The notes under the pieces: generated by a model | Seen by the model: only the letters and a program-made list of their open reading frames with translations | Databases searched by the model: none | Told to the model about the DNA's origin: nothing | In this document: piece after piece, positions 1-48,466 of the stretch | Position numbering within the stretch: the first letter of the stretch is position 1 | How the letters are laid out: every line of letters begins with the position of its first letter | Source of the DNA: Escherichia phage vB_Eco_SLUR29 | Length of the DNA: 48,466 nt | Sequence record: NC_054895.1 | Strand: one strand, 5' to 3' | Translations under genes and position numbers: made by a program

Positions 1-1569
1 CTATTTATTGCGTAGACCAGCCAGCTTTTTCATCCTTGCTACCGGATCATCTGCCAAGTTCATTTCGACGTTAACAGCATCAACTATATTATCGACAATA
101 TCATCATGGGGATGAGAATCGTCAAAAGTGAACGCTGCAACCTCTGCCAGTATCTCAGGCAGCATGGGATGATTTTCTGGCAGTGCCACACGTCCGGCCC
201 TCATTACTGGCGCGGCGTCCATTGCTCGCGTTACCTTGTCATTGCTTCGCTGAACGGGATTTATATCAATCGGGATCTTCTTTTTGGCCCCCTGAATCAA
301 ACCCGTGCCGCTGGCCTTATCCTCAATGTGAATACGTCGCAAGCTGCCACAATCCTTATTGCGCTTCCAGCACTGATTAACGAAGGCAATAAAATTTAAT
401 TCAAGATCTGGCGCTTCCCACTTGCCGCGAATGCCATCAATGAAGTAAACGCGATTTTTATACATCCCCCAATAACAAAAAACTGAATAGTCGTTAAGCT
501 CTCCGGCCTTCTGTGCTGTATCTCCAGTAATAAATGTGTATTCAAAGCGATCCGGTTTAGGAAGTGCGCATTTTTCGCCTCTGCCGTAATACTGGAACCA
601 CTCTGTTTTAAACACGTTGCCGCCAAGCGCGATTGGTTGTTGTTGGTATTGGCTGGCGAACGTGTAAGGATCTGCATTCCGCAATGCAAGCAATTCCTCC
701 GCGCTTTCCTTTGCAGGCCAAAATGAATAATGAGCAACGCCATCTATCATCACTGGCTTACTTGACAGAACATCACGATCAAATTCAGGCTTCAACCAAT
801 CAGGAAGCGTTTCGCGGTATTCTTTCGTAACCAGCGCCGGAATACTCACAACTTTAAACTCAATACCACCCATCCCGCCATTAAGCATAAACCAGGTGGA
901 ATCATTAACGTGTAGTCGCTGTTGCACCATAACAATCGGCGTAGTGTCTTTCATTCGACGCGATCGCACTGTGTTTTTTAACCGCATGTGGATCGCCTCA
1001 CGCTTGACCTTAGAAAGCATATCATCCGGCTTGTCTGGATCGTCAAGAACCAGCATACCAGTAAAACCATCGTCCATATAGCCGCCACGCAAACCCGTTA
1101 CCTGTCCGCCAATAGATCGTGAGTTAACTTGCAATTTAACCTTGCCGCCATCCGTAACTATGAGATCTTTTGCACTCGCCTTTGCCAGTTTTCCTGGCCA
1201 TAGCTCTTGCCACTCAGGAGAACCGATAATCTCCTTTATCCTGTTGCTGTTTTGCTGGACAAGTCCATCACTAAACGAAAGGTTAAGGTTTCTCACCTTC
1301 CGGCTTTTCAATGACGCGTAGGGTGACATGTGGATCGAGAAAATCTCAGTCTTGCCGCTACCTGGCGTAATATTGAAAATCACATTCTGCGACTCTCCAT
1401 TGATGATCTTCTCTACCTCACTGCACAATAAGCTAAAATGCCAGTTGCTCTGGAATTTTTGCCCCTGCAATAACTGGAACCAGATTCTGATCATCTTTTC
1501 GAATGAATGCTCACTGATTTCTTTAATGGCTCGCTTTTGCGCTGCCGTCAAATCTTCCCATATGATCAT
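1..1569 (-). CDS. terminase large subunit
   Basis: 522-aa ORF; P-loop-like ITPGSGKTE near N-terminus; directly downstream of small-terminase-like ORF with ATG/TAA overlap; portal follows across the window junction. Confidence 0.85.
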   Translation of the reverse strand: MIIWEDLTAAQKRAIKEISEHSFEKMIRIWFQLLQGQKFQSNWHFSLLCSEVEKIINGESQNVIFNITPGSGKTEIFSIHMSPYASLKSRKVRNLNLSFSDGLVQQNSNRIKEIIGSPEWQELWPGKLAKASAKDLIVTDGGKVKLQVNSRSIGGQVTGLRGGYMDDGFTGMLVLDDPDKPDDMLSKVKREAIHMRLKNTVRSRRMKDTTPIVMVQQRLHVNDSTWFMLNGGMGGIEFKVVSIPALVTKEYRETLPDWLKPEFDRDVLSSKPVMIDGVAHYSFWPAKESAEELLALRNADPYTFASQYQQQPIALGGNVFKTEWFQYYGRGEKCALPKPDRFEYTFITGDTAQKAGELNDYSVFCYWGMYKNRVYFIDGIRGKWEAPDLELNFIAFVNQCWKRNKDCGSLRRIHIEDKASGTGLIQGAKKKIPIDINPVQRSNDKVTRAMDAAPVMRAGRVALPENHPMLPEILAEVAAFTFDDSHPHDDIVDNIVDAVNVEMNLADDPVARMKKLAGLRNK

Positions 1570-2096
1570 TAAAGTTGCTCCAGAATATCAATCACAGCCT
1601 CTTTCACCTCATCGGCAGTTACTGCGTCAATGCTTGCATTAGCTGCCGCGCTCGCTTCAACGCTCACTGTTGCTGGCTTCTCTACTCCGATCTCTTTACC
1701 GATAAATCCAGCGTTAATCATGTTATTTGCCGCAAGCTGGAATTTTTGCTCGTAAATTACTTTATCAACAAACTCCATCACATCGCAGAATCCAGGCTCT
1801 TTACGCCATTTGCTTACGGCAGCCTCAGTCACGCCGAGATACAAGCTGAATCCGTTAACCGTGAAAACGCGAGGCTTGTAAACTCTGCTCTCGTACACGT
1901 CACCCTGAAAGGAAGCAGTTTCAGCCGCCTGAATGTGATTCTCTTCGGCCCAAGTGAAATAGCGGATCGCCATGTCAAAAACCTGTTCCGGCGTGTACTT
2001 GTGGCGGTTGTTTAGCGTGACAATATCGCCATAAGTTTTATTGTATAACTCTTTGAAATTTAATGCCTTTACAGCAGGCTCAACGTTTTTAGCCAT
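1569..2096 (-). CDS. terminase small subunit (start at internal ATG, MAKNVEPAV...)
   Basis: ORF upstream of TerL with 1-nt overlap; AGGAGG SD 6 nt before ATG at 2096; HTH-like segment GFSLYLGVTEAAVSKW. Confidence 0.6.
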   Translation of the reverse strand: MAKNVEPAVKALNFKELYNKTYGDIVTLNNRHKYTPEQVFDMAIRYFTWAEENHIQAAETASFQGDVYESRVYKPRVFTVNGFSLYLGVTEAAVSKWRKEPGFCDVMEFVDKVIYEQKFQLAANNMINAGFIGKEIGVEKPATVSVEASAAANASIDAVTADEVKEAVIDILEQL

Positions 2097-2143
2097 TGTT
2101 AATCCTCCTTTGGTTAGATGCCTGATTATACCAGACAACGGGC

Positions 2144-2176
2144 AATAAAAAACCCGCCGTGCGGCGGGTAATTTTT
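2144..2176 (-). terminator. intrinsic terminator upstream of TerS, followed by extended -10 promoter-like TGGTATAAT
   Basis: minus-strand ACCCGCCGCACGGCGGGT followed by TTTTTT; TGGTATAAT about 20 nt further downstream. Confidence 0.55.
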
Positions 2177-2399
2177 AAGCTGTATATTTTACTTTTCCAT
2201 CTTTGGCTCGAATGGAATTTAGGATCTTGCTGCCGATCATCAGGTATTGACCACGCACAAGCCATTTCTTTTGTTTTTCGCTCCAGATTGCAGAAGCGTA
2301 CCAGCCTTTATTAATAACGAACTTATAAGCAAAGCGCATGACAACGGAAAAGATAATGATAGCCATGATAAAACCAATGCAGAAAGATAATGCGATCAT
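2175..2399 (-). CDS. small membrane protein, unknown function
   Basis: 74-aa ORF, hydrophobic N-terminal segment, GAGGG SD. Confidence 0.45.
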   Translation of the reverse strand: MIALSFCIGFIMAIIIFSVVMRFAYKFVINKGWYASAIWSEKQKKWLVRGQYLMIGSKILNSIRAKDGKVKYTA

Positions 2400-2563
2400 T
2401 GTAAAGCCCTCACAAGGTTAATTGAAAATTGATGTGTTTCAGGATTAGCGCCCGATTGCTCTTTTGCTTTTGCTACCGCTTCCAGTTCATCAAGAGCATC
2501 AACTACGCATTCATATTCCTGTTTGCATGATTGGCAATTACGCCCCATTCGCCGGATCGTCAT
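2396..2563 (-). CDS. hypothetical protein (about 55 aa, MTIRRMG...)
   Basis: ORF overlapping the 3' end of 2538..2771 in another frame; start choice uncertain. Confidence 0.3.
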   Translation of the reverse strand: MTIRRMGRNCQSCKQEYECVVDALDELEAVAKAKEQSGANPETHQFSINLVRALQ

Positions 2564-2771
2564 CTTTACTTTGTAATTCATCAGCGACAACCTCACGCTT
2601 AATGCTGGTAATGTTGTGAATCGGATAAGCAACATTGCCGATAGAAATGCAAGTTTCGTCACCGTCTAGCTGATCCTCTGTAGCTTCCACCGTAAAGCAT
2701 TTAACAAAGCTCTTGAGAAAAGGATGGATAACGGTATCACGGAAAGAAACGGTTAATTTGTATTTAATCAT
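2538..2771 (-). CDS. hypothetical protein (77 aa)
   Basis: ORF with GGAG SD upstream of ATG at 2771. Confidence 0.5.
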   Translation of the reverse strand: MIKYKLTVSFRDTVIHPFLKSFVKCFTVEATEDQLDGDETCISIGNVAYPIHNITSIKREVVADELQSKDDDPANGA

Positions 2772-2933
2772 TTTGGATCTCCATTAAAAAAGGCGATACG
2801 TCTTACGGATTATTTTGCATTGCAAAAACCTCCTGCATATCGCCGTTGTTGTGTGACTATCGCGTCACGCGTTCGGACTAAGCCGCTCTTATGTAAACGA
2901 CGCCATGCTAACCAATCAGGAAAGAGTTGTCAA

Positions 2934-3164
2934 TCATTCCCTGTCGAAAGCGTTCCCCCAGCGTCCGCGCAAGTAACCACATAGCCAAATGAATTGAGTG
3001 ATCGTCAACATTGGCGCGATTGGCTGGTAGTGTTCTGCAATGATGCCCTTCATTACTTCATCAACATACTTCCCGCGCTTTTCCACATCCGCTTTCATCG
3101 CCTCGCCGCACTTTTTAGCCTGGCGTTTAGCTGCGTTGAATTGCGCCTCATTCATGCCGAACAT
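2934..3164 (-). CDS. hypothetical protein (76 aa, MFGMNEAQ...)
   Basis: ORF; ATG overlaps stop of upstream small ORF (ATGA-type coupling). Confidence 0.5.
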   Translation of the reverse strand: MFGMNEAQFNAAKRQAKKCGEAMKADVEKRGKYVDEVMKGIIAEHYQPIAPMLTITQFIWLCGYLRGRWGNAFDRE

Positions 3165-3292
3165 CAGTATCCCCTCCCCTTCCATTCTTCCGCAAGTTTG
3201 AAATAGTTCATAGCTTCTTCTACATCTCCGCGCTCAAGTGCTTCCTCCTGCTTCTCTTTGCACCATTGCGAAGGTTGTTTGTACTCATCCAT
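3164..3292 (-). CDS. small hypothetical protein (42 aa, MDEYKQPSQW...)
   Basis: short ORF below track threshold; AAGGTG SD; translationally coupled to downstream gene. Confidence 0.3.
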   Translation of the reverse strand: MDEYKQPSQWCKEKQEEALERGDVEEAMNYFKLAEEWKGRGY

Positions 3293-3362
3293 TAAATCAC
3301 CTTACCAGAAAAATAGCTCGTTAGAATGCGATTTAGGCGCTATAACTGCTATGCGTTTTTAA

Positions 3363-3677
3363 TTAAAAACCGTCGAGAATCTCTCGGAAGTTGTTTAGCG
3401 TCTTAACTTTGGCCTTATCCCACGTTACAGATCCTGCATCTTCCCACGGGGAACCAGGGCCGTGATTTGTCATATCATCAATCAAGCAAGAGATCTCATC
3501 AATAACAACATCTTTTAAATGCTCGCGGTACTCAATATCTTCTACAGGCTCAAAAGCCTGAATGACACCTCCTAAAACCTGTTGCTGCGCCTTTGCCTTG
3601 TCCAAATCATCATGGATGAAACGATGCTCTTTCTTGTTCTCGTTAGTTCCGATTTGGTAGTAGTGAATGTAAATCAT
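3363..3677 (-). CDS. hypothetical protein (104 aa, MIYIHYYQ...)
   Basis: ORF with GGAGGA SD; start overlaps stop of upstream gene. Confidence 0.5.
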   Translation of the reverse strand: MIYIHYYQIGTNENKKEHRFIHDDLDKAKAQQQVLGGVIQAFEPVEDIEYREHLKDVVIDEISCLIDDMTNHGPGSPWEDAGSVTWDKAKVKTLNNFREILDGF

Positions 3678-3937
3678 AAACCTGATTCCTCCATAGTCTC
3701 GTTTATGCGCTTCCAGTTTTCGACTTGCTGATCTCTGTATCCATTCTCTCCGAACCATGCGGCAGCTTCCGCTTGCTCAGTCCCAGCAGGATCAAATGCG
3801 TGTTCTAGCTGGCTGAAAACTTCACGGGCCACTTGCTCAGGAATTTTAACCGTTGCCTGGATGCCGTCATCATCTCGCCAGCCAAAGGCCGCTAACATAA
3901 TGCGCGCTTGCTGCTCTGACAGGTTAATCGTGATCAT
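3674..3937 (-). CDS. hypothetical protein (87 aa, MITINLSEQ...)
   Basis: ORF, translational coupling with neighbours. Confidence 0.5.
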   Translation of the reverse strand: MITINLSEQQARIMLAAFGWRDDDGIQATVKIPEQVAREVFSQLEHAFDPAGTEQAEAAAWFGENGYRDQQVENWKRINETMEESGL

Positions 3938-4146
3938 TCTTCTACTACCTCGCATTCGTCATGGTTAACACTAATATTGTCGCCAGCCTTGATAAACTCG
4001 CTGTTACGCGGCGCAATAACACAATAAGATCCGTCGCTGAAATGTCCGTCAACTTCCAGCACATCACCAACAACCAGGCCACATTGCTCAAGAGTGATTG
4101 ATCCGTCGCCGTTGATAGTGTCGATTTTGGTGATTTTGATTTTCAT
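3934..4146 (-). CDS. hypothetical protein (70 aa)
   Basis: ORF with AGAGGA SD; first gene after the repeated 19-mer/stem-loop element at 4204. Confidence 0.55.
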   Translation of the reverse strand: MKIKITKIDTINGDGSITLEQCGLVVGDVLEVDGHFSDGSYCVIAPRNSEFIKAGDNISVNHDECEVVEE

Positions 4147-4203
4147 TGCGCTTTCCTCTGTTTCGCTTCAATAAGGGCACTTTACCAAATGCCCTTGCGG
4201 AAG

Positions 4204-4222
4204 TTTTAACAAAAAGTGCTAT
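4204..4222 (-). promoter_or_regulatory. conserved early element, minus-strand copy, with stem-loop AGGGCA/TGCCCT
   Basis: reverse complement exact 19-mer followed by hairpin with TGGTAAAGT in loop; precedes gene 3934..4146. Confidence 0.55.
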
Positions 4223-4512
4223 TAGCTCAGATAGTAAAGCTCATCGCGCGCGAAGTCGTCAAAATCTCGCTGTGTCAGCGGTCGATCCTCTCGCGCCGCT
4301 TCCTCTATCATATTGATCAAAAAATCGTTCATCGCCCCTAGTCCGCCATCCGGCATATAGCAAGCTGCGAAAGCTCGCGCCCATGAACGAGCATTTTTGA
4401 ATCCGGCGCGCTTCATTGTGACTGGCGAGTGTTTAGAGTCGTTCCACTTGTTACACTGAGCGATGTTTTCAAAAGCGTTAACCAGTAGTTTGCGGTAAGT
4501 TTTGTTTGCCAT
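4222..4512 (-). CDS. hypothetical protein (96 aa)
   Basis: ORF with AAGGGG SD. Confidence 0.55.
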   Translation of the reverse strand: MANKTYRKLLVNAFENIAQCNKWNDSKHSPVTMKRAGFKNARSWARAFAACYMPDGGLGAMNDFLINMIEEAAREDRPLTQRDFDDFARDELYYLS

Positions 4513-4523
4513 TTCAGATCCCC

Positions 4524-4706
4524 TTATTTTTGTTTAAGCCCCATCAGCATCTTGCGAACGCCATCCTTTTTCCCGTCAGAGTAGCCAGCAATCGAACCAG
4601 CGGCAAACATCATCAAGTTGCCCCAAAAGGCCATAATGCCCTCATAGTTAATGGTTAAATGACTGCCGAAAAGGATCAGGAAAAGAATAATAATACCAGT
4701 TTTCAT
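4524..4706 (-). CDS. small membrane protein (60 aa, MKTGIIILFLILF...)
   Basis: two hydrophobic segments; GAGG SD. Confidence 0.5.
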   Translation of the reverse strand: MKTGIIILFLILFGSHLTINYEGIMAFWGNLMMFAAGSIAGYSDGKKDGVRKMLMGLKQK

Positions 4707-4713
4707 TTTAACC

Positions 4714-4962
4714 TCAGTAACAATCATTAACGTGAATCAGCACGGAAAAACGACACTTGCGTAAGCGGTGGCGCTTCTTGACGTACATATAAGCATCGCT
4801 GTAATACTTAAATTCAGTGGCAATGATGCCGAAAAAGTCGTCTGTAACATAGTGCCAATTGCCTCCTAAGCTGCGTCGCTGCACATGATAAGTAGAACAG
4901 TCTCGGCAAAATACGATCCGGTATTCCGGCTTAAACAGTCGTTTCAATGCGTTAAAAACCAT
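4714..4962 (-). CDS. hypothetical Cys-containing protein (82 aa)
   Basis: ORF with GAGGG SD; CRDC and additional Cys residues suggest possible metal binding. Confidence 0.5.
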   Translation of the reverse strand: MVFNALKRLFKPEYRIVFCRDCSTYHVQRRSLGGNWHYVTDDFFGIIATEFKYYSDAYMYVKKRHRLRKCRFSVLIHVNDCY

Positions 4963-5061
4963 AGTAGCGCCCTCATGCTATAAAGAAAAAGTAGCATTGA
5001 TAATACCGCAATCATTGCGGAATGAAAATCAAAAGGTGGCTTAGGATTCGTTGCGTTATTG

Positions 5062-5442
5062 TTATTTCCCAGCATTGCGCGCGATCCTCTTGTAACCATA
5101 GTAGAAATCATCGCCTACGCCACGGAATTTTAACGCGTTACGCGCCAGGCGGCGGATTCGACGATTATCCAGTTTGCCGTAATTGGTTGGCGCTTTAATC
5201 GTCTTGATTGGGCAGCCGCGATGGTTAGTGATTTGCTTGAGGGTAGCAACAATACCATCAAGCGAACGGATAGCGAAGCCGCCGAATCCAAGATCTTTAT
5301 TGATTAGATAGCCATTGATGCCAGGGATTCCGAATCTTTTGCTATCAACCTTAACAATCTGGCCCTTCTTCATTCCGCTATCTGGAATTGCGTAAGTAAC
5401 TAAGAATTTAGTGCCGACGCGAATTTTTCTGATGTTAACCAT
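5062..5442 (-). CDS. hypothetical protein (126 aa)
   Basis: ORF with AGAGGA SD. Confidence 0.55.
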   Translation of the reverse strand: MVNIRKIRVGTKFLVTYAIPDSGMKKGQIVKVDSKRFGIPGINGYLINKDLGFGGFAIRSLDGIVATLKQITNHRGCPIKTIKAPTNYGKLDNRRIRRLARNALKFRGVGDDFYYGYKRIARNAGK

Positions 5443-5512
5443 TGTGATTTCCTCTTGATTGTTGATGTGCGCATTATAGCGGGGCCGATAACCCCGCGTT
5501 TAGCAATTCGTG

Positions 5513-6103
5513 CTATTTAATCTGTGTGTGCTTCCATTTGACAGTATTGACGATCTCGTTTACAGCCAGTTCCGGCTTGCCGTCCTGCAAGTGGAAGTCA
5601 TAGTGATGGATTCGATAGTGATAACCGCTCAGGTCAATGTAGTCTCTCGAATCGCCAGCAAACGTGAAGCCGTCGCGATGCAATCGGCAAATATGCACTT
5701 CATGCCCTGCCTTAACAAGCGGCTTGATTTCTTCGGGGAATCCGCCATCACTGATTACAACCGCCAAATCTCGGTACATCTCGTGAATCTCTTCAACCAT
5801 TCGACGCCCGAAATACTGCTCCCCAAAAACTGGCTTCATTACATCCTCACTAATCCAGATCATGAATTGTCGAGGTGACTTGCCGCCTAAGATAACTTGA
5901 GGCTTTTCTTTTTGCTCTCGGTCGTTGTACAGGTCCATAAATTCATCGTATCGGTACACGCCCAGCATAGAAAAAGCAATATCGAACATCGACTGTTTGA
6001 ATGACGCCTTGACCGCTGGGTAACGATGGCCCGTTAGGTAAGCTGCAATAGTGTCCTTCCCGCAACCTGGCGGCCCATTAAGGATGATAATGTCTCGTTT
6101 CAT
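5513..6103 (-). CDS. P-loop kinase, possibly deoxynucleoside monophosphate kinase-like
   Basis: Walker A LNGPPGCGKDT at N-terminus; size and GKDT motif resemble phage dNMP kinases; GGAG SD. Confidence 0.55.
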   Translation of the reverse strand: MKRDIIILNGPPGCGKDTIAAYLTGHRYPAVKASFKQSMFDIAFSMLGVYRYDEFMDLYNDREQKEKPQVILGGKSPRQFMIWISEDVMKPVFGEQYFGRRMVEEIHEMYRDLAVVISDGGFPEEIKPLVKAGHEVHICRLHRDGFTFAGDSRDYIDLSGYHYRIHHYDFHLQDGKPELAVNEIVNTVKWKHTQIK

Positions 6104-6105
6104 GA

Positions 6106-6255
6106 TTAATGATCTCCATAGCGAAAAATCGCATTAAATTTTTTCCCGCGCTTCTTGTCTTCGTTGCGCTTCTTGCGTTGCTTTTTCACAAGCTCCACAT
6201 GCTCATCGTACCCGCGACGCTTCTTTTTGGTAATGATTTTTTCAAAGTTACGCAT
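6106..6255 (-). CDS. small highly basic protein (49 aa, K/R-rich)
   Basis: short ORF below track threshold, G-rich SD, stop 2 nt from kinase ATG. Confidence 0.35.
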   Translation of the reverse strand: MRNFEKIITKKKRRGYDEHVELVKKQRKKRNEDKKRGKKFNAIFRYGDH

Positions 6256-6315
6256 CATTCCCCCCCTTTAGGTTTTCTCAACATGGCGCACTGCATGAAT
6301 GCGCCATAGCAAGAA

Positions 6316-6501
6316 TCACCACTCAAATTTCTGTTTGTCTCTGATGATCTCGTAAATTGCTAACCATACCCAAACAAACCAGAAAGCTAGAACGATTTTA
6401 TCGTCCTTGTCTGTCGCGTCAGAATATTTCACCAACGCACGGAACGTAAACAAGCCTGAAATGTAAAGAAAAACAACCAAAAAAGCAAGTAACCAAATCA
6501 T
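6316..6501 (-). CDS. small membrane protein (61 aa)
   Basis: two hydrophobic helices; GAGGGA SD. Confidence 0.45.
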   Translation of the reverse strand: MIWLLAFLVVFLYISGLFTFRALVKYSDATDKDDKIVLAFWFVWVWLAIYEIIRDKQKFEW

Positions 6502-6761
6502 TTATTTTCTCCCTCTACTACCAGCGTGTAAAGCAATTCAGGATCAATCATGTTGCGGCGGCGTGGCTCTCGTGGCGAATCGGGCCATGCGCATTTTCCG
6601 TTTGACACAATATAGCCTACCAGGTCACTAAGTTTTGAGATTCCATCTCGACGGATAACGTCGTACCCAATATCCTTGCCGTCAATAGAATGGATAGCAA
6701 AGAAGCTAGGCTCGCCGTCGATAACGTCCACCGCTTTAAAAAACTCAATCTTGTTAGCCAT
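6498..6761 (-). CDS. hypothetical protein (87 aa)
   Basis: ORF with GAGGA SD; first gene after repeated element at 6818. Confidence 0.55.
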   Translation of the reverse strand: MANKIEFFKAVDVIDGEPSFFAIHSIDGKDIGYDVIRRDGISKLSDLVGYIVSNGKCAWPDSPREPRRRNMIDPELLYTLVVEGENK

Positions 6762-6817
6762 GATTTAATCCTCGTTTGTTGTTTATGGGCTTACTATACC
6801 GCAAGCCCGATAATCTG

Positions 6818-6836
6818 TTTTTGCAAAAAGTGCTAT
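6818..6836 (-). promoter_or_regulatory. degenerate minus-strand copy of 19-mer element with stem-loop GGGCTT/AAGCCC
   Basis: reverse complement ATAGCACTTTTTGCAAAAA; TATAGT in loop; ACAACAAACGAGGA leader; contains TAG stop of lipoprotein gene. Confidence 0.5.
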
Positions 6837-7105
6837 TTTGTCTCGACGGTCATATGTTCTGTCTTCGTGCCTTTGCCATTGCTTTTCGACACTTCCCAGC
6901 TAGTAGCGCCCTTGCAGTTGGTGAAGTAAACAGTGCGATCGTCATAGAATCGGTAAACGGTGCAACCGTCAGCGGTGAATAGCTCCCTTACGCTGTAGTC
7001 ATCGCCAGGGTTAGCCATCTGCACATTGCCAACATGCGCGCCATCTTCTTTGCATCCGGTCAGGAATGCCATTGCCGCCAAAACGCTGATTAATGCCTTT
7101 TTCAT
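6833..7105 (-). CDS. lipoprotein (lipobox LTGC)
   Basis: signal peptide plus LTGC lipobox; 90 aa; AGAGGA SD. Confidence 0.55.
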   Translation of the reverse strand: MKKALISVLAAMAFLTGCKEDGAHVGNVQMANPGDDYSVRELFTADGCTVYRFYDDRTVYFTNCKGATSWEVSKSNGKGTKTEHMTVETK

Positions 7106-7569
7106 TGCTCTTCCTCTTTGATGATTTCGCGGATCATATCCTGGTAGCGGCTTACGCCCTCACAAGCTCCAGCCAGTTTATCCCCTTCCAGGTCAACGAT
7201 ATTCGGGATTGCTGCCAGTATGCGATCGGCAAACTTTTTGATCGCCCTTGCCTTGATGGCTGGCAATTCTTCGGGTGTGATGATTTTCCTTTTCGATTCG
7301 CGGACCATGCGGAAAACGTAAAATTTATCATCTTCCGTTTCCTCTACCTTGATGCTTACCCGACCTGCGGCCATTACTTCTGGAACGCGGTTGATAATGG
7401 TCCGGCTGTAGGATGAACTGCGCGTGATCTTGTAGCAGTCGTCACCGCTTAACATTCCGGCCAGGTCAATTAGTGACATTTTATACTCTTCAATATCGCC
7501 ACTAGCCAGGCGGCGACCAAGCTCGCGAAGCCAATCGCAATAGTCCTTAGTGGTCTTCTGTTCCATTTC
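7102..7569 (-). CDS. hypothetical protein (155 aa, MEQKTTKDY...)
   Basis: first gene of leftward early operon; GGAGGAAAGG SD; consensus sigma70 promoter immediately upstream. Confidence 0.55.
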   Translation of the reverse strand, partial: EMEQKTTKDYCDWLRELGRRLASGDIEEYKMSLIDLAGMLSGDDCYKITRSSSYSRTIINRVPEVMAAGRVSIKVEETEDDKFYVFRMVRESKRKIITPEELPAIKARAIKKFADRILAAIPNIVDLEGDKLAGACEGVSRYQDMIREIIKEEEQ

Positions 7570-7597
7570 CTTTCCTCCAGTTGTTGACTGTTGGCGC

Positions 7598-7625
7598 ATT
7601 ATAAAAGCTATTTGGTGCGTGTCAA
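7598..7625 (-). promoter_or_regulatory. sigma70-type promoter (TTGACA-16-TATAAT) for leftward early operon
   Basis: minus-strand TTGACA at 7625..7620 and TATAAT at 7603..7598 with 16-nt spacer, about 30 nt upstream of ATG 7569. Confidence 0.6.
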
Positions 7626-7708
7626 TGTTTTTGTTGTATTCAAAACGTTACCAATATCGAAAAACTACAAAATCATGCGCAAGTTATTGATTTCGCGGCT
7701 GTTATTTT

Positions 7709-7910
7709 TCTGTTCACTCTGTTAACGCAATCCGCCGGAAAAAGTATATATACATATGCAATCCGCCGCGCGCGCAACTATCCATATATACCCACACACA
7801 ACCACACCATAACCAACAAAAAGCACTGTAACAGTGAGAACAAAAAGAAAACATTATAGATATATATAAATAAATAATCTTTATTTTCAATGTATTATAG
7901 AGGATTTTCT
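7709..7910. repeat. non-coding module R1 (paralogous to 28996..29200)
   Basis: shared ordered blocks GTTATTTTTCT, CGCCGG, TATATACATA, ACAACCACA, AAATAAATAA with the second divergent control region. Confidence 0.5.
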
Positions 7911-8059
7911 TTGTTTTTTCCGTTTTCGCTACACCGGAAAACCGCGCGGAAACACGCCGCCTGAAATCGGTAACAGGGGTGAACAAAAGACAACAACCAC
8001 TGACAGCCAGGCGGAAAAGTGAGGCAAGAGGGGAAGGTTTCACTATCTCCCCTGCAACC

Positions 8060-8157
8060 AATGATTAAACGTGATTACTTTTCTCATCAAATTTGCAAAG
8101 GCAATCATCATTTTGACGTGATTTGATTACGAATGATTACTTTTGATTATTTCGATC
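8060..8157. repeat. helically phased GATTA(C) direct repeats (iteron-like)
   Basis: five or more GATTA(A/C/T) copies at about 10-bp phasing (near 8063, 8073, 8128, 8138, 8147). Confidence 0.4.
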
Positions 8158-8180
8158 GCAATCCTGGCGATAACCGTCAA

Positions 8181-8199
8181 ATAGCACTTTTTGTTAAAA
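8181..8199 (+). promoter_or_regulatory. conserved 19-bp early element ATAGCACTTTTTGTTAAAA, copy 1 (PeSL-like)
   Basis: exact 19-mer; -10-like TACATT 22 nt after TTGTTA; CATCGAAACGAAC leader; precedes gene 8265. Confidence 0.6.
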
Positions 8200-8264
8200 C
8201 TCAGGCCACCTGATCGGGTACATTACACACATCGAAACGAACCGCACTTACTGAGGACCAAACA

Positions 8265-8567
8265 ATGATTAACATGAACCTGTTCACCGCTAAAGACCAC
8301 GAGAATATGGCAGCACTGGCTGACCTGTTCGAAACAGCAGAAATGGCTGAACTGTTCATGACTGAGCATGAATTCCAGGACGGCATCAGCAATGCCATTG
8401 AAACAAATTTTGGCGACGCTCGCGTTACTGGTGCAATGTTTGCAAATATCGCGCGTAAATTCTTCCAGGCTTACCGCGACGCTCGCCATGTAAAGGGCAC
8501 GTTTGGATCTGCGAAAGACACCGCTGAAACTATCCGCGCTTACATTGAGCGCCACGCAAAACAATAA
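8265..8567 (+). CDS. hypothetical early protein (100 aa)
   Basis: ORF with GAGGA SD; TAA stop abuts next 19-mer element. Confidence 0.6.
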   Translation: MINMNLFTAKDHENMAALADLFETAEMAELFMTEHEFQDGISNAIETNFGDARVTGAMFANIARKFFQAYRDARHVKGTFGSAKDTAETIRAYIERHAKQ

Positions 8568-8586
8568 ATAGCACTTTTTGTTAAAA
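8568..8586 (+). promoter_or_regulatory. conserved 19-bp early element, copy 2, with stem-loop GGGATAAC/GTTATCCC
   Basis: exact 19-mer; inverted repeat with TGGTATAGT (extended -10-like) in loop; CATCGAAACGAAC leader. Confidence 0.6.
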
Positions 8587-8646
8587 GCTGATCGGGATAA
8601 CCTGGTATAGTTATCCCATCGAAACGAACCGCTCAGGAGATAGTAA

Positions 8647-8919
8647 ATGAACATCAGCAAAACCACTTTCAGTTTCGCTAAGCGTCACGGTCTGGATCTG
8701 ACTGTTGAAGATTTTGGCGATGTTCTGCAACTCTGCATTTGGGAAGCAGATAACGATTGCGAGTGGCTTTGCTCTTATCGTATCAACTACGATTGCTTGA
8801 CCTGGCACGGCAATATCTATCTGCCGCAAGAAGTGAAAGAAGAGTTGCCAGCGACTATCAACAACGAGGTTTTCTTGCGCCAGGTGCTGAAATTTATCAG
8901 CAAGGAGATCAAGAAGTAA
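8647..8919 (+). CDS. hypothetical early protein (90 aa)
   Basis: ORF with AGGAGA SD. Confidence 0.6.
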   Translation: MNISKTTFSFAKRHGLDLTVEDFGDVLQLCIWEADNDCEWLCSYRINYDCLTWHGNIYLPQEVKEELPATINNEVFLRQVLKFISKEIKK

Positions 8920-9185
8920 TGGCGGTGATTACAGAAAATGATTTGGATCTGGCGGAGGCATTTTGCAGGGCCGCCATGTCTAACCTGGATGTGGCTACTA
9001 AATTTCTTCCGGTGCGCCCACTCTTTTCATGTGCGCCCGTGAATAAACCGACTCGCGTAATGATCGTGATTGAAGGTGATGGCCTGTACGCTGAAAAGAC
9101 GTTCCACATCAGCAACATTAAGGGCCGTGCTGATTTTATCAATGATGTTTGCTTATTGCAGGAGAAGAAAAAATGTTGGATGTGA
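8919..9185 (+). CDS. hypothetical protein (88 aa, MAVITENDL...)
   Basis: ATG overlaps TAA of upstream gene (TAATG). Confidence 0.5.
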   Translation: MAVITENDLDLAEAFCRAAMSNLDVATKFLPVRPLFSCAPVNKPTRVMIVIEGDGLYAEKTFHISNIKGRADFINDVCLLQEKKKCWM

Positions 9186-9382
9186 TCAAGAAAGCCAGTG
9201 AGATGGGTATGGATGTTTCAATCTGCGACGCTTCCGCGCGTCACCCGTCAGCTCCTGAAAATATGGTTGTTGTCATCGTGCATAATCACCGCTATGAGTG
9301 CCGTGCTATGTTTGAGAAGCAGGATAAAGAGTCTCAACGCTGCTTTATCAATGAAGTTTGCGATCTGTATGGGCGGATCTGA
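9173..9382 (+). CDS. hypothetical protein (69 aa, MLDVIKK...)
   Basis: AGGAGA SD 8 nt upstream of ATG 9173. Confidence 0.45.
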   Translation: MLDVIKKASEMGMDVSICDASARHPSAPENMVVVIVHNHRYECRAMFEKQDKESQRCFINEVCDLYGRI

Positions 9383-9383
9383 A

Positions 9384-9596
9384 ATGTTCAAGAAATTGTT
9401 ATGGCTGTACCGCTCCAGGCGCAATAATGGATATTGCATGGGCACGGAAAGGAATCTTGACCGCGCTTATAAATACTGCCTGTTGTTGCTAGCCAGTCTG
9501 CCGGAAAACAGGAAGGAATATATTGCGCTGCGAGAAATAACAATGCGGATATATAGTTACCGCAATAAACTATACGTCTTTAAATCTTTACGATAA
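9384..9596 (+). CDS. hypothetical protein (70 aa, MFKKLLWLY...)
   Basis: ORF; weak SD. Confidence 0.4.
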   Translation: MFKKLLWLYRSRRNNGYCMGTERNLDRAYKYCLLLLASLPENRKEYIALREITMRIYSYRNKLYVFKSLR

Positions 9597-9608
9597 GGAG
9601 TAATAACC

Positions 9609-9872
9609 ATGAAAATTAATGCACCTATTCCAGTTAAGCGCAAAGCACGTTTGCTCAATAACGGGTGTTACGCCCTGCGGCCTGCATTTAAGGATCGCAC
9701 ATTTCCGGTTATCGTTAACGTGTCTCACGTAAGCCGTAGCGGAAACCTGGTATTCGTTAAAGGTGAAGATCTGGCGGCGCTTGGATTCTATGGCGGTGCT
9801 CACGGCGAACCGCTCGGATTCTGGCTTGTAGATCCGTTAACTGGAGAGCGTGAAATCGAATTTCTGGACTAA
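9609..9872 (+). CDS. hypothetical protein (87 aa)
   Basis: strong SD TAAGGAG; TAA stop abuts next 19-mer element. Confidence 0.6.
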   Translation: MKINAPIPVKRKARLLNNGCYALRPAFKDRTFPVIVNVSHVSRSGNLVFVKGEDLAALGFYGGAHGEPLGFWLVDPLTGEREIEFLD

Positions 9873-9891
9873 ATAGCACTTTTTGTTAAAA
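9873..9891 (+). promoter_or_regulatory. conserved 19-bp early element, copy 3, with stem-loop GATGCGCT/AGCGCATC
   Basis: exact 19-mer; TGGTATAGT in loop 22 nt after TTGTTA. Confidence 0.6.
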
Positions 9892-9947
9892 ACGATGCGC
9901 TGCTGATTGGTATAGTAAGCGCATCGACAACAAACGAGGATTTAAAG

Positions 9948-10145
9948 ATGGAAAATCAGGTTGATGTTAAAGTTGTTAAGCGCGACAAGTCTCACGAAAA
10001 AGGTTTGTTTAAGAAAGGTGCTGAAATCACCATTGACCTTGATGATATGGAGGCGTACCACTCAGGGCTAACTTGGAACGTTCGCAAATGTGAAAACGGC
10101 CTGTTCAAGTTAAATGGCTTTGAAACATACATGGAGATCATTTAA
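9948..10145 (+). CDS. hypothetical protein (65 aa)
   Basis: ORF with GAGGA SD. Confidence 0.55.
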   Translation: MENQVDVKVVKRDKSHEKGLFKKGAEITIDLDDMEAYHSGLTWNVRKCENGLFKLNGFETYMEII

Positions 10146-10426
10146 TGGCATACGAAAAGAATGATTTCAATAGCGCAAGAGAAAAAATCAAGGCGGCGAG
10201 AATTAAACAGCGTGCCTTTAGATTCTGGCTTGACTATCGCGATCTAAGAAAAGATATGGATACGCTTATTAAGACTGGTAGCGCATTCTGCTCCAATAGA
10301 ACGGTTTGGCGAAATATGAATGCGCAGTACGGCCAGGGTAAAATTCGTGTATTTGGCGGCGCTGTTGAGGCTTATGTATTTGGCGCAACAAAGGCTGTAA
10401 GTTTTAACGTAGCTGGGATCGTATAA
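10145..10426 (+). CDS. hypothetical protein (93 aa)
   Basis: TAATG coupling to upstream gene. Confidence 0.55.
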   Translation: MAYEKNDFNSAREKIKAARIKQRAFRFWLDYRDLRKDMDTLIKTGSAFCSNRTVWRNMNAQYGQGKIRVFGGAVEAYVFGATKAVSFNVAGIV

Positions 10427-10638
10427 TGGCAAAGCAATTAAAACTTAAATGCGTAGAAACTTATAACTCAATTTGGAAATTCACGCGCGAAAAAGAATAT
10501 CCACTAATGGGAAATCTCAAAGAAGATCCTCATGTAATTTCAGATAATGGTCTTCACCTTTATTTAATGGAATACAACGATGGCTATATTGGCGCTGGTG
10601 TTCCGGGCCATAAATTTAAGATGAAAAATAAGAAATGA
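10426..10638 (+). CDS. hypothetical protein (70 aa)
   Basis: TAATG coupling. Confidence 0.5.
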   Translation: MAKQLKLKCVETYNSIWKFTREKEYPLMGNLKEDPHVISDNGLHLYLMEYNDGYIGAGVPGHKFKMKNKK

Positions 10639-10746
10639 GGCTATTTATTTTCAAAAATGCTTGGATGGTAGCGGTTGCAAATGACCATTACGGCGGCGAC
10701 GGAAAAAGAGCACGACGCCATTCATATTTCAATTGAGGATATTTAA

Positions 10747-10974
10747 ATGAAAGCAAAAGTTTTAAACATTATGTCAACTATTGACGCTCATCACCGCGTG
10801 GCTGTAAAACTTGATAAGTCCTGCGGAATTAGCCAAATCACTATCACCGAGGGAAAGGGCGGCTATCTTATTGGTATTCATCCAGGAGGTAAGGTGCGCA
10901 AATGCAATAAAGATCAGGTAAAAGAATTACTGGAAGAAAACGCCTTCTATATTCAAAGTTGGCGCGCTCTTTAA
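10747..10974 (+). CDS. hypothetical protein (75 aa)
   Basis: ORF with GAGGA SD. Confidence 0.55.
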   Translation: MKAKVLNIMSTIDAHHRVAVKLDKSCGISQITITEGKGGYLIGIHPGGKVRKCNKDQVKELLEENAFYIQSWRAL

Positions 10975-10981
10975 TTAATCT

Positions 10982-11003
10982 GGCGGCGTTTTGCCGCCTT
11001 TTA
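10982..11003 (+). terminator. putative weak intrinsic terminator/attenuator
   Basis: hairpin GGCGGCG-TTTT-GCCGCC followed by TTTT. Confidence 0.35.
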
Positions 11004-11016
11004 AATGAGGTGAAAA

Positions 11017-11133
11017 ATGATAGATAAAGCTATTGATTTCTTTTTTTATTCGATTATTGGCGCGGTTGGATTTTTGGTTACTGCTGCTGGCCTGGCTATT
11101 ATCTTGGCTGTTATTAAGGTAGTTATGCGATGA
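11017..11133 (+). CDS. small hydrophobic peptide (38 aa)
   Basis: short ORF below track threshold, GAGGTG SD, single predicted TM helix; overlaps next ATG. Confidence 0.3.
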   Translation: MIDKAIDFFFYSIIGAVGFLVTAAGLAIILAVIKVVMR

Positions 11134-11354
11134 GTCAGGACGGTTTTTTTGAGCGCCTTCAAATGGCAGAAGATGCCGGGCTAAATAAAGAGTCGGCGCT
11201 TGAAGTGGCATATAAAATTAAGACTCTTGATGAGGCTTTAGGTGATATGGATATGGATCTTGAATCAAGCGCAATATTTGCAGATCCCACTATGATTGTT
11301 AATGATTGTGGATGCGATTTCGATCCTGGTTGTGCGCGCTGTTTTCCGTTTTGA
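11130..11354 (+). CDS. hypothetical protein with C-terminal Cys cluster (CGCDFDPGCARC)
   Basis: 74-aa ORF. Confidence 0.5.
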   Translation: MSQDGFFERLQMAEDAGLNKESALEVAYKIKTLDEALGDMDMDLESSAIFADPTMIVNDCGCDFDPGCARCFPF

Positions 11355-11358
11355 GGTA

Positions 11359-12075
11359 ATGACGATGTATAAAGGTTTAATATTCTCCCTATTTGATGGA
11401 TCTGGTAAAGCCGTTAAAGATTGGGCTGATAATGGCTATAAGTGCATTTGCTTTAATGCTGACGGCGGCGATCACGGTGATTACCAGTCAGTGCGCATAC
11501 AGCATGAGAATATCGAATACGTTAACGTCTGGATTGATGAAAGATTTTACCACCGCGCGCGCTGGGAGGAATGGGGCATTCCTGACTTTATTATGGCATT
11601 TCCGCCGTGCACTGACCTTGCAAATAGCGGATCTCGCCATTGGGCCAAAAAACGCCTTGAGAATCCATCTTTCCAGGATGAGGCCGCCGACACTTGCAGG
11701 ATCGCGGCTGATATAGCTGATTATTTCGGTGTTCCTTACATGATCGAAAATCCGGTTGGCAAGTTGTCAACGTTATGGCGAAAGCCTGATTATACGTTCC
11801 ATCCGTGCGATTACGCTGGCTATCTGCCGGAAGATGATAAACATCCCGACTTCCCTGATATTATTCCGGCGCGGGATCGCTATTTTAAGAAAACATGCCT
11901 CTGGACTGGCAACGGCTTTGTTATTCCTCCACGCGCTTTAATCCTGCCGAAAGAGAAAGACAAAGATAATCCAGGCTGGGCCAAAACTGGCGGCAAGTCA
12001 TCGCGCACAAAGATGATCCGCTCCCTCACTCCGCGCGGCTTTGCTCGCGCCGTCTTTGAGTCAAACTCAAAATAG
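11359..12075 (+). CDS. DNA (cytosine-5)-methyltransferase-like
   Basis: motif I FSLFDGSG, PPC catalytic-Cys motif (FPPCTDL), ENP/ENV-like motif (MIENPVGK); TAG stop lies inside next 19-mer element. Confidence 0.65.
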   Translation: MTMYKGLIFSLFDGSGKAVKDWADNGYKCICFNADGGDHGDYQSVRIQHENIEYVNVWIDERFYHRARWEEWGIPDFIMAFPPCTDLANSGSRHWAKKRLENPSFQDEAADTCRIAADIADYFGVPYMIENPVGKLSTLWRKPDYTFHPCDYAGYLPEDDKHPDFPDIIPARDRYFKKTCLWTGNGFVIPPRALILPKEKDKDNPGWAKTGGKSSRTKMIRSLTPRGFARAVFESNSK

Positions 12076-12090
12076 CACTTTTTGTTAAAA
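12072..12090 (+). promoter_or_regulatory. conserved 19-bp early element, copy 4, with stem-loop GCCAGGT/ACCTGGC
   Basis: exact 19-mer containing stop codon of upstream gene; TGGCATAAT 22 nt after TTGTTA. Confidence 0.6.
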
Positions 12091-12144
12091 GCCAGGTGTA
12101 AAAACCTGGCATAATCACATCGAACAAACAAAGGAGATCTGATC

Positions 12145-12531
12145 ATGAATGTTATCTGTAATGAAACCAACGTATTGATGAAAGGCCGATTTAAAACGGT
12201 TTATCAGAAGATTGCAGGAAGTAATGATGTGATCGAGGTGGAAGAATTCCAGGTTAAGACGCTTGTTAAGGGTAGCCGCTGGCTTCCAGCAAACCGAGAT
12301 GATTACCGCGTCATTAACACAAAAACCGTTCTTTGCAAGTTTGTAGATCATAACATGCCGTGCAAAAAGCACTTTAAGCAGGGAAAGCGATACCAGATCG
12401 AGAAAGGGCGACCGCTTGGAAGCGTTGCGGGTTATGTTTTTGATGAGTGCGGCGACCGCTGGAACCTGTACCGTGAAGAGGTCGGATTCTCTGCTGGCGG
12501 CTGTTATCTTTTTGAGGGTAAATATCTGTGA
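12145..12531 (+). CDS. hypothetical protein (128 aa)
   Basis: strong SD AAAGGAG. Confidence 0.55.
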   Translation: MNVICNETNVLMKGRFKTVYQKIAGSNDVIEVEEFQVKTLVKGSRWLPANRDDYRVINTKTVLCKFVDHNMPCKKHFKQGKRYQIEKGRPLGSVAGYVFDECGDRWNLYREEVGFSAGGCYLFEGKYL

Positions 12532-12749
12532 TAAACAGTGAAAACCGTTACAAAGTAACGAATTCTACCACAAAGACTTTCAAGCCTGGCGATATAGTCA
12601 GGCCCATCAAAAAAACGGCGGTAGGTTGGCTGATTGGTTTTTCATATCATAAGGCTCTTTACTTTACGTTTAAGGATGGGATCATGGGGGAATGCTATAG
12701 CGACCGCCATCCTGATCGACTTCTGGTTGCAATAGAGCGGATCAAATAG
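12528..12749 (+). CDS. hypothetical protein (73 aa, probable GTG start)
   Basis: GTGA overlap with upstream stop; TAG stop inside next 19-mer. Confidence 0.45.
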   Translation: MINSENRYKVTNSTTKTFKPGDIVRPIKKTAVGWLIGFSYHKALYFTFKDGIMGECYSDRHPDRLLVAIERIK

Positions 12750-12764
12750 CACTTTTTGACAAAA
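12746..12764 (+). promoter_or_regulatory. conserved early element, copy 5 (TTGACA variant), with stem-loop GGGCCGT/ACGGCCC
   Basis: ATAGCACTTTTTGACAAAA; TAAAAT in loop; precedes P-loop NTPase gene. Confidence 0.6.
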
Positions 12765-12817
12765 CGGGGTAGTATTGGGCCGTTAAAATTTACGGCCCAC
12801 AAAGGAGAAGCTAACGA

Positions 12818-14398
12818 ATGTTTTCATTAGAAACGAACAAATTAACTCCACAGCAAATAATCGCTATGGCTGAAAGCCAGAACCTTTCACCAGTTCGCGT
12901 ATCAATTCAGGCTAACGGCTATCGCCAGTCGTCCAGCTTTTGGGGCGACGTAAAGGATGTGAATAGCGGTCACGATCGCTACCCCGTTATTTCTCTTGGT
13001 AATGATATTGATGTTGTCGGCAAGTTATCACGCAGCATTGCGCGATCCGTTCAATTCCCTGAATCATCGGCTTACATGCACTTTATCGGCTGCATTTCTG
13101 CCGCTATGCTTGGACGCTTTACGGTTGACTATCACGGAACCGATCAGCCGACTGCGCTTTACGTCGTTACAAGCCAGCCGCCGTCAACTGGTAAATCTGC
13201 GATCAACAGCATGGCTATTGCTCCGATGATTGCGGAAGTTGAGAAGATCAACGAGCAACGCCGCAAGGAAAGAAAGAAAATACAGGCAAAGCTGGCAGGT
13301 CTTGCAAAGGAGATGAAAAGCGAAAGATCCGGCGCTGATATGGAATCTCTATACCAGGAAAAAGAGGATCTGGAGGAAAAGCTGGAAAAAATGTGTGATA
13401 TAACTTTTCCTGTTTCAGATACAACTCCAGAAGGCTTGGCGAAAATCAACAACAAGCAAGGTAACTTTGCCGTAATTTCTGATGAAGCAACAAGTATTAA
13501 CAGTCTGTTAGGTTTGACCTATGCAAATAGCGAAAGGAAGACTAACAGTGAGTTAGTGCTTAAGGCGTGGGATAATGGTCACGTATCAATTGCCCGTGCT
13601 AATGCTGACAATAATATGAGTTTTCGCGCGCTTGGATGTATGAGCGTTATAGCCCAGGATGAAACGATAAGCGGAATCATGGACGCTGGATCGCGAGGCA
13701 TCGGTGTTAGTGAGCGTTTTTTGTTGGTCCGCGAGGAATCATTCTTAGGCCGTCGCTCATTCATTGATGAAAATGGTGATTCTACCTATGAGGCGGTGGA
13801 TTCTGAATTGAAAGCCCAATATTATCAATTGGTGCATAACATCATGAGCGAATCAAATATATCGCTGAAAATAAGCCGTTCAGCTATGCGAGTGCTCAAC
13901 ATTGCTCGCCAGGATATGGAACCGCATCTTGCAGACGGCGGAAAGTATTCTCATACAATGTTACGCGGTGCGCTTGGTAAAATGGATAAACAGGTGATCA
14001 GGCTTGCTTCCGTCCTGCATGTTATCCGTAACTGGTTTAATCCTGCCGGATACCCGCAGAAGTCGAAAGAGATCGACGTGGAAACAATGCAAGAGGCGTT
14101 GATCATGTTTCAGGAATTGAGCAAAACATACATTAGCGCCGCCAATGCTTCTGGTTATGCTGGTGATGATGCTGAAATGGGTAAATTGATTGAATTGATC
14201 ACGAGGCACGGCAAGGCTAACAAAGGGATCCTGAATATTCGCGCCCTGTACGAATCAGCGAGAAAGGTAAAACCTTTCGTTGGTCAGGCTGGCGTAATGA
14301 AAAGGATAGAAGGGCACTTACTGCCAATGCTGGAAGAAAGAAATTATGTTTGTGTGATTAATGGTGTTATTTTTGTCAATCCAATACTGCTGGGATGA
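12818..14398 (+). CDS. P-loop NTPase of unknown function (526 aa)
   Basis: Walker A-like PPSTGKSA and Walker B-like FAVISDEA; strong SD; function not assignable by eye. Confidence 0.7.
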   Translation: MFSLETNKLTPQQIIAMAESQNLSPVRVSIQANGYRQSSSFWGDVKDVNSGHDRYPVISLGNDIDVVGKLSRSIARSVQFPESSAYMHFIGCISAAMLGRFTVDYHGTDQPTALYVVTSQPPSTGKSAINSMAIAPMIAEVEKINEQRRKERKKIQAKLAGLAKEMKSERSGADMESLYQEKEDLEEKLEKMCDITFPVSDTTPEGLAKINNKQGNFAVISDEATSINSLLGLTYANSERKTNSELVLKAWDNGHVSIARANADNNMSFRALGCMSVIAQDETISGIMDAGSRGIGVSERFLLVREESFLGRRSFIDENGDSTYEAVDSELKAQYYQLVHNIMSESNISLKISRSAMRVLNIARQDMEPHLADGGKYSHTMLRGALGKMDKQVIRLASVLHVIRNWFNPAGYPQKSKEIDVETMQEALIMFQELSKTYISAANASGYAGDDAEMGKLIELITRHGKANKGILNIRALYESARKVKPFVGQAGVMKRIEGHLLPMLEERNYVCVINGVIFVNPILLG

Positions 14399-14790
14399 TT
14401 ATGTTTTTGCTTGATCTGTATAAATGGTGTGAGTCATACGATTGGTTTAACAGGCAGCACATAGCCAAATTTATCTATCAGCATAGAGAATGTGAGCGGC
14501 TCGCACGGGCCGCCGGACTTACGCCGCGAATGTTCGCCAGCCTTGCATCTAAGGAATTTTGCGCAAGAATGATGACGGCTGGTTATATAGATGGAGTCTG
14601 CGGAAAATACTGGTCCAAAGGATCGTCAAAGCGGCCTTTCGGATTCGAATTGTATAGCCTGGATGGTATGCGCAACGACTGGATCAGGGATATGGCTAGA
14701 ATAGGGGAGATGGGCGATGATGAATTGTTCCAGGCAAAAGCTAATAGACAAGATCTTGAAGCACTGCGCCGTAAATTCAATCTCACATGA
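14395..14790 (+). CDS. hypothetical protein (131 aa)
   Basis: ATGA coupling to upstream NTPase gene. Confidence 0.5.
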   Translation: MIMFLLDLYKWCESYDWFNRQHIAKFIYQHRECERLARAAGLTPRMFASLASKEFCARMMTAGYIDGVCGKYWSKGSSKRPFGFELYSLDGMRNDWIRDMARIGEMGDDELFQAKANRQDLEALRRKFNLT

Positions 14791-14911
14791 GGATTTTATT
14801 CATGCTTTACTTACGCTACTTTATTCAGATATGCGCGCTTTTAGCACCACTGAACATGTTTTATGCAATGATGATGGTGTATTACTGGTTACGGTAAAGC
14901 GTATGGAATAG
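14717..14911 (+). CDS. possible overlapping small ORF (64 aa)
   Basis: GGGGAGA SD 6 nt before ATG; TAG stop is the TAG of the next 19-mer element, as for other cassette-terminal genes. Confidence 0.3.
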   Translation: MMNCSRQKLIDKILKHCAVNSISHEDFIHALLTLLYSDMRAFSTTEHVLCNDDGVLLVTVKRME

Positions 14912-14926
14912 CATTTTTTGTTAAAA
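14908..14926 (+). promoter_or_regulatory. conserved early element, copy 6 (ATAGCATTTTTTGTTAAAA), stem-loop CCCGGC/GTCGGG
   Basis: near-exact 19-mer; TATATT after hairpin; CATCGAAACGAAAC leader; inverted duplicate of copy at 18151..18169. Confidence 0.6.
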
Positions 14927-14988
14927 CGCCCGGCCTAGTGTCGGGTATATTTGTTTCATCGAAACGAAACAACCAAAAAGGAAAAATT

Positions 14989-15213
14989 ATGTCCAGCAAG
15001 TTTTTAGTAGTTCGCGTATACAATCATGCAAATGGATCTTCTTCTGAAATCCCGACAGTTTACGATAAGGATTCAGGCTGGAGTGAGCAATCGGCGGTTG
15101 AAAATGAGCGCAAGATTGCAGGACTATACGGCGACACTTGCAGCATTGAAGTAAGGAAGTACGACGAATCGAACAAGCCAACAAACGAAAGCCATATGTG
15201 GCCCGACGCATAA
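14989..15213 (+). CDS. hypothetical protein (74 aa, MSSKFLVV...)
   Basis: ATG at 14989 after A-rich leader. Confidence 0.5.
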   Translation: MSSKFLVVRVYNHANGSSSEIPTVYDKDSGWSEQSAVENERKIAGLYGDTCSIEVRKYDESNKPTNESHMWPDA

Positions 15214-15245
15214 AAATAAAGGAGGCGTTAAGCCTCCTTTTTCTT
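15214..15245. terminator. bidirectional intrinsic terminator between convergent operons
   Basis: hairpin GGAGGC-GTTA-AGCCTCC flanked by A-run and T-run. Confidence 0.6.
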
Positions 15246-15623
15246 TTCTATCCAGTAAAGACAAATCAGCACAAGAAACACAACCACGCATATGATTACT
15301 GGATCGTACCATCTCCCGTTATTACGCTGCACGACCTGAATTTTGTCTGCCTTGATGGTATTGGCCTGAATGGTTGATGTTGTGAAATCCTTCTTGCTGG
15401 ACGTGTCCACCTTGTCAACCGCAGATTCCTTTATTGTGGTTTCCTGTTTTGTGCTGGCGTCCTGCCTTGCTGTAATGCCAACTGTCTGCTTCACGTTCTC
15501 CGCGCCAGCCTGCGCTGTGATTTCCGGCTTACTGCCGATTAATCCGGTCAGTGGCGTAACGCTTGAACATCCAGACAAGATCACCGCCATTGCGATTGGT
15601 GTAAGTAAAAATTTCTTCATCAT
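15228..15623 (-). CDS. unimolecular spanin-like lysis protein
   Basis: N-terminal lipoprotein signal (LSGCSS) plus C-terminal TM helix ([16 protein letters not shown]); last gene of lysis cassette. Confidence 0.55.
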
Positions 15624-16111
15624 TTAAGATCCATTGTGCAATATTTGTATTCGACCTTGCGCCTGTTAAGCAAGCCTTTAGACTTCTCTCGCTTTCCTGT
15701 TTTTGGGTTATGGTAATAAGTCCAACGATAAAGCTGATCGCAAGCCTCGTTTAATTTCCCCTGGTTGATGAGTTTCAGCATTGTTGAATTTCTGAAAGCT
15801 CCCACACCTGCATTATAAGTGAATGAGTACATGGCTGCACGCATACTATCGGGAATGTCAACCTTAACTTGCTTGTCAACTTCTTTTTTAGCAACCTGGA
15901 TATGTTTAGCCAACAAAGCATCACACTCTTTTTTAGTGTACGTTTTCCCCAGGATAACATCGGGTCCGGTGATTCCTGCGCAAACCGTCCATACTCCCGC
16001 AATATCTTTGTATGGCTTGTATCTTACCCCTTCGATCTCTTCAAGAAGTGGAGAAGTCAAGGCAACCGCAACGCCAAAGGCCGCCGCCGCTACCCTGTTC
16101 TTTATGCTCAT
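15620..16111 (-). CDS. SAR endolysin (GH24 lysozyme)
   Basis: Gly/Ala-rich N-terminal signal-anchor-release segment; catalytic E-8-D-5-T triad ([16 protein letters not shown]). Confidence 0.8.
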
Positions 16112-16326
16112 TACTTGCCCCTGATCTCAATAGCTTTTTGAATATCACCTTTTTCGATCGCCTCGTGGAATTTTTTACTATCACGCCAGCGAAGGTAAGC
16201 GCCCCACGCACCGAATGCAGCCATTAAAACAAAACTGGCAATAGCAATGGTTAACTGCCCTGTAGCGGCGCTTGCGATAGATGAACCGCCAGATCCGGCG
16301 GTAGCTGCGTTAATAAAATCTTTCAT
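16111..16326 (-). CDS. holin (pinholin-like, two TMDs)
   Basis: 71-aa protein with two hydrophobic segments and charged C-terminus; ATGA coupling to endolysin. Confidence 0.6.
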
Positions 16327-16471
16327 TTTTATTCTCCATATTAATTAAAGTCAATATATTGACCGCATGATAAACGCACATGGTAAAAAATTAAACAAAA
16401 AAAAGAGGCGACAAACGCCGCCCCCTTGCAAGTTTTTGATTTAATTTGTCATTGATTTAAATAAAAATTCA

Positions 16472-17587
16472 TCAATTCATCATTTCTGGATAGTGAACAA
16501 ATCGCCCCACTTCTCCATGCTCTTTGTCGTAAATGATAACCGCCGCACGGCGTCGAGATCTCCAGCCACCTCGCGCGGCGTATGCGTCTTTTGCAGCCAG
16601 GGTGCTATGCACCTCAACGATGCCAAGCGACGTTTCTGTCACGGTCTGGTGATGCCAGTGCCCTACGTGCGCATACATCGTTTTTGAGTTTCCGAAGTCC
16701 TCCCGCCAATCTGACGCGCACATCATTAGCAAAGTCTCCGGTTTACGCACTGTGTGCCCGTGATGGTACGCAAGGAAAGTTTTTCCGTATTGCGTGTGGT
16801 GCACAACGCGAGGGGAAACATCAACGTAAACGCGCGGCTCGTTTTCATATGCTGCCGCCATTGCTGCGCGTAGCCAAATCATTCCTGATTGGTCATGATT
16901 GCCCTCTACGATCTGGACTTCAACATGTTTATGCTTTAACAACATTTTATTGATTGCGCGTCGCATTGCACGGATGGCAACGTAAACCAATTTTGCATAT
17001 CGACTATCTTGATCCAGTACGTGACCGCTTGCAGGTGTAACCGCCTCCAGGCCGTCGCTATGCAGCATATCGCCACCAATCAGGATGACAGCCTTTTCGC
17101 TATCCGGTGCGCACATTAAAGCATAGTCGATAAAGTTATTCATAACGCGCTCTGCCGTGGCAGTATCCCAATTTTCGCCGCATTCGTGCTTATGGGCCAT
17201 AGCGCCTAAGTGCATGTCAAAGATCGGATACAAGGAAAGCGTTTCGTTATAGTCGCGCTCCTGTAATGGGACCGGATCTAATCGCGGAACTTCCTCGCTA
17301 AATGCCTCCATTGCTGCGCGCATTAATGCTTCTAATTGCTCTTTATCCTTGCTGGTTTTAGTCCACTTTAGGATTATGTTGCCTTCTTTGTCAGTCATTA
17401 CTGACTCACCATGAACGCCAAAACCAGGCGCTCCAATGGTGGATACCTGGCCTTGCTTTGCAAGACGCGCCGCGCGACGCTCGACGCTTCTCACATTCAT
17501 TCCGTACTCTTGAGCGATCTGTTTATATGTCTTACCAGCCGCCCGTTCGATCTTGAATTGCTCATCTGTAATTTTTACATTTTTCAT
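16472..17587 (-). CDS. calcineurin-like metallophosphoesterase with N-terminal HTH domain
   Basis: motifs DMHLG, GGDMLHSDG, GNHD, GHWHH; N-terminal HTH-like KTYKQIAQEYGMNVRSVERRAARLAKQ; start taken at internal ATG 17587. Confidence 0.65.
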   Translation of the reverse strand: MKNVKITDEQFKIERAAGKTYKQIAQEYGMNVRSVERRAARLAKQGQVSTIGAPGFGVHGESVMTDKEGNIILKWTKTSKDKEQLEALMRAAMEAFSEEVPRLDPVPLQERDYNETLSLYPIFDMHLGAMAHKHECGENWDTATAERVMNNFIDYALMCAPDSEKAVILIGGDMLHSDGLEAVTPASGHVLDQDSRYAKLVYVAIRAMRRAINKMLLKHKHVEVQIVEGNHDQSGMIWLRAAMAAAYENEPRVYVDVSPRVVHHTQYGKTFLAYHHGHTVRKPETLLMMCASDWREDFGNSKTMYAHVGHWHHQTVTETSLGIVEVHSTLAAKDAYAARGGWRSRRRAAVIIYDKEHGEVGRFVHYPEMMN

Positions 17588-17681
17588 TCTGCTACCTATC
17601 TCATCACTATATGGTACATAACTGTAACAGCGATGATAACGGGTAACGGTAGAACAAACAAGCGCCACATGATAACTATCC

Positions 17682-17924
17682 TCATTTATAATATTTGCGA
17701 GGCTCTCGGATTTTAGCCATTGCCTCTTTGAAATCAATTTTTGTTGGAACTGCTGGAACTCTTACCATTTTTCGCGGCCTTTCCTTGAGGAAAGTCATCT
17801 TGTCGCCGCTAATTATGCTCACATCTGCAATATCAAAGTATTGCGCGATCTTCTTTATGTCGTCGGCAATACCGCATTCTTTAGCGTGATTCCATACCGC
17901 ATCTCTTCCTTGCTCAACCTTCAT
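17682..17924 (-). CDS. hypothetical protein (80 aa, MKVEQGRD...)
   Basis: ORF; GAGGAGG upstream; overlaps stop of preceding small ORF. Confidence 0.45.
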   Translation of the reverse strand: MKVEQGRDAVWNHAKECGIADDIKKIAQYFDIADVSIISGDKMTFLKERPRKMVRVPAVPTKIDFKEAMAKIREPRKYYK

Positions 17925-18093
17925 GCTTATAATATGCCTCCTCTTGTTCAATTGGTGCGTGACCGTATGCAACTTTCAGTAAAAACATTGCGATCTCCCA
18001 ATCAAACTGGAATCCTTCCTTTGAACCGCCATCCACTGAACCTTTTGCCACCTCTTGAGCAAGATTAAAAGCGCGTTTATCGAATACTACCAT
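17914..18093 (-). CDS. small hypothetical protein (59 aa, MVVFDKRAFN...)
   Basis: GAGGA SD; first ORF downstream of 19-mer element at 18151. Confidence 0.4.
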   Translation of the reverse strand: MVVFDKRAFNLAQEVAKGSVDGGSKEGFQFDWEIAMFLLKVAYGHAPIEQEEAYYKHEG

Positions 18094-18150
18094 TTTTATT
18101 TCCTCATGTTTGTTTCGTTGAAATAATTATGCCCGACACTAGGCCGGGCG

Positions 18151-18169
18151 TTTTAACAAAAAGTGCTAT
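18151..18169 (-). promoter_or_regulatory. conserved early element, minus-strand copy; inverted duplicate of copy 6
   Basis: reverse complement is ATAGCACTTTTTGTTAAAA followed by identical hairpin CGCCCGGCCTAGTGTCGGG and CATAAT; contains TAG stop of gene 18166..18405. Confidence 0.6.
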
Positions 18170-18405
18170 TTGATCGCTGAATCGTAAAATTCTTGCAGGT
18201 CTTTAGCAATTATTTCATGCCATTTTTCAAGAGGATGTTTTCTAGTTTCCTCAAAACTCATATCCAGGCAGCCGGAAAACTCCCACAAATCGCAATCAAT
18301 ATATGGCTTAACGAACGAATTTTTTTCCATACAGTCGCACACCATAGCGCGATATAAAAGAAATTCGCCATCCTCATTAAGTAAAACGCTTCTCTCTTTT
18401 TCCAT
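18166..18405 (-). CDS. hypothetical protein (80 aa, MEKERSVLL...)
   Basis: GGAG SD; immediately downstream of Dam gene. Confidence 0.45.
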   Translation of the reverse strand: MEKERSVLLNEDGEFLLYRAMVCDCMEKNSFVKPYIDCDLWEFSGCLDMSFEETRKHPLEKWHEIIAKDLQEFYDSAIK

Positions 18406-18409
18406 CGTA

Positions 18410-19135
18410 TTAACTCCGTTTGCGTGCTCGGCGTTCGGTAACAGAAGGACAAATATCGCTGATCTTAACGTATCGCGTTTTCTGCTCTTCGCCTTCTTTA
18501 AGTTTACGCATGACAAAAATCACGCTCCCCTTATTGTTGCCCTGTACAGGCTCGCCAGTCAATCCAGACACAAAGGCGATTCTTCCGGTGCGGGAATATT
18601 CCACTCCCCCCTCTTCGTAAACCTCGCCAGTGATCCAGATGATTTCAGCCGCGTTTTTCTGCGCCTCATAAAACCATGCTGTAGAGTTGTCGGATGGCAA
18701 CAAAACATCAATTTGGTTGTTGTGCTCCATTTGCTCAATTGCTTTCTTGATAAATGGAGTTGGGTTGCTGTACGGCGGGTTAAGCCATACGTGCTTGTTG
18801 CTACCCCACCAACGCTTTAAGCAGTTTGTTTCCTTGCTATAGAACTTCTCGCAAACTGCGTTTTCCTGGCTTGCTGCCGCGTCGAGATCGTATTCGCCAA
18901 ATTCTGATTCCATCCACTCCACGATCTCTTGAGGTGTGCTCCACATATCGCGCACAACGTCCGGCGTAGTGCTTCCAGCGTATCGGTTGCCGCTTACCTT
19001 ATAATATTGATTTGGCTTTACTGCCTGGTAATGGCCTCCAGTTGCAAGGGCATTCCCTATAAATGTTTCTCTCTCCAACTGCTCAAAGCTAACGAATGCG
19101 TCATGGGTGTCTTTATCTAAAATATCTTTAGCCAT
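18410..19135 (-). CDS. dam: DNA N6-adenine methyltransferase (Dam-like)
   Basis: NPPY catalytic motif (WLNPPYS); 241 aa; GGAGA SD. Confidence 0.75.
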   Translation of the reverse strand: MAKDILDKDTHDAFVSFEQLERETFIGNALATGGHYQAVKPNQYYKVSGNRYAGSTTPDVVRDMWSTPQEIVEWMESEFGEYDLDAAASQENAVCEKFYSKETNCLKRWWGSNKHVWLNPPYSNPTPFIKKAIEQMEHNNQIDVLLPSDNSTAWFYEAQKNAAEIIWITGEVYEEGGVEYSRTGRIAFVSGLTGEPVQGNNKGSVIFVMRKLKEGEEQKTRYVKISDICPSVTERRARKRS

Positions 19136-19199
19136 TTCATTTCTCCGCTATTAAAAGCTATCTCGTGTTATTGAATTATGGCGCAATCCATCGCGCCAG

Positions 19200-19218
19200 T
19201 TTTAACAAAAAGTGCTAT
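19200..19218 (-). promoter_or_regulatory. conserved early element, minus-strand copy, with stem-loop GGCGC/GCGCC
   Basis: reverse complement exact 19-mer followed by hairpin and CATAAT; contains TAG stop of 19215..19634; precedes Dam. Confidence 0.6.
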
Positions 19219-19634
19219 TTAAGCATGTATTCAATAGCCAACTTAAACTGATTAAATCCGTAGGCGACCGCAGCGAATCCTCCTAAGCTGCGAACTCGAC
19301 GCAAAAAAGCCCTTTGTTCATCGCTGACTGGTGATGCTTTACCATTGCCTGATTTATTCACTCGTTTGATCTCAATCGCTGCAAATGGGTATTTTCCGTT
19401 TAAACCAATCAGGATGATGAAATCGCTTACACCCTTAACCAAGCCGGACTGCTGATCAATCATCGCCGTTGCTTTAGACTTCTCATTCTCGTTTACCGTA
19501 TGCCACGCCAGCAAGTAAGGATGAGTATAAGTCAACCACTGAAAGCTATCTATCTGGTGATTAACTTCCTTTCTAGTGTCGGTTGGATCTCTTTCGTAAA
19601 ACTCAAGATAATCTCCTTTATCAGTTATAGCCAT
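19215..19634 (-). CDS. VRR-NUC-like PD-(D/E)xK nuclease
   Basis: 139 aa; D...E.K signature (GVSDFIIL...AIEIK); adjacent to helicase as is common for VRR-NUC. Confidence 0.55.
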   Translation of the reverse strand: MAITDKGDYLEFYERDPTDTRKEVNHQIDSFQWLTYTHPYLLAWHTVNENEKSKATAMIDQQSGLVKGVSDFIILIGLNGKYPFAAIEIKRVNKSGNGKASPVSDEQRAFLRRVRSLGGFAAVAYGFNQFKLAIEYMLK

Positions 19635-21631
19635 TAAACAAACTCCCGTTTTGCAATGTTATCCTCACCTTTGCCGTTTTTGCGATGCGTTACGCGTACA
19701 GGCGGCATGATGTGATGAGCGTATGACATTATTTTACGCGCATTTCTATAGCTCGCCACCATACCAGCAATCTTGCGATCCGGTATGTGCTGCAATGCTA
19801 TTTTTCTCCATATCGTCCTGCAAATGTTGCTTTCTGACTCAGGGAAAAATCTTTCGTATGCCTTGAACGTGTCGCCGTTGGCCTCAAGCTCATAGCAAAA
19901 AATAATTCCTTTCTGGTTTTTCGTCATATCAACGCGGAAAGATTTAACGTTGCACCAATCGTTTTTGGTGTAGTGCTTACCGCTTAACTTCTCGTTAGGA
20001 TCGACAAGAGAAATATCGCAACAACGGCATACTCTCGCCACTACGTCGTTTTTTGTTCCGCAACCGCGCTTGATTATCTTTTTCGTTCTCGGATCTACCT
20101 GGTCCTCGCAAATTCTGTAAGTCCAAAAATGCTCACATCGCTTCCCGTTATCGTCTACGTGCATACATCGGCGAGCGTAAAAGCTGTTTAGCGTTCCACA
20201 TATCGGACAAGTCTTAGGCTCTTTCCCGTTTGTAAATCTCTTTTGGAATTGCGCTTGCTCAAGGATTGGATCGAAATACAAATCACCTAACTCATCCATA
20301 GTACCTGCAAAATCCAATACAAGATGATCTTTTTTCTTGAATCCCTGATCAATGTGCCATTGCTTAAGCAGTCGCATGCCGCGCCCCAAAAGCTGGATAA
20401 GCAATGTTAGAGATCCTATCTTTCTCAGTATTACCGAAGTATCCCAAAACGGAACGTTAACGCCAGTGGTAAGCGCCTGTACCTGGAAGATGTATTTTAC
20501 TTTTCCCTCGTATGCCTCCCTCAGCCACTCTTTACGCTGATTATCTCCAGTCTTGCCAGTTATGATCCTGTATTCAACGCCTGGCGGCAGTGCGGCGGCG
20601 GCCTCCTTGCAGTGCCTTTCCCCTGCGCATGTAACTAAAACTCCGTTCCTGTCTTTGCATATCTCATGGACTTTAGCCATGATTTTCTGTGTCATTGTTG
20701 CGTCTTGATGGATCTTTTCTTCCATCTTGCGCAATGTTTTAGCGTCAAAGTCTGAAACGCCATCCTCGCTACTGGCTTCGAACTCTGAAAGGTCATAACC
20801 CAGGTCGCCTACGTCGCCGAAGTTTGTTGGCACTACCGAACCGAATTTGATTAAGTAGTTTGTGTCTATGTTAGTCACCTGCTCACGCCAGAATCCCTTT
20901 TTGTTCTTATCTTCAACCAGTATTGGAACCACGCCGCGAAATTCAGATCCAGTCATACCGAATATTCGCAATTCGTGCCCGTATGCCTCGCGACACCTGC
21001 GCATCATTTCCATGATTATTACGGTGTACTGTGTGCGTCCTGTTCCGAACATTGGATCGCCATTGGAATCAAATTGCTGTTCTTCTCCAATCAGTACTGG
21101 CAAATCCTTCTTAGTGGTCATCTGCTGGTAAGATTCATTATTTTCTATCGCGTCCGCGAGATCCTCCCAATCCACCTGGTGACATTCATCAATACCGATA
21201 ACGTGCGGAACATAATCACCTAACGACTTAAACAATCCGTTTACTACAGTGCCCTCAGAACCGACCACGATCGGAAAGTATGCGCTTTTTGTTTTCAGTC
21301 CGGCGCAATAGATTGAGTTTGGCACTCCAAGATTGCTGATCTCTTCCGAATCCTGATCAACAATTTCAGCCTGGCGAGCAAGGACCATCATTTTCAATCC
21401 CATTTTTCGGCATTGCGCCGCAACCATCGCAAACATCAATGTTTTGCCAGCCGACACAGAAGCCTTAACAAAGAAAGGATGCTCATAGTTTTTCATGCGC
21501 TTTGCGATCTCGGCATACGCAACGCACTGATAAGGATAAGGCACTATATTGCCAACCGTGAATCGCTCTTGGATGCTTTTTATTACTGCCTCGCCTAACG
21601 CTGATATTTGTTTTTCGATATTTGGAATCAT
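19634..21631 (-). CDS. SF2 DNA helicase with C-terminal Zn-finger region
   Basis: Walker A SAGKT, DECH box, multiple CxxC pairs in C-terminal third. Confidence 0.8.
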   Translation of the reverse strand: MIPNIEKQISALGEAVIKSIQERFTVGNIVPYPYQCVAYAEIAKRMKNYEHPFFVKASVSAGKTLMFAMVAAQCRKMGLKMMVLARQAEIVDQDSEEISNLGVPNSIYCAGLKTKSAYFPIVVGSEGTVVNGLFKSLGDYVPHVIGIDECHQVDWEDLADAIENNESYQQMTTKKDLPVLIGEEQQFDSNGDPMFGTGRTQYTVIIMEMMRRCREAYGHELRIFGMTGSEFRGVVPILVEDKNKKGFWREQVTNIDTNYLIKFGSVVPTNFGDVGDLGYDLSEFEASSEDGVSDFDAKTLRKMEEKIHQDATMTQKIMAKVHEICKDRNGVLVTCAGERHCKEAAAALPPGVEYRIITGKTGDNQRKEWLREAYEGKVKYIFQVQALTTGVNVPFWDTSVILRKIGSLTLLIQLLGRGMRLLKQWHIDQGFKKKDHLVLDFAGTMDELGDLYFDPILEQAQFQKRFTNGKEPKTCPICGTLNSFYARRCMHVDDNGKRCEHFWTYRICEDQVDPRTKKIIKRGCGTKNDVVARVCRCCDISLVDPNEKLSGKHYTKNDWCNVKSFRVDMTKNQKGIIFCYELEANGDTFKAYERFFPESESNICRTIWRKIALQHIPDRKIAGMVASYRNARKIMSYAHHIMPPVRVTHRKNGKGEDNIAKREFV

Positions 21632-21639
21632 CTTAAACC

Positions 21640-21668
21640 TTTAAAAAATGCCATTTGGAGTATATAAT
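21640..21668 (+). promoter_or_regulatory. putative sigma70 promoter (TTTAAA-17-TATAAT) for rightward HTH/primase/fiber block
   Basis: hexamers at 21640..21645 and 21663..21668; overlaps face-to-face with minus-strand -10 of the helicase promoter. Confidence 0.4.
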
Positions 21669-21688
21669 AGACTCATTACAATAAACTG

Positions 21689-21707
21689 TTTTAACAAAAA
21701 ATGCTAT
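21689..21707 (-). promoter_or_regulatory. conserved early element, minus-strand copy driving helicase operon
   Basis: reverse complement ATAGCATTTTTTGTTAAAA; TATTAT 22 nt after TTGTTA; about 58 nt upstream of helicase ATG. Confidence 0.55.
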
Positions 21708-21718
21708 GAGGTGACTAG

Positions 21719-22195
21719 ATGAAAGATGCACGAATTGCGGTGTCTACGGGTGAGATCGACAAGCGCACTATTAACGGTAACAACGGAACGCGACGAGGTA
21801 AAGACAAAAAGCCACGAAAACACCGAACCGGATTTCTTATCCTGCGAGATGAGGTAAAAGCAAGCCTGAAATCTCGCTTGGATATTCTGATCGAGTATTA
21901 TGGCGGTGTTCCTGCTATGGCTCGACGTCTACGCGTATCTCAGCAAGTCGTTAACCAATGGCGAAAGCGTGGTATGATTTCAGCCGCTGGAGCACAAAAG
22001 GTGCATAACGACTACAAATATAATGGATGCAAAGGATACCGCGCATCATTTTGTCGTCCAGATCTGCGGTTTGATTCTAACGGTAAGCCTCTTACTACCC
22101 GTTGCGACAAATACGAGATGTTGCGCGTAGTCAAAAATTCAGACTACGAACCAGGCGGACGATTCTACAAAGGTGATAACAGCACAAATAGCTAA
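21719..22195 (+). CDS. HTH DNA-binding protein (Cro/YdaS-like)
   Basis: HTH-like GGVPAMARRLRVSQQVVNQWRKRG; GAGG SD. Confidence 0.6.
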   Translation: MKDARIAVSTGEIDKRTINGNNGTRRGKDKKPRKHRTGFLILRDEVKASLKSRLDILIEYYGGVPAMARRLRVSQQVVNQWRKRGMISAAGAQKVHNDYKYNGCKGYRASFCRPDLRFDSNGKPLTTRCDKYEMLRVVKNSDYEPGGRFYKGDNSTNS

Positions 22196-22250
22196 TGATA
22201 AGGCTCAGCGAAATGATAATATTTGCTGGGCTTTTTTATTGAGGTTTGCC

Positions 22251-23180
22251 ATGAATACTGAAAACTTTATGACCTATCAGAAAGAAGATGTTTTGCCATA
22301 TATGAAGGGGTTATGGCGTGAAGCACTACAAAGCATTTGCGGACTGCATAGCGATGTTTTCAACAAAAAGCATCAACCTTGCCCACACTGCGGCGGTAAG
22401 GATCGTTTTAGATGGACTGATAAGCTAAATGAAGAGGGCGACGGCGGCGCGATCTGCAACGTATGCGGCAACGACACGGGGATCGGTTGGTTAATGAAAT
22501 TAACTGGCGAACCTTACAGCGAGGCCATCAACATTTTGGGCCGCTTCCTCGGAAAAGTGCCACAAGATTACAGGATCAGAGCAAACAAACGCGCTTCGCG
22601 TTCTTCTGGTTACTCGTTCGGGAAACAGGCAAGTCATGAATGTTGCGAAAAAGTGATGGCAAAAACATTAAAATTCGATCGCACACCTTTAAGCGTTTAT
22701 GAGGGGATATATCCGCCGGAAGATTGTCATTATGATTGCGGCGTCAAGGATGGTCGATACATTCACGCGCTACCTTGTCACCTGGTGCATGATGACGGGC
22801 TGGATGATGAAATGTGTAACGTGCTTTTCATTGATGAGGATGGAAAGGATTGGTTTTTAGCTCGCGACTACACGCGCGGATCTGTTGTTAAAACAGGTAG
22901 CACAGATAAGACGATCTATTTGTGCCTTGATTGGGTTGATTCTCAGCATGTTCATTTATCAACTGGTCAAGAGGTGTGGGCCTGTTTTACTCCTTCAAAT
23001 CTTGAAATGGTTGCGCATAGATATAAAGGAGAAAGAAGAATGCGCGTAGTCTGCCGGAAAGATGATCGTGATGTGATAATCGCGGCAGAGGAAAGAGGGC
23101 TTGACATAATGATGCCTGTTAACGATAATTTTAAACAGGGCGTAGAAAGAAAACTCTACAAGCCCGAATCACTGCTATAA
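22251..23180 (+). CDS. DNA primase (Zn-ribbon plus Toprim-like)
   Basis: CPHCGGKDRFRW...CNVCG zinc ribbon; start at ATG 22251 with GAGG SD rather than the upstream GTG. Confidence 0.7.
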   Translation: MNTENFMTYQKEDVLPYMKGLWREALQSICGLHSDVFNKKHQPCPHCGGKDRFRWTDKLNEEGDGGAICNVCGNDTGIGWLMKLTGEPYSEAINILGRFLGKVPQDYRIRANKRASRSSGYSFGKQASHECCEKVMAKTLKFDRTPLSVYEGIYPPEDCHYDCGVKDGRYIHALPCHLVHDDGLDDEMCNVLFIDEDGKDWFLARDYTRGSVVKTGSTDKTIYLCLDWVDSQHVHLSTGQEVWACFTPSNLEMVAHRYKGERRMRVVCRKDDRDVIIAAEERGLDIMMPVNDNFKQGVERKLYKPESLL

Positions 23181-23196
23181 AACTCCGCTAGTATTG

Positions 23197-23221
23197 CCCC
23201 GCTTATGCGGGGTTTTTTTTT
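23197..23221 (+). terminator. intrinsic terminator
   Basis: hairpin CCCCGCTTATGCGGGG followed by 9 T. Confidence 0.7.
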
Positions 23222-23250
23222 GCACTTGAAAATGCTATTATCTGCATTGT

Positions 23251-23269
23251 CATTAGCAAAAAGTGCTAT
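23251..23269 (-). promoter_or_regulatory. degenerate copy of 19-mer element (16/19), reverse orientation relative to adjacent + gene
   Basis: CATTAGCAAAAAGTGCTAT directly upstream of SD of tail fiber gene. Confidence 0.4.
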
Positions 23270-23286
23270 TTAGGAGGATTTTACAA

Positions 23287-25254
23287 ATGGCGATTTACAG
23301 ACAAGGCCAAGCGTCTATGGACGCGCAAGGTTATGTAACTGGTTACGGTACAAAATGGCGTGAGCAATTAACCTTGATTCGCCCAGGTGCAACTATTTTC
23401 TTTCTTGCTCAACCTTTGCAAGCTGCTGTGATTACGGAAGTGATTAGCGATACAAGCATTCGCGCAATTACTACTGGCGGCGCGGTAGTCCAGAAGACAA
23501 ATTACCTGATCTTGCTTCATGACTCGTTAACGGTTGACGGTCTTGCGCAAGACGTAGCGGAAACGTTGCGTTATTACCAGGGGAAGGAATCGGAGTTTGC
23601 TGGATTTATTGAGATCATCAAGGATTTTGATTGGGATAAGCTACAGAAGATCCAGGAAGACGTAAAGACAAATGCTGACGCAGCCGCAGCAAGCCAGAAG
23701 GCAGCTAAAACTAGCGAGAATAACGCAAAGACAAGCGCAACAAATGCAGAGAATAGCAAGAAAGGTGCTGATACTGCAAAGGCTGCCGCTGAATCCGCGC
23801 GTGACGCTGCAAATACCGCAAAGACTGGCGCTGAAACTGCAAGAAAAGGCGCTGAAACTGCGCGTGATGCTGCGAATGCCGCAAAGACAGGTGCTGAAAG
23901 TGCTAGAGATCAAGCGGAGGAATACGCAAAGCAGGCCGCAGAACCTTACAAAGATTTATTGCAGCCTCTGCCTGACGTGTGGATACCATTTAATGATTCC
24001 CTGGATATGATCACCGGATTCTCGCCGTCATACAAAAAGATTGTCATAGGTGATGATGAGATCACGATGCCGGGCGACAAGATTGTCAAATTTAAACGTG
24101 CATCAACTGCAACATACATTAACAAATCAGGTATTCTTACCGTTGCAGCAATTGATGAACCGCGTTTTGAAAAAGATGGATTGCTGATTGAAGGGCAGAG
24201 AACAAACAACTTCATAAATAGCAATTCACCGAACAAATGGAATAGAAACGTAAACAGACTGGACGTATCAGCTGATTCTACAGATGAATTTGGTATAACT
24301 TCCGCTAAATTCACTTATAAAGAAAGTCAAGATACTGACCCGATCACAGCAATTTCAACTGGTACATCTCGCGTAGTGGATGTTGCGAATGGTGAGTATG
24401 GAACTATCTCAATACGCGCAAGAATCGGCGAGGAATATTCTTCACCAGTTAGGTTAAGATTGCGATTCTCCAAACTCAGTCCTGATGGACAAGGAAACAT
24501 ATTTATAGCTGATGTGATGCTTGATCTTGTCACTCTTGATGTGACTGGAGGGGTTAATTTGACGTATGATGTAAAGCAAGAATCAGGTGGATGGGTACTA
24601 TTCCAGGGTACATATAGAGCAACAGAAGATATAAAGATGTATGCTCGCGTTGAGATGATAGCAAGGGCAGGCCAGGATATTACCGCAGGTCAATTTATGA
24701 CTATAGCTACCGCCCAAGTTGAAAACGGATCATCTGCTTCGTCTCTGGTTATCACTGATGGAACTCCGGCAACAAGGGCAAGCGATATGGTTACATTGCC
24801 AATAAAAAACAACCTTTACAATTTGCCTTTTACAGTGCTTGTGGAAGCTCATAAAAACTGGAGTATAACGCCAAACGCAGCGCCGCGTGTTTTTGATACA
24901 GGCGGCCATCAAACCGGAGCGGCAATTGTTCTTGCTTTTGGGTCTGCTGAGGGAGATAATGACGGATTCCCTTATTGCGGTATAGGTAACTCAAACCGAA
25001 GGGTTTACGAGAATGCGAAACTAAAAAAGATGATCATGGGAATGAGAGTAAAGAGTGATTACAATAATTGCTGTGTAAGTAATGCCAGAATATCAAGCGA
25101 AACAAAAACGGAATGGAGATACATAAGATCGACGGCTACTATAAGGATTGGCGGACAAACAAGTACAGGCGAACGCCATCTTTTCGGGCACGTTAGAAAC
25201 TTCCGTATATGGCACAAGGCGCTAACAGATCATCAATTGGGGGAAATTGTTTAA
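23287..25254 (+). CDS. tail fiber protein
   Basis: 655 aa; A/K/T-rich coiled-coil repeat region typical of phage fibers; strong SD. Confidence 0.75.
   Translation: MAIYRQGQASMDAQGYVTGYGTKWREQLTLIRPGATIFFLAQPLQAAVITEVISDTSIRAITTGGAVVQKTNYLILLHDSLTVDGLAQDVAETLRYYQGKESEFAGFIEIIKDFDWDKLQKIQEDVKTNADAAAASQKAAKTSENNAKTSATNAENSKKGADTAKAAAESARDAANTAKTGAETARKGAETARDAANAAKTGAESARDQAEEYAKQAAEPYKDLLQPLPDVWIPFNDSLDMITGFSPSYKKIVIGDDEITMPGDKIVKFKRASTATYINKSGILTVAAIDEPRFEKDGLLIEGQRTNNFINSNSPNKWNRNVNRLDVSADSTDEFGITSAKFTYKESQDTDPITAISTGTSRVVDVANGEYGTISIRARIGEEYSSPVRLRLRFSKLSPDGQGNIFIADVMLDLVTLDVTGGVNLTYDVKQESGGWVLFQGTYRATEDIKMYARVEMIARAGQDITAGQFMTIATAQVENGSSASSLVITDGTPATRASDMVTLPIKNNLYNLPFTVLVEAHKNWSITPNAAPRVFDTGGHQTGAAIVLAFGSAEGDNDGFPYCGIGNSNRRVYENAKLKKMIMGMRVKSDYNNCCVSNARISSETKTEWRYIRSTATIRIGGQTSTGERHLFGHVRNFRIWHKALTDHQLGEIV
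23690..23925 (+). repeat. imperfect tandem coding repeats inside tail fiber gene
   Basis: repeated GCGCGTGACGCTGCAAAT..GCAAAGAC..GGCGCTGAAACTGC units encoding AxxAKTxAE repeats. Confidence 0.6.
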
Positions 25255-25532
25255 TGCGTGATTTAACATTAAAATTTGCAGACAAGGCCGAGTTTTCGGC
25301 CTTTTTAGGAAAAATTAATTGGGATGATAACGAATCCATTCAGGATGCAATCCTGCTCGATGTAATCGGCAATACTTATACAGTAATTGCACGATCTGAC
25401 GATGGCGAGGAGATTGCGCGAAAGAACGACGGCTATTTCGTTAATGTGCGAATCATTGATGATGAGTTTGATGCCGTAATTTTTAATGGCTACGTGGTTG
25501 AGTTAGATCAGCCGATTAGAGAATGGGCTTAA
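25254..25532 (+). CDS. hypothetical protein (92 aa), possible fiber accessory protein
   Basis: TAATG coupling to tail fiber gene. Confidence 0.45.
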   Translation: MRDLTLKFADKAEFSAFLGKINWDDNESIQDAILLDVIGNTYTVIARSDDGEEIARKNDGYFVNVRIIDDEFDAVIFNGYVVELDQPIREWA

Positions 25533-25544
25533 GGAGTTAGGAAA

Positions 25545-26282
25545 ATGGCTACAGTAACTGTTATACCTAATGATATAACGAGGCTGAAAAATGATGTTTC
25601 AACACTAAAACAGGATGTTGCTACTATTCCTGGTGATATAACGAAGCTGAAAAGTGATGTTTCGACACTAAAACAGGATGTTGCAGGAAAAGCATCAACT
25701 ACTGATGTTGACAATAAGTTGAAGTTGTATCTAAAACAAAATGATCTATCGTCCGAGTTGGATAGCGGAAGGTATGGTGGCAATTTTTACCCCCTGACTG
25801 GTAACGAGGCATTTTATTTGTTTAGACTAAACACAACCGCTCAATCAGCAAACTTATGGCTTGATCCAAATGCTGGAGTGTCGCAAGTTTTACGCTCCAC
25901 TTCCTCTTCTCGTTATAAGCGCAGCGTAGAATCGGTTATTGATGAATATGCGGATCTGATGCTTGAAATGCGTCCTGTGTGGTATCGGTCAACCTGTGAA
26001 AGCGACCGTAAAGATTGGGGATGGTACGGACTGATTGCAGAGGAAGTTGGAGAAATTGCGCCGGAGTACGTTCACTGGCGACCGCTGCAAGAAGGAGAAG
26101 ATCCTGCCATTGCTTCAAGTAATGGCATGGTGGCGGAAGGCGTTATGTATGACCGCCTAACTGTTCCACTGATTCACCACGTTAAGAAACTGAAAGCGGA
26201 AAACGATGAGATGAGAAAAGAAATTGACGAGCTAAAAGCGGTTGTAGCGGCACTGGTAAACAAACCAACCACGTTAGACTAA
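25545..26282 (+). CDS. fiber-like protein with C-terminal intramolecular-chaperone-like domain
   Basis: N-terminal 21-aa tandem repeat; C-terminal segment ...STCESDRKDWGWYGLIAEEVGEIAPEYV resembling peptidase S74 autocleaving chaperone domains. Confidence 0.55.
   Translation: MATVTVIPNDITRLKNDVSTLKQDVATIPGDITKLKSDVSTLKQDVAGKASTTDVDNKLKLYLKQNDLSSELDSGRYGGNFYPLTGNEAFYLFRLNTTAQSANLWLDPNAGVSQVLRSTSSSRYKRSVESVIDEYADLMLEMRPVWYRSTCESDRKDWGWYGLIAEEVGEIAPEYVHWRPLQEGEDPAIASSNGMVAEGVMYDRLTVPLIHHVKKLKAENDEMRKEIDELKAVVAALVNKPTTLD
25569..25694 (+). repeat. 2 x 63-bp direct tandem repeat within CDS
   Basis: about 90% identical units encoding DITRLKNDVSTLKQDVATIPG / DITKLKSDVSTLKQDVAGKAS. Confidence 0.85.
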
Positions 26283-26313
26283 AAAAAGCCCCGCATATGC
26301 GGGGCTTTTTGTT
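26281..26313. terminator. bidirectional intrinsic terminator
   Basis: hairpin AGCCCCGCATATGCGGGGCT with A-run upstream and T-run downstream. Confidence 0.7.
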
Positions 26314-26314
26314 A

Positions 26315-26767
26315 TCAGAATGGTATATCGTCGTCAAAGTCAATCGGAGGCTGATTGCTTTGCTGCGGCTGCTGTTGAGTATTTTGTTGCTGTTGCTGTT
26401 GTGGTTGCCCCCAGCCTCCTTGCGTTCGCTGCTGATATTGTTGCTGGCTTTCACCTCTCTGGCTAAATAGCAAGTTTGCAAATCCGCCAGGCTGCACGGT
26501 GCTGTAAATCTTTCCGTTGTATTCTCGCGTTTCAACTCGCAAGGTATCGCAGGAAACAGAAACAACCTTGCCTACCTGGAACGCCTCGGCATACCAACCA
26601 TTCAGGCCGTCTGTTTTCGCGTTAAAGAAAAACACATAGTTTGTATACTGCCAATTTCCCTCTCGGTCTTTGTATCGCTCGGAAAGCTCAATAACATATA
26701 GCGTGCTGCCGTTAGGCATTTGCTTTACTTTTGGCTCTTTTCGAATCTCACCTGTAATAACGTGCAT
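26315..26767 (-). CDS. ssb: single-stranded DNA-binding protein
   Basis: OB-fold-like N-terminus, Gly/Gln-rich linker, acidic C-terminal tail DFDDDIPF; AGGAG SD before ATG 26767. Confidence 0.8.
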   Translation of the reverse strand: MHVITGEIRKEPKVKQMPNGSTLYVIELSERYKDREGNWQYTNYVFFFNAKTDGLNGWYAEAFQVGKVVSVSCDTLRVETREYNGKIYSTVQPGGFANLLFSQRGESQQQYQQRTQGGWGQPQQQQQQNTQQQPQQSNQPPIDFDDDIPF

Positions 26768-26783
26768 TTTGTTTTCTCCTATG

Positions 26784-26806
26784 ACAAAAGGGGCGCAAGC
26801 GCCCCG
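26784..26806 (-). terminator. intercistronic hairpin (attenuator) between erf and ssb
   Basis: minus-strand hairpin GGGGCGCTTGCGCCCC followed by TTTTG. Confidence 0.4.
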
Positions 26807-26810
26807 TTTA

Positions 26811-27467
<657 letters not shown>

Positions 27468-27725
27468 TTATTCCTTCTCGCTTTCAAGCATTTTAATAAA
27501 TTCTTCTGTTGATTCAGCAACCAACCTCTCGCGCTCTTTGTTTCCCTTGCTCATCGTTGCAACAAGGATAACGTTGTCAATGGATGCAACCACGTCCTTG
27601 ATATAAGTCTTCATTTCTTCCGACTCTTTAATGTTCATCGGCTTAATAAATTCTTTCATTGCAATGGTTACTCGATCAATGAATCGTTCTAAATGCAATA
27701 ATGTGGCATTGTCTTTATCTGTCAT
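27468..27725 (-). CDS. hypothetical protein (85 aa)
   Basis: ORF within recombination operon. Confidence 0.5.
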   Translation of the reverse strand: MTDKDNATLLHLERFIDRVTIAMKEFIKPMNIKESEEMKTYIKDVVASIDNVILVATMSKGNKERERLVAESTEEFIKMLESEKE

Positions 27726-27800
27726 TTCTCATTCTCACGTTATCTGGTTGGCGAATTATATCACCAACCATTATAAAAGTTTAGCTATTTGTTTAGTTTG

Positions 27801-28856
27801 TCACAGATACTGCCTGAATTGAGCACGGACCCAATCAGGAGTATCAAGATCAATTTCTGGCTGCCCGTTTGCATACGAAGGCCATTCATCTAACTGTTGG
27901 CAAACGTTGAACTTGTTGATCACGCTCATGTACTGGATACGCCCGATCTTCAATTGCTCAATGTTCATGCGGAATGCGAGCGGCAAGTAAGGCTCTTTCT
28001 TCTCTTGAGCAAGCAATCTCACAATTACTGGCCTTTCCTCGTCTGGATACGCCTTTTTAAATAAATCATGCTGCAAAGCCATTTTGAGATAATAGCCGTG
28101 ATTGTAAGCTAGGCGCTGGAAGTCAACCGGATTTGCGCTAACCGTTGTTTTATAGTCAGTGATAATCACAGCTTCTGGATAGATGACTTCTTCATAAATC
28201 GGTCGGCCTTTTTCGTCGTAACCGTTAATGATTGTGGCCTTTACATCCTTGTTTACGTCAACGTGATCAAGGCGCACTTTAACTTTTACGCCATTGATGA
28301 TCCCGAATATTGACATTTCACGCTGCGCGGTTGGGCTATTCATGCAAGCATTATGCTCAGGTATTGCCTCAAGTACGCGCCGCATCGCTACACAGGCATC
28401 ATAATCTTTCGCGTCGATTAACTGCACGCCGTCCGCTGCGGCCTGGCATTCTGCCATCATTTCGATAAGCCACCATACATTGAGATCCTCACCGCACTTG
28501 TACAGCATTTCCAGCAATTCTGGATATTGCTTACCCGTTGTACCTTTCAGGCCAAAAGATTTCAGCTTTGAGGCTAACGCCGTTTGACTTGTGATCAGAT
28601 CTTTAAAATCATCCTGCGACGGTGCGCGGCGATATGTTTTTTCGAATAACTCCTTGCTTTCAAAATTGGTATGCGACTGCGTACCGAAAACAAGTGCCTT
28701 AGTTTCCTGGCGAGGCTTGTACTTCCAGTACGCCGGGCAAGTGCTGTAAATCTCCGCCAAGCTGGAACCGCTGACGTATTCAGCCGTCCACGCGTTAGGA
28801 TCATGATAAAGCTCATTGCTCATTTCTTCGCTAGTGTAGGCGTTAAAATCACTCAT
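27801..28856 (-). CDS. PD-(D/E)xK exonuclease (RecB/YqaJ-like)
   Basis: 351 aa; ...VIITDYKT... D-x-K motif; first gene of operon with Erf and SSB; strong SD. Confidence 0.6.
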   Translation of the reverse strand: MSDFNAYTSEEMSNELYHDPNAWTAEYVSGSSLAEIYSTCPAYWKYKPRQETKALVFGTQSHTNFESKELFEKTYRRAPSQDDFKDLITSQTALASKLKSFGLKGTTGKQYPELLEMLYKCGEDLNVWWLIEMMAECQAAADGVQLIDAKDYDACVAMRRVLEAIPEHNACMNSPTAQREMSIFGIINGVKVKVRLDHVDVNKDVKATIINGYDEKGRPIYEEVIYPEAVIITDYKTTVSANPVDFQRLAYNHGYYLKMALQHDLFKKAYPDEERPVIVRLLAQEKKEPYLPLAFRMNIEQLKIGRIQYMSVINKFNVCQQLDEWPSYANGQPEIDLDTPDWVRAQFRQYL

Positions 28857-28886
28857 CTTTAATGCTCCTTGTTGCTTTATGCGTGC

Positions 28887-28914
28887 ATTGTAGCCATTTG
28901 GTTGATTTAGTCAA
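28887..28914 (-). promoter_or_regulatory. sigma70-type promoter (TTGACT-16-TACAAT) for recombination operon
   Basis: minus-strand hexamers at 28914..28909 and 28892..28887. Confidence 0.55.
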
Positions 28915-28995
28915 TAGTTGTTTTGTTTTTTCTGTTTTCTAAACGTTCTCAGATGGCAATAAAACAAATTTGACGCGTAAGTTAATGATTAATAT

Positions 28996-29200
28996 GTGTT
29001 ATTTTTCTTGTTCCCTTGTTCTCTCATATACGCCGGATTATATACATACACATGAATGATGGCGCATGCAGATACTCAGAAAGAAAAATCACCACAAACA
29101 ACCAAAACCACAAGAAACACAGATAACAAGAAAAAACAAATATACATACATAAATAAATAAACTATTGATTTTATATGTATATATCTATTTTATTGATTA
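28996..29200. repeat. non-coding module R2 (paralogous to 7709..7910)
   Basis: same ordered blocks as R1 (GTTATTTTTCT, CGCCGG, TATATACATA, ACAACCA, AAATAAATAA). Confidence 0.5.
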
Positions 29201-29283
29201 TTTATTGTTCTTATGTTGGCTAAAATTTGCGCTAAATTTACGCCGTCTTAAATTCGATAACACCGTAAAACAAAAAATAACAA

Positions 29284-29302
29284 GTAGCACTTTTTGCTAA
29301 AC
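29284..29302 (+). promoter_or_regulatory. degenerate copy of 19-mer element (GTAGCACTTTTTGCTAAAC) with -10-like TATAGT
   Basis: TATAGT 21 nt after TTGCTA; ACAACAACAAAGGAG leader; precedes lipoprotein gene. Confidence 0.45.
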
Positions 29303-29356
29303 GCGCGCCTTAAAATCGTGTATAGTTGAACCAACAACAACAAAGGAGATGAAAAG

Positions 29357-29584
29357 ATGAAAAAGTTAATTGCCGTTTTAATCGCAGCCGTTGCGCTGAC
29401 TGGTTGCGCAAATATGCCTAAACGTGAATGCACGGCTATTTATGAAAATAGCGGAATGCAGTATTCAGTTGCTATCTTTGGGGCAAAACGAGTTGGCGAC
29501 CGCACTCTTGTCAAGGCTGGCTATCCATTTAATTTTCAGTGGGTGAGCATTGATAACTTTAAAAACGCTGATTGCAGTCTGTAA
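29357..29584 (+). CDS. small lipoprotein (75 aa), candidate superinfection-exclusion (Cor-like) protein
   Basis: signal peptide plus LTGC lipobox; isolated gene next to tail module. Confidence 0.5.
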   Translation: MKKLIAVLIAAVALTGCANMPKRECTAIYENSGMQYSVAIFGAKRVGDRTLVKAGYPFNFQWVSIDNFKNADCSL

Positions 29585-29585
29585 A

Positions 29586-29616
29586 TAAAAATAAAGGGGC
29601 AAAAGCCCCTTTTTAA
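29586..29616. terminator. bidirectional intrinsic terminator
   Basis: hairpin AGGGGCAAAAGCCCCT flanked by A- and T-runs, between convergent genes. Confidence 0.65.
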
Positions 29617-30207
29617 TTAGTCGTAAATATCAGTCTTTATTGCTGTAATTATATTTCCATGATTAATATAACCTTGAGCGCCTGGAGGCTGTCCGGCTGC
29701 CTTGCCATAAATCCTTGTAGTGCTTCCGTTATATTTTGTTGCGGCATAAATAGATGCAGATCCCATTCCAACAATAGCACCAAGCAATTGTGGCGCAACC
29801 GCATAAGAACCTGTAAGAGTCTGATCTATGTATATTCCACCTTTATTTCCAGGGGTGCCAACCTTTACAAGATCTGTAAGAATCCTTGATTCATTTGTTA
29901 ATATTAGTTGACCTTGAGCATTCCAGATCGCCATTCCATATTTTGGAAGCGAAGGAGTAAAAATAGTAAAGATGTAACCTACTCCATTTCCAGGCCCAAC
30001 CAACAATTCTGTTGCTGAATTTCTAAAGGCCATTGATATTCCGTCAGCGTCACGAGCAAAATACATGACAGGCTTACCAGATGGAATTGTCACTGATTGG
30101 TAACTTGACGTTAGCGTCATTCGCCTATAAAGGCACAAAGGACTTGCGTCAGGAGTAACGAAAACATTGCCATTGGATAATTTTAAACTTGCTCCGTATT
30201 GTGCCAT
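29617..30207 (-). CDS. putative tail (fiber/tip-associated) protein (196 aa)
   Basis: last gene of tail module; Gly/Ser/Thr-rich. Confidence 0.5.
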   Translation of the reverse strand: MAQYGASLKLSNGNVFVTPDASPLCLYRRMTLTSSYQSVTIPSGKPVMYFARDADGISMAFRNSATELLVGPGNGVGYIFTIFTPSLPKYGMAIWNAQGQLILTNESRILTDLVKVGTPGNKGGIYIDQTLTGSYAVAPQLLGAIVGMGSASIYAATKYNGSTTRIYGKAAGQPPGAQGYINHGNIITAIKTDIYD

Positions 30208-30519
30208 TTATGCAGTCTCCAAAAAAACAACAACATCGCATTTTGTTGTAGGCCATATGTCAGCACCTATTGATGATCCAGCATTTGAAATAGTAATTTT
30301 GTTGCCTGATATTGTGATTTTTCTCCTATCTCCGGCGCTGCTACCTTCATCAAGGGATATTGCGTATGATAGTTTATATCCAGAAGGAACATTAAACGTA
30401 TAACTGCCAGAAACCTGGCCTGTAGAAAGCGAGAACATTCCAACAACAACGGATGGCTTGATGCCGTAGTTGTTATATTTTCCGTTTGCATCCCATGTTG
30501 ATATTCCATATTCAGCCAT
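30208..30519 (-). CDS. putative tail protein (103 aa, MAEYGISTWD...)
   Basis: GGAGG SD; immediately downstream of J-like gene. Confidence 0.5.
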   Translation of the reverse strand: MAEYGISTWDANGKYNNYGIKPSVVVGMFSLSTGQVSGSYTFNVPSGYKLSYAISLDEGSSAGDRRKITISGNKITISNAGSSIGADIWPTTKCDVVVFLETA

Positions 30520-30562
30520 TATTAAACCTCCATAAATGCGGGGCAAGCGCCCCGCTTTGATT

Positions 30563-33500
30563 TTACCACGTACCAGTAAGCCTACCAATCTGAACACGCA
30601 AGCGCCCGTTTGCGTCCCGTACACTTATCGTTTCGTTGGTCAACTTCATGGCCCCTTCTCCAGATGTAGAACCATAGTTCTCAAATCTGCCATTTTTATC
30701 CAGCCTCCACCCCTGCTGATTAGCAACAAAGTTATTCGACTGAATATAATTACCGATCATAGCATTTGTGATGGACCCGTTTTTCACTAGCAGGCTGTTA
30801 ATGAAAACCTGGTTGTTTTCAACAACGAAAGGCAAAGTAAACGTTCCGCCAGTAGAGCTAGTCATGATCGCGAACCTGTTAGCATCGAACAAGATTTGCG
30901 AGATCAGGCCTTGAGAAGATTGCGACAACTGCATGATCATTCCTGCGCTGTACTTCTGCCCCTTGTAAGTAAGGCCCAATTTCATAGCGTACTTAGCGCC
31001 AACAGAATCAACGTTAGCCCACGAATCAAGTTTTTCGGCTAGTGCTGATTCAACATCTCCGAATTTAGCTGTTAAAGCCTGGTCAGCCTGAACCCTTGCC
31101 TCTGTCTCATTGGCGATCGCCTGTTTCACTTCTGAGATGTTAGCCTCGACTTCTGTTTTGATAACTCCGTCAAGGTCGTTTATCTCTTTCGTGAACTTAG
31201 CGTCAAGCTGCTGAACGGCCTGAGCGCGCGCTTCTGATTCATTGGTAATGGTTTGCCTTACCTCGCCAATGCTTGCAGCCGTATCTCGTTTTACGCCGTC
31301 TATTTCCTTCGTAAATTTAGAATCAAGCTGCTGCACTTGAGTAGCTCGCGTCTCTGATTCATTGGCAATCGCTTCCTGAACGGTTTTGATACTTGAAACT
31401 ATATCTTCATCAATTGACGCCTTTAACTCTTCGATTTGAGTTACTCGCGCCTCCGTTTCGGTAGCAATAAGCTCCAGTGCATGACCATATTCAGCCTTAC
31501 GCTTTCCGTTTTGTACTCGCGTCCACTTCACATCGGCATCGTTTGCCAATGCGTTCTGGATGATTGATTGCGCCTGGTCTTTGATTTTGTTTGCACTGTC
31601 TATGGCGTTCTCTTTGATTTCTTGACCCGCTTCGGTATCAAAAATCTTGTCCAGAATGTCGCCTAAAACAGATTCAACATCATCTGACGCCATGCCGCGA
31701 ACAAAGTCAGTCCAGCCGGAAACGTTGCCGATCCTGTCAACGCTACGGATTCTATACCATACAACTTGACCCGCTGGTAACGTGCTATGCCAATACTCAT
31801 ATTGAGGATACGGGATCAGCGTAAGAAGACTTGAGTTTTCCACCGTTCCATCTGGCGATTGGTGAAGCTCAATGTAGGCAGTATCGCCTGAACCTTCCGG
31901 CATACCCCATTTAACACGAATGCCAAAAACTTCATTATCAGAGGCTGTAAGATTAATCGGCGCTCCTGGCTCGCCAACTTTACCTGTCAGGGTTGCGGTT
32001 GCAATCTTTGACCACGGGGAAGTGTTACCGCTTGCAGAAACGGATCTCACCCTTACTTGGTAGTTGCCTGAATAAATCCCTTCTACCTCTATCTCTTTGT
32101 TAGCGGTCTGCGGCGTATTCAGCCAGTTACCATCACCTTTTCGCCACTGCATTTCATAAAGCGATGCGTAAGGAACCTTATCCCATGAAACAACCATAGT
32201 CTCAACGCTAACACCCTGCACGACGCGAGAATAAGATGAGATCTTAACGTTCTCAGGCGCTGCCATCACGTCAGGCTGAACAATTGAAGTCGGCCTGTCA
32301 TCAATGTTTACGCCATAATCAATCTCGTCGTATTTGTTCGGATCGTACTCCACAGCCGTGATTGAATAGGTAAACTCGTTTTCGTCATCACCCTTGCTGA
32401 TAGTTGTCACAACGTATTGCTGCAACGCAAGATCAGTACGGTCAATCGCAAAAACAGTATCAGGCTTAACATCAAAACCAAATCCAATATTTAACTCAAT
32501 GGTTTTTCCGTCTGCGCTAACCTTTGAGATCGTGCGCTTAACTGGCTTGCCGTCCGGCTTGTTGATGATAATAAAATCACCAGGGCGAGCATCAACCTTA
32601 AACGGAACGAAAACCTGCAATCCTGAAACTTCCATCACTCGGCCTGATAGGTTTAACGTTAGGTTGCTGCTCTGAAAATTATCAGCGATAGCAATCACAT
32701 CACCTATTGATGGAATCATCCCCTCTAGTCCGGTAGCAAAGTTTACAGTAGTGCTTCTAAGGTTTGTTTTCAAAACCCACCGACCGCGACGATTCGCTTC
32801 GCTCCTGCGTGTACAACCGATCGCTGTAATGCTTGTTGGATTGTATCCAAATCGTAATGCAGCCTCAGTATCAAAAACCCCCTCTACGTCCTGCTGATAC
32901 ATGTTTTGTTCGTCGTCAAACGTCACGTTACACTGCGTGTACATGCTTTTTTCGCTTGCGTTTGTGTACTGAAAATCACCGTTGATGACGTTTTCATTAG
33001 TAAACACGTATGATGGATCGCGCGGCTTATCAATCACGATTGATAAGCTCTCACCATTCCAAAAACTCATTCCGCGAAAGATTGAGCAAATGTCACGGAT
33101 TAGCTGATAAGCCTCAACTTGATTCTGAATCACCACATCGCATAGGTAGCGAGGCTCTGTACCGCCCTTGCCGTCTGGAACTTTCTGATCACAGTAAACA
33201 CCCGCCTCATATAAGCTCCACTTGTCGATCTGTATTCCTAACTCTCGCTGATCAAGTCCGTAACGCTGATTTGTCACCAGATCATAAAGAACCCAAGCCG
33301 GATTATTTGACCACGCTTTTTTAAAAGTCCCATCCCATGACCCGTGATATTCTCTTGATATTGGATCATAGTTGCTTGGCACATTAATAATCTTCCATTT
33401 CTTTTTTATAGAAATGTTAGGGATTTGCGTAGGAAACAGTTCGCTGTCAAATTCTACGAATACAAGGCCAGTCAGAGGATAACGGAATTTTGCATCAACA

Positions 33501-34141
33501 ACCTCAGCGTAACTTTGCAGCTTGATTTTATCAGTCACCTTTGAAGACGTGCTATCTGGCGTCATTCTCCTGACTCGTATTAAAACACGCTCATCAAATT
33601 TAGGAAGATCAATCCTTCTGCTGCGGTCATATCCTGATCTTGTCTTGCCGTCAATTGCATCCCTCATAACCTCGCTATAAGAACCGCCATCAATAGCCAT
33701 ATCTACGGCATACTCAACCCTTACGCCAACAAGATCGCCGTTATCCTCCTGTTTTATGCCAACTGGCATCAGAATCTTGATTCTTATTGCAGAAAGATTT
33801 TTGTTTGTCACAGAGATAATATAGGGATTGTCTGTTGTAATGTCTCGCGAAACTGTCACCTCGCTTGATGTGTCAGTAAACCCCTGGATGTAATCTTGCG
33901 TCTGTGTGCCTGGTCTATATTCAGCCGTTACCCCATCATAGTTAACAGTGCCATCGCTGGCAATAACCGGAACATCATCAAGATAAAGATCACGCAACGT
34001 GAAATCTGGATCGCACTCGCCATCAGATACAGCCAGCAAAACTTTAATCTTGTTTATCGAGATCAGGTTATCTTCCATCTCTTTTGGCACGTATGGCTTT
34101 TTGCTTCCGCCCTTACTGCCACTTATCATATATTTATCCAT
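30563..34141 (-). CDS. central tail fiber / host specificity protein (lambda J-like)
   Basis: 1192 aa; blocks ...RVRRMTPDST..., ...VPSNYDP..R.Y.G.WDGTFK.A.SNN.AW..., ...YCDQ.VPDG.GGTEPR... recalled as matching lambda gpJ. Confidence 0.85.
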   Translation of the reverse strand: MDKYMISGSKGGSKKPYVPKEMEDNLISINKIKVLLAVSDGECDPDFTLRDLYLDDVPVIASDGTVNYDGVTAEYRPGTQTQDYIQGFTDTSSEVTVSRDITTDNPYIISVTNKNLSAIRIKILMPVGIKQEDNGDLVGVRVEYAVDMAIDGGSYSEVMRDAIDGKTRSGYDRSRRIDLPKFDERVLIRVRRMTPDSTSSKVTDKIKLQSYAEVVDAKFRYPLTGLVFVEFDSELFPTQIPNISIKKKWKIINVPSNYDPISREYHGSWDGTFKKAWSNNPAWVLYDLVTNQRYGLDQRELGIQIDKWSLYEAGVYCDQKVPDGKGGTEPRYLCDVVIQNQVEAYQLIRDICSIFRGMSFWNGESLSIVIDKPRDPSYVFTNENVINGDFQYTNASEKSMYTQCNVTFDDEQNMYQQDVEGVFDTEAALRFGYNPTSITAIGCTRRSEANRRGRWVLKTNLRSTTVNFATGLEGMIPSIGDVIAIADNFQSSNLTLNLSGRVMEVSGLQVFVPFKVDARPGDFIIINKPDGKPVKRTISKVSADGKTIELNIGFGFDVKPDTVFAIDRTDLALQQYVVTTISKGDDENEFTYSITAVEYDPNKYDEIDYGVNIDDRPTSIVQPDVMAAPENVKISSYSRVVQGVSVETMVVSWDKVPYASLYEMQWRKGDGNWLNTPQTANKEIEVEGIYSGNYQVRVRSVSASGNTSPWSKIATATLTGKVGEPGAPINLTASDNEVFGIRVKWGMPEGSGDTAYIELHQSPDGTVENSSLLTLIPYPQYEYWHSTLPAGQVVWYRIRSVDRIGNVSGWTDFVRGMASDDVESVLGDILDKIFDTEAGQEIKENAIDSANKIKDQAQSIIQNALANDADVKWTRVQNGKRKAEYGHALELIATETEARVTQIEELKASIDEDIVSSIKTVQEAIANESETRATQVQQLDSKFTKEIDGVKRDTAASIGEVRQTITNESEARAQAVQQLDAKFTKEINDLDGVIKTEVEANISEVKQAIANETEARVQADQALTAKFGDVESALAEKLDSWANVDSVGAKYAMKLGLTYKGQKYSAGMIMQLSQSSQGLISQILFDANRFAIMTSSTGGTFTLPFVVENNQVFINSLLVKNGSITNAMIGNYIQSNNFVANQQGWRLDKNGRFENYGSTSGEGAMKLTNETISVRDANGRLRVQIGRLTGTW

Positions 34142-34188
34142 GACTTTTAACCTTTTGTGCTGTTTATTGGTTTGCTCATTATAAATGC

Positions 34189-34222
34189 ACAAAAAAACCC
34201 GCGCAAGGCGGGTATTTTTTTT
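34189..34222. terminator. hairpin with flanking A/T runs between I and J
   Basis: ACCCGCGCAAGGCGGGT flanked by 7 A and 8 T. Confidence 0.55.
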
Positions 34223-34817
34223 ATGCTTTATCTTCTGCGTAGCTGCCAGCCGACCAGATCGCTCCGCCTACTGTCCTATATCCATATGGCAAAGGAACCG
34301 GATAACCTGCCGCCGTGGTATTTACTGCGCCGCCGAAAGCGTAAGAAGGCTTGTTTTCTGCTGATTGGCTTTGCAGTTTCATTCCGCCCTGCTGCGGCGA
34401 GATCATTTGCATGACACCGCCAAGCGCGATAGCACCACCCATCATAAATGCGGAAGATGCAAAAGCACCCATAGCAGCAAGACTTGCACCACCAGTAAAG
34501 AACGCAGTAGCCATAATTGCAGCGCCAAGAACAACATTAAACAGGCCGCCGGACTTAGAACCAGTTGGAACAGGAACTATTCGAACCTCTCGCGCGCACT
34601 TCCATGATTTTTCATCATGCTGACCAACGTTTTTTCCATCAACGAATACAGCATACTTCATTCGCGATCCTACTTCGCTTTGCATGTAGTCCTTGAACCC
34701 TTCAACCTGGGAAGATAACGCGCGTATTGCTTCGGGGTATGAGTCAACCGCCATTTTGTGAAAGACGCCAAATCTACGCCCCAGGGAACCGGATAGTTTA
34801 ATTACTTTCAATGTCAT
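34221..34817 (-). CDS. tail assembly protein I-like
   Basis: 198 aa; position between K and J; Gly/Ala-rich hydrophobic C-terminal half. Confidence 0.65.
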   Translation of the reverse strand: MTLKVIKLSGSLGRRFGVFHKMAVDSYPEAIRALSSQVEGFKDYMQSEVGSRMKYAVFVDGKNVGQHDEKSWKCAREVRIVPVPTGSKSGGLFNVVLGAAIMATAFFTGGASLAAMGAFASSAFMMGGAIALGGVMQMISPQQGGMKLQSQSAENKPSYAFGGAVNTTAAGYPVPLPYGYRTVGGAIWSAGSYAEDKA

Positions 34818-35529
34818 ATTTCAGATCCTTATGTCGGCAAATTTTTACAGTGTGCTCCTGATACCATCCAGAATACAAGTCGATGCGAGATAGCTTTCCA
34901 AACGCATGATGTAATAGCTGGTTGTTACCCAAATAAATCCCCGCATGATTCCAGACTGGCGATGATAGTTGCATAATCACCATATCACCAGGTTTTGGAG
35001 GCTCGTTAGTTTCAACAAATCCCTCTTTCAAATAATTATCCTGGTAAAGATTTTCACCATATTCTGACTTCCACCACTCGTAAGGCTTTCGGAAGTCATT
35101 CAATACTACTCCGTGCTGTTTATGCCATGCCATGATAAGACCCCAGCAATCGAACGACCCAAGCGACCACGGGCGACCGATAAGCGGCCTCTCCTGCGGC
35201 TCGACAATTCTCATATCACCTTCGGGCCATGAAACTATAATCCACGATACACCCATTTCATCGCACATACATGAGTCGTGCGCGCTCGGTATCGTACTAG
35301 CACCATCCCCGCAATGGGAATGCACCACCGCGATTAATTCGCCTTTGTCGAGCGATTCAGCGTATTCTACGGCGTCCATTTCAAAATGATTTTCTGGATC
35401 GTCATGCACGTTGGTTATGCGGTGATATTTCTGTACCCGTGACTTTTGAGTTATGACGCCGCAAGCCTCTTTAGGGTATTCCTCTTTAACGTGCTGCATT
35501 ATTTCAAGTTTAATTTTTGCACTAATCAT
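34798..35529 (-). CDS. tail assembly protein K-like (JAB/MPN plus NlpC/P60-like)
   Basis: JAMM-like motif HSHCGDGASTIPSAHD; synteny L-K-I-J. Confidence 0.75.
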   Translation of the reverse strand: MISAKIKLEIMQHVKEEYPKEACGVITQKSRVQKYHRITNVHDDPENHFEMDAVEYAESLDKGELIAVVHSHCGDGASTIPSAHDSCMCDEMGVSWIIVSWPEGDMRIVEPQERPLIGRPWSLGSFDCWGLIMAWHKQHGVVLNDFRKPYEWWKSEYGENLYQDNYLKEGFVETNEPPKPGDMVIMQLSSPVWNHAGIYLGNNQLLHHAFGKLSRIDLYSGWYQEHTVKICRHKDLKYDIESN

Positions 35530-36290
35530 TATTGATTCCTCCGTAGCAGTGACGCCACCGCGCAACCGCCGAAATCCAACTCGTTTTGCTGACCGAATCT
35601 CAATTTGCAAGCCGTTACAGTTCCGGCGCAATAGTCTTGTGATGGATCTGTTACTGGCTTATTGTCTTTATCGAACATTGCCGATCCGTTATAAGAGCAA
35701 CCCTTTCCGCTCCTGTACCACCCCCTTTGCGCCCAATAGCAGACGCTTTGAGTGATGCGCGGCGGGATCATTAATCCATCCATATCGTAAGGCGATGTTA
35801 GATCAAATTTCGCTATCTCTCTATTGTACTGGCTTGGGCGCTCAATGTAATAAACCAATTTTCTGTAAGCGCCATCTTTGATTGCTCCGCCTTCTCCGAT
35901 AAATTCCTTTGCCGTTATCCAGAAAGTCACCTTTGCTTGCATCATGCCATTGTAATTTCTGATCATGGCGCTCACCCTGCTGTCAAGGTTTGACACTATA
36001 AGCTGAGGCTTATCTGCCCTGCCGTTACTTGTGAAGTTAATACCGCTCACACCGAAAGGCCGCGCTCCGTAAACCTCACCCTGAAAAATAATATCTTTCG
36101 GCGGCAATATTCCGGTTTGCTGCGCTTGCATTAATTCTTCGGCAGTATAAGAGATGTTCTCATTGTGAAATCGGTAAATATTTGCTCCGAACTTCGTCCC
36201 GTCAATCTCTACAAGCGTTATAATTTCGCCTGGGTACAAACTTTGTAGGCAGTTCTCAAATTCAACTCTACCTGATTCTTTATTAGCCAT
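35529..36290 (-). CDS. minor tail protein L-like
   Basis: 253 aa; C-terminal Cys cluster (CYWAQRGW..C..C); synteny. Confidence 0.75.
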   Translation of the reverse strand: MANKESGRVEFENCLQSLYPGEIITLVEIDGTKFGANIYRFHNENISYTAEELMQAQQTGILPPKDIIFQGEVYGARPFGVSGINFTSNGRADKPQLIVSNLDSRVSAMIRNYNGMMQAKVTFWITAKEFIGEGGAIKDGAYRKLVYYIERPSQYNREIAKFDLTSPYDMDGLMIPPRITQSVCYWAQRGWYRSGKGCSYNGSAMFDKDNKPVTDPSQDYCAGTVTACKLRFGQQNELDFGGCAVASLLRRNQ

Positions 36291-36322
36291 TTTCTACCTC
36301 CTTTTTGCTCATTGTAACATCA

Positions 36323-36348
36323 AGAAAAAAGCCGCACAAAGGCGGCTT
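36323..36348 (-). terminator. intercistronic hairpin plus U-tract between M and L
   Basis: minus-strand AGCCGCCTTTGTGCGGCT followed by TTTTTT. Confidence 0.5.
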
Positions 36349-36352
36349 TAAA

Positions 36353-36709
36353 TTACTGCATTGATGTAAATTGTTCCGTAAAAGTGGCTTTTACTTCCTG
36401 AACGGTTGGCGACAATGGAGTAAGGCCGACGCTACCGCTTTTCACCCTAAACAATCCAGGGCTTCCATCTGGCATGATCCACAAGAAAGGTTTTAGCCTG
36501 TGCTCATTCAGGAACTTGACAACATCTCTGTAATCAAGCCCAGCGTAAACAATGCTGAACTCTCGCCGGATTGTGTTAAAACCTCCAGATGCTACCTGTG
36601 TGTATCCGTTACCGAATGCAATCTCTCGATCGTTATTCGATGACGTCATGGCCCCGCCACCATTCTGAACCTGCGTACACCACTTAAACTGATCCAGCTT
36701 CATTATCAA
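36353..36709 (-). CDS. minor tail protein M-like
   Basis: 118 aa; ATGA coupling to tape measure; synteny. Confidence 0.7.
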   Translation of the reverse strand: MIMKLDQFKWCTQVQNGGGAMTSSNNDREIAFGNGYTQVASGGFNTIRREFSIVYAGLDYRDVVKFLNEHRLKPFLWIMPDGSPGLFRVKSGSVGLTPLSPTVQEVKATFTEQFTSMQ

Positions 36710-39387
36710 CCTCTCTTGCTCATAACAAATTCGTAAACCTCGCCGCCCTGCATACAGGAACGTTTAATCATATCAGTAAAGATCATCTTAACACCAGTTT
36801 CGATGCCCTTCGGATCGTTTCCGTTAGTGATGCTAACATCAATCCCGCCGATGTTAAATTGAGGTGCTCCACCAGTTACAGCGCCACCGCCAGTATAGCC
36901 GGAACTACCAACAACGCCGCCGTTAGCATAGCCTCGCATCATGCGGTACAAGTTTCCTACCCCGATACGCTGCGTCGCCTCCTTCGTCATGACAAATTCA
37001 CCTTTATGGACAATTCCGGCTGGCTCATACTTCCCGCCGTCGCCAGTGTATCCACCGCCAGCAAATCCGCCAATATTCTTAAGCAAGCTCCCCATCGTCC
37101 AGGTTTGACCACCCATCAGGCCAGATAACGCATTAAAGACAACCATTTTCGTAATCATCTGAATAATCATTTTGATGATAGCCGTCGAGAAGTCTTTAAA
37201 GTTTGCCTTGCCAGTAGCGATAAAATTCGCTAATTGGTTTGTAAGGCCGTTTAACGCCTCGCTTGCGATCTGCTGAACATTGCCATAGGCATTGTTTGCA
37301 TCTTCCGCGAACATCTCCCATGCGTTTTTTGCTCCTGCCAACCAGTTGCCTTGAACCTCATCCTGTGTCTGATAATACTGCTTAAGTTTCGCCTCCATTT
37401 GCTGAAAAACTTCATCGCTAACGCTTCCGCCTTGCGCCTCGTAGTCGGTGCGCAGCTTGCGTAACTCTAGCTCACGCTCGATCTGCTTTTCAGTGTAGCC
37501 AAGTTGCTTAAGGCCAAGCACATCAATAGCCGCCTGAGTTTCACGGATAAACTTAATGCTATCTTGCTCCAGCTTGTTTTTGCGCTCCTGTAAAACAATC
37601 TGATCCCCTAGCTCCGCTTTTTGCCTTGCCATTTCAAGAACGGCTTTTTGCTCGTTTAGTAGCGCCTGTTCCGCTCCGGTCAATTTACGCTTGCTCTGCG
37701 CTTCCTCCAGGATCTCGATCTGCTTTTCGATACTCCATAATGATTTACGCTGGCGAGAAATAACATCGTTAACAGTGCGATGCTCTTTAAGCATCTCCAG
37801 TTGCGCTTTTAAAACGTACAACTCTTTATCAAGCTGCTCAGTCGGGCCGCGAACTATTCCACCTTTAGCCTCTTTCTTTTTCTGCTCCTGCTTCTTGATT
37901 TCCTCAAGCTCTTTGCGCCTAAACTCCACGTTTTCAGCCGCGCGCTTTTTCAGTTCTTCATCAGCCGAACGCGCCACATTTTTCTGATCCTCAATAGCTT
38001 TGTTTAAAGCCTCCTGTGCTGCGCGCACTCTGTTTAAGGCCAGGTTTTCTTTGTCGATTCGCTCCGCTCGTTCCGCCATGTCCTTATTCGCATCTTTTAC
38101 GACCTTTCCAATGTCTTCATAAGTGTTAAGTGCAAACTTAAGCATAGGGTTAACATAGCCAAGCTCCTTACCTAACAGGCCGCCGGACGGGGAAGCGTAA
38201 TCACGCTTCGCTTTCAAAACCTCATACCACGAATCGCCCAACTCAAGGACTTTGTTTTTGTGGTTTGCAATTTCGTTATTCAAGCTGACAAAGCTAGACG
38301 CGCCCTTGTACTCGTTGACTTTCTTTTTTGCGTCATCATAAGTCATGCCAACGTCAACCAGTTTTTTAATCGCCTCGCTCGCGCCGTCTTTCGTGGTGAT
38401 GTAAGCCTTTGCAAGATCTTCGGCGCTTTCGCCTGTCTTGTCGGAAAGCTCCTGTATTCCGGTAGCAATCTTTTCGGCAAAATCACCAGTCAAGCCAGTT
38501 GTTTCCTGAACGGTTTTTTTAATTGCCTCAAACTCTGTCTGTGTTTTGTAGGCATTATATGCAGCAATTGCCAGCGTACCGGAAAGCAAGCCAAACGCCA
38601 CGTTTACCGGATTCAGGAAAGATAGCAACGCTTTTAAAGCATTGGATGCGCCACCAAAAGAATCCTTAATCTGTCCGCCCTGCTGGATTGCGACCAACCA
38701 AACAGGCATTCCAGAAGCAAGTGAAGTCACCACGTCTGTGATCTGCATTGGCAATTGCGCCATTGCTTGTTTGTATTGGCCCGTAGAAATTCCAAGTTTT
38801 TGGATCTGCTTTTCCTGCTCTTTCAGCCTTGCGATGTAAGGCGCTGCCTCCTGGCTAACACCAAGCTGTGCCGCTTTCATTTCCAGCAATTCAGACTTGC
38901 TTTTTCCGGCTGCTTCTTCCTGCTCACGCAAAGCCTGGACGAATTTTTTAGCCTCTTCCGCTGCACGCGCTTTGTTCTTTGATTCCTCAAGCGCCGCGCG
39001 GCCTTCCTCCGTCATCGCTTTTTTTGTTGCGATCAGCTTGTTTTGCTGCGTCTCAAGAATTGATCCAAGCTCAAAAAAAGTCTCATCAGGAACAATGCCC
39101 TTTTTCCATAGCGCATCAAGCTGTGTCGCTGCCTTTCGCAGCTTATCCATCTTTGACGCGGTGGGATCAATTGACTCCTGGATTTTCTTAAATTCTGCTT
39201 TCTGGCGCGCCAGTTCTTCGGCAAACTGTTTTGCTTGCTGTCGCGCCACAACCTCAGAATCAACAAATTCATTAACGCTTTTTTTTGCGTCGTCGTTTGC
39301 CTTCTTGAATTGCTGCAATGATTTAACAGCATTGTTGACCTGCGACACGTCAACGCCTAGCGTTAGGCCAGCGTATTTTTCAGCCAT
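36706..39387 (-). CDS. tail tape measure protein
   Basis: 893 aa, long coiled-coil-rich, Gly-rich C-terminus; follows G/G-T chaperone. Confidence 0.85.
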   Translation of the reverse strand: MAEKYAGLTLGVDVSQVNNAVKSLQQFKKANDDAKKSVNEFVDSEVVARQQAKQFAEELARQKAEFKKIQESIDPTASKMDKLRKAATQLDALWKKGIVPDETFFELGSILETQQNKLIATKKAMTEEGRAALEESKNKARAAEEAKKFVQALREQEEAAGKSKSELLEMKAAQLGVSQEAAPYIARLKEQEKQIQKLGISTGQYKQAMAQLPMQITDVVTSLASGMPVWLVAIQQGGQIKDSFGGASNALKALLSFLNPVNVAFGLLSGTLAIAAYNAYKTQTEFEAIKKTVQETTGLTGDFAEKIATGIQELSDKTGESAEDLAKAYITTKDGASEAIKKLVDVGMTYDDAKKKVNEYKGASSFVSLNNEIANHKNKVLELGDSWYEVLKAKRDYASPSGGLLGKELGYVNPMLKFALNTYEDIGKVVKDANKDMAERAERIDKENLALNRVRAAQEALNKAIEDQKNVARSADEELKKRAAENVEFRRKELEEIKKQEQKKKEAKGGIVRGPTEQLDKELYVLKAQLEMLKEHRTVNDVISRQRKSLWSIEKQIEILEEAQSKRKLTGAEQALLNEQKAVLEMARQKAELGDQIVLQERKNKLEQDSIKFIRETQAAIDVLGLKQLGYTEKQIERELELRKLRTDYEAQGGSVSDEVFQQMEAKLKQYYQTQDEVQGNWLAGAKNAWEMFAEDANNAYGNVQQIASEALNGLTNQLANFIATGKANFKDFSTAIIKMIIQMITKMVVFNALSGLMGGQTWTMGSLLKNIGGFAGGGYTGDGGKYEPAGIVHKGEFVMTKEATQRIGVGNLYRMMRGYANGGVVGSSGYTGGGAVTGGAPQFNIGGIDVSITNGNDPKGIETGVKMIFTDMIKRSCMQGGEVYEFVMSKRG

Positions 39388-39404
39388 TTTAAAACCTCCA
39401 GATA

Positions 39405-39429
39405 TTAAAAAAAGCGCCTCGCGGCGCTT
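39405..39429 (-). terminator. intercistronic hairpin plus U-tract upstream of tape measure gene
   Basis: minus-strand AGCGCCGCGAGGCGCT followed by TTTTTTT. Confidence 0.45.
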
Positions 39430-39754
39430 ATGTTTTGTTTGAATGAATCATTTCTAGCGCCTTTTGTTCCATGATGCGCAAATCATTTAGCGCCATCTCC
39501 CGATCCTCAATCTTGTAAATGTCAAAAAGCATAGGCAAAACGTTATAGTCGAACCCATACACACTGCCGCTAGTCGATCTCCATTGCGTCTGCATGGCGC
39601 AAAATAGATCCCAAGATTGAAACATTGATTCATCAAAAATTACCTCCGGCGGATCCTCCCCTTCGTAGTCTGAACGGGATAGGCCGACGGCCTCTAATTG
39701 TGCGTCAGTTGGCGGCTTGAGGTAAAACAGGTAAACCGCCCGCTTTAGTTTTTT
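39428..39754 (-). CDS. tail assembly chaperone G-T, -1 frameshift extension
   Basis: -1 frame open from slippery site to stop at 39428 with no in-frame ATG/SD; joins annotated 65-aa ORF frame. Confidence 0.5.
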   Translation of the reverse strand, partial: KKLKRAVYLFYLKPPTDAQLEAVGLSRSDYEGEDPPEVIFDESMFQSWDLFCAMQTQWRSTSGSVYGFDYNVLPMLFDIYKIEDREMALNDLRIMEQKALEMIHSNKT

Positions 39755-40062
39755 ACCCGCTGCCCCGCAAGTGCTTTCATATAATGACCAGTCAGCGATA
39801 ATGACGCAGACGGGTAATAATCCAGCAATTTAGCAACGTTTTCCTCGTTAAATTCATCTTCCAGATCCCAACCGGAAGCAAGGAAGGTGATCATTTCTAC
39901 GTCGCTCATCGGCTTTTCTGCCGTGTATCGTTCGTGAATTTCGCTTGCCTTCTTGTGGCGCACGGTAAAAACAATAACTTGCTCATCACCATTTGGAAGC
40001 ACGAAAGAAACAGGCAGCTTAAAATCAGGCAGTGGGCCTAACGTTAGTTTCATCTTTGCCAT
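39745..40062 (-). CDS. tail assembly chaperone G-like
   Basis: 105 aa between major tail and tape measure genes; AAGGAG SD. Confidence 0.65.
   Translation of the reverse strand: MAKMKLTLGPLPDFKLPVSFVLPNGDEQVIVFTVRHKKASEIHERYTAEKPMSDVEMITFLASGWDLEDEFNEENVAKLLDYYPSASLSLTGHYMKALAGQRVKN
39748..39754 (-). other. putative -1 programmed ribosomal frameshift slippery heptamer A_AAA_AAC
   Basis: last codons of G are GTA AAA AAC TAA; X_XXY_YYZ pattern in frame; analogous to lambda G/G-T. Confidence 0.5.
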
Positions 40063-40076
40063 CTTAAGATCTCCTT

Positions 40077-40095
40077 ATAGCACTTTTTGTTAAAA
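40077..40095 (+). promoter_or_regulatory. exact 19-mer copy in plus orientation inside leftward structural operon
   Basis: ATAGCACTTTTTGTTAAAA; TAGATT 22 nt after TTGTTA; about 45 nt before terminator at 40141; its reverse complement abuts SD of G gene. Confidence 0.45.
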
Positions 40096-40132
40096 GTGGA
40101 ATTAATTTATTTGATAGATTGATTTTACAGGA

Positions 40133-40160
40133 ATGAAAAAAGGGGCGCAACGCCCCTTGT
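40133..40160 (-). terminator. intrinsic terminator after major tail protein gene
   Basis: minus-strand GGGGCGTTGCGCCCCT followed by TTTTTTT. Confidence 0.7.
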
Positions 40161-40161
40161 T

Positions 40162-40824
40162 TTACTTAACGTCGGAAGGTAAGAACGTGAATCGGCCTTT
40201 CAGAGATACAGAGAGGGAAACAGTTTCTATTTCGTTCATAGTGGTTTGCGGAATGTCATTAAAAGACAATACGCCAGCCCAGCAACGCATCTCTTTAGCT
40301 TTCGGCACGTACATACGCAAAGCGGTTACGTCGCCGGATTCCTCAGCCTCGCGCAAGATAGGATAAATCGGGTTATCATATTCATGCGCGAAAGTGTAGG
40401 TAAGAGAAACTGCGCTCTTGTAGGTCGGTAACTGCTGCTCCTGGTCGTCAGCCAAACACTGATAAGTGTAATACTGTTGCTCGCCGCCGTCCTGCGCAAG
40501 ATCCTGTACGCAAGGAATCTCTACCCAAGATTTTACTTCTCGGAAAGTTGCGGTATTAGAACCAGCCGGAAAAACATTGGTGTCTTTCGTGCTTACACCC
40601 TCAAGAGTAACGCTTGCATCATCTGATACCTCCTTAACTCGAAGCACGCGACTAACAAGTTTGCCCCAGGAAGATGTTTCAATAAGAACATAAGCGCCTT
40701 TTTTGATGCTTTGAGTGTTTGCAGTCGTAAAAACAGGATCATCAGCATTTGAAATAGCCGTAGCCTGAATCGGATCACCCATATTAACGCCGATGAAAAT
40801 TTGAGAACCATTAGGCAAGTGCAT
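40162..40824 (-). CDS. major tail protein
   Basis: 220 aa; AGGAGG SD; position before chaperone/TMP; followed by strong terminator. Confidence 0.7.
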   Translation of the reverse strand: MHLPNGSQIFIGVNMGDPIQATAISNADDPVFTTANTQSIKKGAYVLIETSSWGKLVSRVLRVKEVSDDASVTLEGVSTKDTNVFPAGSNTATFREVKSWVEIPCVQDLAQDGGEQQYYTYQCLADDQEQQLPTYKSAVSLTYTFAHEYDNPIYPILREAEESGDVTALRMYVPKAKEMRCWAGVLSFNDIPQTTMNEIETVSLSVSLKGRFTFLPSDVK

Positions 40825-40826
40825 GA

Positions 40827-41228
40827 TTATTCCTCCTTTGTATCAAGCCTAACACTGAAACGGATCGGCAAGAACCAACCTGTTTCACTTTTTAGTAATG
40901 CGTGGACGTTTGCCCCCTCGCTAATATAGCCAGTTTCAAGCATTCTACCATCATAGAAAAATCTCGCAATCTCTTTAGCCAGCAAACGCGCTTTATCAGT
41001 GCCACCGCCAGGAGGAATGACAATCCCAACCTGAACCAAACCGATATAAGAAACACATTTTCTATCAAGAGATATGCGATCCGTGCCTGCTTCCATGTAG
41101 TTAAATTTTAACCACATAGAACCATCTCCAGGCGGCACAAAATCAACGTTTTCATAGGCTATCTTAAATCGTGATTCATATTCAGCCGCCAGCGCCTTTC
41201 TTGCCGCCAACATTAAATCATAGTGCAT
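40827..41228 (-). CDS. putative tail terminator / tail completion protein
   Basis: 133 aa immediately upstream of major tail gene (synteny only). Confidence 0.45.
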   Translation of the reverse strand: MHYDLMLAARKALAAEYESRFKIAYENVDFVPPGDGSMWLKFNYMEAGTDRISLDRKCVSYIGLVQVGIVIPPGGGTDKARLLAKEIARFFYDGRMLETGYISEGANVHALLKSETGWFLPIRFSVRLDTKEE

Positions 41229-41661
41229 TTTTTGCCCTCGAATCCTTTATTGCCTTAGCCATATAAGATCGCAGCTTTACCGCCACGATTCCAAGTACGC
41301 CGGACGGCGCTTGTTTTGAATGCCCGTATTCAAGCGCGTTTGCGTAAATGAGCATGTTTGAAAAATAGATTGACCGCACAGCGCCACCGCCACGCATGAT
41401 TGCATATATTGCTCGCTTACCTTCTGCAATGGTTTTACCACCATCGCGATCGTATTGGTTGAGCGCATATAGCGGCGGCTTGTTTGCTGTTATCTGCCAG
41501 TTAGCTTTATATCGGCCCGTATCAACTGGCGAGCGCTTCACAAGATCCTCGTGGACGTTTGTCGCGAACATTTCAACGCAATCAACAAGGCCGCTGCTTA
41601 CTGAATCAATCCACCTGCTTATATCACCGTGAAATTCTCTGATCTTATAATTATCAGCCAT
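41218..41661 (-). CDS. HK97 gp10-like neck/tail component
   Basis: motif RSPVDTGRYKANW; start at ATG 41661 with AGGAGG SD. Confidence 0.55.
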   Translation of the reverse strand: MADNYKIREFHGDISRWIDSVSSGLVDCVEMFATNVHEDLVKRSPVDTGRYKANWQITANKPPLYALNQYDRDGGKTIAEGKRAIYAIMRGGGAVRSIYFSNMLIYANALEYGHSKQAPSGVLGIVAVKLRSYMAKAIKDSRAKNAL

Positions 41662-42025
41662 ACACAGCAATCCTCCTTAATATCGGACGATAAGCCGCCG
41701 TGATGTTAGTCTGCCTGACTGGTCTTGCTTCAACGACAACATAACGTTCGCCATCAATTTCAATCTGATAACCATTTTTGATCTCAGTTTCATTGGTGAA
41801 TATCCCCAACTTGTCGGTTACTCGGATTGTTTCACCGTCAACCTCTCTAGTTCTAGGGGATCTAACAAGCCCCTTTATCATCACTGAAATCTCCGGCTTG
41901 GTAACTTCCTCTCCGCCGATAATCTCAACTCCGCCCTGCTGCGTGATGCACTTAAACATACCGTTAGCGTCGCTGAAAAAGTTAATCCCAGCCGTAGCCA
42001 TTCTTGCAATCTCATTGTAGTTCAT
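41654..42025 (-). CDS. putative head closure / head-tail joining protein
   Basis: synteny between connector and gp10-like gene. Confidence 0.45.
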
Positions 42026-42441
42026 CGGCAACATCTCCGGCGCAATCCAGTTACAAGGCCAAAACCTCCACCGTGCTTACGGTTTAACACTTCGTACATT
42101 TTGCCCCACGGCGTTTGTCGGATCTGCTTTCCGCTTGTATCGGAAGAGATTCGATCAAACGTCTGACTAAACTCACCAGTCAGAGCGAACGAGGCGACGC
42201 GGCGGGAATAGCTTTCTACGCTTTCACCTTCCTGTTTCATTGCCCCGTCTAAGGTCATAAGGTGAAGAGTGTAAAGCGCAACCGCTTTCGGGTATGAGTT
42301 TTTAAACCGCTTTTTGCAAACAAACTCTTTAGCAAGCTCAATCCATGCCACAATTAAATCGGGATCAACTTGTTGCATTGGTGGGGCCAACTTTACGATT
42401 TGCTGAACGATTTCAGCGTCTGTGTAAAATTCATCTACCAT
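42022..42441 (-). CDS. putative head-tail connector (adaptor) protein
   Basis: synteny downstream of capsid gene; GGAGA SD before ATG 42441. Confidence 0.45.
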
Positions 42442-42485
42442 TTTTTTCTCCAGATATGACAAGTGGCGCATAAGCGCCCCAATTA

Positions 42486-42752
42486 TTAATATTCGCCGCC
42501 ATCCTCTAGCTCTTTGCGGCTCTTGCCCTCGGTAGGATCTTTTTTGCGCTTCTTCTCCGCTTTCTCCTTGATTTGCTCGTTAATTTCGGAATTGTCTTTA
42601 ACTTCCACATCGCCGCGAGCGATCAGGTATTCAATTGCGGAATCATTAATGCGATCTGATTCAATTTCAATTTCATCACCAGGATGATAACGCTTACCGT
42701 CCATAATAATCATGCAAACGCCAGTTACTTTAAGTTTTAAAGTTTTGCTCAT
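42486..42752 (-). CDS. hypothetical head module protein (88 aa, Lys/Glu-rich C-terminus)
   Basis: ORF with GGAG SD after hairpin/U-tract. Confidence 0.45.
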
Positions 42753-42769
42753 TTTGTGTACTCCATAAA

Positions 42770-42797
42770 TAAAAAAGGGGAACCCTTAAGGCTCCCC
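42770..42797 (-). terminator. hairpin plus U-tract after major capsid gene
   Basis: minus-strand GGGGAGCC-TTAA-GGGTTCCCC followed by TTTTTAT. Confidence 0.5.
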
Positions 42798-42808
42798 ATG
42801 TTATCTAA

Positions 42809-43780
42809 TTAAACTGACTTTTTCAAGCCAGTAATAAGCACCATCGTAAACGGACGGTAAATCGTAAGGCCAGTACACTTGGAAGTGCAAGGAACCTTGA
42901 AATGAAGGTCTTTTGGCTGCGCCGGAAGCATGTTAAACGCTTCTGGAATCTCAATGCTCATGTTCATTGGATCTTTTTCGTAAACCAAGCAACCTTTAGT
43001 ACCTTTGCCGTCAATATCCTCAAGCTCTGCGATAGAGTCGATAGTGATGCCGCCGTTTTGCTTCTGGAAGTATTCCAGATAACTTTCAGTGGTATTTTCC
43101 ATTCGAACCGTCAGGACTTTGCGCATGGACGGCGGGATCAGGATGTTAGTCGCGCGGTGCTGGCCTTTTGTTACTTCCTCGATCGTTTCGATTGCGGCCT
43201 CCAGTTCATCGCTTGCCACATCAGGGAACTTGGTGTTTCCATCCTGGCTCATCCATCCTTTAGAAACAATTTTCGTAAGGTTAGGATGATCGAAAACGGA
43301 AACGATCTTATGAGGCTTGGAACCTTTGAACACCAGGAAGTTAATCAGCTGATCATGTGCATTTTGCGCGGCGTTAGCCTTGCGAGTTGACAGGCTCTTG
43401 CCAGTTCGCTGGCCTGCTTTAATCTCATCAATGGAGATCAGAAAAGCGTTACCCAGGCGGAACACTTTGCCAAACTCAGAAGTCATCAGCGCGTCCACAG
43501 TCGGCAGATCGTCGGTGTAGTCTGCGATAATTTTCGCGTAGCCAACCTTATCAAAAGTCTGATACTCGAAAGTCTTGTCAGTATCAGAAAGCTCGTTTGT
43601 TACGGGGAATACGCGAAGCGCGGAACCTGCCGGATACTCTTTCTCGTATGCCGTTGAACGGATCTTGTGTAGCTCTTGAGCGGTCCAAATACCCATATCA
43701 GAAGCATCACCCTTAACGCCATGAACCTGTAAATGATTTGCTACAATGGTAGCATCTAATTCATCGTATTTTTTAGCCAT
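42809..43780 (-). CDS. major capsid protein
   Basis: 323 aa; position after decoration/scaffold genes; strong SD GGAGG; by synteny and size. Confidence 0.7.
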   Translation of the reverse strand: MAKKYDELDATIVANHLQVHGVKGDASDMGIWTAQELHKIRSTAYEKEYPAGSALRVFPVTNELSDTDKTFEYQTFDKVGYAKIIADYTDDLPTVDALMTSEFGKVFRLGNAFLISIDEIKAGQRTGKSLSTRKANAAQNAHDQLINFLVFKGSKPHKIVSVFDHPNLTKIVSKGWMSQDGNTKFPDVASDELEAAIETIEEVTKGQHRATNILIPPSMRKVLTVRMENTTESYLEYFQKQNGGITIDSIAELEDIDGKGTKGCLVYEKDPMNMSIEIPEAFNMLPAQPKDLHFKVPCTSKCTGLTIYRPFTMVLITGLKKSV

Positions 43781-43793
43781 TTTGCTTCCTCCA

Positions 43794-43820
43794 TAAAAAA
43801 GGCCGTTAAATGTAACGGCC
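43794..43820 (-). terminator. hairpin plus U-tract immediately upstream of capsid gene SD
   Basis: minus-strand GGCCGTTACATTTAACGGCC followed by TTTTTT. Confidence 0.4.
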
Positions 43821-43826
43821 TAGATG

Positions 43827-43845
43827 ATAGCACTTTTTGTTAAAC
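43827..43845 (+). promoter_or_regulatory. 19-mer copy (ATAGCACTTTTTGTTAAAC) in plus orientation inside structural operon
   Basis: 18/19 match; TATTAG 22 nt after TTGTTA. Confidence 0.4.
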
Positions 43846-43870
43846 GTGCAATGTTTTTTTATGCTATTAG

Positions 43871-44653
43871 TTATTCGCCAGCGGTTTTCGTAAATACAAT
43901 ATCAAACTGGTCAGCAACTCCAGAACCATCATTAGCAGTCCAGTTGACGTTAACTCTGCCTCCTACACCAGTAGGAACAACAAGACCTGTACGGCTAACG
44001 CTGGCAACCTTTGGATCTTGCTCGTTTGTAATTGTCCACTGACCCGTTTTGTCATCAGCCCAAGTAGGAACAACCGTTACCTTTAATTGAACGTTATTAA
44101 TCGTCTCTGTTCCCTCTATGTAGCCATTTTCGGCCTCAATGATCGCACCAGTAAGAAGGTATTTTCTATGATGAAGCGGCGTTATTCTGACTCCGACTAT
44201 GTTCATTGTTTCATCAAACTTGTAGAAGTCACCAGTAAAAATCCAGCCATCGACGATTTCATCGCCATCACTTTTTGCTACAAAACCATCATTGTTAACA
44301 TAAACAAGATCGCCATGTTCAGGCGCAGACTCAATCGTTTGAGTTAAGCACCATACAACCCCTCTTGTTAAAATATTGATAGAATCTCCTTCCTTATAGT
44401 CAGAGTATCCGTCTTCCTCGTTAACCGTTGTCGTGATATTGCTCCTTATAGCAACACCAGCAACCACAGCATCATACTCTTTATGATCAACAAATATGTT
44501 ATAACCTTCCACTCTCTCTTTGAAGAAAACAACTTTGCCAGCAATGATCGACTCAGATCCGCAAACGCCAGTTCCATCAATATTGTAGCGAGTAGAATCA
44601 ACCAAACAACCAGGGCAAGAAAGACCCATAACAGATGAATAATCTTTAGCCAT
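43871..44653 (-). CDS. putative capsid decoration/structural protein with C-terminal Ig-like (Big_2-like) domain
   Basis: 260 aa; N-terminal half paralogous to 44704..45213 product; beta-rich C-terminus. Confidence 0.5.
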   Translation of the reverse strand: MAKDYSSVMGLSCPGCLVDSTRYNIDGTGVCGSESIIAGKVVFFKERVEGYNIFVDHKEYDAVVAGVAIRSNITTTVNEEDGYSDYKEGDSINILTRGVVWCLTQTIESAPEHGDLVYVNNDGFVAKSDGDEIVDGWIFTGDFYKFDETMNIVGVRITPLHHRKYLLTGAIIEAENGYIEGTETINNVQLKVTVVPTWADDKTGQWTITNEQDPKVASVSRTGLVVPTGVGGRVNVNWTANDGSGVADQFDIVFTKTAGE

Positions 44654-44672
44654 TTCATTTCTCCTTACATAA

Positions 44673-44699
44673 TAAAAAAGGCGCTCAAGCGAGCGCCTT
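44673..44699 (-). terminator. intercistronic hairpin plus U-tract
   Basis: minus-strand AGGCGCTCGCTTGAGCGCCT followed by TTTTTT. Confidence 0.5.
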
Positions 44700-44703
44700 A
44701 ATT

Positions 44704-45213
44704 TTAGCTTGGGAAGACCTGAACTTCAAACAAAGTCAACACATCATCGCCAGTTCCAAATGTGGTTTTATCTCCCGTGTAAATCCAGTTGGTATTGATA
44801 GTGCCAGCACTTTTCACCTTGCCAGTGTTTTCATCAATTTTTACAGGCTCACGATACGATGGTTTTTTGCTCTTGTCGGTATCATCGCCAACCATCCAAA
44901 CGCGGCCCTCTGTCATAACGTTGATTCCGCCGCCAGCCTCATAAACCATTCGTCCATTATCAGCCGTAGTTTGAAAGTGCGAACGGATGCCAACGCCATA
45001 AGGAACATCACCACTACCAGAAATAGCGTCGATCAGCTTATTACCCATTGAGTCAACGCCTTTTAGCTTAACAGCCACGCCAACCAGGATTGGGATGCCG
45101 TCTTCCTTGTCAAGAACACAAGCGCCGTCGATGTTATATGCCGAAGTATCGGATACCTGACCAGGAAGCGCACGCGCCATAGTGTCAAAATAACTTGCTC
45201 CAATTTTAGCCAT
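44704..45213 (-). CDS. putative capsid structural protein (paralog of 43871..44653)
   Basis: 169 aa; shared pattern MAK..S....YNIDG......G..V....GV.IRS. Confidence 0.5.
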   Translation of the reverse strand: MAKIGASYFDTMARALPGQVSDTSAYNIDGACVLDKEDGIPILVGVAVKLKGVDSMGNKLIDAISGSGDVPYGVGIRSHFQTTADNGRMVYEAGGGINVMTEGRVWMVGDDTDKSKKPSYREPVKIDENTGKVKSAGTINTNWIYTGDKTTFGTGDDVLTLFEVQVFPS

Positions 45214-45225
45214 TTTAATTACTCC

Positions 45226-46341
45226 TTATTTCAGTTTCTCAAAACGAGCGTTAGGATTCAGCTTAGAACCTGCGTCATCCTGCTTTTCATTCGCGAAAGA
45301 GTCACCTTTAATGCTCTTACGCTGCGCCGCCATTTTATCAGAGTTTTTGGCGATGTCGAAAGCTGTTTCGATATAGGCATCAGTTTTATCAGAAACGTCA
45401 TTGCCCATAACTTCCTTGATGTATGCAACCTTGATTGCTTTCGCATCCAGGCCGTCGCACTTGATGCCTAACTCTTTAGCGTCTGCCACTAATTGAGCAT
45501 ATTGCTCGGCATCTTCTTTGGCCTTCTTGACTGCGGCATCAATCTGATCCTGAATGCCATCTACTTTGGTTTGCAGTGCGTCTCGCTCAGCTTCCAGGCT
45601 GTCAGCCTTTTCTTTCTGAGCTTTGGTATCAGCTTTCAGTGATTCAATGTGATCCGCAACCGCTTTCGGCACGTCAAACTCTACAGCGCCATCCAGTTTA
45701 ATTTTTACAGTCATGATTTGATCCTCTTTGTTGTTAATAACGTCGTCACTATACGGAAAATCTTGCTGGCTATCAAGGTTTAATTTTGCAATGCCAGCTC
45801 GACCTCGGAAAACTAACGCGATGTGGTTTACCTTGATTTCAGTCTGGATTGCATCAAACTTAACCCAATCAGGAGAATCAGGTTTCCAGTCTTCGCTAAC
45901 GTCCTCATCGAAAACGTACTCACCAGTTTTATTATTGCCCCAGCCTGGTTTATCAATATCAACCGATGTATAACCAACTGAAATTTCAGCCGTGTCTCGC
46001 TTCTTTGCGCTTTCGATTGCTCGTTTTGAGTAAATGCTTAACGGAACCTCTACGCCGATCCCGTTAGGCACACCAGCGCCAGCACAAGAACCAACCACAA
46101 CCTTTTCGGCATTTTCTGGCGTTACCGTGACGTGACCAACCGTGACCGGCTTCCCTGCAAAGGTGGCGAGCGAGTCGGCCTTGAATACTTCTGACGCAGG
46201 GCGAAATTCTCGGCGCTCACCGAAAGGAGTCTGATAGACTTGTAAACCAATTCGCGCCACGATAGGGCGATCAACTAAAAACCCGTTATCATCAAAGTGC
46301 GCCTTTACTTTGGCGCTATCAAATCTTTGTTTTGCCTTCAT
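45226..46341 (-). CDS. putative prohead protease/scaffold protein
   Basis: 371 aa; globular N-terminal domain followed by long charged coiled-coil C-terminus; position between head morphogenesis and capsid genes. Confidence 0.5.
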   Translation of the reverse strand: MKAKQRFDSAKVKAHFDDNGFLVDRPIVARIGLQVYQTPFGERREFRPASEVFKADSLATFAGKPVTVGHVTVTPENAEKVVVGSCAGAGVPNGIGVEVPLSIYSKRAIESAKKRDTAEISVGYTSVDIDKPGWGNNKTGEYVFDEDVSEDWKPDSPDWVKFDAIQTEIKVNHIALVFRGRAGIAKLNLDSQQDFPYSDDVINNKEDQIMTVKIKLDGAVEFDVPKAVADHIESLKADTKAQKEKADSLEAERDALQTKVDGIQDQIDAAVKKAKEDAEQYAQLVADAKELGIKCDGLDAKAIKVAYIKEVMGNDVSDKTDAYIETAFDIAKNSDKMAAQRKSIKGDSFANEKQDDAGSKLNPNARFEKLK

Positions 46342-46351
46342 TTAATACCTC

Positions 46352-47107
46352 TTAACTGTTCCAATCTGGTATGGCCCAACAACGACAACCGAAAGGCTCA
46401 CCAGGAAAATCATGTTCAGAATCTAGCGCAATGCGCTTACCTTCCCATTGTACATGCTGCAATCGCTCTCTGTCATCAAGCATACCATGCCAAAAATAAT
46501 GAGTTACTTTTGAATCATAAAGACGCTGGCGCATGAGTCTACTATTCCAAGCGCCTATGATGTTTTCCGCCCTTGTCTTACCCCAAGAGCTATACACTGC
46601 GAACCTCTTACCAGCCAATTCATTAACCTGGCTATCTCTCATTCCGCGAAAGTTTGCCAATCTAATATTGGTTGACCAGTCAGACACGATGTTTCCAAAT
46701 AGCTTTTGAAGAGATGCGATCGTCATGTCATGCCATTGACCGTATAGCGTCCTATACCAACTCTCATTCGCATTGGCCCCAATAGCCATAAGGATGATAA
46801 CGGCTGAATTTGACTTGCCTCCCGTTGATTTGGCTACGTTAATAAATTGCTTCGAGTTGAATTTATAAACAGCAAGACCGATAGCCGGAAGTGATGCGGC
46901 GATGCCAGCTATTAGCTTTAACGCGAAGCTACTAATCTCATCCTCTGCGGCGTTGATTTCTTCGGTGTCCGCGTCAAATTTCATTTCCTTTGTTTTGCTG
47001 CGCATCAGCACAACAAGATCCCTTATCGCCTCCTGAATTGAGCGGCGCAATTGCCGCTCGCTTGCTTCAGGAAAGCGCCATTGTTTAACGACGCCTTTCA
47101 CTATCAT
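46352..47107 (-). CDS. head morphogenesis protein (SPP1 gp7 / Mu F-like)
   Basis: C-terminal ...EPFGCRCW... motif typical of Mu F-like minor capsid proteins; ATGA coupling to portal. Confidence 0.7.
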   Translation of the reverse strand: MIVKGVVKQWRFPEASERQLRRSIQEAIRDLVVLMRSKTKEMKFDADTEEINAAEDEISSFALKLIAGIAASLPAIGLAVYKFNSKQFINVAKSTGGKSNSAVIILMAIGANANESWYRTLYGQWHDMTIASLQKLFGNIVSDWSTNIRLANFRGMRDSQVNELAGKRFAVYSSWGKTRAENIIGAWNSRLMRQRLYDSKVTHYFWHGMLDDRERLQHVQWEGKRIALDSEHDFPGEPFGCRCWAIPDWNS

Positions 47108-48402
47108 TGATTGCTACCCTCGGTTGTTCCTGGCTCCGGCTCTACGTCCTGCTCAGGTAATTTAATGTTATTGCCGTCTTTTAGTTTAACGTTAGGCGCA
47201 ATGGCTCGCAATGTGTCGCGCGCCTCCTCTGTATCCATGAATTGACCGTCAATAGCCTTGCTCAAAGAATCAATGTTCTTGTTCAAGATCTCGGCCTGGT
47301 CCTTTTCGCTGGGAACGCTTAACGGCGCAAACTGAATACTCCATTCTTCCTCTTGAATCAGGAACGGGATCAGAAATTCAAGGATTGGTTTGTATTCTTC
47401 CTTTCGCTTTCTGTCGATCAGCTTGTAGAAGGTTTCAAGCGCCGTGTTTTGGCTCGCGCTAACACCGCCAACGTTCTTGTTTTTGAGGATGATTTCATGG
47501 ATGCCGGAAAGAGATACAATGCGATCCATCTTCTTTTCCAAGAACGAATCGACGGCAGAAATATCAGAATTTAAAACATCATATTCCTCATCTTCCGCAT
47601 CAATGCCGATCGCACGGCCTACGCCACCCTCATCATCAACTTGAGCAAGTCGCAAACGTGCGGCACTAACACCATCATCATCATCACAAAGATCAGCAAG
47701 ACCTTTAACTTTCCATACCGCCTGTTGCTTACGTCGCAACAATTGAGTTGCTAAGTTTTCGCAGTAGTTATAATCACAAATAGCCTCAACAAGTCTCTTA
47801 TTCAGGATCGACTCACCCCACCCATCATTTGATTGACGCCGCTGATTTGGTAGCCGCTCACCGTCGATAATACAGACTCGCGAATAGTGAACCTGGTATT
47901 CTGGCAAGTCGGCACCAGGTGAAATGGTGTAAATTAATGGCTCACCATATCTTACCTTGCGTGGATTAGTTTCGCGCTTTTCTACCCTAACCTGAAAGCG
48001 ATCGTAAACGCGAACATCTTCAAGGATTGCACCAGGCGCTACAGGTGACTTTAACGACCTGCCATCCTGGACGATTGCCACGATTGCAGCGCCACCAAAA
48101 AGACGCGACCAGCAAAGCGCATCAATGATTTTATCGTTTAGTCGCTTCTCATCCCACAAAGATCTAAAACTTTCCTCATCTTCCACGCCATCAATATTAA
48201 ATCCAGGCGTCACCATTTCTTCTGGAACAACGTCGATGATTCGTTTTGCTAGGCCGTCACGAATGTAAAAATCAGCGTGCGTGGTGTATTCGAACCCCTG
48301 CATAAAGAAAGGCAACTCTACACGCCCATTGCCCTTACTACCCTTGAAAATCTCGTTGTATCCATCGGCCTTAACTAGCCTTGTTTTTTCGCTCATCGTC
48401 AA
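47104..48402 (-). CDS. portal protein
   Basis: 432 aa; follows TerL across the window junction; precedes Mu F-like gene; GGAG SD. Confidence 0.8.
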   Translation of the reverse strand: MTMSEKTRLVKADGYNEIFKGSKGNGRVELPFFMQGFEYTTHADFYIRDGLAKRIIDVVPEEMVTPGFNIDGVEDEESFRSLWDEKRLNDKIIDALCWSRLFGGAAIVAIVQDGRSLKSPVAPGAILEDVRVYDRFQVRVEKRETNPRKVRYGEPLIYTISPGADLPEYQVHYSRVCIIDGERLPNQRRQSNDGWGESILNKRLVEAICDYNYCENLATQLLRRKQQAVWKVKGLADLCDDDDGVSAARLRLAQVDDEGGVGRAIGIDAEDEEYDVLNSDISAVDSFLEKKMDRIVSLSGIHEIILKNKNVGGVSASQNTALETFYKLIDRKRKEEYKPILEFLIPFLIQEEEWSIQFAPLSVPSEKDQAEILNKNIDSLSKAIDGQFMDTEEARDTLRAIAPNVKLKDGNNIKLPEQDVEPEPGTTEGSNQ

Positions 48403-48412
48403 ATCTCCATAA

Positions 48413-48439
48413 TAAAAAAGGCTGGAAAAATCCAGCCTT
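48413..48439 (-). terminator. hairpin plus U-tract between TerL and portal (across junction)
   Basis: minus-strand AGGCTGGATTTTTCCAGCCT followed by TTTTTT then ATTATGGAG SD. Confidence 0.5.
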
Positions 48440-48466
48440 GATTATATAACTTTTTAGCAATTAGTG

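What the first reader, a model, noticed from the sequence alone, without database searches (positions are those of the whole stretch)
8166..14947. Recurrent 19-mer plus stem-loop 'cassette boundary' elements punctuate the rightward early region (PeSL-like)
Six near-identical copies of ATAGCACTTTTTGTTAAAA lie at 8181, 8568, 9873, 12072, 12746 and 14908. Each is followed by a copy-specific inverted repeat; a -10-like hexamer (TATAGT, TACATT, CATAAT, TAAAAT, TATATT), often with an upstream TG, sits at a fixed 22 nt after TTGTTA, at the end of the repeat or just past it. Then come a conserved A/C-rich leader (CATCGAAACGAAC), an SD and the ATG of the next gene. The 19-mer is more conserved than the coding sequence around it, and the 22-nt spacing is too long for TTGTTA to be a normal sigma70 -35. 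This architecture resembles the promoter-early stem-loop (PeSL) modules described as recombination-prone cassette boundaries in T4-type phages. I cannot tell from sequence whether it has been described for T1-like phages.
Basis: partly seen in the sequence, partly recalled or inferred. Interest (0 to 1): 0.8.

Follow-up and report, generated by a model that had tools for sequence, protein, structure and literature searches.

The report
Marbox-type phage promoter cassettes with hairpins
The repeated 19-mer is a perfect copy of the E. coli "marbox", placed exactly as in host promoters switched on by the stress regulators MarA, SoxS and Rob, so this T1-like phage probably borrows those host activators for its early genes; the same 75-bp modules are also the seams at which related phages gain and lose genes.

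Summary
The window is a complete T1-like (Drexlerviridae, Warwickvirus-like) genome with 16 copies of the box on both strands, not six.

- **Identity of the box.** Its core, GCACTTTTTGTTAAA, matches the marbox consensus GCAHWWWWTGYYAAA at 15 of 15 positions. There are 12 perfect matches against about 0.1 expected.
- **Geometry.** The box points forward and overlaps the -35 zone. Its G lies 35 nt upstream of a -10 hexamer, the same distance as in E. coli micF, the model class II MarA/SoxS/Rob promoter. This explains the "22-nt spacing": TTG is part of the marbox, not a -35.
- **No phage activator.** The window, T1 and TLS encode no AraC-family protein, so the activator would be the host's. This is inferred, not shown.
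- **Hairpins.** The copy-specific hairpins are kept by compensatory changes and fold better as sense RNA. Some are terminator-like.
- **Cassette seams.** Three indels between close relatives are flanked by elements, and one relative carries a chimeric element. The PeSL-like shuffling idea is supported.
- **Prior description.** The repeat was described in TLS and T1 in 2024 with function left open. I found no paper linking it to marboxes.

The parts
8181..8264 (+). Promoter module 1. Box 8181-8199; weak inverted repeat 8201-8213; -10 TACATT 8219-8224; predicted +1 A at 8231; leader ATCGAAACGAACC; ATG 8265.
8265..8567 (+). 100-aa ORF forming a cassette between modules 1 and 2. It is absent from phages tonnikala, JLBYU16 and orkinos, which carry one chimeric module instead.
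8568..8646 (+). Promoter module 2. Box 8568-8586; hairpin 8590-8620 (arms GGGATAAC/GTTATCCC flank the -10); TGgTATAGT with -10 at 8606-8611; +1 A at 8618; ATG 8647.
   Evidence: -13.3 kcal/mol, z -3.3
9873..9947 (+). Promoter module 3. Box 9873-9891; hairpin 9893-9926 around the -10; TGgTATAGT with -10 at 9911-9916; +1 A at 9923; ATG 9948. Tonnikala has two extra genes between two copies of this module.
   Evidence: (z -4.9)
12072..12144 (+). Promoter module 4. Box 12072-12090 (the TAG stop of the methylase gene lies inside the box); spacer hairpin 12091-12110; -10 CATAAT 12110-12115; +1 about 12119-12122; ATG 12145.
   Evidence: z -5.7
12746..12817 (+). Promoter module 5. Box 12746-12764 (TTGACA variant, 1 mismatch to the marbox consensus); hairpin 12776-12799 around the -10 TAAAAT 12784-12789; ATG 12818 (526-aa helicase-like gene).
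   Evidence: z -4.2
14908..14989 (+). Promoter module 6. Box 14908-14926; terminator-like spacer hairpin 14928-14946 followed by TATATTTGTTT; -10 TATATT 14946-14951; +1 A at 14958; ATG 14990.
4147..4222 (-). Promoter module. Box 4222-4204; covarying hairpin AAGGGCA/TGCCCTT 4196-4173 around TGgTAAAGT (-10 at 4184-4179); +1 at 4172; ATG 4146.
5443..5516 (-). Promoter module of the 'GAA' subtype. Box ATAGCACGAATTGCTAAAC 5516-5498; spacer hairpin 5497-5479; -10 TATAAT 5478-5473; ATG 5442.
6762..6836 (-). Promoter module. Box 6836-6818 (TTGCAA variant); hairpin 6808-6787; -10 TATAGT 6798-6793; ATG 6761. JLBYU16 has 2.2 kb extra between two boxes at this point.
18094..18169 (-). Promoter module. Box 18169-18151; terminator-like hairpin 18149-18131; -10 CATAAT 18131-18126; ATG 18093.
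19136..19218 (-). Promoter module. Box 19218-19200; spacer hairpin 19198-19179; -10 CATAAT 19180-19175; ATG 19135 (241-aa methylase-like gene).
21632..21707 (-). Promoter module for the 665-aa helicase gene. Box 21707-21689; -10 TATTAT 21669-21664; no hairpin. It lies back to back with the promoter of the divergent Cro/YdaS-like regulator gene (21719-22195).
29284..29356 (+). Promoter module. Box 29284-29302 (GTAGCAC...GCTAAAC); -10 TATAGT 29321-29326, one nt closer than usual; ATG 29357 (small lipoprotein-like ORF).
43824..43851 (-). Canonical-looking promoter of the major capsid gene: TTGCAC, 16 nt, TGcTATCAT. Its spacer and the first half of its -10 are the reverse complement of box 43827-43845(+), so the box sits backward inside a core promoter.
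   Evidence: same layout in T1, TLS and Vc1
40077..40095 (+). Orphan box pointing away from the adjacent tail-chaperone gene, whose SD abuts it on the other strand. TAGATT lies at the usual distance, followed at once by a bidirectional terminator.
   Evidence: conserved in T1 at 18832-18850
23251..23269 (-). Orphan box (GCTAAT variant) abutting the SD of the tail-fibre gene on the other strand. No -10 at the usual distance.
34146..34160 (-). Box-like GCACAAAAGGTTAAA with a built-in SD, 4 nt before the ATG of the tail-tip (J-like) gene. There is no room for a -10. It may be a docking site or relic; orkinos has an extra gene with its own box promoter inserted just upstream.

Best explanation
Each element is a compact transcription-unit boundary of about 75 bp with these parts in order:

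1. **Box.** The 19-mer is a consensus marbox, the asymmetric binding site of the monomeric AraC-family activators MarA, SoxS and Rob (RamA in Klebsiella). It lies in forward orientation at about -50 to -32, overlapping the place where a -35 would be.
2. **Core promoter.** A sigma70 -10 hexamer follows, usually with G at -14, and transcription starts at a conserved C(-1)A(+1). The activator, most likely the constitutively abundant host Rob with MarA and SoxS as alternatives, would bind the box, contact the alpha-CTD and sigma70 region 4 of RNA polymerase, and replace the missing -35 contact, as solved for micF.
3. **Hairpin.** A class II promoter puts no sequence demand on the -31 to -13 spacer, so the phage uses it for a copy-specific hairpin. 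This hairpin exists only in RNA read through from upstream. Depending on position it ends or attenuates the upstream unit (hairpin followed by the T-rich -10 and discriminator) or caps its 3' end.
4. **Leader.** An unstructured A/C-rich leader and an SD start the next gene.
5. **Seam.** The box and leader are near-identical at many sites, so they are homology patches. Recombination between them inserts, deletes and swaps the small genes in between.

Shown: sequence identity to the marbox, geometry, orientation, conservation pattern, hairpin covariation and cassette junctions. Inferred: that transcription starts there, that host MarA/SoxS/Rob is the factor, and what the hairpin does.
For: **Match to the marbox**
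- Core GCACTTTTTGTTAAA matches GCAHWWWWTGYYAAA (PMC6900184) at 15 of 15 positions.
- It matches 13 of 14 specified positions of AYNGCACNNWNNRYYAAAYN (PMC2064960).
- Perfect matches: window 12, T1 11, TLS 12, each against about 0.1 expected; Sushi has 8.

**Geometry**
- The G of GCAC lies 35 nt before the -10 hexamer in 12 of the window's 13 gene-directed modules (34 nt at 29284) and in 64 sites aligned from six genomes.
- In micF, GCAC is at 87-90 and TAGAAT at 122-127, also 35 nt.
- Rob contacts -47G and -45A and occludes sigma70 region 4 (PMC9178005). The micF soxbox is centred at -41.5 (PMC9638938). Class II means forward orientation overlapping the -35.

**Variation among the 64 sites** falls on the degenerate marbox positions: only A or T at the W position, T or C in 62 of 64 at the first Y position, and free variation at the N positions.

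**Core promoter signals:** G at -14 in 56 of 64, C at -1 in 44 of 64, A at +1 in 52 of 64.

**Canonical sigma70 promoters are not enriched:** 28 found against 36.6 expected. The TLS authors found only three.

**No phage activator:** no AraC homolog in the window, T1 or TLS.

**Spread across unrelated phages of Enterobacterales**
- Dibbivirus carries the same module and also encodes a 136-aa AraC-family protein.
- T4-type Lw1, RB16, RB43 and KP27 carry it too.

**Hairpins**
- 35 of 48 have z below -2.
- Sense RNA folds 2.6 kcal/mol better than antisense, p = 9e-7.
- In one hairpin family, 7 of 11 pairs show compensatory changes, and 0 of 500 shuffles reach the observed values.

**Cassette junctions:**
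Against: - No binding or transcription data exist for these sites, and no transcription start has been mapped.
- A Keio screen of the T1-like phage LL5 did not recover rob, marA or soxS (PMC7229145). The three are redundant, and many sites have an extended -10 that may give basal activity, but strict dependence on one factor is excluded.
- MarA and SoxS are scarce without inducers and Rob is largely inactive (from my own knowledge), yet these phages grow fast in plain broth.
- The box is more conserved than the marbox requires (A-51/-50, A-48, T-40/-39, A-32) and contains a partial palindrome TAGCA-N5-TGCTA. Something else may therefore also constrain it, or another protein may read it.
- The Dibbivirus AraC-like protein shows that a phage-encoded reader is possible, but its recognition-helix residues differ from MarA.
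- Three boxes in the window do not point at genes.
Confidence: 0.6

Rival explanations
1. The box is read by a phage-encoded DNA-binding protein, for example the conserved Cro/YdaS-like regulator encoded at 21719-22195 next to one box, acting as activator or repressor. On this view the resemblance to the marbox is coincidental or mimicry.
For: - The regulator gene is conserved and sits back to back with a box in the window, T1, TLS, Sushi and Vc1.
- The box has a partial palindrome and is more conserved than a marbox needs to be.
- Dibbivirus carries its own AraC-family gene ending in a box.
- The Keio screen found no rob, marA or soxS.
Against: - A 15/15 consensus match together with base-exact micF geometry is very unlikely by chance.
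- The box is strictly directional, unlike a dimer operator.
- The first rightward promoter (8181) already carries the box, so it must fire before any phage protein exists.
- The same module works in T4-type and Dibbi-type phages. Those two groups were not searched for a Cro-like homologue of their own.
- The regulator has a single helix-turn-helix (HTH) motif.
Confidence: 0.2
2. The box is an UP element: an A/T-rich upstream sequence bound directly by the RNA polymerase alpha-CTD that boosts an extended -10 promoter without any activator. This is one of the suggestions in the TLS paper.
For: - The T-run and A-run lie at about -43 to -32.
- Extended -10 (TG) is present at 28 of 64 sites and G at -14 at 56 of 64.
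- The idea is suggested in PMC11447400.
Against: - The invariant positions are G-47, C-46, C-44 and G-38, none of which belongs to the all-A/T UP consensus (from my own knowledge).
- The box reaches to -32, inside the -35 zone.
- These invariant bases are exactly the marbox recognition elements.
Confidence: 0.07
3. The repeats act mainly at RNA level or as elongation blocks: stoperator-like sites, processing sites or translational signals in read-through mRNA. On this view the -10-like hexamers are incidental.
For: - The hairpins are selected as sense RNA.
- Backward boxes abut the SD sequences of three late genes, and box-like sequences lie directly before the J and terS start codons.
- The stoperator idea is raised in PMC11447400.
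Against: - The fixed 35-nt distance to a hexamer with invariant A-11 and T-7, the conserved C-1/A+1, and the subsequent SD and ATG at about 13 sites per genome are promoter anatomy.
- The phages are virulent, and no repressor-type regulator is known for them.
- The box itself is not part of the covarying structure.
Confidence: 0.06

Closest known systems
Class II MarA/SoxS/Rob/RamA-dependent promoters of Enterobacteriaceae (archetype micF)
   Same: - The 20-bp asymmetric box has GCAC and YAAA elements.
- Orientation is forward, overlapping the -35 zone.
- The distance from box to -10 is identical (35 nt from the G of GCAC).
- There is no usable -35, and a sigma70 -10 is present.
- micF ACAGCACTGAATGTCAAAAC and the phage ATAGCACTTTTTGTTAAAAC share 15 of 20 bases.
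   Different: - These lie in a virulent phage genome at 13-20 sites per 48 kb.
- They sit much closer to consensus than host sites do.
- They carry a hairpin in the spacer and a shared leader.
- Activator dependence is untested.
PeSLs (promoter-early stem-loops) of T4-type phages (PMC2839356, PMC4122927)
   Same: - A composite promoter plus stem-loop at variable position, followed by SD and ATG.
- Located between small non-essential ORFs.
- Indels between close relatives are bounded by the elements.
- Chimeric elements occur at junctions.
   Different: - PeSL promoters are sigma70-consensus -35/-10 with an AT-rich upstream tract. Here the -35 is replaced by a marbox.
- The host genome is a T1-like siphovirus, although the same module also occurs in T4-type Lw1, RB16, RB43 and KP27.
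- Mini-circles and terminator activity were not tested.
21-nt direct repeats of phage TLS, also noted in T1, Rtp and Rogue1 (PMC11447400)
   Same: [quoted passage not shown] The window's six copies lie 72-84 nt before theirs.
   Different: That paper left the function open (stoperator, enhancer site or UP element). It did not link the repeat to the marbox, to the fixed -10, to the hairpins or to indel junctions.
MotA-dependent middle promoters of phage T4
   Same: An activator box replaces the -35 in front of a sigma70 -10. The right half of the box (TTTGCTAAA) resembles the MotA box TTTGCTTTA. The KP27 record labels such sites 'putative middle promoter'.
   Different: The MotA box lies 11-13 bp from the -10 and needs phage MotA and AsiA (from my own knowledge). 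Here the gap is 20 nt and the conserved left half, ATAGCAC, has no counterpart.

Membership tests
Class II marbox (MarA/SoxS/Rob) promoter | Asymmetric box matching AYNGCACNNWNNRYYAAAYN / GCAHWWWWTGYYAAA | tested here: met
   15/15 and 13/14 specified positions. 12 perfect matches in the window against about 0.1 expected.
Class II marbox (MarA/SoxS/Rob) promoter | Forward orientation with respect to the transcribed gene | tested here: met
   13 of 16 boxes point at an SD and ATG 72-84 nt away. The same holds in T1, TLS, Sushi and Vc1.
Class II marbox (MarA/SoxS/Rob) promoter | Box overlaps the -35 zone, centred near -41, at a fixed distance from the -10 | tested here: met
   The G of GCAC is 35 nt before the hexamer, identical to micF. 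Literature positions are -47G/-45A and -41.5. Transcription starts are predicted, not mapped.
Class II marbox (MarA/SoxS/Rob) promoter | Poor or absent -35 hexamer at 16-18 bp together with a sigma70 -10 | tested here: met
   The sequence at the -35 position is AAAANN. None of the modules appears in the -35/-10 scan. A-11 and T-7 were required when the 64 sites were chosen, so their invariance there is by construction.
Class II marbox (MarA/SoxS/Rob) promoter | Bound by MarA, SoxS or Rob, with transcription stimulated by them | not testable with these tools
   Needs EMSA, in vitro transcription or mutant hosts. The single-gene Keio screen of a relative was negative.
PeSL | Strong sigma70-consensus -35 and -10 with an AT-rich upstream tract | tested here: not met
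   No -35 at 16-18 bp. The upstream conserved block has invariant G and C bases.
PeSL | Stable stem-loop at variable position relative to the promoter | tested here: met
   Hairpins lie in the spacer or around the -10. 35 of 48 have z below -2, and covariation is present.
PeSL | Indels and replacements between close relatives bounded by the elements, with chimeric elements at junctions | tested here: met
   Three element-flanked indels with overlapping alignments, and the orkinos chimeric module. About seven other indels or replacements are not at elements.
PeSL | The stem-loop terminates upstream transcription; mini-circles form | not testable with these tools
   Some hairpins are terminator-like, and the T1 record annotates such hairpins as terminators. 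No functional data.
PeSL | Resident of hyperplastic regions of T4-type genomes | tested here: not met
   The window is Drexlerviridae. The same module does occur in T4-type Lw1, RB43 and KP27.
TLS-type direct repeat | Consensus aaATAGCACnnnTTGnTAAAA, co-directional with genes, about 76 nt before start codons | tested here: met
UP element | A/T-only consensus between -59 and -38 | tested here: not met
   G-47, C-46 and G-38 were fixed by the site filter; C-44 is present in 59 of 64 sites. The box extends to -32. The UP consensus is from my own knowledge.
T4 middle (MotA) promoter | MotA box 11-13 bp upstream of the -10, with phage MotA and AsiA | tested here: not met
   The gap from the end of the box to the -10 is 20 nt. 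The presence of MotA and AsiA homologs was not tested.

The most novel reading that the evidence does not exclude
T1-like phages, some T4-type phages and Dibbi-type phages of Enterobacterales run their early gene programme on the host's MarA/SoxS/Rob/RamA stress and antibiotic-resistance activators through consensus class II marboxes.

The same box, placed backward inside the major-capsid promoter, would make that activator a repressor there. Titration of the activator by replicating genomes (about 20 boxes each) could then time the early-to-late switch without any phage regulator.

The module is also a mobile seam that moves genes within and between phage families.
Probability: 0.35. Interest if true: 0.85.

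Novelty: new variant of a known kind. Interest (0 to 1): 0.72.

Why it matters
**It answers an open question with a testable proposal.**
- The function of this repeat has been open since the T1 genome paper and was raised again in 2024. Reading it as a class II marbox turns that question into simple experiments.

**It would tie phage growth to host stress and drug resistance.**
- If correct, a large and therapeutically used phage family (T1-like coliphages and Klebsiella Webervirus) ties its transcription to regulators that respond to bile salts, salicylate, oxidants and antibiotics.
- Those same regulators are overexpressed in many multidrug-resistant isolates, so phage efficacy and drug resistance could be linked.

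**It shows two design principles.**
- An activator-dependent promoter frees its spacer to carry a terminator.
- Regulatory-cassette gene shuffling of the PeSL type extends beyond T4-type phages.

Tried and rejected
- **A -35 at normal spacing.** The sequence 17 nt upstream of each -10 is AAAANN. Rejected.
- **IHF, FNR-like or UP readings of the 19-mer.** Poor fits when compared by hand, using consensus sequences from my own knowledge. Rejected.
- **Phage-encoded MarA-like protein.** HMM and phmmer searches of all six-frame ORFs of the window, T1 and TLS gave only noise, with best E-values of 0.03-0.35.
- **The 'transcriptional regulator' at 21719-22195.** It is Cro/YdaS-like, not AraC-like.
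- **Host-range control with non-enterobacterial relatives.**
  - Pseudomonas phage Motto is 82-88% identical in nucleotide sequence to Salmonella and 'Vibrio' phages, so it is uninformative.
  - 'Xanthomonas' phage DIBBI has Pantoea phages whose AraC-like protein is about 95% identical to its own, so it is not a clean non-enteric control.
- **Rfam and tRNA scans of the window.** Nothing found.
- **Literature.** No paper holds the 19-mer, and none links marboxes to phage genomes.
- **Antisense-promoter reading of the three orphan boxes.** Their -10 hexamers are poor or lead straight into terminators. Left unexplained, except for the box upstream of the capsid gene.

Full report
**1. Observation**

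The 19-mer ATAGCACTTTTTGTTAAAA occurs at all six stated sites. With up to 3 mismatches it occurs 15 times in the window on both strands, against 0.05 expected from shuffles. The window is a whole T1-like genome, about 98% identical over the tested 7 kb to Escherichia phage tunus and its relatives (Drexlerviridae, Tempevirinae, Warwickvirus).

In all six copies a -10-like hexamer starts exactly 22 nt after TTGTTA. An SD and ATG follow, 72-84 nt after the start of the box.

**2. What the 19-mer is**

The repeat has been published. The 2024 re-annotation of phage TLS reports a 21-nt direct repeat, aaATAGCACnnnTTGnTAAAA, at 21 sites. It is co-directional with genes, lies about 76 nt before start codons, and is also seen in T1, Rtp and Rogue1. 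The authors left its function open, suggesting stoperators, enhancer sites or UP elements (PMC11447400).

Comparing the sequence with known E. coli sites shows what it is:
- The core GCACTTTTTGTTAAA matches the ChIP-seq-derived marbox consensus GCAHWWWWTGYYAAA at 15 of 15 positions (PMC6900184).
- It matches the classical soxbox/marbox AYNGCACNNWNNRYYAAAYN at 13 of 14 specified positions (PMC2064960).
- Scanning with the 15-mer consensus gives 12 perfect matches in the window (about 0.1 expected), 11 in T1, 12 in TLS, 8 in Klebsiella phage Sushi and 4 in Vc1.
- The scan also found a sixteenth site at 5498-5516(-), of the 'GAA' subtype.

**3. Geometry**

In the window's six rightward modules, and in 64 promoter-type sites aligned from six genomes, the G of GCAC lies 35 nt upstream of the first base of the -10 hexamer. 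A few further sites sit at 34 or 36 nt.

I fetched the E. coli micF promoter, the model class II MarA/SoxS/Rob promoter. GCAC lies at 87-90, CAAA at 98-101, TAGAAT at 122-127 and the micF start at 135, so the distance is also 35 nt. The micF box ACAGCACTGAATGTCAAAAC shares 15 of 20 bases with the phage box.

The literature agrees with this placement:
- Rob contacts -47G and -45A, the B site overlaps the -35, and Rob occludes sigma70 region 4 (PMC9178005).
- The micF soxbox is centred at -41.5 (PMC9638938).
- Class II means a forward-orientation box overlapping the -35.

The TTG is the TG of the marbox, not a -35.

**4. Conservation pattern**

In the 64-site alignment the variable positions are those that are degenerate in the marbox:
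- -43 and -42 vary freely (N positions).
- -41 is only A or T (the W position).
- -37 is T or C in 62 of 64 sites (the first Y position).

G-47, C-46, A-45, G-38 and A-35/-34 appear invariant, but my site filter fixed them. C-44 (59/64), T-40 (63/64), T-39 (64/64) and A-33 (61/64) were not fixed by the filter and are nearly or fully invariant.

Beyond the box, G at -14 occurs in 56 of 64 sites, C at -1 in 44 and A at +1 in 52. An A/C-rich leader follows. This is promoter anatomy.

Canonical -35/-10 promoters are not enriched in the window (28 found, 36.6 expected). The TLS authors found only three.

**5. Who reads the box**

No AraC/XylS-family protein is encoded in any frame of the window, T1 or TLS. 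The conserved 'transcriptional regulator' next to one box is Cro/YdaS-like with a single helix-turn-helix (HTH) motif. The first rightward promoter (8181) already carries the box, so it must work before phage proteins exist.

The same module also occurs outside Drexlerviridae:
- **Dibbivirus.** DIBBI and Pantoea phages carry sites such as aATAGCACTTTTTGCCAAA, then a hairpin, TAATAT, and a leader starting ATCGGCAGCGAAC.
- **T4-type phages.** Lw1, RB16, RB43, KP27, Miller and others carry it between small ORFs near denV and dexA.

A factor common to Enterobacterales hosts is the simplest reader. Rob is the obvious candidate because it is constitutively abundant (my own knowledge), with MarA, SoxS and RamA as alternatives.

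DIBBI itself encodes a 136-aa stand-alone AraC-family protein, with Pfam HTH_18 at E = 3e-14 and alignment to MarA at E = 7e-12. Its gene ends in a box. This links such boxes to MarA-sized AraC proteins. However, its recognition-helix residues differ from MarA, so it is suggestive only.

Against strict dependence on one host factor, a Keio screen of the TLS-like phage LL5 did not recover rob, marA or soxS. Redundancy among the three, and extended -10 elements at 28 of 64 sites, could explain that result.

**6. The hairpins**
- Of 48 promoter-type sites in the window, T1 and TLS, 35 fold with z below -2 against shuffles. The mean z is -3.0.
- Over 64 sites the sense strand folds 2.6 kcal/mol better than the antisense strand as RNA (Wilcoxon p = 9e-7), whereas shuffled sequences give +0.6. 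G-U pairs are therefore being used, which points to selection on sense RNA rather than on a DNA cruciform.
- In one family of ten sites from five genomes, 7 of 11 pairs show changes on both sides and 95.5% of cells are paired. None of 500 shuffles reaches the observed values, and slid registers fall to 32-50% paired.
- The hairpins lie upstream of the predicted start, so they exist only in transcripts reading through from upstream.
- In 23 of 64 sites the stem-loop fills the spacer and is followed by the T-rich -10 and discriminator. These look like intrinsic terminators (window 14928-14946 and 18149-18131), and the T1 record annotates such hairpins as terminators.
- Most of the others (31 of 64) enclose the -10 and end at -1 without a U-tract. 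For these I can only propose attenuation or 3'-end capping of the upstream message.

**7. Cassette boundaries**

I ran BLAST of the window against three close relatives.

- (a) ORF 8265-8567, flanked by modules at 8181 and 8568, is missing from tonnikala, JLBYU16 and orkinos. Their alignments overlap by 67 nt on a single module. The orkinos module is chimeric: its left part comes from the 8181 module, its right part from the 8568 module, and the crossover lies within the shared leader ATCGAAACGAACCGC.
- (b) Tonnikala has two extra genes between two modules where the window has only the 9873 module. The alignments overlap at 9866-9943.
- (c) JLBYU16 has 2.2 kb between two boxes where the window has only the 6818 box. 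The overlap, 6817-6837, is the 19-mer itself.
- Two further breakpoints (14913 and 43866) fall inside modules. The 14913 breakpoint rests on a weak 135-nt alignment at 71% identity.
- An extra orkinos gene in the tail region brings its own box promoter.
- About seven other indels or replacements are not at modules, including an HNH endonuclease insertion and tail-fibre swaps.

The PeSL-like shuffling role is therefore supported. By the published definition, however, these are not PeSLs, which have consensus sigma70 -35/-10 promoters (PMC2839356).

**8. Boxes that do not fit the promoter pattern**

Three boxes in the window point away from the neighbouring gene.

The box upstream of the major capsid gene is informative. 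Read on the gene's strand, the sequence is TTGCAC, 16 nt, TGcTATCAT. The reverse complement of the box forms the spacer and the first half of an extended -10. The same layout holds in T1 (TTGACG-16-TGcTATTAT), TLS and Vc1.

A marbox overlapping a core promoter is the position screened for repression in PMC12052159. An activator that turns on early promoters could therefore hold the capsid promoter off until it is titrated by replicating genomes. This is speculation.

The boxes abutting the SD sequences of the tail-chaperone and tail-fibre genes, and the box-like sequences directly before the J and terS start codons, remain unexplained. They may be docking sites or relics of cassette exchange.

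**9. Verdict**
- The elements are real and are very probably promoters.
- Reading them as class II marbox promoters fits sequence, geometry, orientation, variation pattern, lack of a phage-encoded activator in the three genomes searched, and spread across unrelated phages of Enterobacterales. It awaits any biochemical or genetic test.
- The repeat itself is known.
- I found no prior report of the marbox identity, the terminator-in-spacer design or the cassette junctions in the searchable literature.

Noticed in passing
window 43824-43851 (-), box 43827-43845 (+); T1 L001 15040-15140; TLS L003 14990-15072: A backward marbox forms the spacer and part of the extended -10 of a canonical-looking promoter for the major capsid gene (TTGCAC/TTGACG/TTGAAC, 16 nt, TGcTATNNT). 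This is conserved across subfamilies. A hairpin plus T-run follows, starting at the predicted transcription start. It could be a repression site that times late expression.
   Followed up: partly
L054 (Escherichia phage Lw1) 324(-) and 940(-); L130 (Klebsiella phage KP27) 2505(+) and 3121(+); L048 11519(-): The same module (ATAGCACTTTTTGCTAAA, hairpin, TATAGT/TATATT, ATCGAAAC leader, SD) sits between small ORFs of T4-type phages: Pseudotevenvirus RB16, RB43 and Lw1, Slopekvirus KP27, and Citrobacter Miller. The KP27 record calls these regions 'putative middle promoter'. In one copy a full terminator separates the box from the -10, moving the -10 from 35 to 46 nt.
   Followed up: partly
L005 (phage DIBBI) 36382-36792, with boxes at 34945, 36792, 43936 and 45708: A myovirus outside Drexlerviridae has the same box-hairpin-TATTAT promoters and encodes a 136-aa stand-alone AraC-family (HTH_18) protein whose stop codon lies in a box. 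Pantoea phages encode a version of this AraC-like protein that is about 95% identical, which puts the 'Xanthomonas' host label in doubt.
   Followed up: partly
window 40077-40095 (+) and 23251-23269 (-): Backward boxes directly abut the SD of the tail-assembly chaperone gene and the tail-fibre gene. The positions are conserved in T1. No convincing promoter runs in either direction, and the function is unexplained.
   Followed up: partly
window 34146-34160 (-); T1 L001 25024 and 8365; TLS L003 24911: Box-like sequences lie immediately before start codons of the tail-tip J gene (GCACAAAAGGTTAAA, with the SD inside the box) and, in T1, of terS. There is no room for a -10. Orkinos has an extra gene with its own box promoter inserted just upstream of the J box.
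   Followed up: partly
window 7600-8180: A 580-nt non-coding region lies between the divergent early operons. It contains TATATATA tracts, TGATTA(C) repeats at 8063-8152, and a perfect sigma70 promoter (TTGACA, 16 nt, TATAAT) on the minus strand at 7625-7598. It may be the origin or packaging region.
   Followed up: no
all boxes, e.g. window 8565-8586 and 12072-12090: Upstream genes end in or against the box (TAA before ATAG, TAG at box positions 2-4, TAA at 15-17). The box therefore closes reading frames in all three phases, which is convenient for a shuffling seam.
   Followed up: no
window 14751-14779 versus L007 8328-8867: Phage tonnikala carries an HNH homing-endonuclease gene inserted here that the window lacks. 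This indel is unrelated to the modules.
   Followed up: no

Follow-up and report, generated by a model that had tools for sequence, protein, structure and literature searches.

A repeated promoter/stem-loop module as a proposed context for the conserved 19-nt element of T1-like phages

We propose that a conserved 19-nt element of T1-like phages, ATAGCACnnnTTGnTAAAA, is the upstream half of a repeated ~75–85-nt promoter/stem-loop module that precedes many of their early and middle genes, a reading to which we give a probability of about 65%, with its predicted transcription start, activator-dependent recruitment, insulating hairpin, and module-mediated cassette recombination included. The window analyzed here is the whole 48,466-nt stretch of Escherichia phage vB_Eco_SLUR29 (NC_054895.1), a T1-like Warwickvirus with ~98% identity to phage tunus. 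The repeat itself is already known: the 2024 re-annotation of phage TLS (PMC11447400) gives the same sequence, aaATAGCACnnnTTGnTAAAA, as a "21-nt direct repeat" found also in T1, Rtp, and Rogue1, intergenic, oriented with transcription, and ~76 nt 5′ of start codons, and leaves its function open, suggesting a stoperator, an enhancer site, or a UP element. In a term search of that paper, stop codons did not come up and "recombination" appeared once, in an unrelated sense; its transcription section describes no fixed −10, hairpins, or palindrome; what is added here is the reading as a promoter/stem-loop module. For Drexlerviridae, our literature search for mapped transcripts or promoter work yielded the TLS paper only, and for T1-like phages it returned no transcript-end, protein-binding, or reporter data.

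Architecture of the repeated module

The window holds 16 clear copies of the element and one degenerate copy; ATAGCAC occurs 19 times against 5.3 expected, and the 19-mer at up to three mismatches 15 times against 0.05 expected. An earlier note, made from the sequence alone, had overlooked two copies, a GAA variant (ATAGCACGAATTGCTAAAC, 5498..5516, −) and a degenerate one (ACAGCACAAATAGCTAATG, 22179..22197, +). The module has a set order. An upstream stop codon comes first and the element next, spanning roughly −50 to −32; 19 nt then lead to a −10 of the form TAnnnT (G at −14), after which come a leader rich in A and C and the ribosome-binding site, and the start codon lies 73–85 nt from element position 1. 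The spacer to TAnnnT is exactly 19 nt in 15 of the 17 listed copies, both variant copies counted (it is 18 nt at 29284, and there is none at degenerate 23251), and in 186 of 232 copies across 11 genomes. When positions 1–4 were left free in the search, they were still A (88%), T (85%), A (92%), and G (91%); G stood at −14 in 84% and A at the predicted +1 in 79%, with T at −15 in only ~37%. The best-conserved positions of the element include GCAC and G13. Judged from sequence, transcription would start at the A of CATCGAAAC, ~51 nt past element position 1. We found the same module in T1 and TLS, and a generic sigma-70 scan misses it.

The copy at 4204..4222 (−) precedes TAAAGT (4179–4184), straddled by its hairpin, and would drive the gene starting at 4146; those at 5498..5516 (−) and 6818..6836 (−) precede TATAAT (5473–5478) and TATAGT (6793–6798). 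The first of the rightward early genes, 8265..8567, would be driven from 8181..8199 (+) through TACATT (8219–8224), a copy with a weak hairpin and without an upstream gene. It is followed by 8568..8586 (+; TATAGT, 8606–8611), 9873..9891 (+; TATAGT, 9911–9916), and 12072..12090 (+), with a hairpin 5′ of CATAAT (12110–12115). A TTGACA variant at 12746..12764 (+; TAAAAT, 12784–12789) would drive the helicase gene 12818..14398, and 14908..14926 (+; TATATT, 14946–14951) the gene starting at 14989. The copy at 18151..18169 (−; CATAAT, 18126–18131) and its hairpin are nearly identical to the 14908 copy and hairpin on the opposite strand. Further right, 19200..19218 (−; CATAAT, 19175–19180) would drive the Dam methylase gene, and 21689..21707 (−; TATTAT, 21664–21669), which has no hairpin, the helicase gene 19634..21631. 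In the degenerate 22179..22197 copy, 19 nt separate the element from TAATAT (22217–22222), 5′ of the primase gene (ATG at 22251), and a variant beginning GTAGCAC at 29284..29302 (+; TATAGT, 29321–29326) would drive a small lipoprotein-like gene (29357..29584).

The three other copies lie beside genes of the opposite strand. The degenerate copy at 23251..23269 (−), with three mismatches and no −10 at the standard distance, adjoins the ribosome-binding site of the plus-strand tail-fibre gene and faces the primase terminator. Two copies are antisense to late genes: 40077..40095 (+), with TAGATT at 40115–40120, adjoins the ribosome-binding site of a minus-strand gene whose start is at 40062, and 43827..43845 (+) lies ~50 nt upstream of a minus-strand late gene taken to be the major capsid gene. 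T1 has, by sequence likeness, a near-identical counterpart of the 40077 copy with similar downstream sequence, antisense to its own late genes, and both T1 and TLS carry an antisense copy similar to that at 43827 just 5′ of their annotated capsid genes.

The hairpins are GC-rich, variable in sequence, and placed just 5′ of the −10 or straddling it. Across 49 non-redundant segments, mean folding energy was −11.6 kcal/mol (mean z −3.2), and 78% of segments reached −8 kcal/mol or lower, compared with 13% of random 37-mers. By scan, two hairpins are terminator-like (14928–14946 and 18131–18149, at the 14908 and 18151 copies), and those straddling the −10 have no T-run after them. The T1 annotation places "terminators" in early-region intergenic gaps, and those at 38973–39001, 39998–40024, and 41980–42007 lie just 3′ of element copies. 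In the window, a hairpin accompanies 10 of 10 copies with an upstream gene and 0 of 2 without one; across genomes the association between hairpins and upstream transcription was not significant (P = 0.19). Such a hairpin may attenuate or insulate against transcription coming from upstream.

Polymerase recruitment and a candidate regulator

Several familiar promoter readings do not fit the element. TTGTTA does not serve as a sigma-70 −35, since its distance to the −10 is 22 bp throughout and the 16–18-bp range offers no fitting hexamer. On the reverse strand, GTGCTAT fails as an extended −10: the hexamer ends without the final T, and a −35 is missing at any workable distance. A sigma-54 promoter (TGGCAC-N5-TTGC, strictly spaced at −24/−12, with no −10 hexamer) differs in spacing from the element, which reads TAGCAC-N3-TTG with TAnnnT 22 bp later. 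The T4 MotA box is another sequence and sits near −30. A host regulatory motif does not fit either: the exact 20-mer occurs in just 7 of ~185,000 species genomes, as single scattered matches.

The element also holds an imperfect palindrome, TAGCA-N5-TGYTA, whose center at position 9 would fall near −42 if transcription starts at position 51, as predicted. At least four of its five positions are matched in 110 of 127 modules; as one consensus whose arms measure 5 bp and match fully in the TTGCTA variants only, it could be chance. With TTGnTA, 22 bp from the −10, too far away for a sigma-70 −35 and the palindrome near −42, a dimeric DNA-binding protein is the probable recruiter of host RNA polymerase. 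In class II activator-dependent promoters, lambda cI at OR2 activates PRM from a site centered at −42, and CRP and FNR act from −41.5. The likeness lies in a roughly palindromic site near −42 over the −35 region, combined with a good −10 and no usable −35; the element differs in that its palindrome is imperfect, its center depends on a predicted start, and its binding protein is a candidate only.

That candidate is a Cro-like helix-turn-helix protein of 158 aa (21719..22195, +), the only annotated transcriptional regulator, which might bind the element. The 5′ end of the 21689..21707 copy lies 11 nt from the start codon of this divergent gene, and the window shares with T1 and TLS a conserved element copy beside this start codon. 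A host-type promoter-like site for the regulator gene, TTTAAA-17-TATAAT (21640..21668, +), has a −10 that overlaps that of the divergent helicase module. Canonical sigma-70 promoters are few in the early region, as the TLS authors likewise found (PMC11447400). One perfect consensus, TTGACA-16-TATAAT at 7598..7625 (−), is from its sequence the likely immediate-early promoter of the leftward early genes. The families of the first early genes (7102..7599, 6833..7105, 8265..8567, and 8647..8919) are all of unknown function, with no alternative regulator among them. As a dimer at a class II activator position, the Cro-like protein may recruit host RNA polymerase. We tentatively put forward an extended version, possible but short of probable, in which the repeat is the operator of this conserved protein: bound at −42, it would turn on phage-specific promoters consisting of a −10 only; reversed copies, located at its own gene and at the tail-fibre and two late genes, would let it repress or time these; and the same module would be the shuffling unit of the early genes.

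Host RNA polymerase might manage without a phage protein if the element were a UP-like A/T-rich stretch (TTTTnnnAAAA) joined to an extended −10, a possibility raised by the TLS authors (PMC11447400). Its T-tract and A-tract do resemble the UP consensus, and G at −14 in 84% of modules suggests the extended −10 type. UP elements, however, are A/T-rich, lie at −60 to −40, and need no specific G or C; here the element lies at about −50 to −32, its most conserved positions, also in the TLS logo (PMC11447400), contain G and C (GCAC and G13), and T at −15 is infrequent, so we regard this explanation as rather doubtful. More improbable is that the copies are stoperator-like, sites at which a phage repressor blocks elongation or silences genes, as the TLS authors suggested by reference to the repressor sites of the temperate mycobacteriophage L5 (Brown et al. 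1997, as cited in PMC11447400). In both systems a short asymmetric site recurs many times, as oriented copies within short intergenic gaps; here some of them overlap stop codons, and the reversed copies adjoin the regions where the regulator, tail-fibre, and late genes start. L5 sites, however, work independently of a promoter, with no fixed downstream −10 or start codon, and a roadblock site needs neither; typical window copies all have a promoter-like partner at fixed distance and a start codon within 73–85 nt, and these phages, TLS included, are described as virulent in that paper. We give as little weight to punctuation at the RNA level, by which the A/U-rich element and hairpin would form a processing or termination signal and the edge stop would keep a terminating ribosome, with its footprint of ~15 nt downstream, off the hairpin. 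The distance from stop to hairpin is about one ribosome footprint, the hairpins are strongly non-random, and few genes read deeper into the element; yet the stop falls at position 15 in eight families and is read past in five more, the full element is kept in copies without an upstream gene, the −10 and G at −14 are promoter features at the DNA level, and no Rfam family or tRNA match was found.

Stop codons at the edge of the element

In 10 of the 10 clear window copies that have a co-directional upstream gene, that gene stops at −3..+4 of the element, seven times by a TAG at positions 2–4 and three times by a TAA abutting the element or overlapping it by one base. The earlier note had observed all but one of these stops, and the ORF table agrees: the TAG in ATAGCAC ends the cytosine methylase gene 11296..12075 and ORFs 12528..12749 and 14717..14911 on the plus strand, at the 12072, 12746, and 14908 copies, and on the minus strand 6833..7105, 18166..18516 (18166..18405 with the shorter start), and the VRR-NUC gene 19215..19634, at the 6818, 18151, and 19200 copies. 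The TAAs of 8265..8567 and 9609..9872 abut position 1 of the 8568 and 9873 copies, and that of 4222..4512 (−) shares position 1 of the 4204 copy. Gene 5513..6103 stops at the TAG of the overlooked 5498..5516 copy, and the regulator gene's TAA (22193–22195) forms positions 15–17 of the degenerate 22179..22197 copy. All the ORFs whose stops the earlier note listed are annotated in tunus except 14717..14911, a doubtful gene that overlaps a ydbL-like gene and is annotated in FritzSarasin and BEK26 only. T1 and TLS show the same edge-stop pattern.

Grouping the C-terminal ends of upstream ORFs from 11 genomes, T1 and TLS included, gave 71 families, some of them spurious ORFs. Of these, 29 have a stop codon that begins at position 2, 8 one at position 15, and 18 one at −2/−1, with third-frame read-through in 5; ORFs entering the element thus use its frames unequally (29:8:5; chi-square ~24, 2 d.f., calculated from these counts). 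AAA directly precedes the TAG in 20 of the 29. By a rough gene call, the element supplies 5 of 9 TAG stops in the window, 9 of 11 in FritzSarasin, 5 of 9 in T1, and 6 of 11 in TLS. The TAG is nevertheless kept in 92% of copies without an upstream gene compared with 90% of copies with one, so that it does not serve as gene-end punctuation, as the earlier note had held. Because it is equally conserved with no gene before it, and lies within a palindrome half, stop use is opportunistic. Genes would be packed against a sequence that cannot change and whose first in-frame stop is the TAG, and the A-rich flank (aaATAG) provides Lys-TAG or TAA. On this sequence evidence the stop overlap is a side effect, yet in the genomes counted it accounts for roughly half, if not more, of the TAG stops.

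Cassette exchange and comparison with known systems

We compared the window with six close relatives for breaks in homology. Alignment pieces overlap exactly on the element at 6817–6838, where tunus, BEK26, tonnikala, and tonijn carry 2.8–3.1 kb more, and at 9872–9891, where three phages carry an additional 486 nt; a longer-module overlap spans 9866–9943, and the 9873..9891 copy is the junction of 486-nt and 648-nt cassette insertions in relatives. Conversely, a 387-nt cassette of the window (8181 to 8568) is missing in five relatives, with the join falling inside the shared leader CATCGAAACGAACCGC. Chimerism is visible in the junction sequences. In BEK26 a 458-nt insertion occupies the leader of the 19200..19218 module, and gene replacements in relatives begin at 29377, just past the 29284 module. 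Pooled break ends number 22 at positions −2..1, 12 at 19..21, and 0 at 2..18. These edge peaks, together with the visibly chimeric modules, support recombination between modules; a homology boundary at the edge of a conserved element is expected under any mechanism, and the direct support is the chimeric indel junctions only.

The modules are not the only places of change. They hold 20–38% of break ends against 3–5% expected by length, and 60–80% fall elsewhere, at inserted HNH endonucleases, at exchanged tail fibres, and at ordinary gene junctions with microhomology deletions. Against a junction-matched null, breaks occurred at 19–45% of module junctions versus 16–29% of junctions without a module (Fisher P 0.04 to 1), so that breaks are only ~1–2-fold more frequent at module junctions than at the other gene junctions. 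The repeat is thus one of several recombination substrates and not cassette-exchange punctuation. The earlier note had proposed a combined gene-end and gene-start punctuation through which cassettes are exchanged: for a subset of events this stands, with edge breaks, chimeric junctions, relatives' indel breakpoints in the 19-mer (6817–6838 and 9872–9891), and an inserted cassette in tiwna whose last gene ends in the element's TAG, but as a general rule it does not, and it missed the promoter of which the element would be the upstream part. Because the module recurs ~16–20 times per genome, it would offer 19–80 nt of homology. An Erf-like annealing protein (26811..27464) and an exonuclease VIII (27801..28856), encoded within 26811..28856 on the minus strand, form a plausible phage recombination system that could act on short repeats. 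Cassettes of a promoter plus one or more genes would be deleted, inserted, or replaced at modules with upstream reading frames left intact.

Compaction alone is an alternative, in which the element is simply a promoter element and stops reach its edge through tight packing and the first-stop rule, with no special role in exchange. The TAG is conserved irrespective of upstream genes, genes everywhere are separated by minimal space, break frequency at module junctions does not significantly exceed that at other junctions in most references, and microhomology-flanked deletions arise at ordinary junctions too. We nonetheless consider compaction alone unlikely: the crossover of three indels is confined to the 19–22-nt element and that of others to the longer module, modules are visibly chimeric, break ends meet the element's edges and never its interior, and both the frame use and the AAA before TAG exceed random packing.

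For the promoter/stem-loop module we propose, the closest known system is the PeSL (promoter-early stem-loop) cassettes of T4-like myoviruses (Arbiol et al. 2010, PMC2839356; Comeau et al. 2014, PMC4122927), which have the same architecture and a role demonstrated experimentally (PMC2839356); promoter and terminator activity and the formation of mini-circles are among their traits. Both are composite intergenic motifs that open with an upstream stop in an A/T-rich stretch (here at −3..+4 in 10 of 10) and close with a ribosome-binding site and start codon (here at 73–85 nt), both combine a promoter with a stable stem-loop between −35 and −10 or over the −10, two placements also seen here, and both are repeated before small genes of unknown function in a variable region, with indel and replacement junctions of close relatives inside the motifs (here at the ~1–2-fold excess given above). 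Unlike PeSLs, which have a canonical sigma-70 −35/−10 at 16–18 bp below an A/T-rich region, the T1-like module has a specific conserved 19–21-mer with G/C positions and a −35-like hexamer 22 bp from the −10; it belongs to siphoviruses of another family, Drexlerviridae, and its promoter and terminator activities are predicted ones.

T1-like phages are common laboratory contaminants and phage-therapy candidates, and their transcription programme is essentially unmapped; the TLS authors count the function of the repeat among the open questions of the field (PMC11447400). The repeat now has a concrete model with coordinates, comprising a promoter half-site, a fixed −10 distance, a predicted start, a candidate binder, and a putative insulating hairpin, and the operator reading, if true, would answer the question posed by the 21-nt repeat. 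Under the model, promoter/stem-loop cassettes that act as substrates of recombination, described for T4-like myoviruses, would also occur in an unrelated family of siphoviruses, and it may help explain the exchange of small early genes, often anti-defence genes.

Stop codons at the early-region element

ATAGCAC occurs 19 times in the window against 5.3 expected, and the 19-mer element ATAGCACTTTTTGTTAAAA is found 15 times with at most 3 mismatches against 0.05 expected. The earlier note reported stop codons of upstream genes embedded in this element, an observation that we confirmed and that holds across the phage family. The ORF table places TAG stops at element positions 2-4 for ORFs ending at 12075, 12749 and 14911 (+) and at 6833, 18166 and 19215 (-), with a TAA adjoining the element at 8567 and 9872 and another overlapping its first position at 4222. 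These ORFs are annotated genes in Escherichia phage tunus, except 14717..14911 (+), which overlaps the 3' end of a ydbL-like gene by 74 nt and may not be a real gene, because it is annotated in only 2 of the relatives examined. A looser pattern added a copy with a GAA centre at 5498-5516 (-), whose TAG ends gene 5513..6103, and, at 22179-22197 (+), a degenerate one in which an internal TAA terminates the regulator gene. Of the clear copies preceded by a co-directional gene, 10 of 10 have the stop of that gene at -3 to +4.

Tunus (Drexlerviridae, Tempevirinae, Warwickvirus) matches window bases 8000-20000 at 98.5% identity over 98% of the length, and some 60 further T1-like phages match at 95-99%. 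Methylases, helicases, a primase and the lysis genes are encoded in the early region (~2100-23200) among small genes whose function is unknown, and from about 30600 onward the minus strand carries the structural genes. The same elements are present in MG065667 and MG065680, unverified and unannotated records titled 'Campylobacter phage A127/A113' that are 77-80% identical to the window and belong to T1-like Drexlerviridae, so that their Campylobacter host label looks doubtful.

The module, in which the element is followed by a spacer, -10 hexamer, hairpin, leader and start codon, recurs in T1 (21 copies) and TLS (19 copies). Grouping the C-terminal ends of upstream ORFs from 11 genomes gave 71 families, some of them spurious ORFs: the stop begins at position 2 (the element TAG) in 29, at position 15 (the element TAA) in 8, and at -2 or -1, abutting or overlapping the element, in 18, with third-frame read-through in 5. 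Frame use by ORFs entering the element is therefore 29:8:5, where random entry would give equal thirds (chi-square ~24, computed from these counts). An AAA codon precedes the TAG in 20 of the 29 families, and thus the 'aa' in the published 21-mer falls partly within coding sequence. By a rough gene call, the element accounts for at least about half of the TAG stops across these genomes. Because the TAG is kept equally in copies without an upstream gene (92%) and with one (90%), it is conserved for the element's own function rather than for gene ending.

Predicted promoter anatomy, hairpins and a candidate regulator

Exactly 19 nt separate the element from a TAnnnT-form hexamer in 15 of the 17 listed copies, both variant copies included; copy 29284 has 18 nt before such a hexamer, and the degenerate copy 23251 has none at that place. 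Module hexamers are TATAGT, CATAAT, TATAAT and similar, and 186 of 232 copies across 11 genomes satisfy the spacer and TAnnnT rule. Among 127 unique modules, found by a search that left positions 1-4 free, A1 is present in 88%, T2 in 85%, A3 in 92% and G4 in 91%, with a G two bases 5' of the hexamer (-14) in 84% and an A at position 51, within CATCGAAAC, in 79%. This A is the likely start site as predicted from the sequence; downstream of it come an A/C-rich leader and a ribosome-binding site, and the start codon lies 73-85 nt from position 1. Numbered from this A as +1, the element covers -50 to -32, and the 22 bp between its TTGnTA and the -10 are too many for a normal sigma-70 -35.

A scan for generic sigma-70 promoters did not detect the modules. 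It returned TTTAAA-17-TATAAT ahead of the regulator gene and, in a divergent intergenic region, a perfect consensus promoter (TTGACA-16-TATAAT, 7625-7598, -) that probably drives immediate-early transcription of 7102..7599 and 6833..7105, two leftward genes of unknown function. At 21640-21669 the regulator -10 (TATAAT, +) overlaps the helicase-module -10 (TATTAT, -), and these back-to-back promoters could compete.

Nearly every module carries an inverted repeat between element and start site, variable in sequence, with a stem that either stops at the -10 or extends across it. The 49 non-redundant 37-nt segments had a mean folding energy of -11.6 kcal/mol (mean z-score -3.2), and 78% of them reached -8 kcal/mol or lower versus 13% of random window 37-mers. 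Two module hairpins were detected as terminator-like, and the T1 annotation lists 'rho-independent terminators' in early-region intergenic gaps, 3 of them just 3' of element copies. Within the window, a stable hairpin is present in 10/10 modules with an upstream co-directional gene and 0/2 without (8181, 21689); across genomes this contrast was not significant. A second repeat family of GC-rich hairpins with T-runs (AAAGGGGCGCAAGCGCCCCTTT-like), between late genes at 26786, 29590, 30534, 40138, 42461 and 44676, consists of ordinary intrinsic terminators.

Within the element, positions 2-6 (TAGCA) and 12-16 (TGYTA) form an inverted repeat centred on position 9, about -42, which is perfect in TTGCTA variants and matches at 4 or more of 5 positions in 110/127 modules. 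A palindrome centred near -42 is the arrangement seen where a dimeric helix-turn-helix activator binds at a class II position, and the element may be such a site. The exact 20-mer is nearly missing from bacterial genomes, which argues against a host regulon site. A weak Cro-like helix-turn-helix motif is found in the only annotated regulator, encoded at 21719-22195 (+), which shares 50-58% identity with its T1 and TLS counterparts; in the window, T1 and TLS an element copy lies on the opposite strand, 11-12 nt from the regulator's start codon. Its motif and gene context make this protein a candidate binder of the element.

Three reversed copies adjoin the ribosome-binding site of an opposite-strand gene: 21689-21707 (-) faces the regulator gene (ATG 21719), 23251-23269 (-) the tail-fibre gene (ATG about 23288) and 40077-40095 (+) a late gene (ATG 40062). 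The regulator-gene arrangement is repeated in T1 and TLS, pointing to a possible operator or autoregulatory role. Copies at 40077-40095 (+) and 43827-43845 (+) run antisense to late genes, and both have a -10-like hexamer at the usual spacing. Similar antisense copies, which may correspond to the window sites, occur in T1 (18850 and 15086, -) and TLS (15042, -), with one in each phage just 5' of the annotated major capsid gene; such copies could drive antisense transcription or serve as late-gene operators.

Test for recombination at modules

The earlier note proposed that cassettes are exchanged by recombination within the repeats. Tunus, tiwna, FritzSarasin, BEK26, tonnikala and tonijn served as relatives for comparison with the window. 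At 6817-6838, where relatives are 2.8-3.1 kb longer, and at 9872-9891, where 3 phages carry 486 nt extra, the overlap between alignment pieces coincides exactly with the element; for 2 phages with 648 nt extra the overlap spans a longer module (9866-9943). A 387-nt cassette (8181-8567) is missing in 5 relatives with its junction in the shared leader, and BEK26 has a 458-nt insertion within the leader of the 19200 module. Chimeric modules mark these junctions: the window 9873 module joins a tiwna left flank to a tiwna right flank, the 6818 module has the upstream flank of one tunus copy but, from a second copy, the 3' variant (GCAAAAA) and the sequence downstream, and the single tonnikala module has its 5' part from the 8181 module and its 3' part from the 8568 module. 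The cassette inserted in tiwna, too, closes with a gene whose stop is the element TAG.

With each genome as reference, modules hold 20-38% of unique break ends versus 3-5% by length (P 1e-6 to 1e-9), and pooled break ends number 22 at -2 to 1, 12 at 19 to 21 and 0 at 2 to 18. Breakpoints at the element are thus borne out by edge peaks, element-sized overlaps and chimeric junctions, yet most break ends lie elsewhere: at HNH endonuclease insertions (11362-12529, 14751-15218), which account for several element-unlinked break points, at a tail-fibre replacement (23589-26280), and at deletions at ordinary gene junctions flanked by 4-16 nt microhomology. By approximate gene calls, breaks affect 19-45% of junctions with a module versus 16-29% without (Fisher P 0.04 to 1). 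The modules are therefore one recombination substrate, neither the sole nor a strongly preferred one; exchange through the repeats accounts for a real subset of events. The Erf-like annealing protein and exonuclease VIII of the phage may plausibly use them.

HNH homing-endonuclease genes of relatives are inserted into the methylase and helicase/ydbL regions or next to them (e.g., BEK26 16363-18350, tonnikala 7597-8242). Some relatives have lost single small genes at 10150-10417, 10410-10635 and 27464-27722, at junctions with 4-16 nt microhomology and no element. The lateral tail-fibre gene, where replacements between relatives are most frequent (23589-26280), has tandem in-frame 21/63-nt repeats at 23719-23904 and 25562-25684. 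A near-identical 38-nt stretch comprising the element and the hairpin cgcccggcctagtgtcggg occurs in opposite orientations in modules 14908-14951 (+) and 18126-18169 (-); this inverted repeat, ~3.2 kb apart around the lysis genes and an exonuclease gene, could be an inversion substrate.

Relation to published elements

A 2024 re-annotation of TLS described 18 intergenic copies of aaATAGCACnnnTTGnTAAAA, oriented along transcription ~76 nt 5' of start codons, recorded the repeat in T1, Rtp and Rogue1, and listed its function (stoperator, enhancer site or UP element) among unanswered questions (PMC11447400). A term search of that paper found stop codons unmentioned and 'recombination' once, in an unrelated sense; a literature search for transcript mapping in Drexlerviridae found none.

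The closest known match of the T1-like module is the promoter-early stem-loop (PeSL) cassette of T4-like phages. PeSLs begin with an upstream stop codon in an A/T-rich stretch, contain a sigma-70 promoter whose stem-loop lies either between -35 and -10 or across the latter, and end in a ribosome-binding site and start codon; they have shown promoter and terminator activity and mediate modular shuffling (PMC2839356, PMC4122927). The T1-like module resembles them in layout, hairpin placements, variable early region and junction pattern, but differs in phage family, in its specific 19-21-mer at -50 to -32 and in having no canonical -35. By analogy, we class it as probably working like a PeSL, with a different type of promoter.

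The element itself was already published; new here are the anatomy of the promoter, a palindrome with its centre at -42, statistics on hairpins and stop codons, and the PeSL analogy. Together, these results partly support the recombination idea of the earlier note, and the overlap of stop codons is best explained as a side effect of genes being packed against, and now and then recombined at, a constrained promoter half-site.

Follow-up and report, generated by a model that had tools for sequence, protein, structure and literature searches.

The window, a 48,466-nt stretch comprising sequence record NC_054895.1 of Escherichia phage vB_Eco_SLUR29, belongs to a Warwickvirus (Drexlerviridae, T1-like) coliphage with ~99% identity to Escherichia phage tunus. 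An earlier note, made from the sequence alone, had placed ORFs at 11359-12075 (plus strand) and 18410-19135 (minus strand) and had assigned them to the C5-cytosine and N6-adenine classes, respectively. Both ORFs exist at those coordinates, and both are real DNA methyltransferase genes of the proposed classes, Dam by curated Pfam and NCBIfam cut-offs and the C5 enzyme by motifs, fold and 91% identity to a relative. The features discussed below are as follows.

11353..11356, plus strand: Shine-Dalgarno GAGG, 8 nt ahead of the ATG at 11365, read from the sequence.
11365..12075, plus strand: dcm, encoding a Dcm-like C5-cytosine DNA methyltransferase of 236 aa (711 nt with its stop codon); motifs FDGSG (motif I), FPPC (catalytic C82), ENPV (E128), KKTCLW (K175/K176) and a C-terminal IRSLTPRG.
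12073..12115, plus strand: promoter-like repeat directly 3' of dcm, serving the next gene at 12145; 18-mer TAGCACTTTTTGTTAAAA at 12073-12090, 19-nt spacer with GC hairpin at 12091-12109, -10-like CATAAT at 12110-12115.
18126..18168, minus strand: promoter-like repeat past the putative dam/ST19-like unit (18-mer at 18151-18168), serving the next gene at 18093.
18167..18406, minus strand: small ORF, 79 aa, T1 ST19 homologue (phrog_2676; tblastn 47% identity to T1 ST19; RefSeq CDS H1N80_gp75).
18410..19135, minus strand: dam, encoding a Dam-type N6-adenine DNA methyltransferase of 241 aa (PF05869, TIGR01712, NPPY).
19175..19217, minus strand: promoter-like repeat in the gap that separates the VRR-NUC gene from dam, upstream of the latter; 18-mer at 19217-19200, 19-nt hairpin spacer at 19199-19181, CATAAT at 19180-19175.

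The Dam protein was matched by Pfam PF05869 (E 1.5e-61, 207.4 bits; cut-off 28.1) and by the NCBIfam equivalog TIGR01712 (phage_N6A_met; E 1.9e-53, 180.4 bits; cut-off 97.05). The NPPY motif read earlier in this ORF was found at residues 119-122, where it constitutes catalytic motif IV, and is also kept in the Dam proteins of phages T1 and KarlJaspers. Identity to T1 Dam (M.EcoT1Dam, YP_003925.1) is 66% over 218 aa, with the N-terminal ~23 residues differing between the two, and identity to the KarlJaspers Dam-like protein is 84%. The T1 gene likewise lies after helicase and VRR-NUC genes and before ST19, with the same promoter-like 18-mer upstream. Because dam is syntenic in T1 and the proteins are 66% identical, the gene is ancestral rather than a recent gain. 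GATC methylation by T1 Dam has been shown with a DpnI/MboI assay, and deletion of T1 dam lowers the burst size by ~40% (PMC10470545). Given the 66% identity to T1 Dam, the target of the enzyme encoded here is almost certainly GATC as well. The ST19-like ORF, which starts 4 nt past the dam stop codon, probably forms one transcription unit with dam.

The Dcm-like protein and its relatives

The second ATG, at 11365, is a better start for dcm than that at 11359, as it has GAGG 8 nt before it and is the start of most homologues; the phage tunus GenBank and RefSeq records call a longer gene of 774 nt that overlaps the upstream ORF. The C5 motifs noted earlier in this ORF (FDGSG, FPPC and ENPV) are all present and do not vary across 25 aligned homologues with 54-83% identity, which excludes chance matches. 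The protein also matches phrog_757 at 7.9e-85 and has the C5-MTase fold, its best structural matches being true DNA C5-MTases.

The closest characterised setting is that of the Hanriverviruses K42 and KarlJaspers, a genus distinct from Warwickvirus. The KarlJaspers (Bas06) protein bas06_0055, annotated as "Dcm-like C5 cytosine methyltransferase", is 91% identical over 236/236 residues without gaps, the 22 substitutions falling mostly between motifs I and IV. The order of neighbours is also the same as in K42 and KarlJaspers, with a small ORF, dcm, two further small ORFs and a DUF3987 helicase, and K42 dcm shares both the 711-bp length and residues C82, E128, K175 and K176. K42, which has 95.4% identity to KarlJaspers, has been studied experimentally: expression of its Dcm raised 5mC on msDNA by LC-MS, and this 5mC was lost in a C82A/E128A/K175A/K176A quadruple mutant (bioRxiv 10.1101/2023.08.16.553469). 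K42 Dcm triggers retron Ec86, and the escaper phages lose Dcm, with a point mutation found 9 bp upstream of the dcm start (same source); by position, this site corresponds to the last G of GAGG 11353-11356. The C5 call is based on the motifs, the fold and the 91% identity shared with a member of the family that has a close relative making 5mC in vivo.

Pantoea phage AAS23, also of the Drexlerviridae, carries the same pair as ORF34 and ORF52, and by restriction digest its DNA has both Dam and Dcm methylation (PMC8004638). The combination of a Dam-type and a small Dcm-like gene is standard, previously annotated and partly characterised in this phage family, so that the observation is correct but ordinary. 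The pair is already known from annotations in dozens of near-identical genomes and from discussion in the BASEL paper, and with an experimentally studied close relative for each of the two enzymes, little is new. Family membership, motifs and fold are established in this analysis; the specificities and roles of the vB_Eco_SLUR29 copies are predicted from close relatives.

Proposed roles and specificity of the two enzymes

The preferred reading, with a probability of about 0.87, is that the phage encodes solitary Dam and Dcm-like methyltransferases of the normal Tempevirinae/Drexlerviridae set, which methylate replicating phage DNA and protect both motifs. No restriction-enzyme family was matched among the neighbours of dam and dcm, so both methyltransferases are considered orphans; the neighbours are small ORFs of unknown function, the DUF3987 helicase and a VRR-NUC protein that is conserved with the helicase in T1. 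Dam would transfer a methyl group from SAM onto N6 of adenine, and the Dcm-like protein, a minimal 236-aa enzyme with a PC-motif Cys and an ENV-type glutamate, would form 5-methylcytosine, with CCWGG-type sites as the probable target. With expression from the early and replication blocks, the phage enzymes may outpace those of the host in methylating phage DNA during replication, or do so more completely, and methylation would shield the two motifs from enzymes that cut their unmethylated forms. Dam may additionally support efficient progeny production, and Dcm-like activity would be costly through its sensing by retron Ec86 (Eco1). The anti-restriction role of the pair is putative. Phage DNA is predicted to contain m6A at GATC together with 5mC, which bears on cloning, restriction mapping and nanopore basecalling, and the phage is predicted to be sensitive to Ec86/Eco1.

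The palindrome content of the genome bears on this role. Although 24 of the 64 six-base palindromes are absent, avoidance among the 16 four-base palindromes is weakest for GATC (302 sites, O/E 1.03), and CCWGG (119 sites) has an O/E of 0.99 versus 0.28 for CCSGG. The earlier note had proposed broad protection against host restriction; coverage of the two motifs stands, but "broad" is an overstatement, given that most other palindromes are avoided and that Drexlerviridae are mostly restriction-sensitive. In the BASEL study, most members of this family proved very sensitive to restriction-modification (RM) systems, and sensitivity did not track in any simple way with the methyltransferase genes carried.

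It is possible, though somewhat unlikely, that these real methyltransferases serve mainly a purpose other than anti-restriction, either full methylation of fast-replicating phage DNA to the benefit of the phage's replication, recombination or packaging, or avoidance of MutH/mismatch-repair nicking at hemimethylated GATC. Such a benefit is compatible with the preferred reading and not exclusive of it. In the usual laboratory host, both motifs become methylated even without the phage enzymes (GATC and CCWGG are methylated by E. coli K-12 itself), and the absence of a link between methyltransferase genes and RM resistance in BASEL points the same way. T1 without dam has a ~40% lower burst even in a non-restricting host with its own Dam, and T1 DNA is only partly methylated by host Dam (PMC10470545). 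However, the mechanism is so far hypothetical, and the escape of GATC and CCWGG from strong palindrome avoidance is the pattern expected of restriction protection. The CCWGG O/E is also lower in T1, which lacks dcm (0.83), than in two dcm-carrying phages (0.99 and 1.03), a comparison of three genomes only that is no evidence alone.

The sequence preference of the Dcm-like enzyme is a weaker point of the preferred reading of two protective methyltransferases. At 236 aa it is smaller than M.HhaI (327 aa), and E. coli Dcm has 472 aa. Where classical C5-MTases have a large target-recognition domain, only about 35 residues of lower pLDDT lie between KKTCLW and IRSLTPRG, and the QxRxR of motif VIII is not recognisable, with KKTCLW (K175/K176) at that position. 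The CCWGG specificity of K42 Dcm was assumed from E. coli Dcm and msDNA mutants, and the K42 experiments were carried out in dcm+ MG1655, in which host Dcm left the retron untriggered (bioRxiv 10.1101/2023.08.16.553469), so the phage enzyme may differ in site or substrate preference. Because there is almost no target-recognition domain and the K42 orthologue triggered Ec86 where host Dcm did not, it can be tentatively proposed that the minimal enzyme, in distinction from host Dcm, has a different or relaxed specificity or prefers hairpin or single-stranded DNA, but this is judged unlikely.

The promoter-like repeat and the origin of the genes

The 18-mer occurs in 15 copies in the window, against an expectation of 0 in shuffled sequence. 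As had been noted earlier, a copy lies beside each gene: that at 12073-12090 supplies the dcm stop codon with its TAG, and dam has copies on either side on the minus strand, at 19200-19217, 64 nt upstream of its start, and, beyond the ST19-like ORF, at 18151-18168. The repeat sits in front of most of the early genes. Every copy has the orientation of the gene that follows, at least 12 of 15 lie 55-80 nt before a start codon, and a -10-like hexamer follows the 18-mer at a distance of exactly 19 nt (once 18 nt) in 13 of 15. In phage T1 the element is found 11 times; one of these copies precedes dam (the syntenic copy, at 38954-38971), and another occupies the ST6/ST7 junction, at which T1 lacks dcm. 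The repeat behaves as a family-wide regulatory element and not as a cassette border, as is seen from the 15 co-oriented copies and from conservation in T1, including the junction without dcm; the latter copy indicates that the element is older than the dcm gene and independent of it. As a standard sigma-70 promoter, the repeat was missed by a consensus scan with 16-18 nt spacing, its TTGTTA lying 22 nt from the -10-like hexamer. Rfam gave no match within the window, and no paper with the repeat sequence turned up in a full-text literature search. A T-run is absent from most of the repeat hairpins; the T1 record nonetheless annotates them as terminators.

That dam and dcm are recently acquired mobile cassettes bounded by this element, as the earlier note had suggested from the adjoining copies, is very improbable. 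Although a copy does adjoin each gene, the 8-22 kb early region contains about one per 1.5 kb, so that any gene there would be expected to have one beside it, and neither the common orientation and fixed hexamer spacing of the copies, nor their presence in T1 even without dcm, nor the synteny and 66% identity of Dam in T1 fits acquisition with the repeat. In favour of the cassette reading, the dcm-like gene is an accessory gene within the family (T1 has none between its ST6 and ST7 homologues), and it recurs in phages as distinct as Dhillonvirus, Jersey-like, Vequintavirinae and T5-like ones. A patch of some 200 nt within dcm (11541-11736) also has 33 mismatches to the otherwise 99% identical tunus isolate but matches MikeNSara, which shows local recombination; this patch lies inside dcm, away from the repeats. 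The repeats were considered as borders of recombination units and rejected in this role, because mismatches to the nearest relative cluster within dcm and not at the repeats.

Database coverage and chemistry of the Dcm-like family

No family was matched by the Dcm-like protein in Pfam or NCBIfam scans, even at E<=10, and no significant profile match was found to classical C5-MTases (PF00145: E. coli Dcm, M.HhaI, M.HaeIII) or to DNMT3A/B catalytic domains. A PDB sequence search returned weak DNMT3B matches over motifs I-IV (E about 0.05-0.14), in which FDG and PC align in register with DNMT3B motifs I and IV, and a profile built from the 25-sequence alignment brought no gain over the single sequence (E 0.14 versus 0.05). 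As there was no profile-level match, family assignment needed fold comparison and the literature. The cytosine enzyme of AAS23 is similar in this respect, as BLAST finds no conserved domain and HHpred finds C5-MTases (PMC8004638), although genus and host differ from those of vB_Eco_SLUR29. The missing Pfam and NCBIfam matches and the tiny target-recognition region could also suit a C5-MTase fold with other chemistry, such as larger-group transfer (e.g. carboxymethyl hypermodification) or RNA methylation by ORF 11365-12075, but this is very improbable, in view of the 5mC on msDNA with the K42 orthologue and its abolition in the quadruple mutant, the Dcm-methylated behaviour of AAS23 DNA and the best structural matches to true DNA C5-MTases. 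The protein has >2000 homologues of about 227-260 aa. The lack of a Pfam or NCBIfam model for this family of >2000 sequence clusters marks a gap in the databases, as 1496 of 50,697 phage records, or ~3% of sequenced phages, contain a member.

Two methyltransferase genes and their relatives

Both methyltransferase ORFs that the earlier note had recognized from their motifs were recovered, and their assignment to the C5-cytosine and N6-adenine classes was correct. The genes concerned are:

11359-12075, + strand, Dcm-like C5-cytosine methyltransferase (dcm; preferred start 11365, 236 amino acids)
18410-19135, - strand, N6-adenine methyltransferase (dam; 241 amino acids)
19215-19634, - strand, VRR-NUC nuclease gene

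Over the 9.5 kb around both methyltransferase genes, identity is 99.2% with Escherichia phage tunus (OR912983) and 96-98% with many other genomes of Warwickvirus (Drexlerviridae, Tempevirinae). Both ORFs are already annotated in these records, under the names "DNA methyltransferase", "dcm: DNA-cytosine methylase", "dam" or "putative DNA N-6-adenine-methyltransferase"; the finding of two methyltransferases is as a whole already known.

The dam product, in which NPPY occupies residues 119-122, matched Pfam Dam (PF05869, 1.5e-61) and the NCBIfam equivalog TIGR01712 (phage N-6-adenine-methyltransferase, 1.9e-53), both far over the curated cut-offs. It shares 66% identity with Dam of phage T1 and 84% with its Dam-like counterpart in BASEL phage KarlJaspers, and its locus has the same order as in T1 (large helicase, VRR-NUC gene, dam, ST19 homologue). 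Dam homologues were found in 1875 of 50,697 phage records, and dam is ancestral. For T1 Dam (YP_003925.1), GATC methylation was shown by DpnI/MboI digestion of DNA from a dam- host, and deletion of the gene lowered burst size by ~40%, even where the host was Dam+ (PMC10470545). Directly upstream of dam, with the promoter-like element described below alone between them, lies the VRR-NUC (PD-(D/E)XK-type) gene, whose product is 70% identical to T1 ST21; its conservation alongside the helicase makes it probable that this nuclease serves replication or repair and is no restriction partner.

A small Dcm-like enzyme

The C5 motifs FDGSG, FPPC and ENPV were all present in the dcm product and unchanged in an alignment of 25 homologues (54-83% identity). 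No profile search placed the protein in a non-methyltransferase family, the outcome that the earlier note had named as counting against it, and the standard profiles went unmatched too, with no hit in Pfam and NCBIfam scans even at E<=10. It did match phrog_757 "DNA methyltransferase" (7.9e-85). More than 2000 homologues of ~227-260 amino acids were found, the best 120 of which carry no Pfam domain. Clustered at 50% identity the family has 2020 members, and it occurs in 1496 phage records (~3%) spread over very different phage groups; at family level dcm is an accessory gene. Because the family has no Pfam or NCBIfam model, standard pipelines frequently label its members "hypothetical protein".

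Sequence searches of the PDB gave weak matches only (E ~0.05), with FDG and PC aligned to the corresponding motifs of DNMT3B. An AlphaFold2 model (mean pLDDT 86.4) was compared with the PDB using Foldseek, and all of the top 50 matches listed were DNMT3A/3B catalytic domains (best E 6.8e-07). An unusual feature of the protein is its small size: only ~35 residues separate KKTCLW from the C-terminal IRSLTPRG motif, the position at which classical C5 enzymes carry their target-recognition domain.

ATG 11365, which gives a gene of 711 nt, is the better start, as it has GAGG 8 nt upstream and is the start of most homologues. Public records differ in the start chosen (candidate positions 11302, 11359 and 11365): in the GenBank and RefSeq entries of tunus the gene is called at 774 nt, in overlap with the preceding ORF, and in BASEL and the retron paper at 711 nt, with its good ribosome-binding site.

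Experiments on relatives bear on the activity of this protein. The 711-bp dcm of K42, a phage of the Drexlerviridae with 95.4% identity to KarlJaspers (Bas06), triggers retron Ec86; dcm was lost or damaged in all four escaper phages, two of which had a point mutation located 9 bp upstream of its start, and 34 of 35 Ec86-sensitive phages encode Dcm (bioRxiv 10.1101/2023.08.16.553469). In vB_Eco_SLUR29 the base 9 bp upstream of ATG 11365 is the last G of GAGG. Expression of Dcm raised 5mC on msDNA as measured by LC-MS, and a C82A/E128A/K175A/K176A mutant gave no such rise (bioRxiv 10.1101/2023.08.16.553469). All four residues are present in the vB_Eco_SLUR29 protein when numbered from ATG 11365, and its alignment with KarlJaspers bas06_0055 ("Dcm-like C5 cytosine methyltransferase") is gap-free at 91% identity. 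The gene pair recurs in a Pantoea Drexlerviridae phage, whose cytosine enzyme showed no conserved domain by BLAST and resembled C5-MTases by HHpred, and whose DNA was Dam- and Dcm-methylated by digestion (PMC8004638). CCWGG specificity of phage Dcm was assumed from E. coli Dcm, the msDNA mutants being its sole support, and the retron experiments were run in dcm+ MG1655, host Dcm being no trigger of the retron (bioRxiv 10.1101/2023.08.16.553469). On this reading of the published work, the phage enzyme may prefer a site or substrate different from CCWGG.

A repeated promoter-like element

The 18-mer TAGCACTTTTTGTTAAAA has 15 matches in the window against 0 expected.

Positions of TAGCACTTTTTGTTAAAA (18-mer starts/ends)
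4204, 6818, 8182, 8569, 9874, 12073, 12747, 14909
18151, 19200, 21689, 23251, 29285, 40078, 43828

The layout of the copies is constant. The 18-mer often runs directly out of the upstream gene's stop codon and is followed by a spacer of fixed length, 19 nt, usually with a 7-9 bp GC-rich hairpin whose pairing is kept while its sequence varies. A -10-like hexamer (TATAGT, CATAAT, TAAAAT and similar) follows the spacer in 13 of 15 copies, with a ribosome-binding site and start codon ~25-45 nt beyond, and every copy is oriented as its downstream gene. The distance from TTGTTA (TTGACA in one copy) to the hexamer is 22 nt, more than an ordinary sigma-70 promoter allows; the element is most likely a promoter with an unusual geometry. 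Rfam gave no match for it, and a full-text literature search for TAGCACTTTTTGTTAAAA found no paper.

From the repeats beside each gene, the earlier note had proposed cassette acquisition, which the comparison with T1 does not support. T1 has 11 copies, one between its VRR-NUC and dam genes and a degenerate one at the ST6/ST7 junction, and its record annotates the hairpins as terminators. The Dcm-like gene is absent from T1; in vB_Eco_SLUR29 it occupies exactly the interval between the homologues of ST6 and ST7, upstream of the element. The element is therefore present whether or not dcm is; it is a family-wide regulatory signal rather than the border of a cassette. Mismatches to the nearest relative cluster away from the repeats: a short mosaic patch of 200 nt within dcm (11541-11736), which spans the variable segment ahead of the catalytic PC motif, has 33 mismatches to tunus OR912983, a genome otherwise ~99% identical, and agrees with phage MikeNSara.

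Palindrome avoidance

Broad protection against restriction, also suggested in the earlier note, is unsupported, as two enzymes would protect two motifs, probably GATC and CCWGG. Among all 16 four-base palindromes GATC (302 sites, O/E 1.03) is avoided least; CCWGG (119 sites) has an O/E of 0.99, and that of CCSGG is 0.28. Palindromes are avoided very strongly in the whole window, which lacks 24 of the 64 six-base ones, among them TCCGGA, AAGCTT, ATCGAT, GGCGCC and GATATC (0 against 12.6 expected), and such sites total 484 against 776 expected. KarlJaspers is similar, with 21 missing, whereas avoidance is weaker in T1, with 11. The pattern in vB_Eco_SLUR29 fits a division in which GATC and CCWGG are guarded by methylation and everything else by site avoidance.

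The longest inverted repeat in the scanned 9-21 kb region (62 nt, 14907-14968 / 18109-18170, 90% complementary) consists of two facing promoter-like elements, each with the same hairpin, and flanks a 3.1-kb block with the lysis cassette and the exonuclease gene. In the region of this block, at 15218-15240, is a two-way terminator-like hairpin.

Follow-up and report, generated by a model that had tools for sequence, protein, structure and literature searches.

The lysis genes of this T1-like phage, a Warwickvirus (Drexlerviridae), lie between two facing copies of a short repeated element, which raises the question of whether the 3.1-kb interval between them can invert or move as a module, as a sequence-only reading of the locus proposed on the view that the copies are a recent duplication. 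Our analysis of the 48,466-nt stretch (the window) makes it likely that both copies, which we call L and R, are paralogous Drexlerviridae promoter-associated repeats forming composite terminator/promoter cassettes, whose similarity is old and which do not constitute an inversion switch. A repeat search of the whole window returned as its longest inverted repeat a left arm at 14907–14968 (+) and a right arm at 18109–18170 (−), 62 nt each, 90% complementary and with 3140 nt between them. Within the arms, 14908–14946 (+) of L and 18131–18169 (−) of R are the inverted duplicate, hairpin included, that had been recognized, and the similarity extends beyond 19-mer and spacer into the −10 hexamer and ~20 nt of leader. 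Across these 39 nt there are 2 mismatches: the one originally claimed, T in L and C in R at 14914 inside the 19-mer, and a second that had been overlooked, again T in L and C in R, at 14946, where the −10 hexamer begins. Free of mismatches, the two copies agree over at most 31 nt (14915–14945). Both copies carry the spacer CGCCCGGCCTAGTGTCGGG, identical at 19/19 positions, where the 105 pairs among 15 family members in the window average 5.7/19 (sd 2.6) and the runner-up pair reaches 12/19, in keeping with the earlier remark that the hairpins of all other copies are unique. L and R are thereby supported as specifically related paralogues within one element family.

The 19-mer that begins each element occurs in 15 copies in the window at up to 3 mismatches, against 0.05 expected, with one mismatch to the consensus ATAGCACTTTTTGTTAAAA in L (ATAGCATTTTTTGTTAAAA, 14908–14926, +) and none in R (18151–18169, −). 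By its sequence it is the published T1/TLS repeat, a 21-nt direct repeat, aaATAGCACnnnTTGnTAAAA, described for TLS and present also in T1, Rtp and Rogue1, for which the possible functions of stoperator, enhancer site or UP element were left open (PMC11447400). Consensus, orientation to genes, intergenic site and distance to the start codon (~76 nt in TLS) all agree: L and R are both intergenic and co-oriented with the downstream gene, at 81 nt in L (14908 to the ATG at 14989) and 76 nt in R (18169 to the ATG at 18093). The published description covers the repeat alone, without a fixed-distance −10, spacer hairpins, covariation, an inverted pair sharing a spacer or mosaic boundaries at the elements (PMC11447400), and papers retrieved from the literature by the motif's exact letters were all irrelevant.

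In the cassette as we define it, a spacer of 19 nt separates the 19-mer from a TAnnnT hexamer; a CA start comes next, and then a leader of ~30 nt, the RBS and the ATG. All 16 window copies are oriented as their downstream gene (16/16) and share the whole series, from the 19-mer and the spacer of 19 nt through a −10-like hexamer and a leader to the RBS and ATG. Among the 159 unique elements compared, which come from 38 loci, the hexamer TAnnnT stands at the fixed distance in 141, a G at −14 is found in 87%, and the positions 6–7 nt past the hexamer are C in 76% and A in 87%. The 19-mer lies at about −50 to −32 of the predicted start, with its centre near −42. Specifically, L has the −10-like hexamer TATATT (14946–14951, +) and a predicted start at A14958, and R, with the same anatomy, has CATAAT (18126–18131, −) and a predicted start at 18119. 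Each cassette opens on the stop codon of the gene before it, as the TAG in the L 19-mer (14909–14911) ends the ORF at 14717–14911 and that in the R 19-mer (18168–18166) ends the gene at 18166–18405. No canonical −35 hexamer is present 16–18 nt from the −10 at L or R, where TTGTTA lies at 22 nt instead, and a sigma70 promoter scan listed neither element; initiation may need an additional factor. A sigma54 reading of the 19-mer (AGCAC-N3-TTG compared with GGCAC-N5-TTGC) was rejected, as the spacing is 2 nt short and AG replaces GG, and the conserved −10 and CA further downstream also oppose it.

Most spacers of the family can fold into a hairpin on the sense strand, and the hairpins of L and R are terminator-like. 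In L (14929–14945, +) the stem pairs 14929–14934 with 14940–14945 around a loop at 14935–14939 and is followed by the tail ATATTTGTTT; in R (18132–18148, −) the stem pairs 18148–18143 with 18137–18132, followed by ATAATTATTT. A terminator scan lists both in sense orientation (L 14928–14946, +; R 18149–18131, −) with 7 pairs each, 5–6 of them G-C, so that both show the G+C-rich stem-loop and T-rich tail of an intrinsic terminator on the transcribed strand, and the RNA minimum free energy of the R hairpin is about −13 kcal/mol. Stems of this type are short (6–7 bp), and termination at L and R is probably weak because the T-tracts are interrupted. Both stems lie within the spacer and include one G-T pair, and the stems of some other copies span the −10. 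Across 23 distinct L/R orthologues, 99.3% of stem cells pair, compared with 16–50% for slid-partner controls; two stem pairs show compensatory changes (C-G to or from A-U, and C-G to or from U-A), a third switches between G-U and A-U, and loop positions vary freely. Sense RNA folds more stably than antisense both in the window (p=0.008) and across 146 elements (p=6e-9). Within the window, a hairpin with z ≤ −2 occurs in 10/10 elements that have a co-directional upstream gene vs 1/6 of those that do not (Fisher p=0.0014). An antisense-strand terminator (the hairpin followed by TTTTAAC) would be secondary at best, since the G-T pairs become A-C mismatches and the antisense folds are weaker. For the family, the word terminator is not the whole story, because some hairpins span the −10 without any U-tract. 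Rfam gave no match at L or R (E ≤ 1, 14700–18400), and two sub-threshold chance hits fell at the bidirectional terminator between the arms. Annotation points the same way: rho-independent terminators in the T1 GenBank record (NC_005833; 38973–39001, 39998–40024, 41980–42007 and 35930–35971) coincide with the hairpins in the spacers of four members of the family, among them the R orthologue, which has the same stem CCCGGC/GTCGGG and a GAAA loop vs CTAGT in the window. That record, from a phage with no L element, links the terminators neither to the repeat nor to a promoter.

The gene content given earlier for the interval was correct, but its description as a single flanked lysis module was not, as it comprises three transcription units with internal terminators. 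On the left, a 74-aa gene (14989–15213, +; phrog_27210), the putative L-driven cargo and variable among relatives, converges on a bidirectional intrinsic terminator at 15218–15240. Beyond this terminator lies the lysis cassette (15228–16326, −), made up of a unimolecular spanin (15228–15623), an endolysin (15620–16111; Pfam Phage_lysozyme, 4e-39) and a holin (16111–16326), with a sigma70-like promoter match at 16354–16325. A strong terminator at 16402–16427 (−), with an 11-bp stem and a T-run, closes the R-driven unit (16472–18093, −) ahead of the lysis cassette. This unit contains a 59-aa ORF (17914–18093), an 80-aa ORF (17682–17924) and an exonuclease/phosphoesterase (16472–17668, ORF to 17737), the last assigned from PHROGs (phrog_704) and annotation in relatives; Pfam shows no metallophosphoesterase domain in it at E ≤ 0.01, and its N-terminus has a weak sigma70_r4/HTH match. 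The standalone SH3 gene known from lysis modules in Drexlerviridae, a gene that lies between exonuclease and holin in T1 and KanT1 (PMC13164509), was considered for the small gene beside L and rejected, the exonuclease–holin gap here being 145 nt with a terminator only.

We infer promoter and terminator activities from the anatomy of the cassettes and from annotation, and propose that each cassette, which begins where the upstream gene stops, would use its hairpin and T-rich −10/discriminator to stop or trim transcripts arriving from co-directional upstream genes (helicase and YdbL into L; dam and a 79-aa gene into R), and that the 19-mer and −10 hexamer would then restart transcription. L would drive only the 74-aa gene and R the 59-aa ORF, the 80-aa ORF and the exonuclease, with both units ending at the internal terminators. 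L and R would then make up an inverted repeat for no other reason than that two adjacent gene blocks run towards each other at this place, and the pair itself would be ordinary: a regulatory cassette that recurs in the genome, here present twice in facing orientation.

Could the identical spacers instead be selected for identical regulation, with a factor that reads the hairpin or palindrome co-regulating the 74-aa gene and the R operon? The compensatory changes that keep the stem in both L and R would suit such a factor, as would the fact that L and R spacers are the most alike pair in every Tempevirinae genome having both, but the allele history makes this unlikely. L and R spacers are 2–5 nt apart in many close relatives, one of them 99.5% identical to the window, and the L/R pairings a/a, b/a, b/b, a/b and c/a are each represented, with L-b beside R-a in phages 98.8–99.5% identical to the window. 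Spacer identity is not required, because natural isolates carry differing L and R alleles in every combination. The freely varying loop, the existence of phages entirely without L, and the family-wide association of hairpins with upstream co-directional transcription and not with shared sequence also argue against a common reader.

For L and R as old paralogous cassettes, the perfect spacer identity in the window is one allele combination (L-a/R-a) segregating in Warwickvirus, and the spacer sequences indicate that L and R alleles reassort among relatives. L-b shares its three distinguishing spacer states with outgroup L elements, and L-a has the R-a states at all three sites, including R's Warwickvirus-specific A11, and still has L's own 19-mer T7 and TATATT. 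To judge from these patterns, L-a most likely arose through a short (10–31 nt) non-crossover conversion of L by R, an inference from three sites with a chance expectation of ~1/27. Shared ancestry, and probably gene conversion as well, maintains the similarity. For the difference between the window and tunus (OR912983), a conversion arising de novo in the lineage of the window was rejected, since the 3 spacer differences sit inside an 11-difference patch (14782–14937) that is an ordinary homologous exchange; in the window's recent ancestry, the L allele difference moves with this 156-nt recombination patch.

The original proposal, a recent duplication in which Erf/RecE recombination between the arms inverts the 3.1-kb segment or moves it as a module, fits the 31-nt perfect run inside the longer inverted repeat, the phage's Erf- and RecE-like recombination proteins (the Erf gene, at 26811–27464, is the annealing protein that had been pointed out) and the ability of T4-type phages to recombine across homologies of <50 bp. 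The flipped segment should moreover be viable, because the arms are inward-pointing promoters and each gene would keep an equivalent one. We nevertheless regard this proposal as quite improbable. Every Warwickvirus and Hanrivervirus examined has L and R facing each other at the same two sites, and R is found in T1 as well; because the two elements have orthologues across genera, the duplication is not recent. Of the GenBank records that cover at least 80% of 14400–18600, all 126 are collinear on one strand (126/126), with no inverted arrangement; a synthetic inverted-junction query matched 299 records, 0/299 with more than 58% covered; and among IMG/VR and metagenome contigs that include the left outer flank, 13/13 run on into the left interior and 0/13 are inverted. 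T1, Stevie and CF1 keep the orientation, even in cases of unrelated L and R spacers or of a missing L. Judged by consensus genomes, then, the databases searched contain no inversion, all relatives have the segment in fixed orientation, and nothing suggests inversion of the lysis segment. Like the Mu G, P1 C and e14 P segments (Gin/Cin/Pin serine invertases), the locus has short inverted repeats around a ~3-kb phage segment, but here no invertase gene and no alternative gene fusion across a repeat is present, both arms are ordinary predicted promoters, and one orientation is seen in all sequenced relatives. Pfam and PHROG searches found no recombinase or invertase in or beside the segment (matches were to lysozyme, exonuclease and unknown functions), and the single orientation among the isolates and contigs searched likewise sets it apart from Gin/Hin/Cin-type invertible segments. 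It is a long shot that Erf/RecE recombine the 31–62-nt arms at low frequency per infection, so that lysates hold a minority isomer with 14969–18108 flipped, fully viable because both arms are equivalent inward-facing promoter/terminator cassettes. Were this so, inverted cassettes of the kind discussed below could be a widespread and hitherto unstudied means by which virulent phages flip segments, in addition to the deletions and mini-circles that arise from direct copies. Least credible of all is an arm-to-arm transcript forming a 62-nt long-range RNA duplex around the lysis genes, for example an RNase III target that times lysis, since it has only the geometry of an inverted repeat on one strand in its favour, and three terminators lie between the arms, one bidirectional, half of the interval would be covered in antisense by such an RNA, and relatives whose arms have diverged or that have no L are viable.

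As paralogous terminator/promoter cassettes, L and R find their closest analogue in the promoter-early stem-loop (PeSL) cassettes of T4-type myoviruses, in which the stop codon of the preceding gene is followed by a stem-loop containing G-T pairs, set over the −10 or between it and the −35, and then by a Shine-Dalgarno sequence (SD) and an ATG, and at whose <50-bp homologies these phages recombine (PMC2839356, PMC4122927). In both kinds of cassette the preceding gene stops within an upstream element rich in A/T, and the G+C-rich stem-loop, with its G-T pairs, overlaps the −10 or lies between it and the upstream promoter box; SD and ATG come next. Both occur in many copies in early, ORFan-rich regions and at indels or gene replacements between close relatives. 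We treat PeSLs as an analogue and not as a homologue; the consensus published for them differs, with sigma70 −35/−10 promoters and polyG/polyC stems. PeSLs have a consensus −35 where L and R have the 19-mer at −50 to −32 and no strong sigma70 −35/−10 pair, and they are carried by T4-type myoviruses, where the cassettes here belong to a family of siphoviruses. Experiments have demonstrated mini-circles as well as promoter and terminator activity for PeSLs; for the cassettes here the two activities are predicted. PeSL studies concern directly repeated copies (deletions, circles) and not an inverted pair. Our searches found no literature linking PeSLs to T1-like phages or Drexlerviridae, and nothing usable on Drexlerviridae transcriptomics. 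The published T1/TLS repeat would gain a concrete anatomy, with an upstream box near −42, a covarying sense-strand hairpin, a fixed −10 and a CA start, and T1-like siphoviruses would carry cassettes built like PeSLs, at which mosaic junctions and cargo swaps occur and one copy has probably converted another. Whether the repeat acts as a promoter and whether the cassettes mediate shuffling become directly testable in a simple 50-kb coliphage.

Module exchange, the other part of the original proposal, is borne out at a smaller scale, with breakpoints, a cargo swap and a cassette deletion abutting the elements, and not for the whole L–R interval, which no mosaic block in relatives matches, all being smaller. 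We consider it likely, as part of the explanation as a whole, that the cassettes are conserved islands where mosaic exchange, cargo replacement and deletion occur; purifying selection alone can also yield conserved islands at mosaic boundaries. Like PeSLs, L and R both stand at indel or replacement boundaries of close relatives. In comparisons with relatives, a divergent block begins precisely at 18169/18170, at the outer edge of R, and the patch at 14782–14937 terminates within L. The L cassette and the 74-aa gene are both absent from vojen, PMBT35 and T1, and in pSf-1 the L promoter and the terminator are the same but enclose an unrelated cargo gene.

The facing copies described by the sequence-only reading are present as reported. 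The left element, L (14907-14968, + strand), and the right element, R (18109-18170, - strand), form the longest inverted repeat in the window, with 90% identity over 62 nt. Their 19-nt spacers are identical, as against a mean of 5.7 of 19 matching positions (s.d. 2.6) across the 105 pairs of 15 family members, where the next best pair shares 12, and this bears out the proposed paralogy of L and R. The single mismatch noted earlier does lie within the 19-mer (14914), but it is not the only one overall, a second falling at 14946; the longest uninterrupted match, 14915-14945, spans 31 nt. A second inverted pair was found at 6745-6800 and 9909-9964 (56 nt, 80%), where the elements 6818(-) and 9873(+), pointing apart with 3.1 kb between them, have the -10, leader, RBS and first codons in common (25/30 leader identity) and not the spacer. 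Different family members share different sub-segments, as would be expected if copies swap patches.

The 19-mer repeat has already been published, for phage TLS, and occurs also in T1, Rtp and Rogue1, its function having been left open (PMC11447400). The L/R pair is a further instance of this known kind of element, and the main value of our analysis lies in the anatomy of the family and in its parallel with the promoter-early stem-loop (PeSL) cassettes of T4-type phages. With up to 3 mismatches allowed, the window contains 15 copies of the 19-mer (0.05 expected), and every oriented copy points towards the following gene on a common plan of 19-mer, 19-nt variable spacer, -10-like hexamer (TATAGT, CATAAT, TATATT and similar), leader of ~30 nt, RBS and ATG. 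The window and 38 related loci together yielded 159 unique elements, of which 141 have TAnnnT at a fixed distance; position -14 is G in 87%, and 6-7 nt past the hexamer there is a C in 76% and an A in 87%. Starts are predicted at A14958 for L and at 18119 for R, which would place the 19-mer at -50 to -32. Neither element has a canonical -35, TTGTTA lying 22 nt from the -10, and a consensus promoter scan called neither. The 19-mer holds an imperfect palindrome, TAGCA-N5-TG(T/C)TA, centered about -42 from the predicted start; a center at about -42 is the position of a class II activator. A T1 gp23-like transcriptional regulator (phrog_2856, 2e-72) is encoded at 21719-22195 (+), and the idea that it could be the protein binding the 19-mer is a conjecture.

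At several elements, the stop codon of the upstream gene is the TAG inside the 19-mer (14909-14911, 12073-12075, 12747-12749 and 18166-18168), and at others TAA lies directly 5′ of the 19-mer; PeSLs show the same fusion of gene end with regulatory cassette. The late region also has family elements without a downstream ORF, at 40077-40161 (+), 23251-23269 (-) and 43827-43845 (+). A strong terminator (40138-40161) lies ~45 nt after the -10-like hexamer of the first of these, which suggests a non-coding transcript of ~50 nt, and T1 has the same element-terminator arrangement at 18807-18850 (-).

Most spacers contain a copy-specific stem-loop, either within the spacer or across the -10. When 23 distinct L and R orthologues were aligned and pairs counted, 99.3% of stem cells paired, compared with 16-50% in a control in which the 3′ arm was slid. 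Two stem positions covary on both sides (C-G to A-U and C-G to U-A), one more alternates between G-U and A-U, and the remaining variation is at unpaired positions. Folds are more stable in sense than in antisense (p=0.008 for the window's 16 elements; p=6e-9 for 146 unique elements, which are phylogenetically non-independent), and the G-T pair and fold energies both point to the promoter-sense strand. Hairpins with z≤-2 are found at 10/10 elements with a co-directional gene immediately upstream, versus 1/6 of those at the head of a block or facing a divergent gene (Fisher p=0.0014). A terminator scan flagged both L and R in sense orientation, and four such spacer hairpins coincide exactly with rho-independent terminators annotated in the GenBank entry for T1; one of them belongs to the R orthologue, which has the same stem, CCCGGC/GTCGGG. 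Based on the covariation, sense bias, co-directional upstream genes, terminator scan and T1 annotation, we infer that the hairpin, nested within a promoter that restarts transcription, would insulate against incoming transcripts or terminate them. Termination may not be the sole role of hairpins across the -10, which have no U-tract.

Feature by feature, this architecture resembles that of PeSLs, in which an upstream stop codon in an A/T-rich box is followed by a stem-loop that contains G-T pairs and either lies between the promoter boxes or covers the -10, and then by SD and ATG. PeSLs terminate incoming transcription and mark sites of indels and replacements (PMC2839356, PMC4122927). The likeness, drawn from published descriptions, is taken as analogy rather than homology, since the consensus described for PeSLs (sigma70 -35/-10 with polyG/polyC stems) is a different one; PeSLs have a consensus -35 where this family has the 19-mer, their published copies are direct whereas L and R are inverted, and promoter and terminator function in the L/R family is only predicted. 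The literature we found on T1-like/Drexlerviridae phages does not mention PeSLs.

Positions 14000-19500 share 99.5% identity with Escherichia phage tunus (OR912983) and 95-99% with dozens of genomes of the genus Warwickvirus (Drexlerviridae, Tempevirinae). Every Warwickvirus and Hanrivervirus locus examined (15 from GenBank and about 20 IMG/VR and metagenome contigs) has L and R convergent at the same positions, and T1 has R without L; the pair is therefore not the recent duplication that was proposed. L is also missing in vojen and PMBT35, and L-type hairpins (CCCGAT-CTNGT-ATCGGG) reach Stevie- and CF1-like phages, where the spacer of R is unrelated. Warwickviruses carry three L spacer alleles, L-a (CGCCCGGCCTAGTGTCGGG), L-b (CTCCCGACCTTGTGTCGGG) and L-c (CGCCCGACCTATTGTCGGG), and, of R, two main ones: R-a, which equals L-a, and R-b (CGCCCGGCATTTTGTCGGG). 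These alleles are seen in all combinations, L-b with R-a being that of the two records of tunus, which match the window at 98.8-99.5% identity. The three bases that distinguish L-b are common to outgroup L elements, whereas at each of these sites, A11 (a derived state in Warwickvirus R) among them, L-a agrees with R-a; L-a nevertheless retains the L-specific T7 of the 19-mer and TATATT. For the origin of L-a, the most economical account from these three sites would be that R converted L over a short tract (10-31 nt) without crossover; the chance alternative stands at about 1/27. Relative to OR912983, the three spacer differences fall within an 11-difference patch (14782-14937) whose right end is inside L, and in the window's recent past the L allele moved by ordinary exchange.

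Relatives' annotation and our own scans agree on the gene calls. Helicase and YdbL-like genes (+) end at 14790, left of L. Between the elements lie a 74-aa gene (14989-15213, +) and, on the - strand, genes for a unimolecular spanin, endolysin (Phage_lysozyme, 4e-39), holin and DNA-repair exonuclease/phosphoesterase (16472-17737; N-terminus with a weak sigma70_r4/HTH match), with 80-aa and 59-aa ORFs beyond the last of these on the R side. A 79-aa gene and dam follow to the right of R, and outside the interval the phage encodes Erf at 26811-27464 and, at 27801-28856, a RecE-like PDDEXK protein. Given a bidirectional terminator between the 74-aa gene and spanin (15218-15240), a strong terminator 3′ of the exonuclease (16427-16402, -) and a sigma70-like promoter match ahead of the holin (16354-16325, -), the 3.1-kb interval is three transcription units rather than one module, and the lysis cassette probably forms a later unit of its own, not driven by R. 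The suggestion of module exchange held for the elements as exchange points, but not for the interval, which does not move as a unit. JLBYU19, tiwna, tonijn, B1.2 and mar001J1 have a strongly divergent allele of the 79-aa gene, whose stop codon is the TAG of the R 19-mer; this allele starts exactly at the 5′ edge of R (18169/18170), and L in the same phages is a 192-nt difference-free island (14783-14974) with divergence from the leader onward. pSf-1 shares the L promoter and the terminator but has an unrelated gene between them (E=1.0, compared with 2e-16 for the homologue in morffagbaw), and in vojen and PMBT35 the terminator is joined directly to the first bases of the 19-mer.

The data give no sign of the inversion of the segment that was also raised from sequence alone: all 126 of 126 GenBank records covering ≥80% of 14400-18600 match on one strand, T1 has the same orientation, 13/13 IMG/VR and metagenome contigs with the L outer flank continue into the L interior, and a synthetic inverted left junction (300 nt of left flank, the shared core and 330 nt of R-side interior) matched 299 records, none over >58% of its length, these being consensus genomes, blind to rare isomers within a lysate. 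With no invertase and a single orientation, the pair is not of the Gin/Hin type.

Homing endonucleases contribute to the mosaicism of the segment. mar001J1 alone has an HNH endonuclease gene between the exonuclease and the 80-aa ORF (L003 4783-5268; window ~17670), a different HNH gene splits the helicase region of pSf-1, and in T1 and KanT1 the exonuclease-holin gap is occupied by one HNH and one standalone SH3 gene, both absent in SLUR29. The N-terminal HTH of the exonuclease/phosphoesterase (residues ~55-100) weakly resembles sigma-70 region 4 (sub-threshold Pfam match, E=0.002), and some Klebsiella relatives have this protein annotated as a sigma70_r4 domain protein. The 74-aa gene is annotated on the opposite strand in the closest GenBank relative (OR912983, corresponding to window 14987-15211); this call is probably wrong, as it is the + strand frame that has an RBS and promoter and, in morffagbaw, a homologue with 45% identity.

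Follow-up and report, generated by a model that had tools for sequence, protein, structure and literature searches.

A probable T1-like pinholin, SAR endolysin and unimolecular spanin lysis cassette in a Warwickvirus genome

Gene layout and transcription signals at the locus

The analysed DNA (Escherichia phage vB_Eco_SLUR29, NC_054895.1; 48,466 nucleotides, the whole stretch being referred to as the window) represents nearly all of the genome of a Warwickvirus (Drexlerviridae, Tempevirinae), with 97-99% identity to phage tunus. The two halves of the window were covered to 97% and 95% by tunus-like phages, at 97-98.5% identity, and the window extends from the gene for the terminase round to that for the portal. 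Since it is a near-complete genome, the statements made on the rest of the window are approximately statements on the whole genome. An earlier note on this DNA had placed a lysis cassette at 15228-16326, and this location was confirmed: the interval is exactly filled by three consecutive minus-strand ORFs, all of which have family matches. They were assigned, in the order of transcription, as a holin gene of the T1 gp13 type (16111-16326, 71 aa; phrog_2877), a SAR endolysin gene encoding a GH24/T4-lysozyme-type muramidase (15620-16111, 163 aa; PF00959 and phrog_7) and a unimolecular spanin (u-spanin) gene (15228-15623, 131 aa; phrog_1804 and homology to T1 gp11). The holin stop overlaps the endolysin start, with one base in common (TAATG), and the endolysin and u-spanin genes have four bases in common (ATGA), where the u-spanin gene overlaps the endolysin stop. 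The u-spanin gene is the last of the cassette, with a terminator after it. Identity over the cassette and flanks was 99.4% to Escherichia phage tunus and 97.6-99% to approximately 60 other phage records, in which the corresponding genes are annotated as holin, endolysin and 'Rz-like' or 'unimolecular' spanin.

A Shine-Dalgarno motif (GGAG, 16334-16337, minus strand) was read from the sequence 7 nt upstream of the holin ATG. A rho-independent terminator (16402-16427, minus strand) lies after the upstream exonuclease gene, approximately 75 nt upstream of the holin ATG, and its position (approximately 70-85 nt before the holin gene) is kept in the window, in T1 and in four other diverged relatives; the tunus row was left out of this comparison. 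At the opposite end of the cassette, a bidirectional rho-independent terminator (15218-15240; AAAGGAGGC-loop-GCCTCCTTT) overlaps the u-spanin stop codon, and this symmetric element closes both the cassette and the convergent plus-strand gene at 14989-15213. The T1 record also contains terminators just upstream of the pinholin gene and overlapping the 3' end of gene 11. A sigma-70 scan of the region between the upstream terminator and the holin gene revealed no convincing promoter, and no 21-nt repeat box of the kind found in the flanking repeats discussed below was present between the terminator at 16402-16427 and the holin gene. The timing of the cassette could be set by terminator read-through or antitermination instead of by a promoter of its own. 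The sigma-70 match TTGACT-18-AAAAAT at 16354-16325 was rejected as a cassette promoter, as it would start transcription inside the gene. A weak TTTAAT-17-TATCAT candidate was additionally noticed by eye, without support from the sigma-70 scan.

Properties of the three predicted lysis proteins

The product of the first gene matched phrog_2877 ('holin') over 71 of 71 positions (E=3.8e-32), shared 55% identity with T1 gp13 and was 100% identical to the annotated holins of several other phages. No Pfam holin family was found above threshold, the sole Pfam match being the sub-threshold DUF3262, and NCBIfam yielded nothing further above its cut-offs. The gene has a single start codon, with neither a second in-frame start nor an in-frame upstream start, and without a dual-start motif, in contrast to TLS-type holins, for which a dual start is possible (M1...M7). 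Residues 4-45 constitute a 42-residue charge-free stretch, and the C-terminal tail is basic (net +3). A clear transmembrane domain (TMD) with a conserved FGxxG motif was assigned to residues 25-45 (KD 1.83, approximate dGapp about 0); here and below, the insertion energies are approximate. The N-terminal segment 4-23 consists of 80% G/A/S/T, has a KD of approximately 0.5-0.65 and an approximate dGapp of about +7.2 to +7.8 kcal/mol, and a G23-Q24 turn lies between this segment and the TMD. The charge-free stretch, with an invariant GG and a G-Q/E turn, was kept in all six relatives. On the same scale, S21 68 of phage 21 gave +6.2 to +6.4 for TMD1 and approximately 0-1 for TMD2; as the insertion energies are similar, the hydropathy profiles of the two holins are alike. 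TMD1 of S21 68 is reportedly established by experiment as a SAR-type TMD. Pinholins of the S21 68 type (class II) are characterised by two TMDs (N-in, C-in), the first of them SAR-like, by small holes of about 2 nm that proteins cannot pass, and by a dual-start antiholin. The BLASTP comparison of the holin with S21 68 gave no alignment at E<=100. The holin is genetically paired with the SAR endolysin through the overlap of its stop with the endolysin start, and it is reasonable to call it 'pinholin-like', as a functional reading that would derive from the SAR partner and the hydropathy, not from homology to S21. The N-terminal segment of the holin of this phage is slightly less hydrophobic than S21 TMD1.

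The endolysin matched PF00959 (Phage_lysozyme) with E=3.6e-39 and phrog_7 with E=3e-55, and was 66% identical to T1 gp12, which is annotated as 'SAR endolysin'. The closest solved structures were PDB 3HDE/3HDF (E=5e-47), entitled just 'Lysozyme', which we take to be the phage 21 SAR endolysin (R21); the alignment begins at residue 2 and includes the SAR segment. Both features previously proposed for this protein, the SAR N-terminus and the GH24 E-8-D-5-T triad, were recovered. The triad is E27-x8-D36-x5-T42, lies in the protein matched by PF00959, and its three residues E27, D36 and T42 are invariant in six relatives. The SAR segment corresponds to residues 7-23, which align with the SAR domain in 3HDE; these 17 residues are uncharged, contain 53% G/A/S/T and no Cys, and are preceded by K4/R6. 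Its KD of 2.0 and approximate dGapp of +2.1 kcal/mol indicate marginal insertion, which, together with the G/A/S/T-rich, uncharged composition, is as expected for a signal-anchor-release domain. The G/A/S/T-rich composition of the N-terminal segment is kept in kind across the relatives. Homology to R21 points to an R21-type SAR endolysin, the release of which would depend on the proton-motive force.

A u-spanin is defined by an N-terminal lipoylation signal together with a TMD at the C-terminus (Kongari et al. 2018, PMC6139136). The prototype is T1 gp11, which possesses the lipobox LSGC and complements lambda RzRz1 (PMC6139136), and which is labelled 'u-spanin' in the T1 GenBank record, with a citation of the functional study (PMID 30135120). 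In a PHROG profile search the product of the third gene matched phrog_1804 ('Rz-like spanin') with E=4.3e-46, and it shares 99% identity with genes that carry the annotation 'putative unimolecular spanin'. It aligned with T1 gp11 at 46% identity over 122 of 131 residues (E=5e-38) and thus passes the spanin family threshold of 40% identity over 40% of the length (PMC6139136) for the T1gp11 family. All but two members of that family are located in pinholin-SAR endolysin cassettes (PMC6139136).

The N-terminal signal, as read from the sequence, comprises a basic n-region, a hydrophobic h-region and the lipobox LSGC with Cys19; the lipobox of T1 gp11 is the same, and G18-C19 is invariant in eight homologues. 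The residues at +2 and +3 after the lipoyl Cys are Ser-Ser, so that the lipoprotein signal LSGCSS claimed earlier was recovered in full. In the other homologues with a correctly picked lipobox, the +2 residue is Ser or Ala (the Phc row was left out). In lipoproteins sorted to the outer membrane, the residue at +2 from the lipoyl Cys is not Asp. At the other end of the protein, the claimed C-terminal TM helix was found as a TMD at residues 108/109-125 (mean KD 3.3 for the hydrophobic stretch 109-125, approximate dGapp −5.2 kcal/mol) and as a helix at 108-130 (pLDDT 70-86) in an AF2 single-sequence model of overall pLDDT 56. The basic tail EKKKEA follows directly after the TMD, and a C-terminal TMD with a basic tail is present in eight of eight homologues. 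In the AF2 model only two helices, those of the signal peptide and of the TM segment, are resolved; residues 27-73 have pLDDT values below 50 and no secondary structure. The periplasmic domain comprises 88 residues and contains no Cys, and u-spanins are described as being without periplasmic cysteines (PMC6139136). Crude Chou-Fasman propensities, calculated on the alignment, gave a number of short segments prone to form strands, and no long helix, in this domain; for the T1gp11 family, a short helix followed by at least four beta strands has been reported (PMC6139136). The eight homologues, in which the lipobox, the C-terminal TMD and the Cys-free domain recur, come from Tunavirus, Tlsvirus, Webervirus, Eclunavirus, an Erwinia phage and two podophages, and across these groups the triad and the SAR segment of the endolysin are likewise kept. 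The claim of a T1 gp11-type unimolecular spanin is consistent with the 46% identity and with the presence of the lipobox, the +2 Ser, the Cys-free periplasmic domain and the C-terminal TMD with its basic tail, and the identification of the 15228-15623 product as a T1gp11-family u-spanin, with a predicted role in outer-membrane disruption, is supported. Direct homology to the T1 cassette upheld each of the holin, endolysin and u-spanin assignments. The features of the cassette are kept in six to eight diverged relatives, and the family E-values exclude chance resemblance.

Genomic context and alternative readings

In order to search for a second spanin system, lipoprotein signals were scanned for at every start codon, in six frames, over the whole window. 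Four loci were obtained: the u-spanin gene, its antisense, a Cor-type lipoprotein and a 90-aa lipoprotein without known function. The plus-strand 'lipobox' ORF at 15370-15627 runs antisense to the u-spanin gene, and the lipobox ORF at 29357-29584 was rejected as an o-spanin, as it encodes Cor. The 90-aa lipoprotein (6833-7105, minus strand) and the overlapping upstream 165-aa ORF (7102-7599, minus strand) were considered as an o-/i-spanin pair and rejected, because an N-terminal TMD is missing from the upstream protein and the only PHROGs matched by either protein are of unknown function. The six-frame lipobox scan and the PHROG matches therefore gave no two-component i-/o-spanin pair in the near-complete genome, and only one spanin is annotated in the relative tunus. 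The check for a separate i-spanin/o-spanin pair elsewhere, which had been suggested along with the u-spanin claim, leaves the u-spanin reading standing.

In Drexlerviridae lysis modules, a standalone SH3 (DUF7244) gene, placed between those for the exonuclease and the pinholin, is described as widespread but not universal (2026, PMC13164509). T1 orf14 matched PF23896 (DUF7244) with E=9e-29. No ORF flanking the cassette matched DUF7244 (PF23896), and no homologue of T1 orf14 was found by tblastn or phmmer in the whole window (best E at least 1). The gap between the exonuclease and holin genes measures 145 bp and contains no ORF. With no DUF7244 gene at the locus or elsewhere in the window, the genome carries the minimal three-gene module, lacking the SH3 accessory gene known in Tunavirus.

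The cassette lies within a 3.1-kb segment flanked by two 62-nt arms (14907-14968 and 18109-18170) that are 90% complementary. The left arm (plus strand), with the 21-nt repeat, a hairpin and the -10-like ATATTT, faces the plus-strand gene at 14989-15213. The right arm (minus strand), with the 21-nt repeat and a hairpin, heads the minus-strand unit of small ORFs and the exonuclease gene that precedes the cassette. Each arm contains the box AATAGCACTTTTTGTTAAAA, followed by a common hairpin and a -10-like hexamer, and the two copies converge, each standing at the head of the transcription unit on its own side. The window contains 15 copies of the box, versus 0.02 expected by chance, and phage tunus has 19. 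The box corresponds to the 21-nt intergenic repeat aaATAGCACnnnTTGnTAAAA known from TLS, T1 and Rtp, the function of which was left there as an open question. The flanking pair of inverted elements reported in the earlier note is real; it has no special relation to the cassette, the arms being 2 of 15 dispersed copies.

Several other readings of the locus were weighed. An inverted pair of such length and complementarity around the cassette might be taken for the ends of a mobile or invertible DNA segment that bears it. We regard this as scarcely credible, as the arms belong to a known dispersed repeat that is also abundant in tunus (19 copies), the genes around the cassette keep the same order and orientation in tunus, T1 and other relatives, and no recombinase gene lies next to the segment. 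The arms are context, not part of the lysis cassette, and they form no mobile or invertible unit. The third gene, in turn, might encode a Cor-like or other outer-membrane lipoprotein, involved for example in superinfection exclusion, instead of a spanin, and residues 2-81 of its product do show a weak match to phrog_1119 ('Cor superinfection exclusion protein', E=1.1e-5). The spanin PHROG match is, however, 40 orders of magnitude stronger, and the full-length identity of 46% to the experimentally characterised T1 gp11 opposes the Cor reading. Moreover, the product has a C-terminal TMD, which Cor does not have, and the real Cor gene is located elsewhere, at 29357-29584 (phrog_1119, E=1.8e-28). 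A Cor-type function of the third gene is accordingly exceedingly improbable. For the endolysin, conventional secretion as a lysozyme whose signal peptide is cleaved off was considered, given that the hydrophobic segment at the N-terminus is short, at 17 residues, and that its small residues A-V-A could resemble a signal peptidase site. This is very unlikely in view of the alignment, beginning at residue 2, to the SAR endolysin of phage 21, the crystal structure of which (3HDE) keeps the SAR domain, and of the 66% identity to T1 gp12, a SAR endolysin by annotation. The conservation of the G/A/S/T-rich segment in the relatives also speaks against a cleavable signal peptide, and constitutive export of an active muramidase would be expected to cause premature lysis and to make the adjacent holin pointless.

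On the topology of the holin, the published predictions conflict. The T1 GenBank note on gp13 reads '1 transmembrane domain, predicted N-out and C-in', whereas the TLS paper places both the T1 and the TLS holins among the two-TMS class II pinholins. Of the two TMDs claimed in the earlier note, the clear one (25-45) stood, whereas the second (4-23) was found only as a weak G/A/S-rich segment. The holin may thus have a single TMD (N-out, C-in), with residues 1-23 as a tail that stays in the periplasm, outside the bilayer. Only the segment 25-45 reaches TM-like hydrophobicity, the segment 4-23 being far weaker, and the curated T1 note agrees with one TMD. On the other hand, TMD1 of S21 68, which is of the SAR type, scores about the same as the segment 4-23, the 42-residue charge-free stretch with its GG and turn is conserved in all six relatives, and the TLS paper assigns two TMS to this kind of holin in both T1 and TLS. 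The single-TMD topology is a serious possibility that falls short of probable, and a holin with two TMDs is plausible. If the holin did have a single TMD, the cassette would still work in the same way overall.

Comparison with known systems and the predicted lysis pathway

The cassette resembles that of T1 in its gene order, in its overlapping junctions and in the sizes of its products (71/162/133 aa in T1 versus 71/163/131 aa here). The identities amount to 55% (gp13), 66% (gp12) and 46% (gp11), the LSGC lipobox is identical, and in both cassettes one terminator is found upstream of the holin gene and one overlaps the 3' end of the spanin gene. T1 differs in having an HNH endonuclease gene and the DUF7244/SH3 gene (orf14) between the exonuclease and holin genes, both of which are absent here. 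T1 belongs to the Tunavirinae, whereas the present phage belongs to the Tempevirinae, and the sequences have diverged. Among the Warwickvirus phages, tunus, tonn, tonijn and JLBYU07/19 share 97.6-99.4% nucleotide identity over the cassette and flanks, and in Warwickvirus/Tempevirinae relatives the genes are already annotated as holin, endolysin and (unimolecular) spanin. The same three-part interpretation is given for gp67-69 of TLS in the TLS paper.

The likeness to phage 21 extends to the endolysin, which is homologous to R21 (3HDE/3HDF), including the SAR segment and the E-D-T triad, and to the hydropathy of the holin, in which a very weak TMD1-like segment precedes a moderate TMD2, as in S21 68. 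In contrast, R21 has six extra residues, after its SAR domain and before the catalytic Glu, that are missing here, the holins are without sequence similarity, and the spanin of phage 21 is two-component (Rz/Rz1), whereas it is unimolecular here. As in lambda Rz/Rz1, the spanin comes last in the cassette and would join the outer membrane (lipoyl anchor) to the inner membrane (TMD) across the periplasm. Unlike Rz/Rz1, it is one polypeptide, with no coiled-coil i-spanin, no periplasmic cysteines and no sequence similarity to the lambda proteins. The u-spanins are thought to have originated independently of Rz/Rz1 in evolution (PMC6139136). It is conceivable, albeit rather unlikely, that the T1-type holins (phrog_2877) represent an independent, convergent pinholin family with a SAR-like TMD1 and that, at the same time, the cassette is timed by terminator read-through or antitermination. 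No experimental work on the convergent-pinholin idea or on read-through timing was found in the searched literature. The topology of T1-type holins and transcription behind the conserved terminator are family-wide questions, not specific to this window.

The gene order, coupling, homology and sequence features of the cassette, combined with the T1, phage 21 and lambda literature for the order of events, the proton-motive force dependence and the fusion step, suggest the following pathway. The endolysin would be exported by Sec and tethered to the inner membrane by its weakly hydrophobic SAR segment, in an enzymatically restrained state. Meanwhile, the 71-aa holin would build up in the inner membrane and trigger at a programmed time, upon which the proton-motive force would collapse. 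Depolarisation would release the SAR segment, and the muramidase could then refold and degrade the peptidoglycan. The u-spanin would receive its lipid at Cys19 and, with Ser at +2, be directed to the outer membrane, its C-terminal TM helix staying in the inner membrane. It would span the periplasm through the murein meshwork and stay caged until the murein is gone. Once freed, it would disrupt the outer membrane, most likely by fusion with the inner membrane (PMC6139136). We infer these functional steps from homology to other phages.

Taken as a whole, the locus very probably encodes a T1-like (Warwickvirus tunus-like) pinholin/SAR-endolysin/u-spanin lysis pathway, with the function of its proteins assigned by homology. 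No evidence contradicting the overall reading of the cassette was encountered. The cassette is the already described three-gene T1-type form and contains nothing new. Its significance is small, as this is a textbook cassette and many near-identical phages in GenBank already carry annotations for its genes. The value of the analysis lies in correct annotation: this genome uses a u-spanin, not Rz/Rz1, in the minimal three-gene form without the SH3 gene.

The endolysin junction and relatives of the u-spanin

Comparison of the endolysin with R21, the SAR endolysin of phage 21, revealed that six residues (TGPSGN in R21) are missing from the stretch joining the SAR segment to the catalytic Glu. The shortened junction comprises endolysin residues 21-27 (16030-16050) and places the membrane anchor nearer to the active site than in R21. 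The same short form was observed in the endolysins of T1 and other Drexlerviridae.

Homologues of the u-spanin, sharing 37-39% identity with it as well as the lipobox and the layout with a C-terminal TMD, were identified in two podophages, namely a Klebsiella phage whose taxonomy is not listed and a coliphage of the Slopekvirinae (L008 1504-1923 and L009 1480-1878 among the comparison loci). The large terminase gene directly precedes the homologue in both. In the Klebsiella podophage, the u-spanin gene precedes the holin and endolysin genes (5'), in contrast to its position as the last gene of the holin-endolysin-spanin cassette. No holin or endolysin was annotated within the stretch examined around the homologue of the Slopekvirinae coliphage. 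The T1-like cassette was also present in approximately 20 records titled 'Campylobacter phage' (host C. jejuni), e.g., MG065685 and MG065641, in which the u-spanin match reaches 86% identity over the first 108 residues. These records look like T1-like coliphage entries with a doubtful host label.

Other lipoprotein genes and the gene facing the u-spanin

Two further lipoprotein genes were found in the window. The first (29357-29584, plus strand) encodes a 75-aa protein with the lipobox LTGC that hits phrog_1119, the Cor family of superinfection-exclusion proteins, at E=1.8e-28. The second (6833-7105, minus strand) encodes a predicted lipoprotein of 90 aa, also with LTGC, which matches phrog_6360 (unknown function) and whose gene overlaps by ATGA that of a 165-aa protein (7102-7599, minus strand; phrog_4841, unknown function). 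The two were considered as a spanin pair and ruled out, the 165-aa protein being soluble, with no N-terminal TMD, and both proteins matching only PHROGs of unknown function.

For the small gene facing the u-spanin, two records of one phage species disagree on the strand: it is annotated on the minus strand in OR912983 (window 14987-15211) and on the plus strand in NC_049816 (window 14989-15213). Since the plus-strand product of 14989-15213 matches phrog_27210 (E=5e-34), the minus-strand call is probably wrong.

The 21-nt intergenic box

The 21-nt box AATAGCACTTTTTGTTAAAA, which is the TLS/T1 intergenic repeat, occurs in 15 copies in the window, against 0.02 expected. Examples were located on the minus strand at 4204-4223, 18151-18170, 19200-19219 and 21689-21708, and on the plus strand at 8180-8199, 9872-9891, 12071-12090, 40076-40095 and 43826-43845. 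Most of the 15 copies share the orientation of the downstream gene. In the TLS paper, every repeat copy was described as lying in the direction of transcription. In the window, the copies at 40076 and 43826 are antisense, among minus-strand late genes, and about 46 nt separate the latter from the start of the capsid gene. Read as its reverse complement, the box directly adjoins a Shine-Dalgarno sequence at 40076 and at 21689, in the latter case that of the plus-strand regulator gene at 21719.

Both arms of the inverted pair around the lysis cassette contain an identical GC-rich hairpin, GCCCGGCCTAGTGTCGGG (14928-14946, plus strand; 18131-18149, minus strand), situated between the 21-nt box and a -10-like hexamer and marked as terminator-like. 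The spacers differ at the other copies; thus, these two are more closely related to one another than either is to the remaining copies.

The region upstream of the holin

In T1, an HNH endonuclease gene is inserted upstream of the holin gene, whereas the window carries none there. A window-wide homologue search established that the vB_Eco_SLUR29 genome also lacks the DUF7244/SH3 gene (T1 orf14; L002 1497-1673, corresponding to window 16327-16471), recently proposed to be an accessory component of the lysis module. Within 16327-16471, a rho-independent terminator lies approximately 70-85 nt 5' of the holin start, a position kept in T1, Brooksby, VAC2, Phc and Snitter as well, and neither a repeat box nor a good sigma-70 promoter was found between it and the holin gene. 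Together, the kept terminator and this promoter-poor interval suggest that the lysis genes may be driven by read-through or by an unrecognised promoter.
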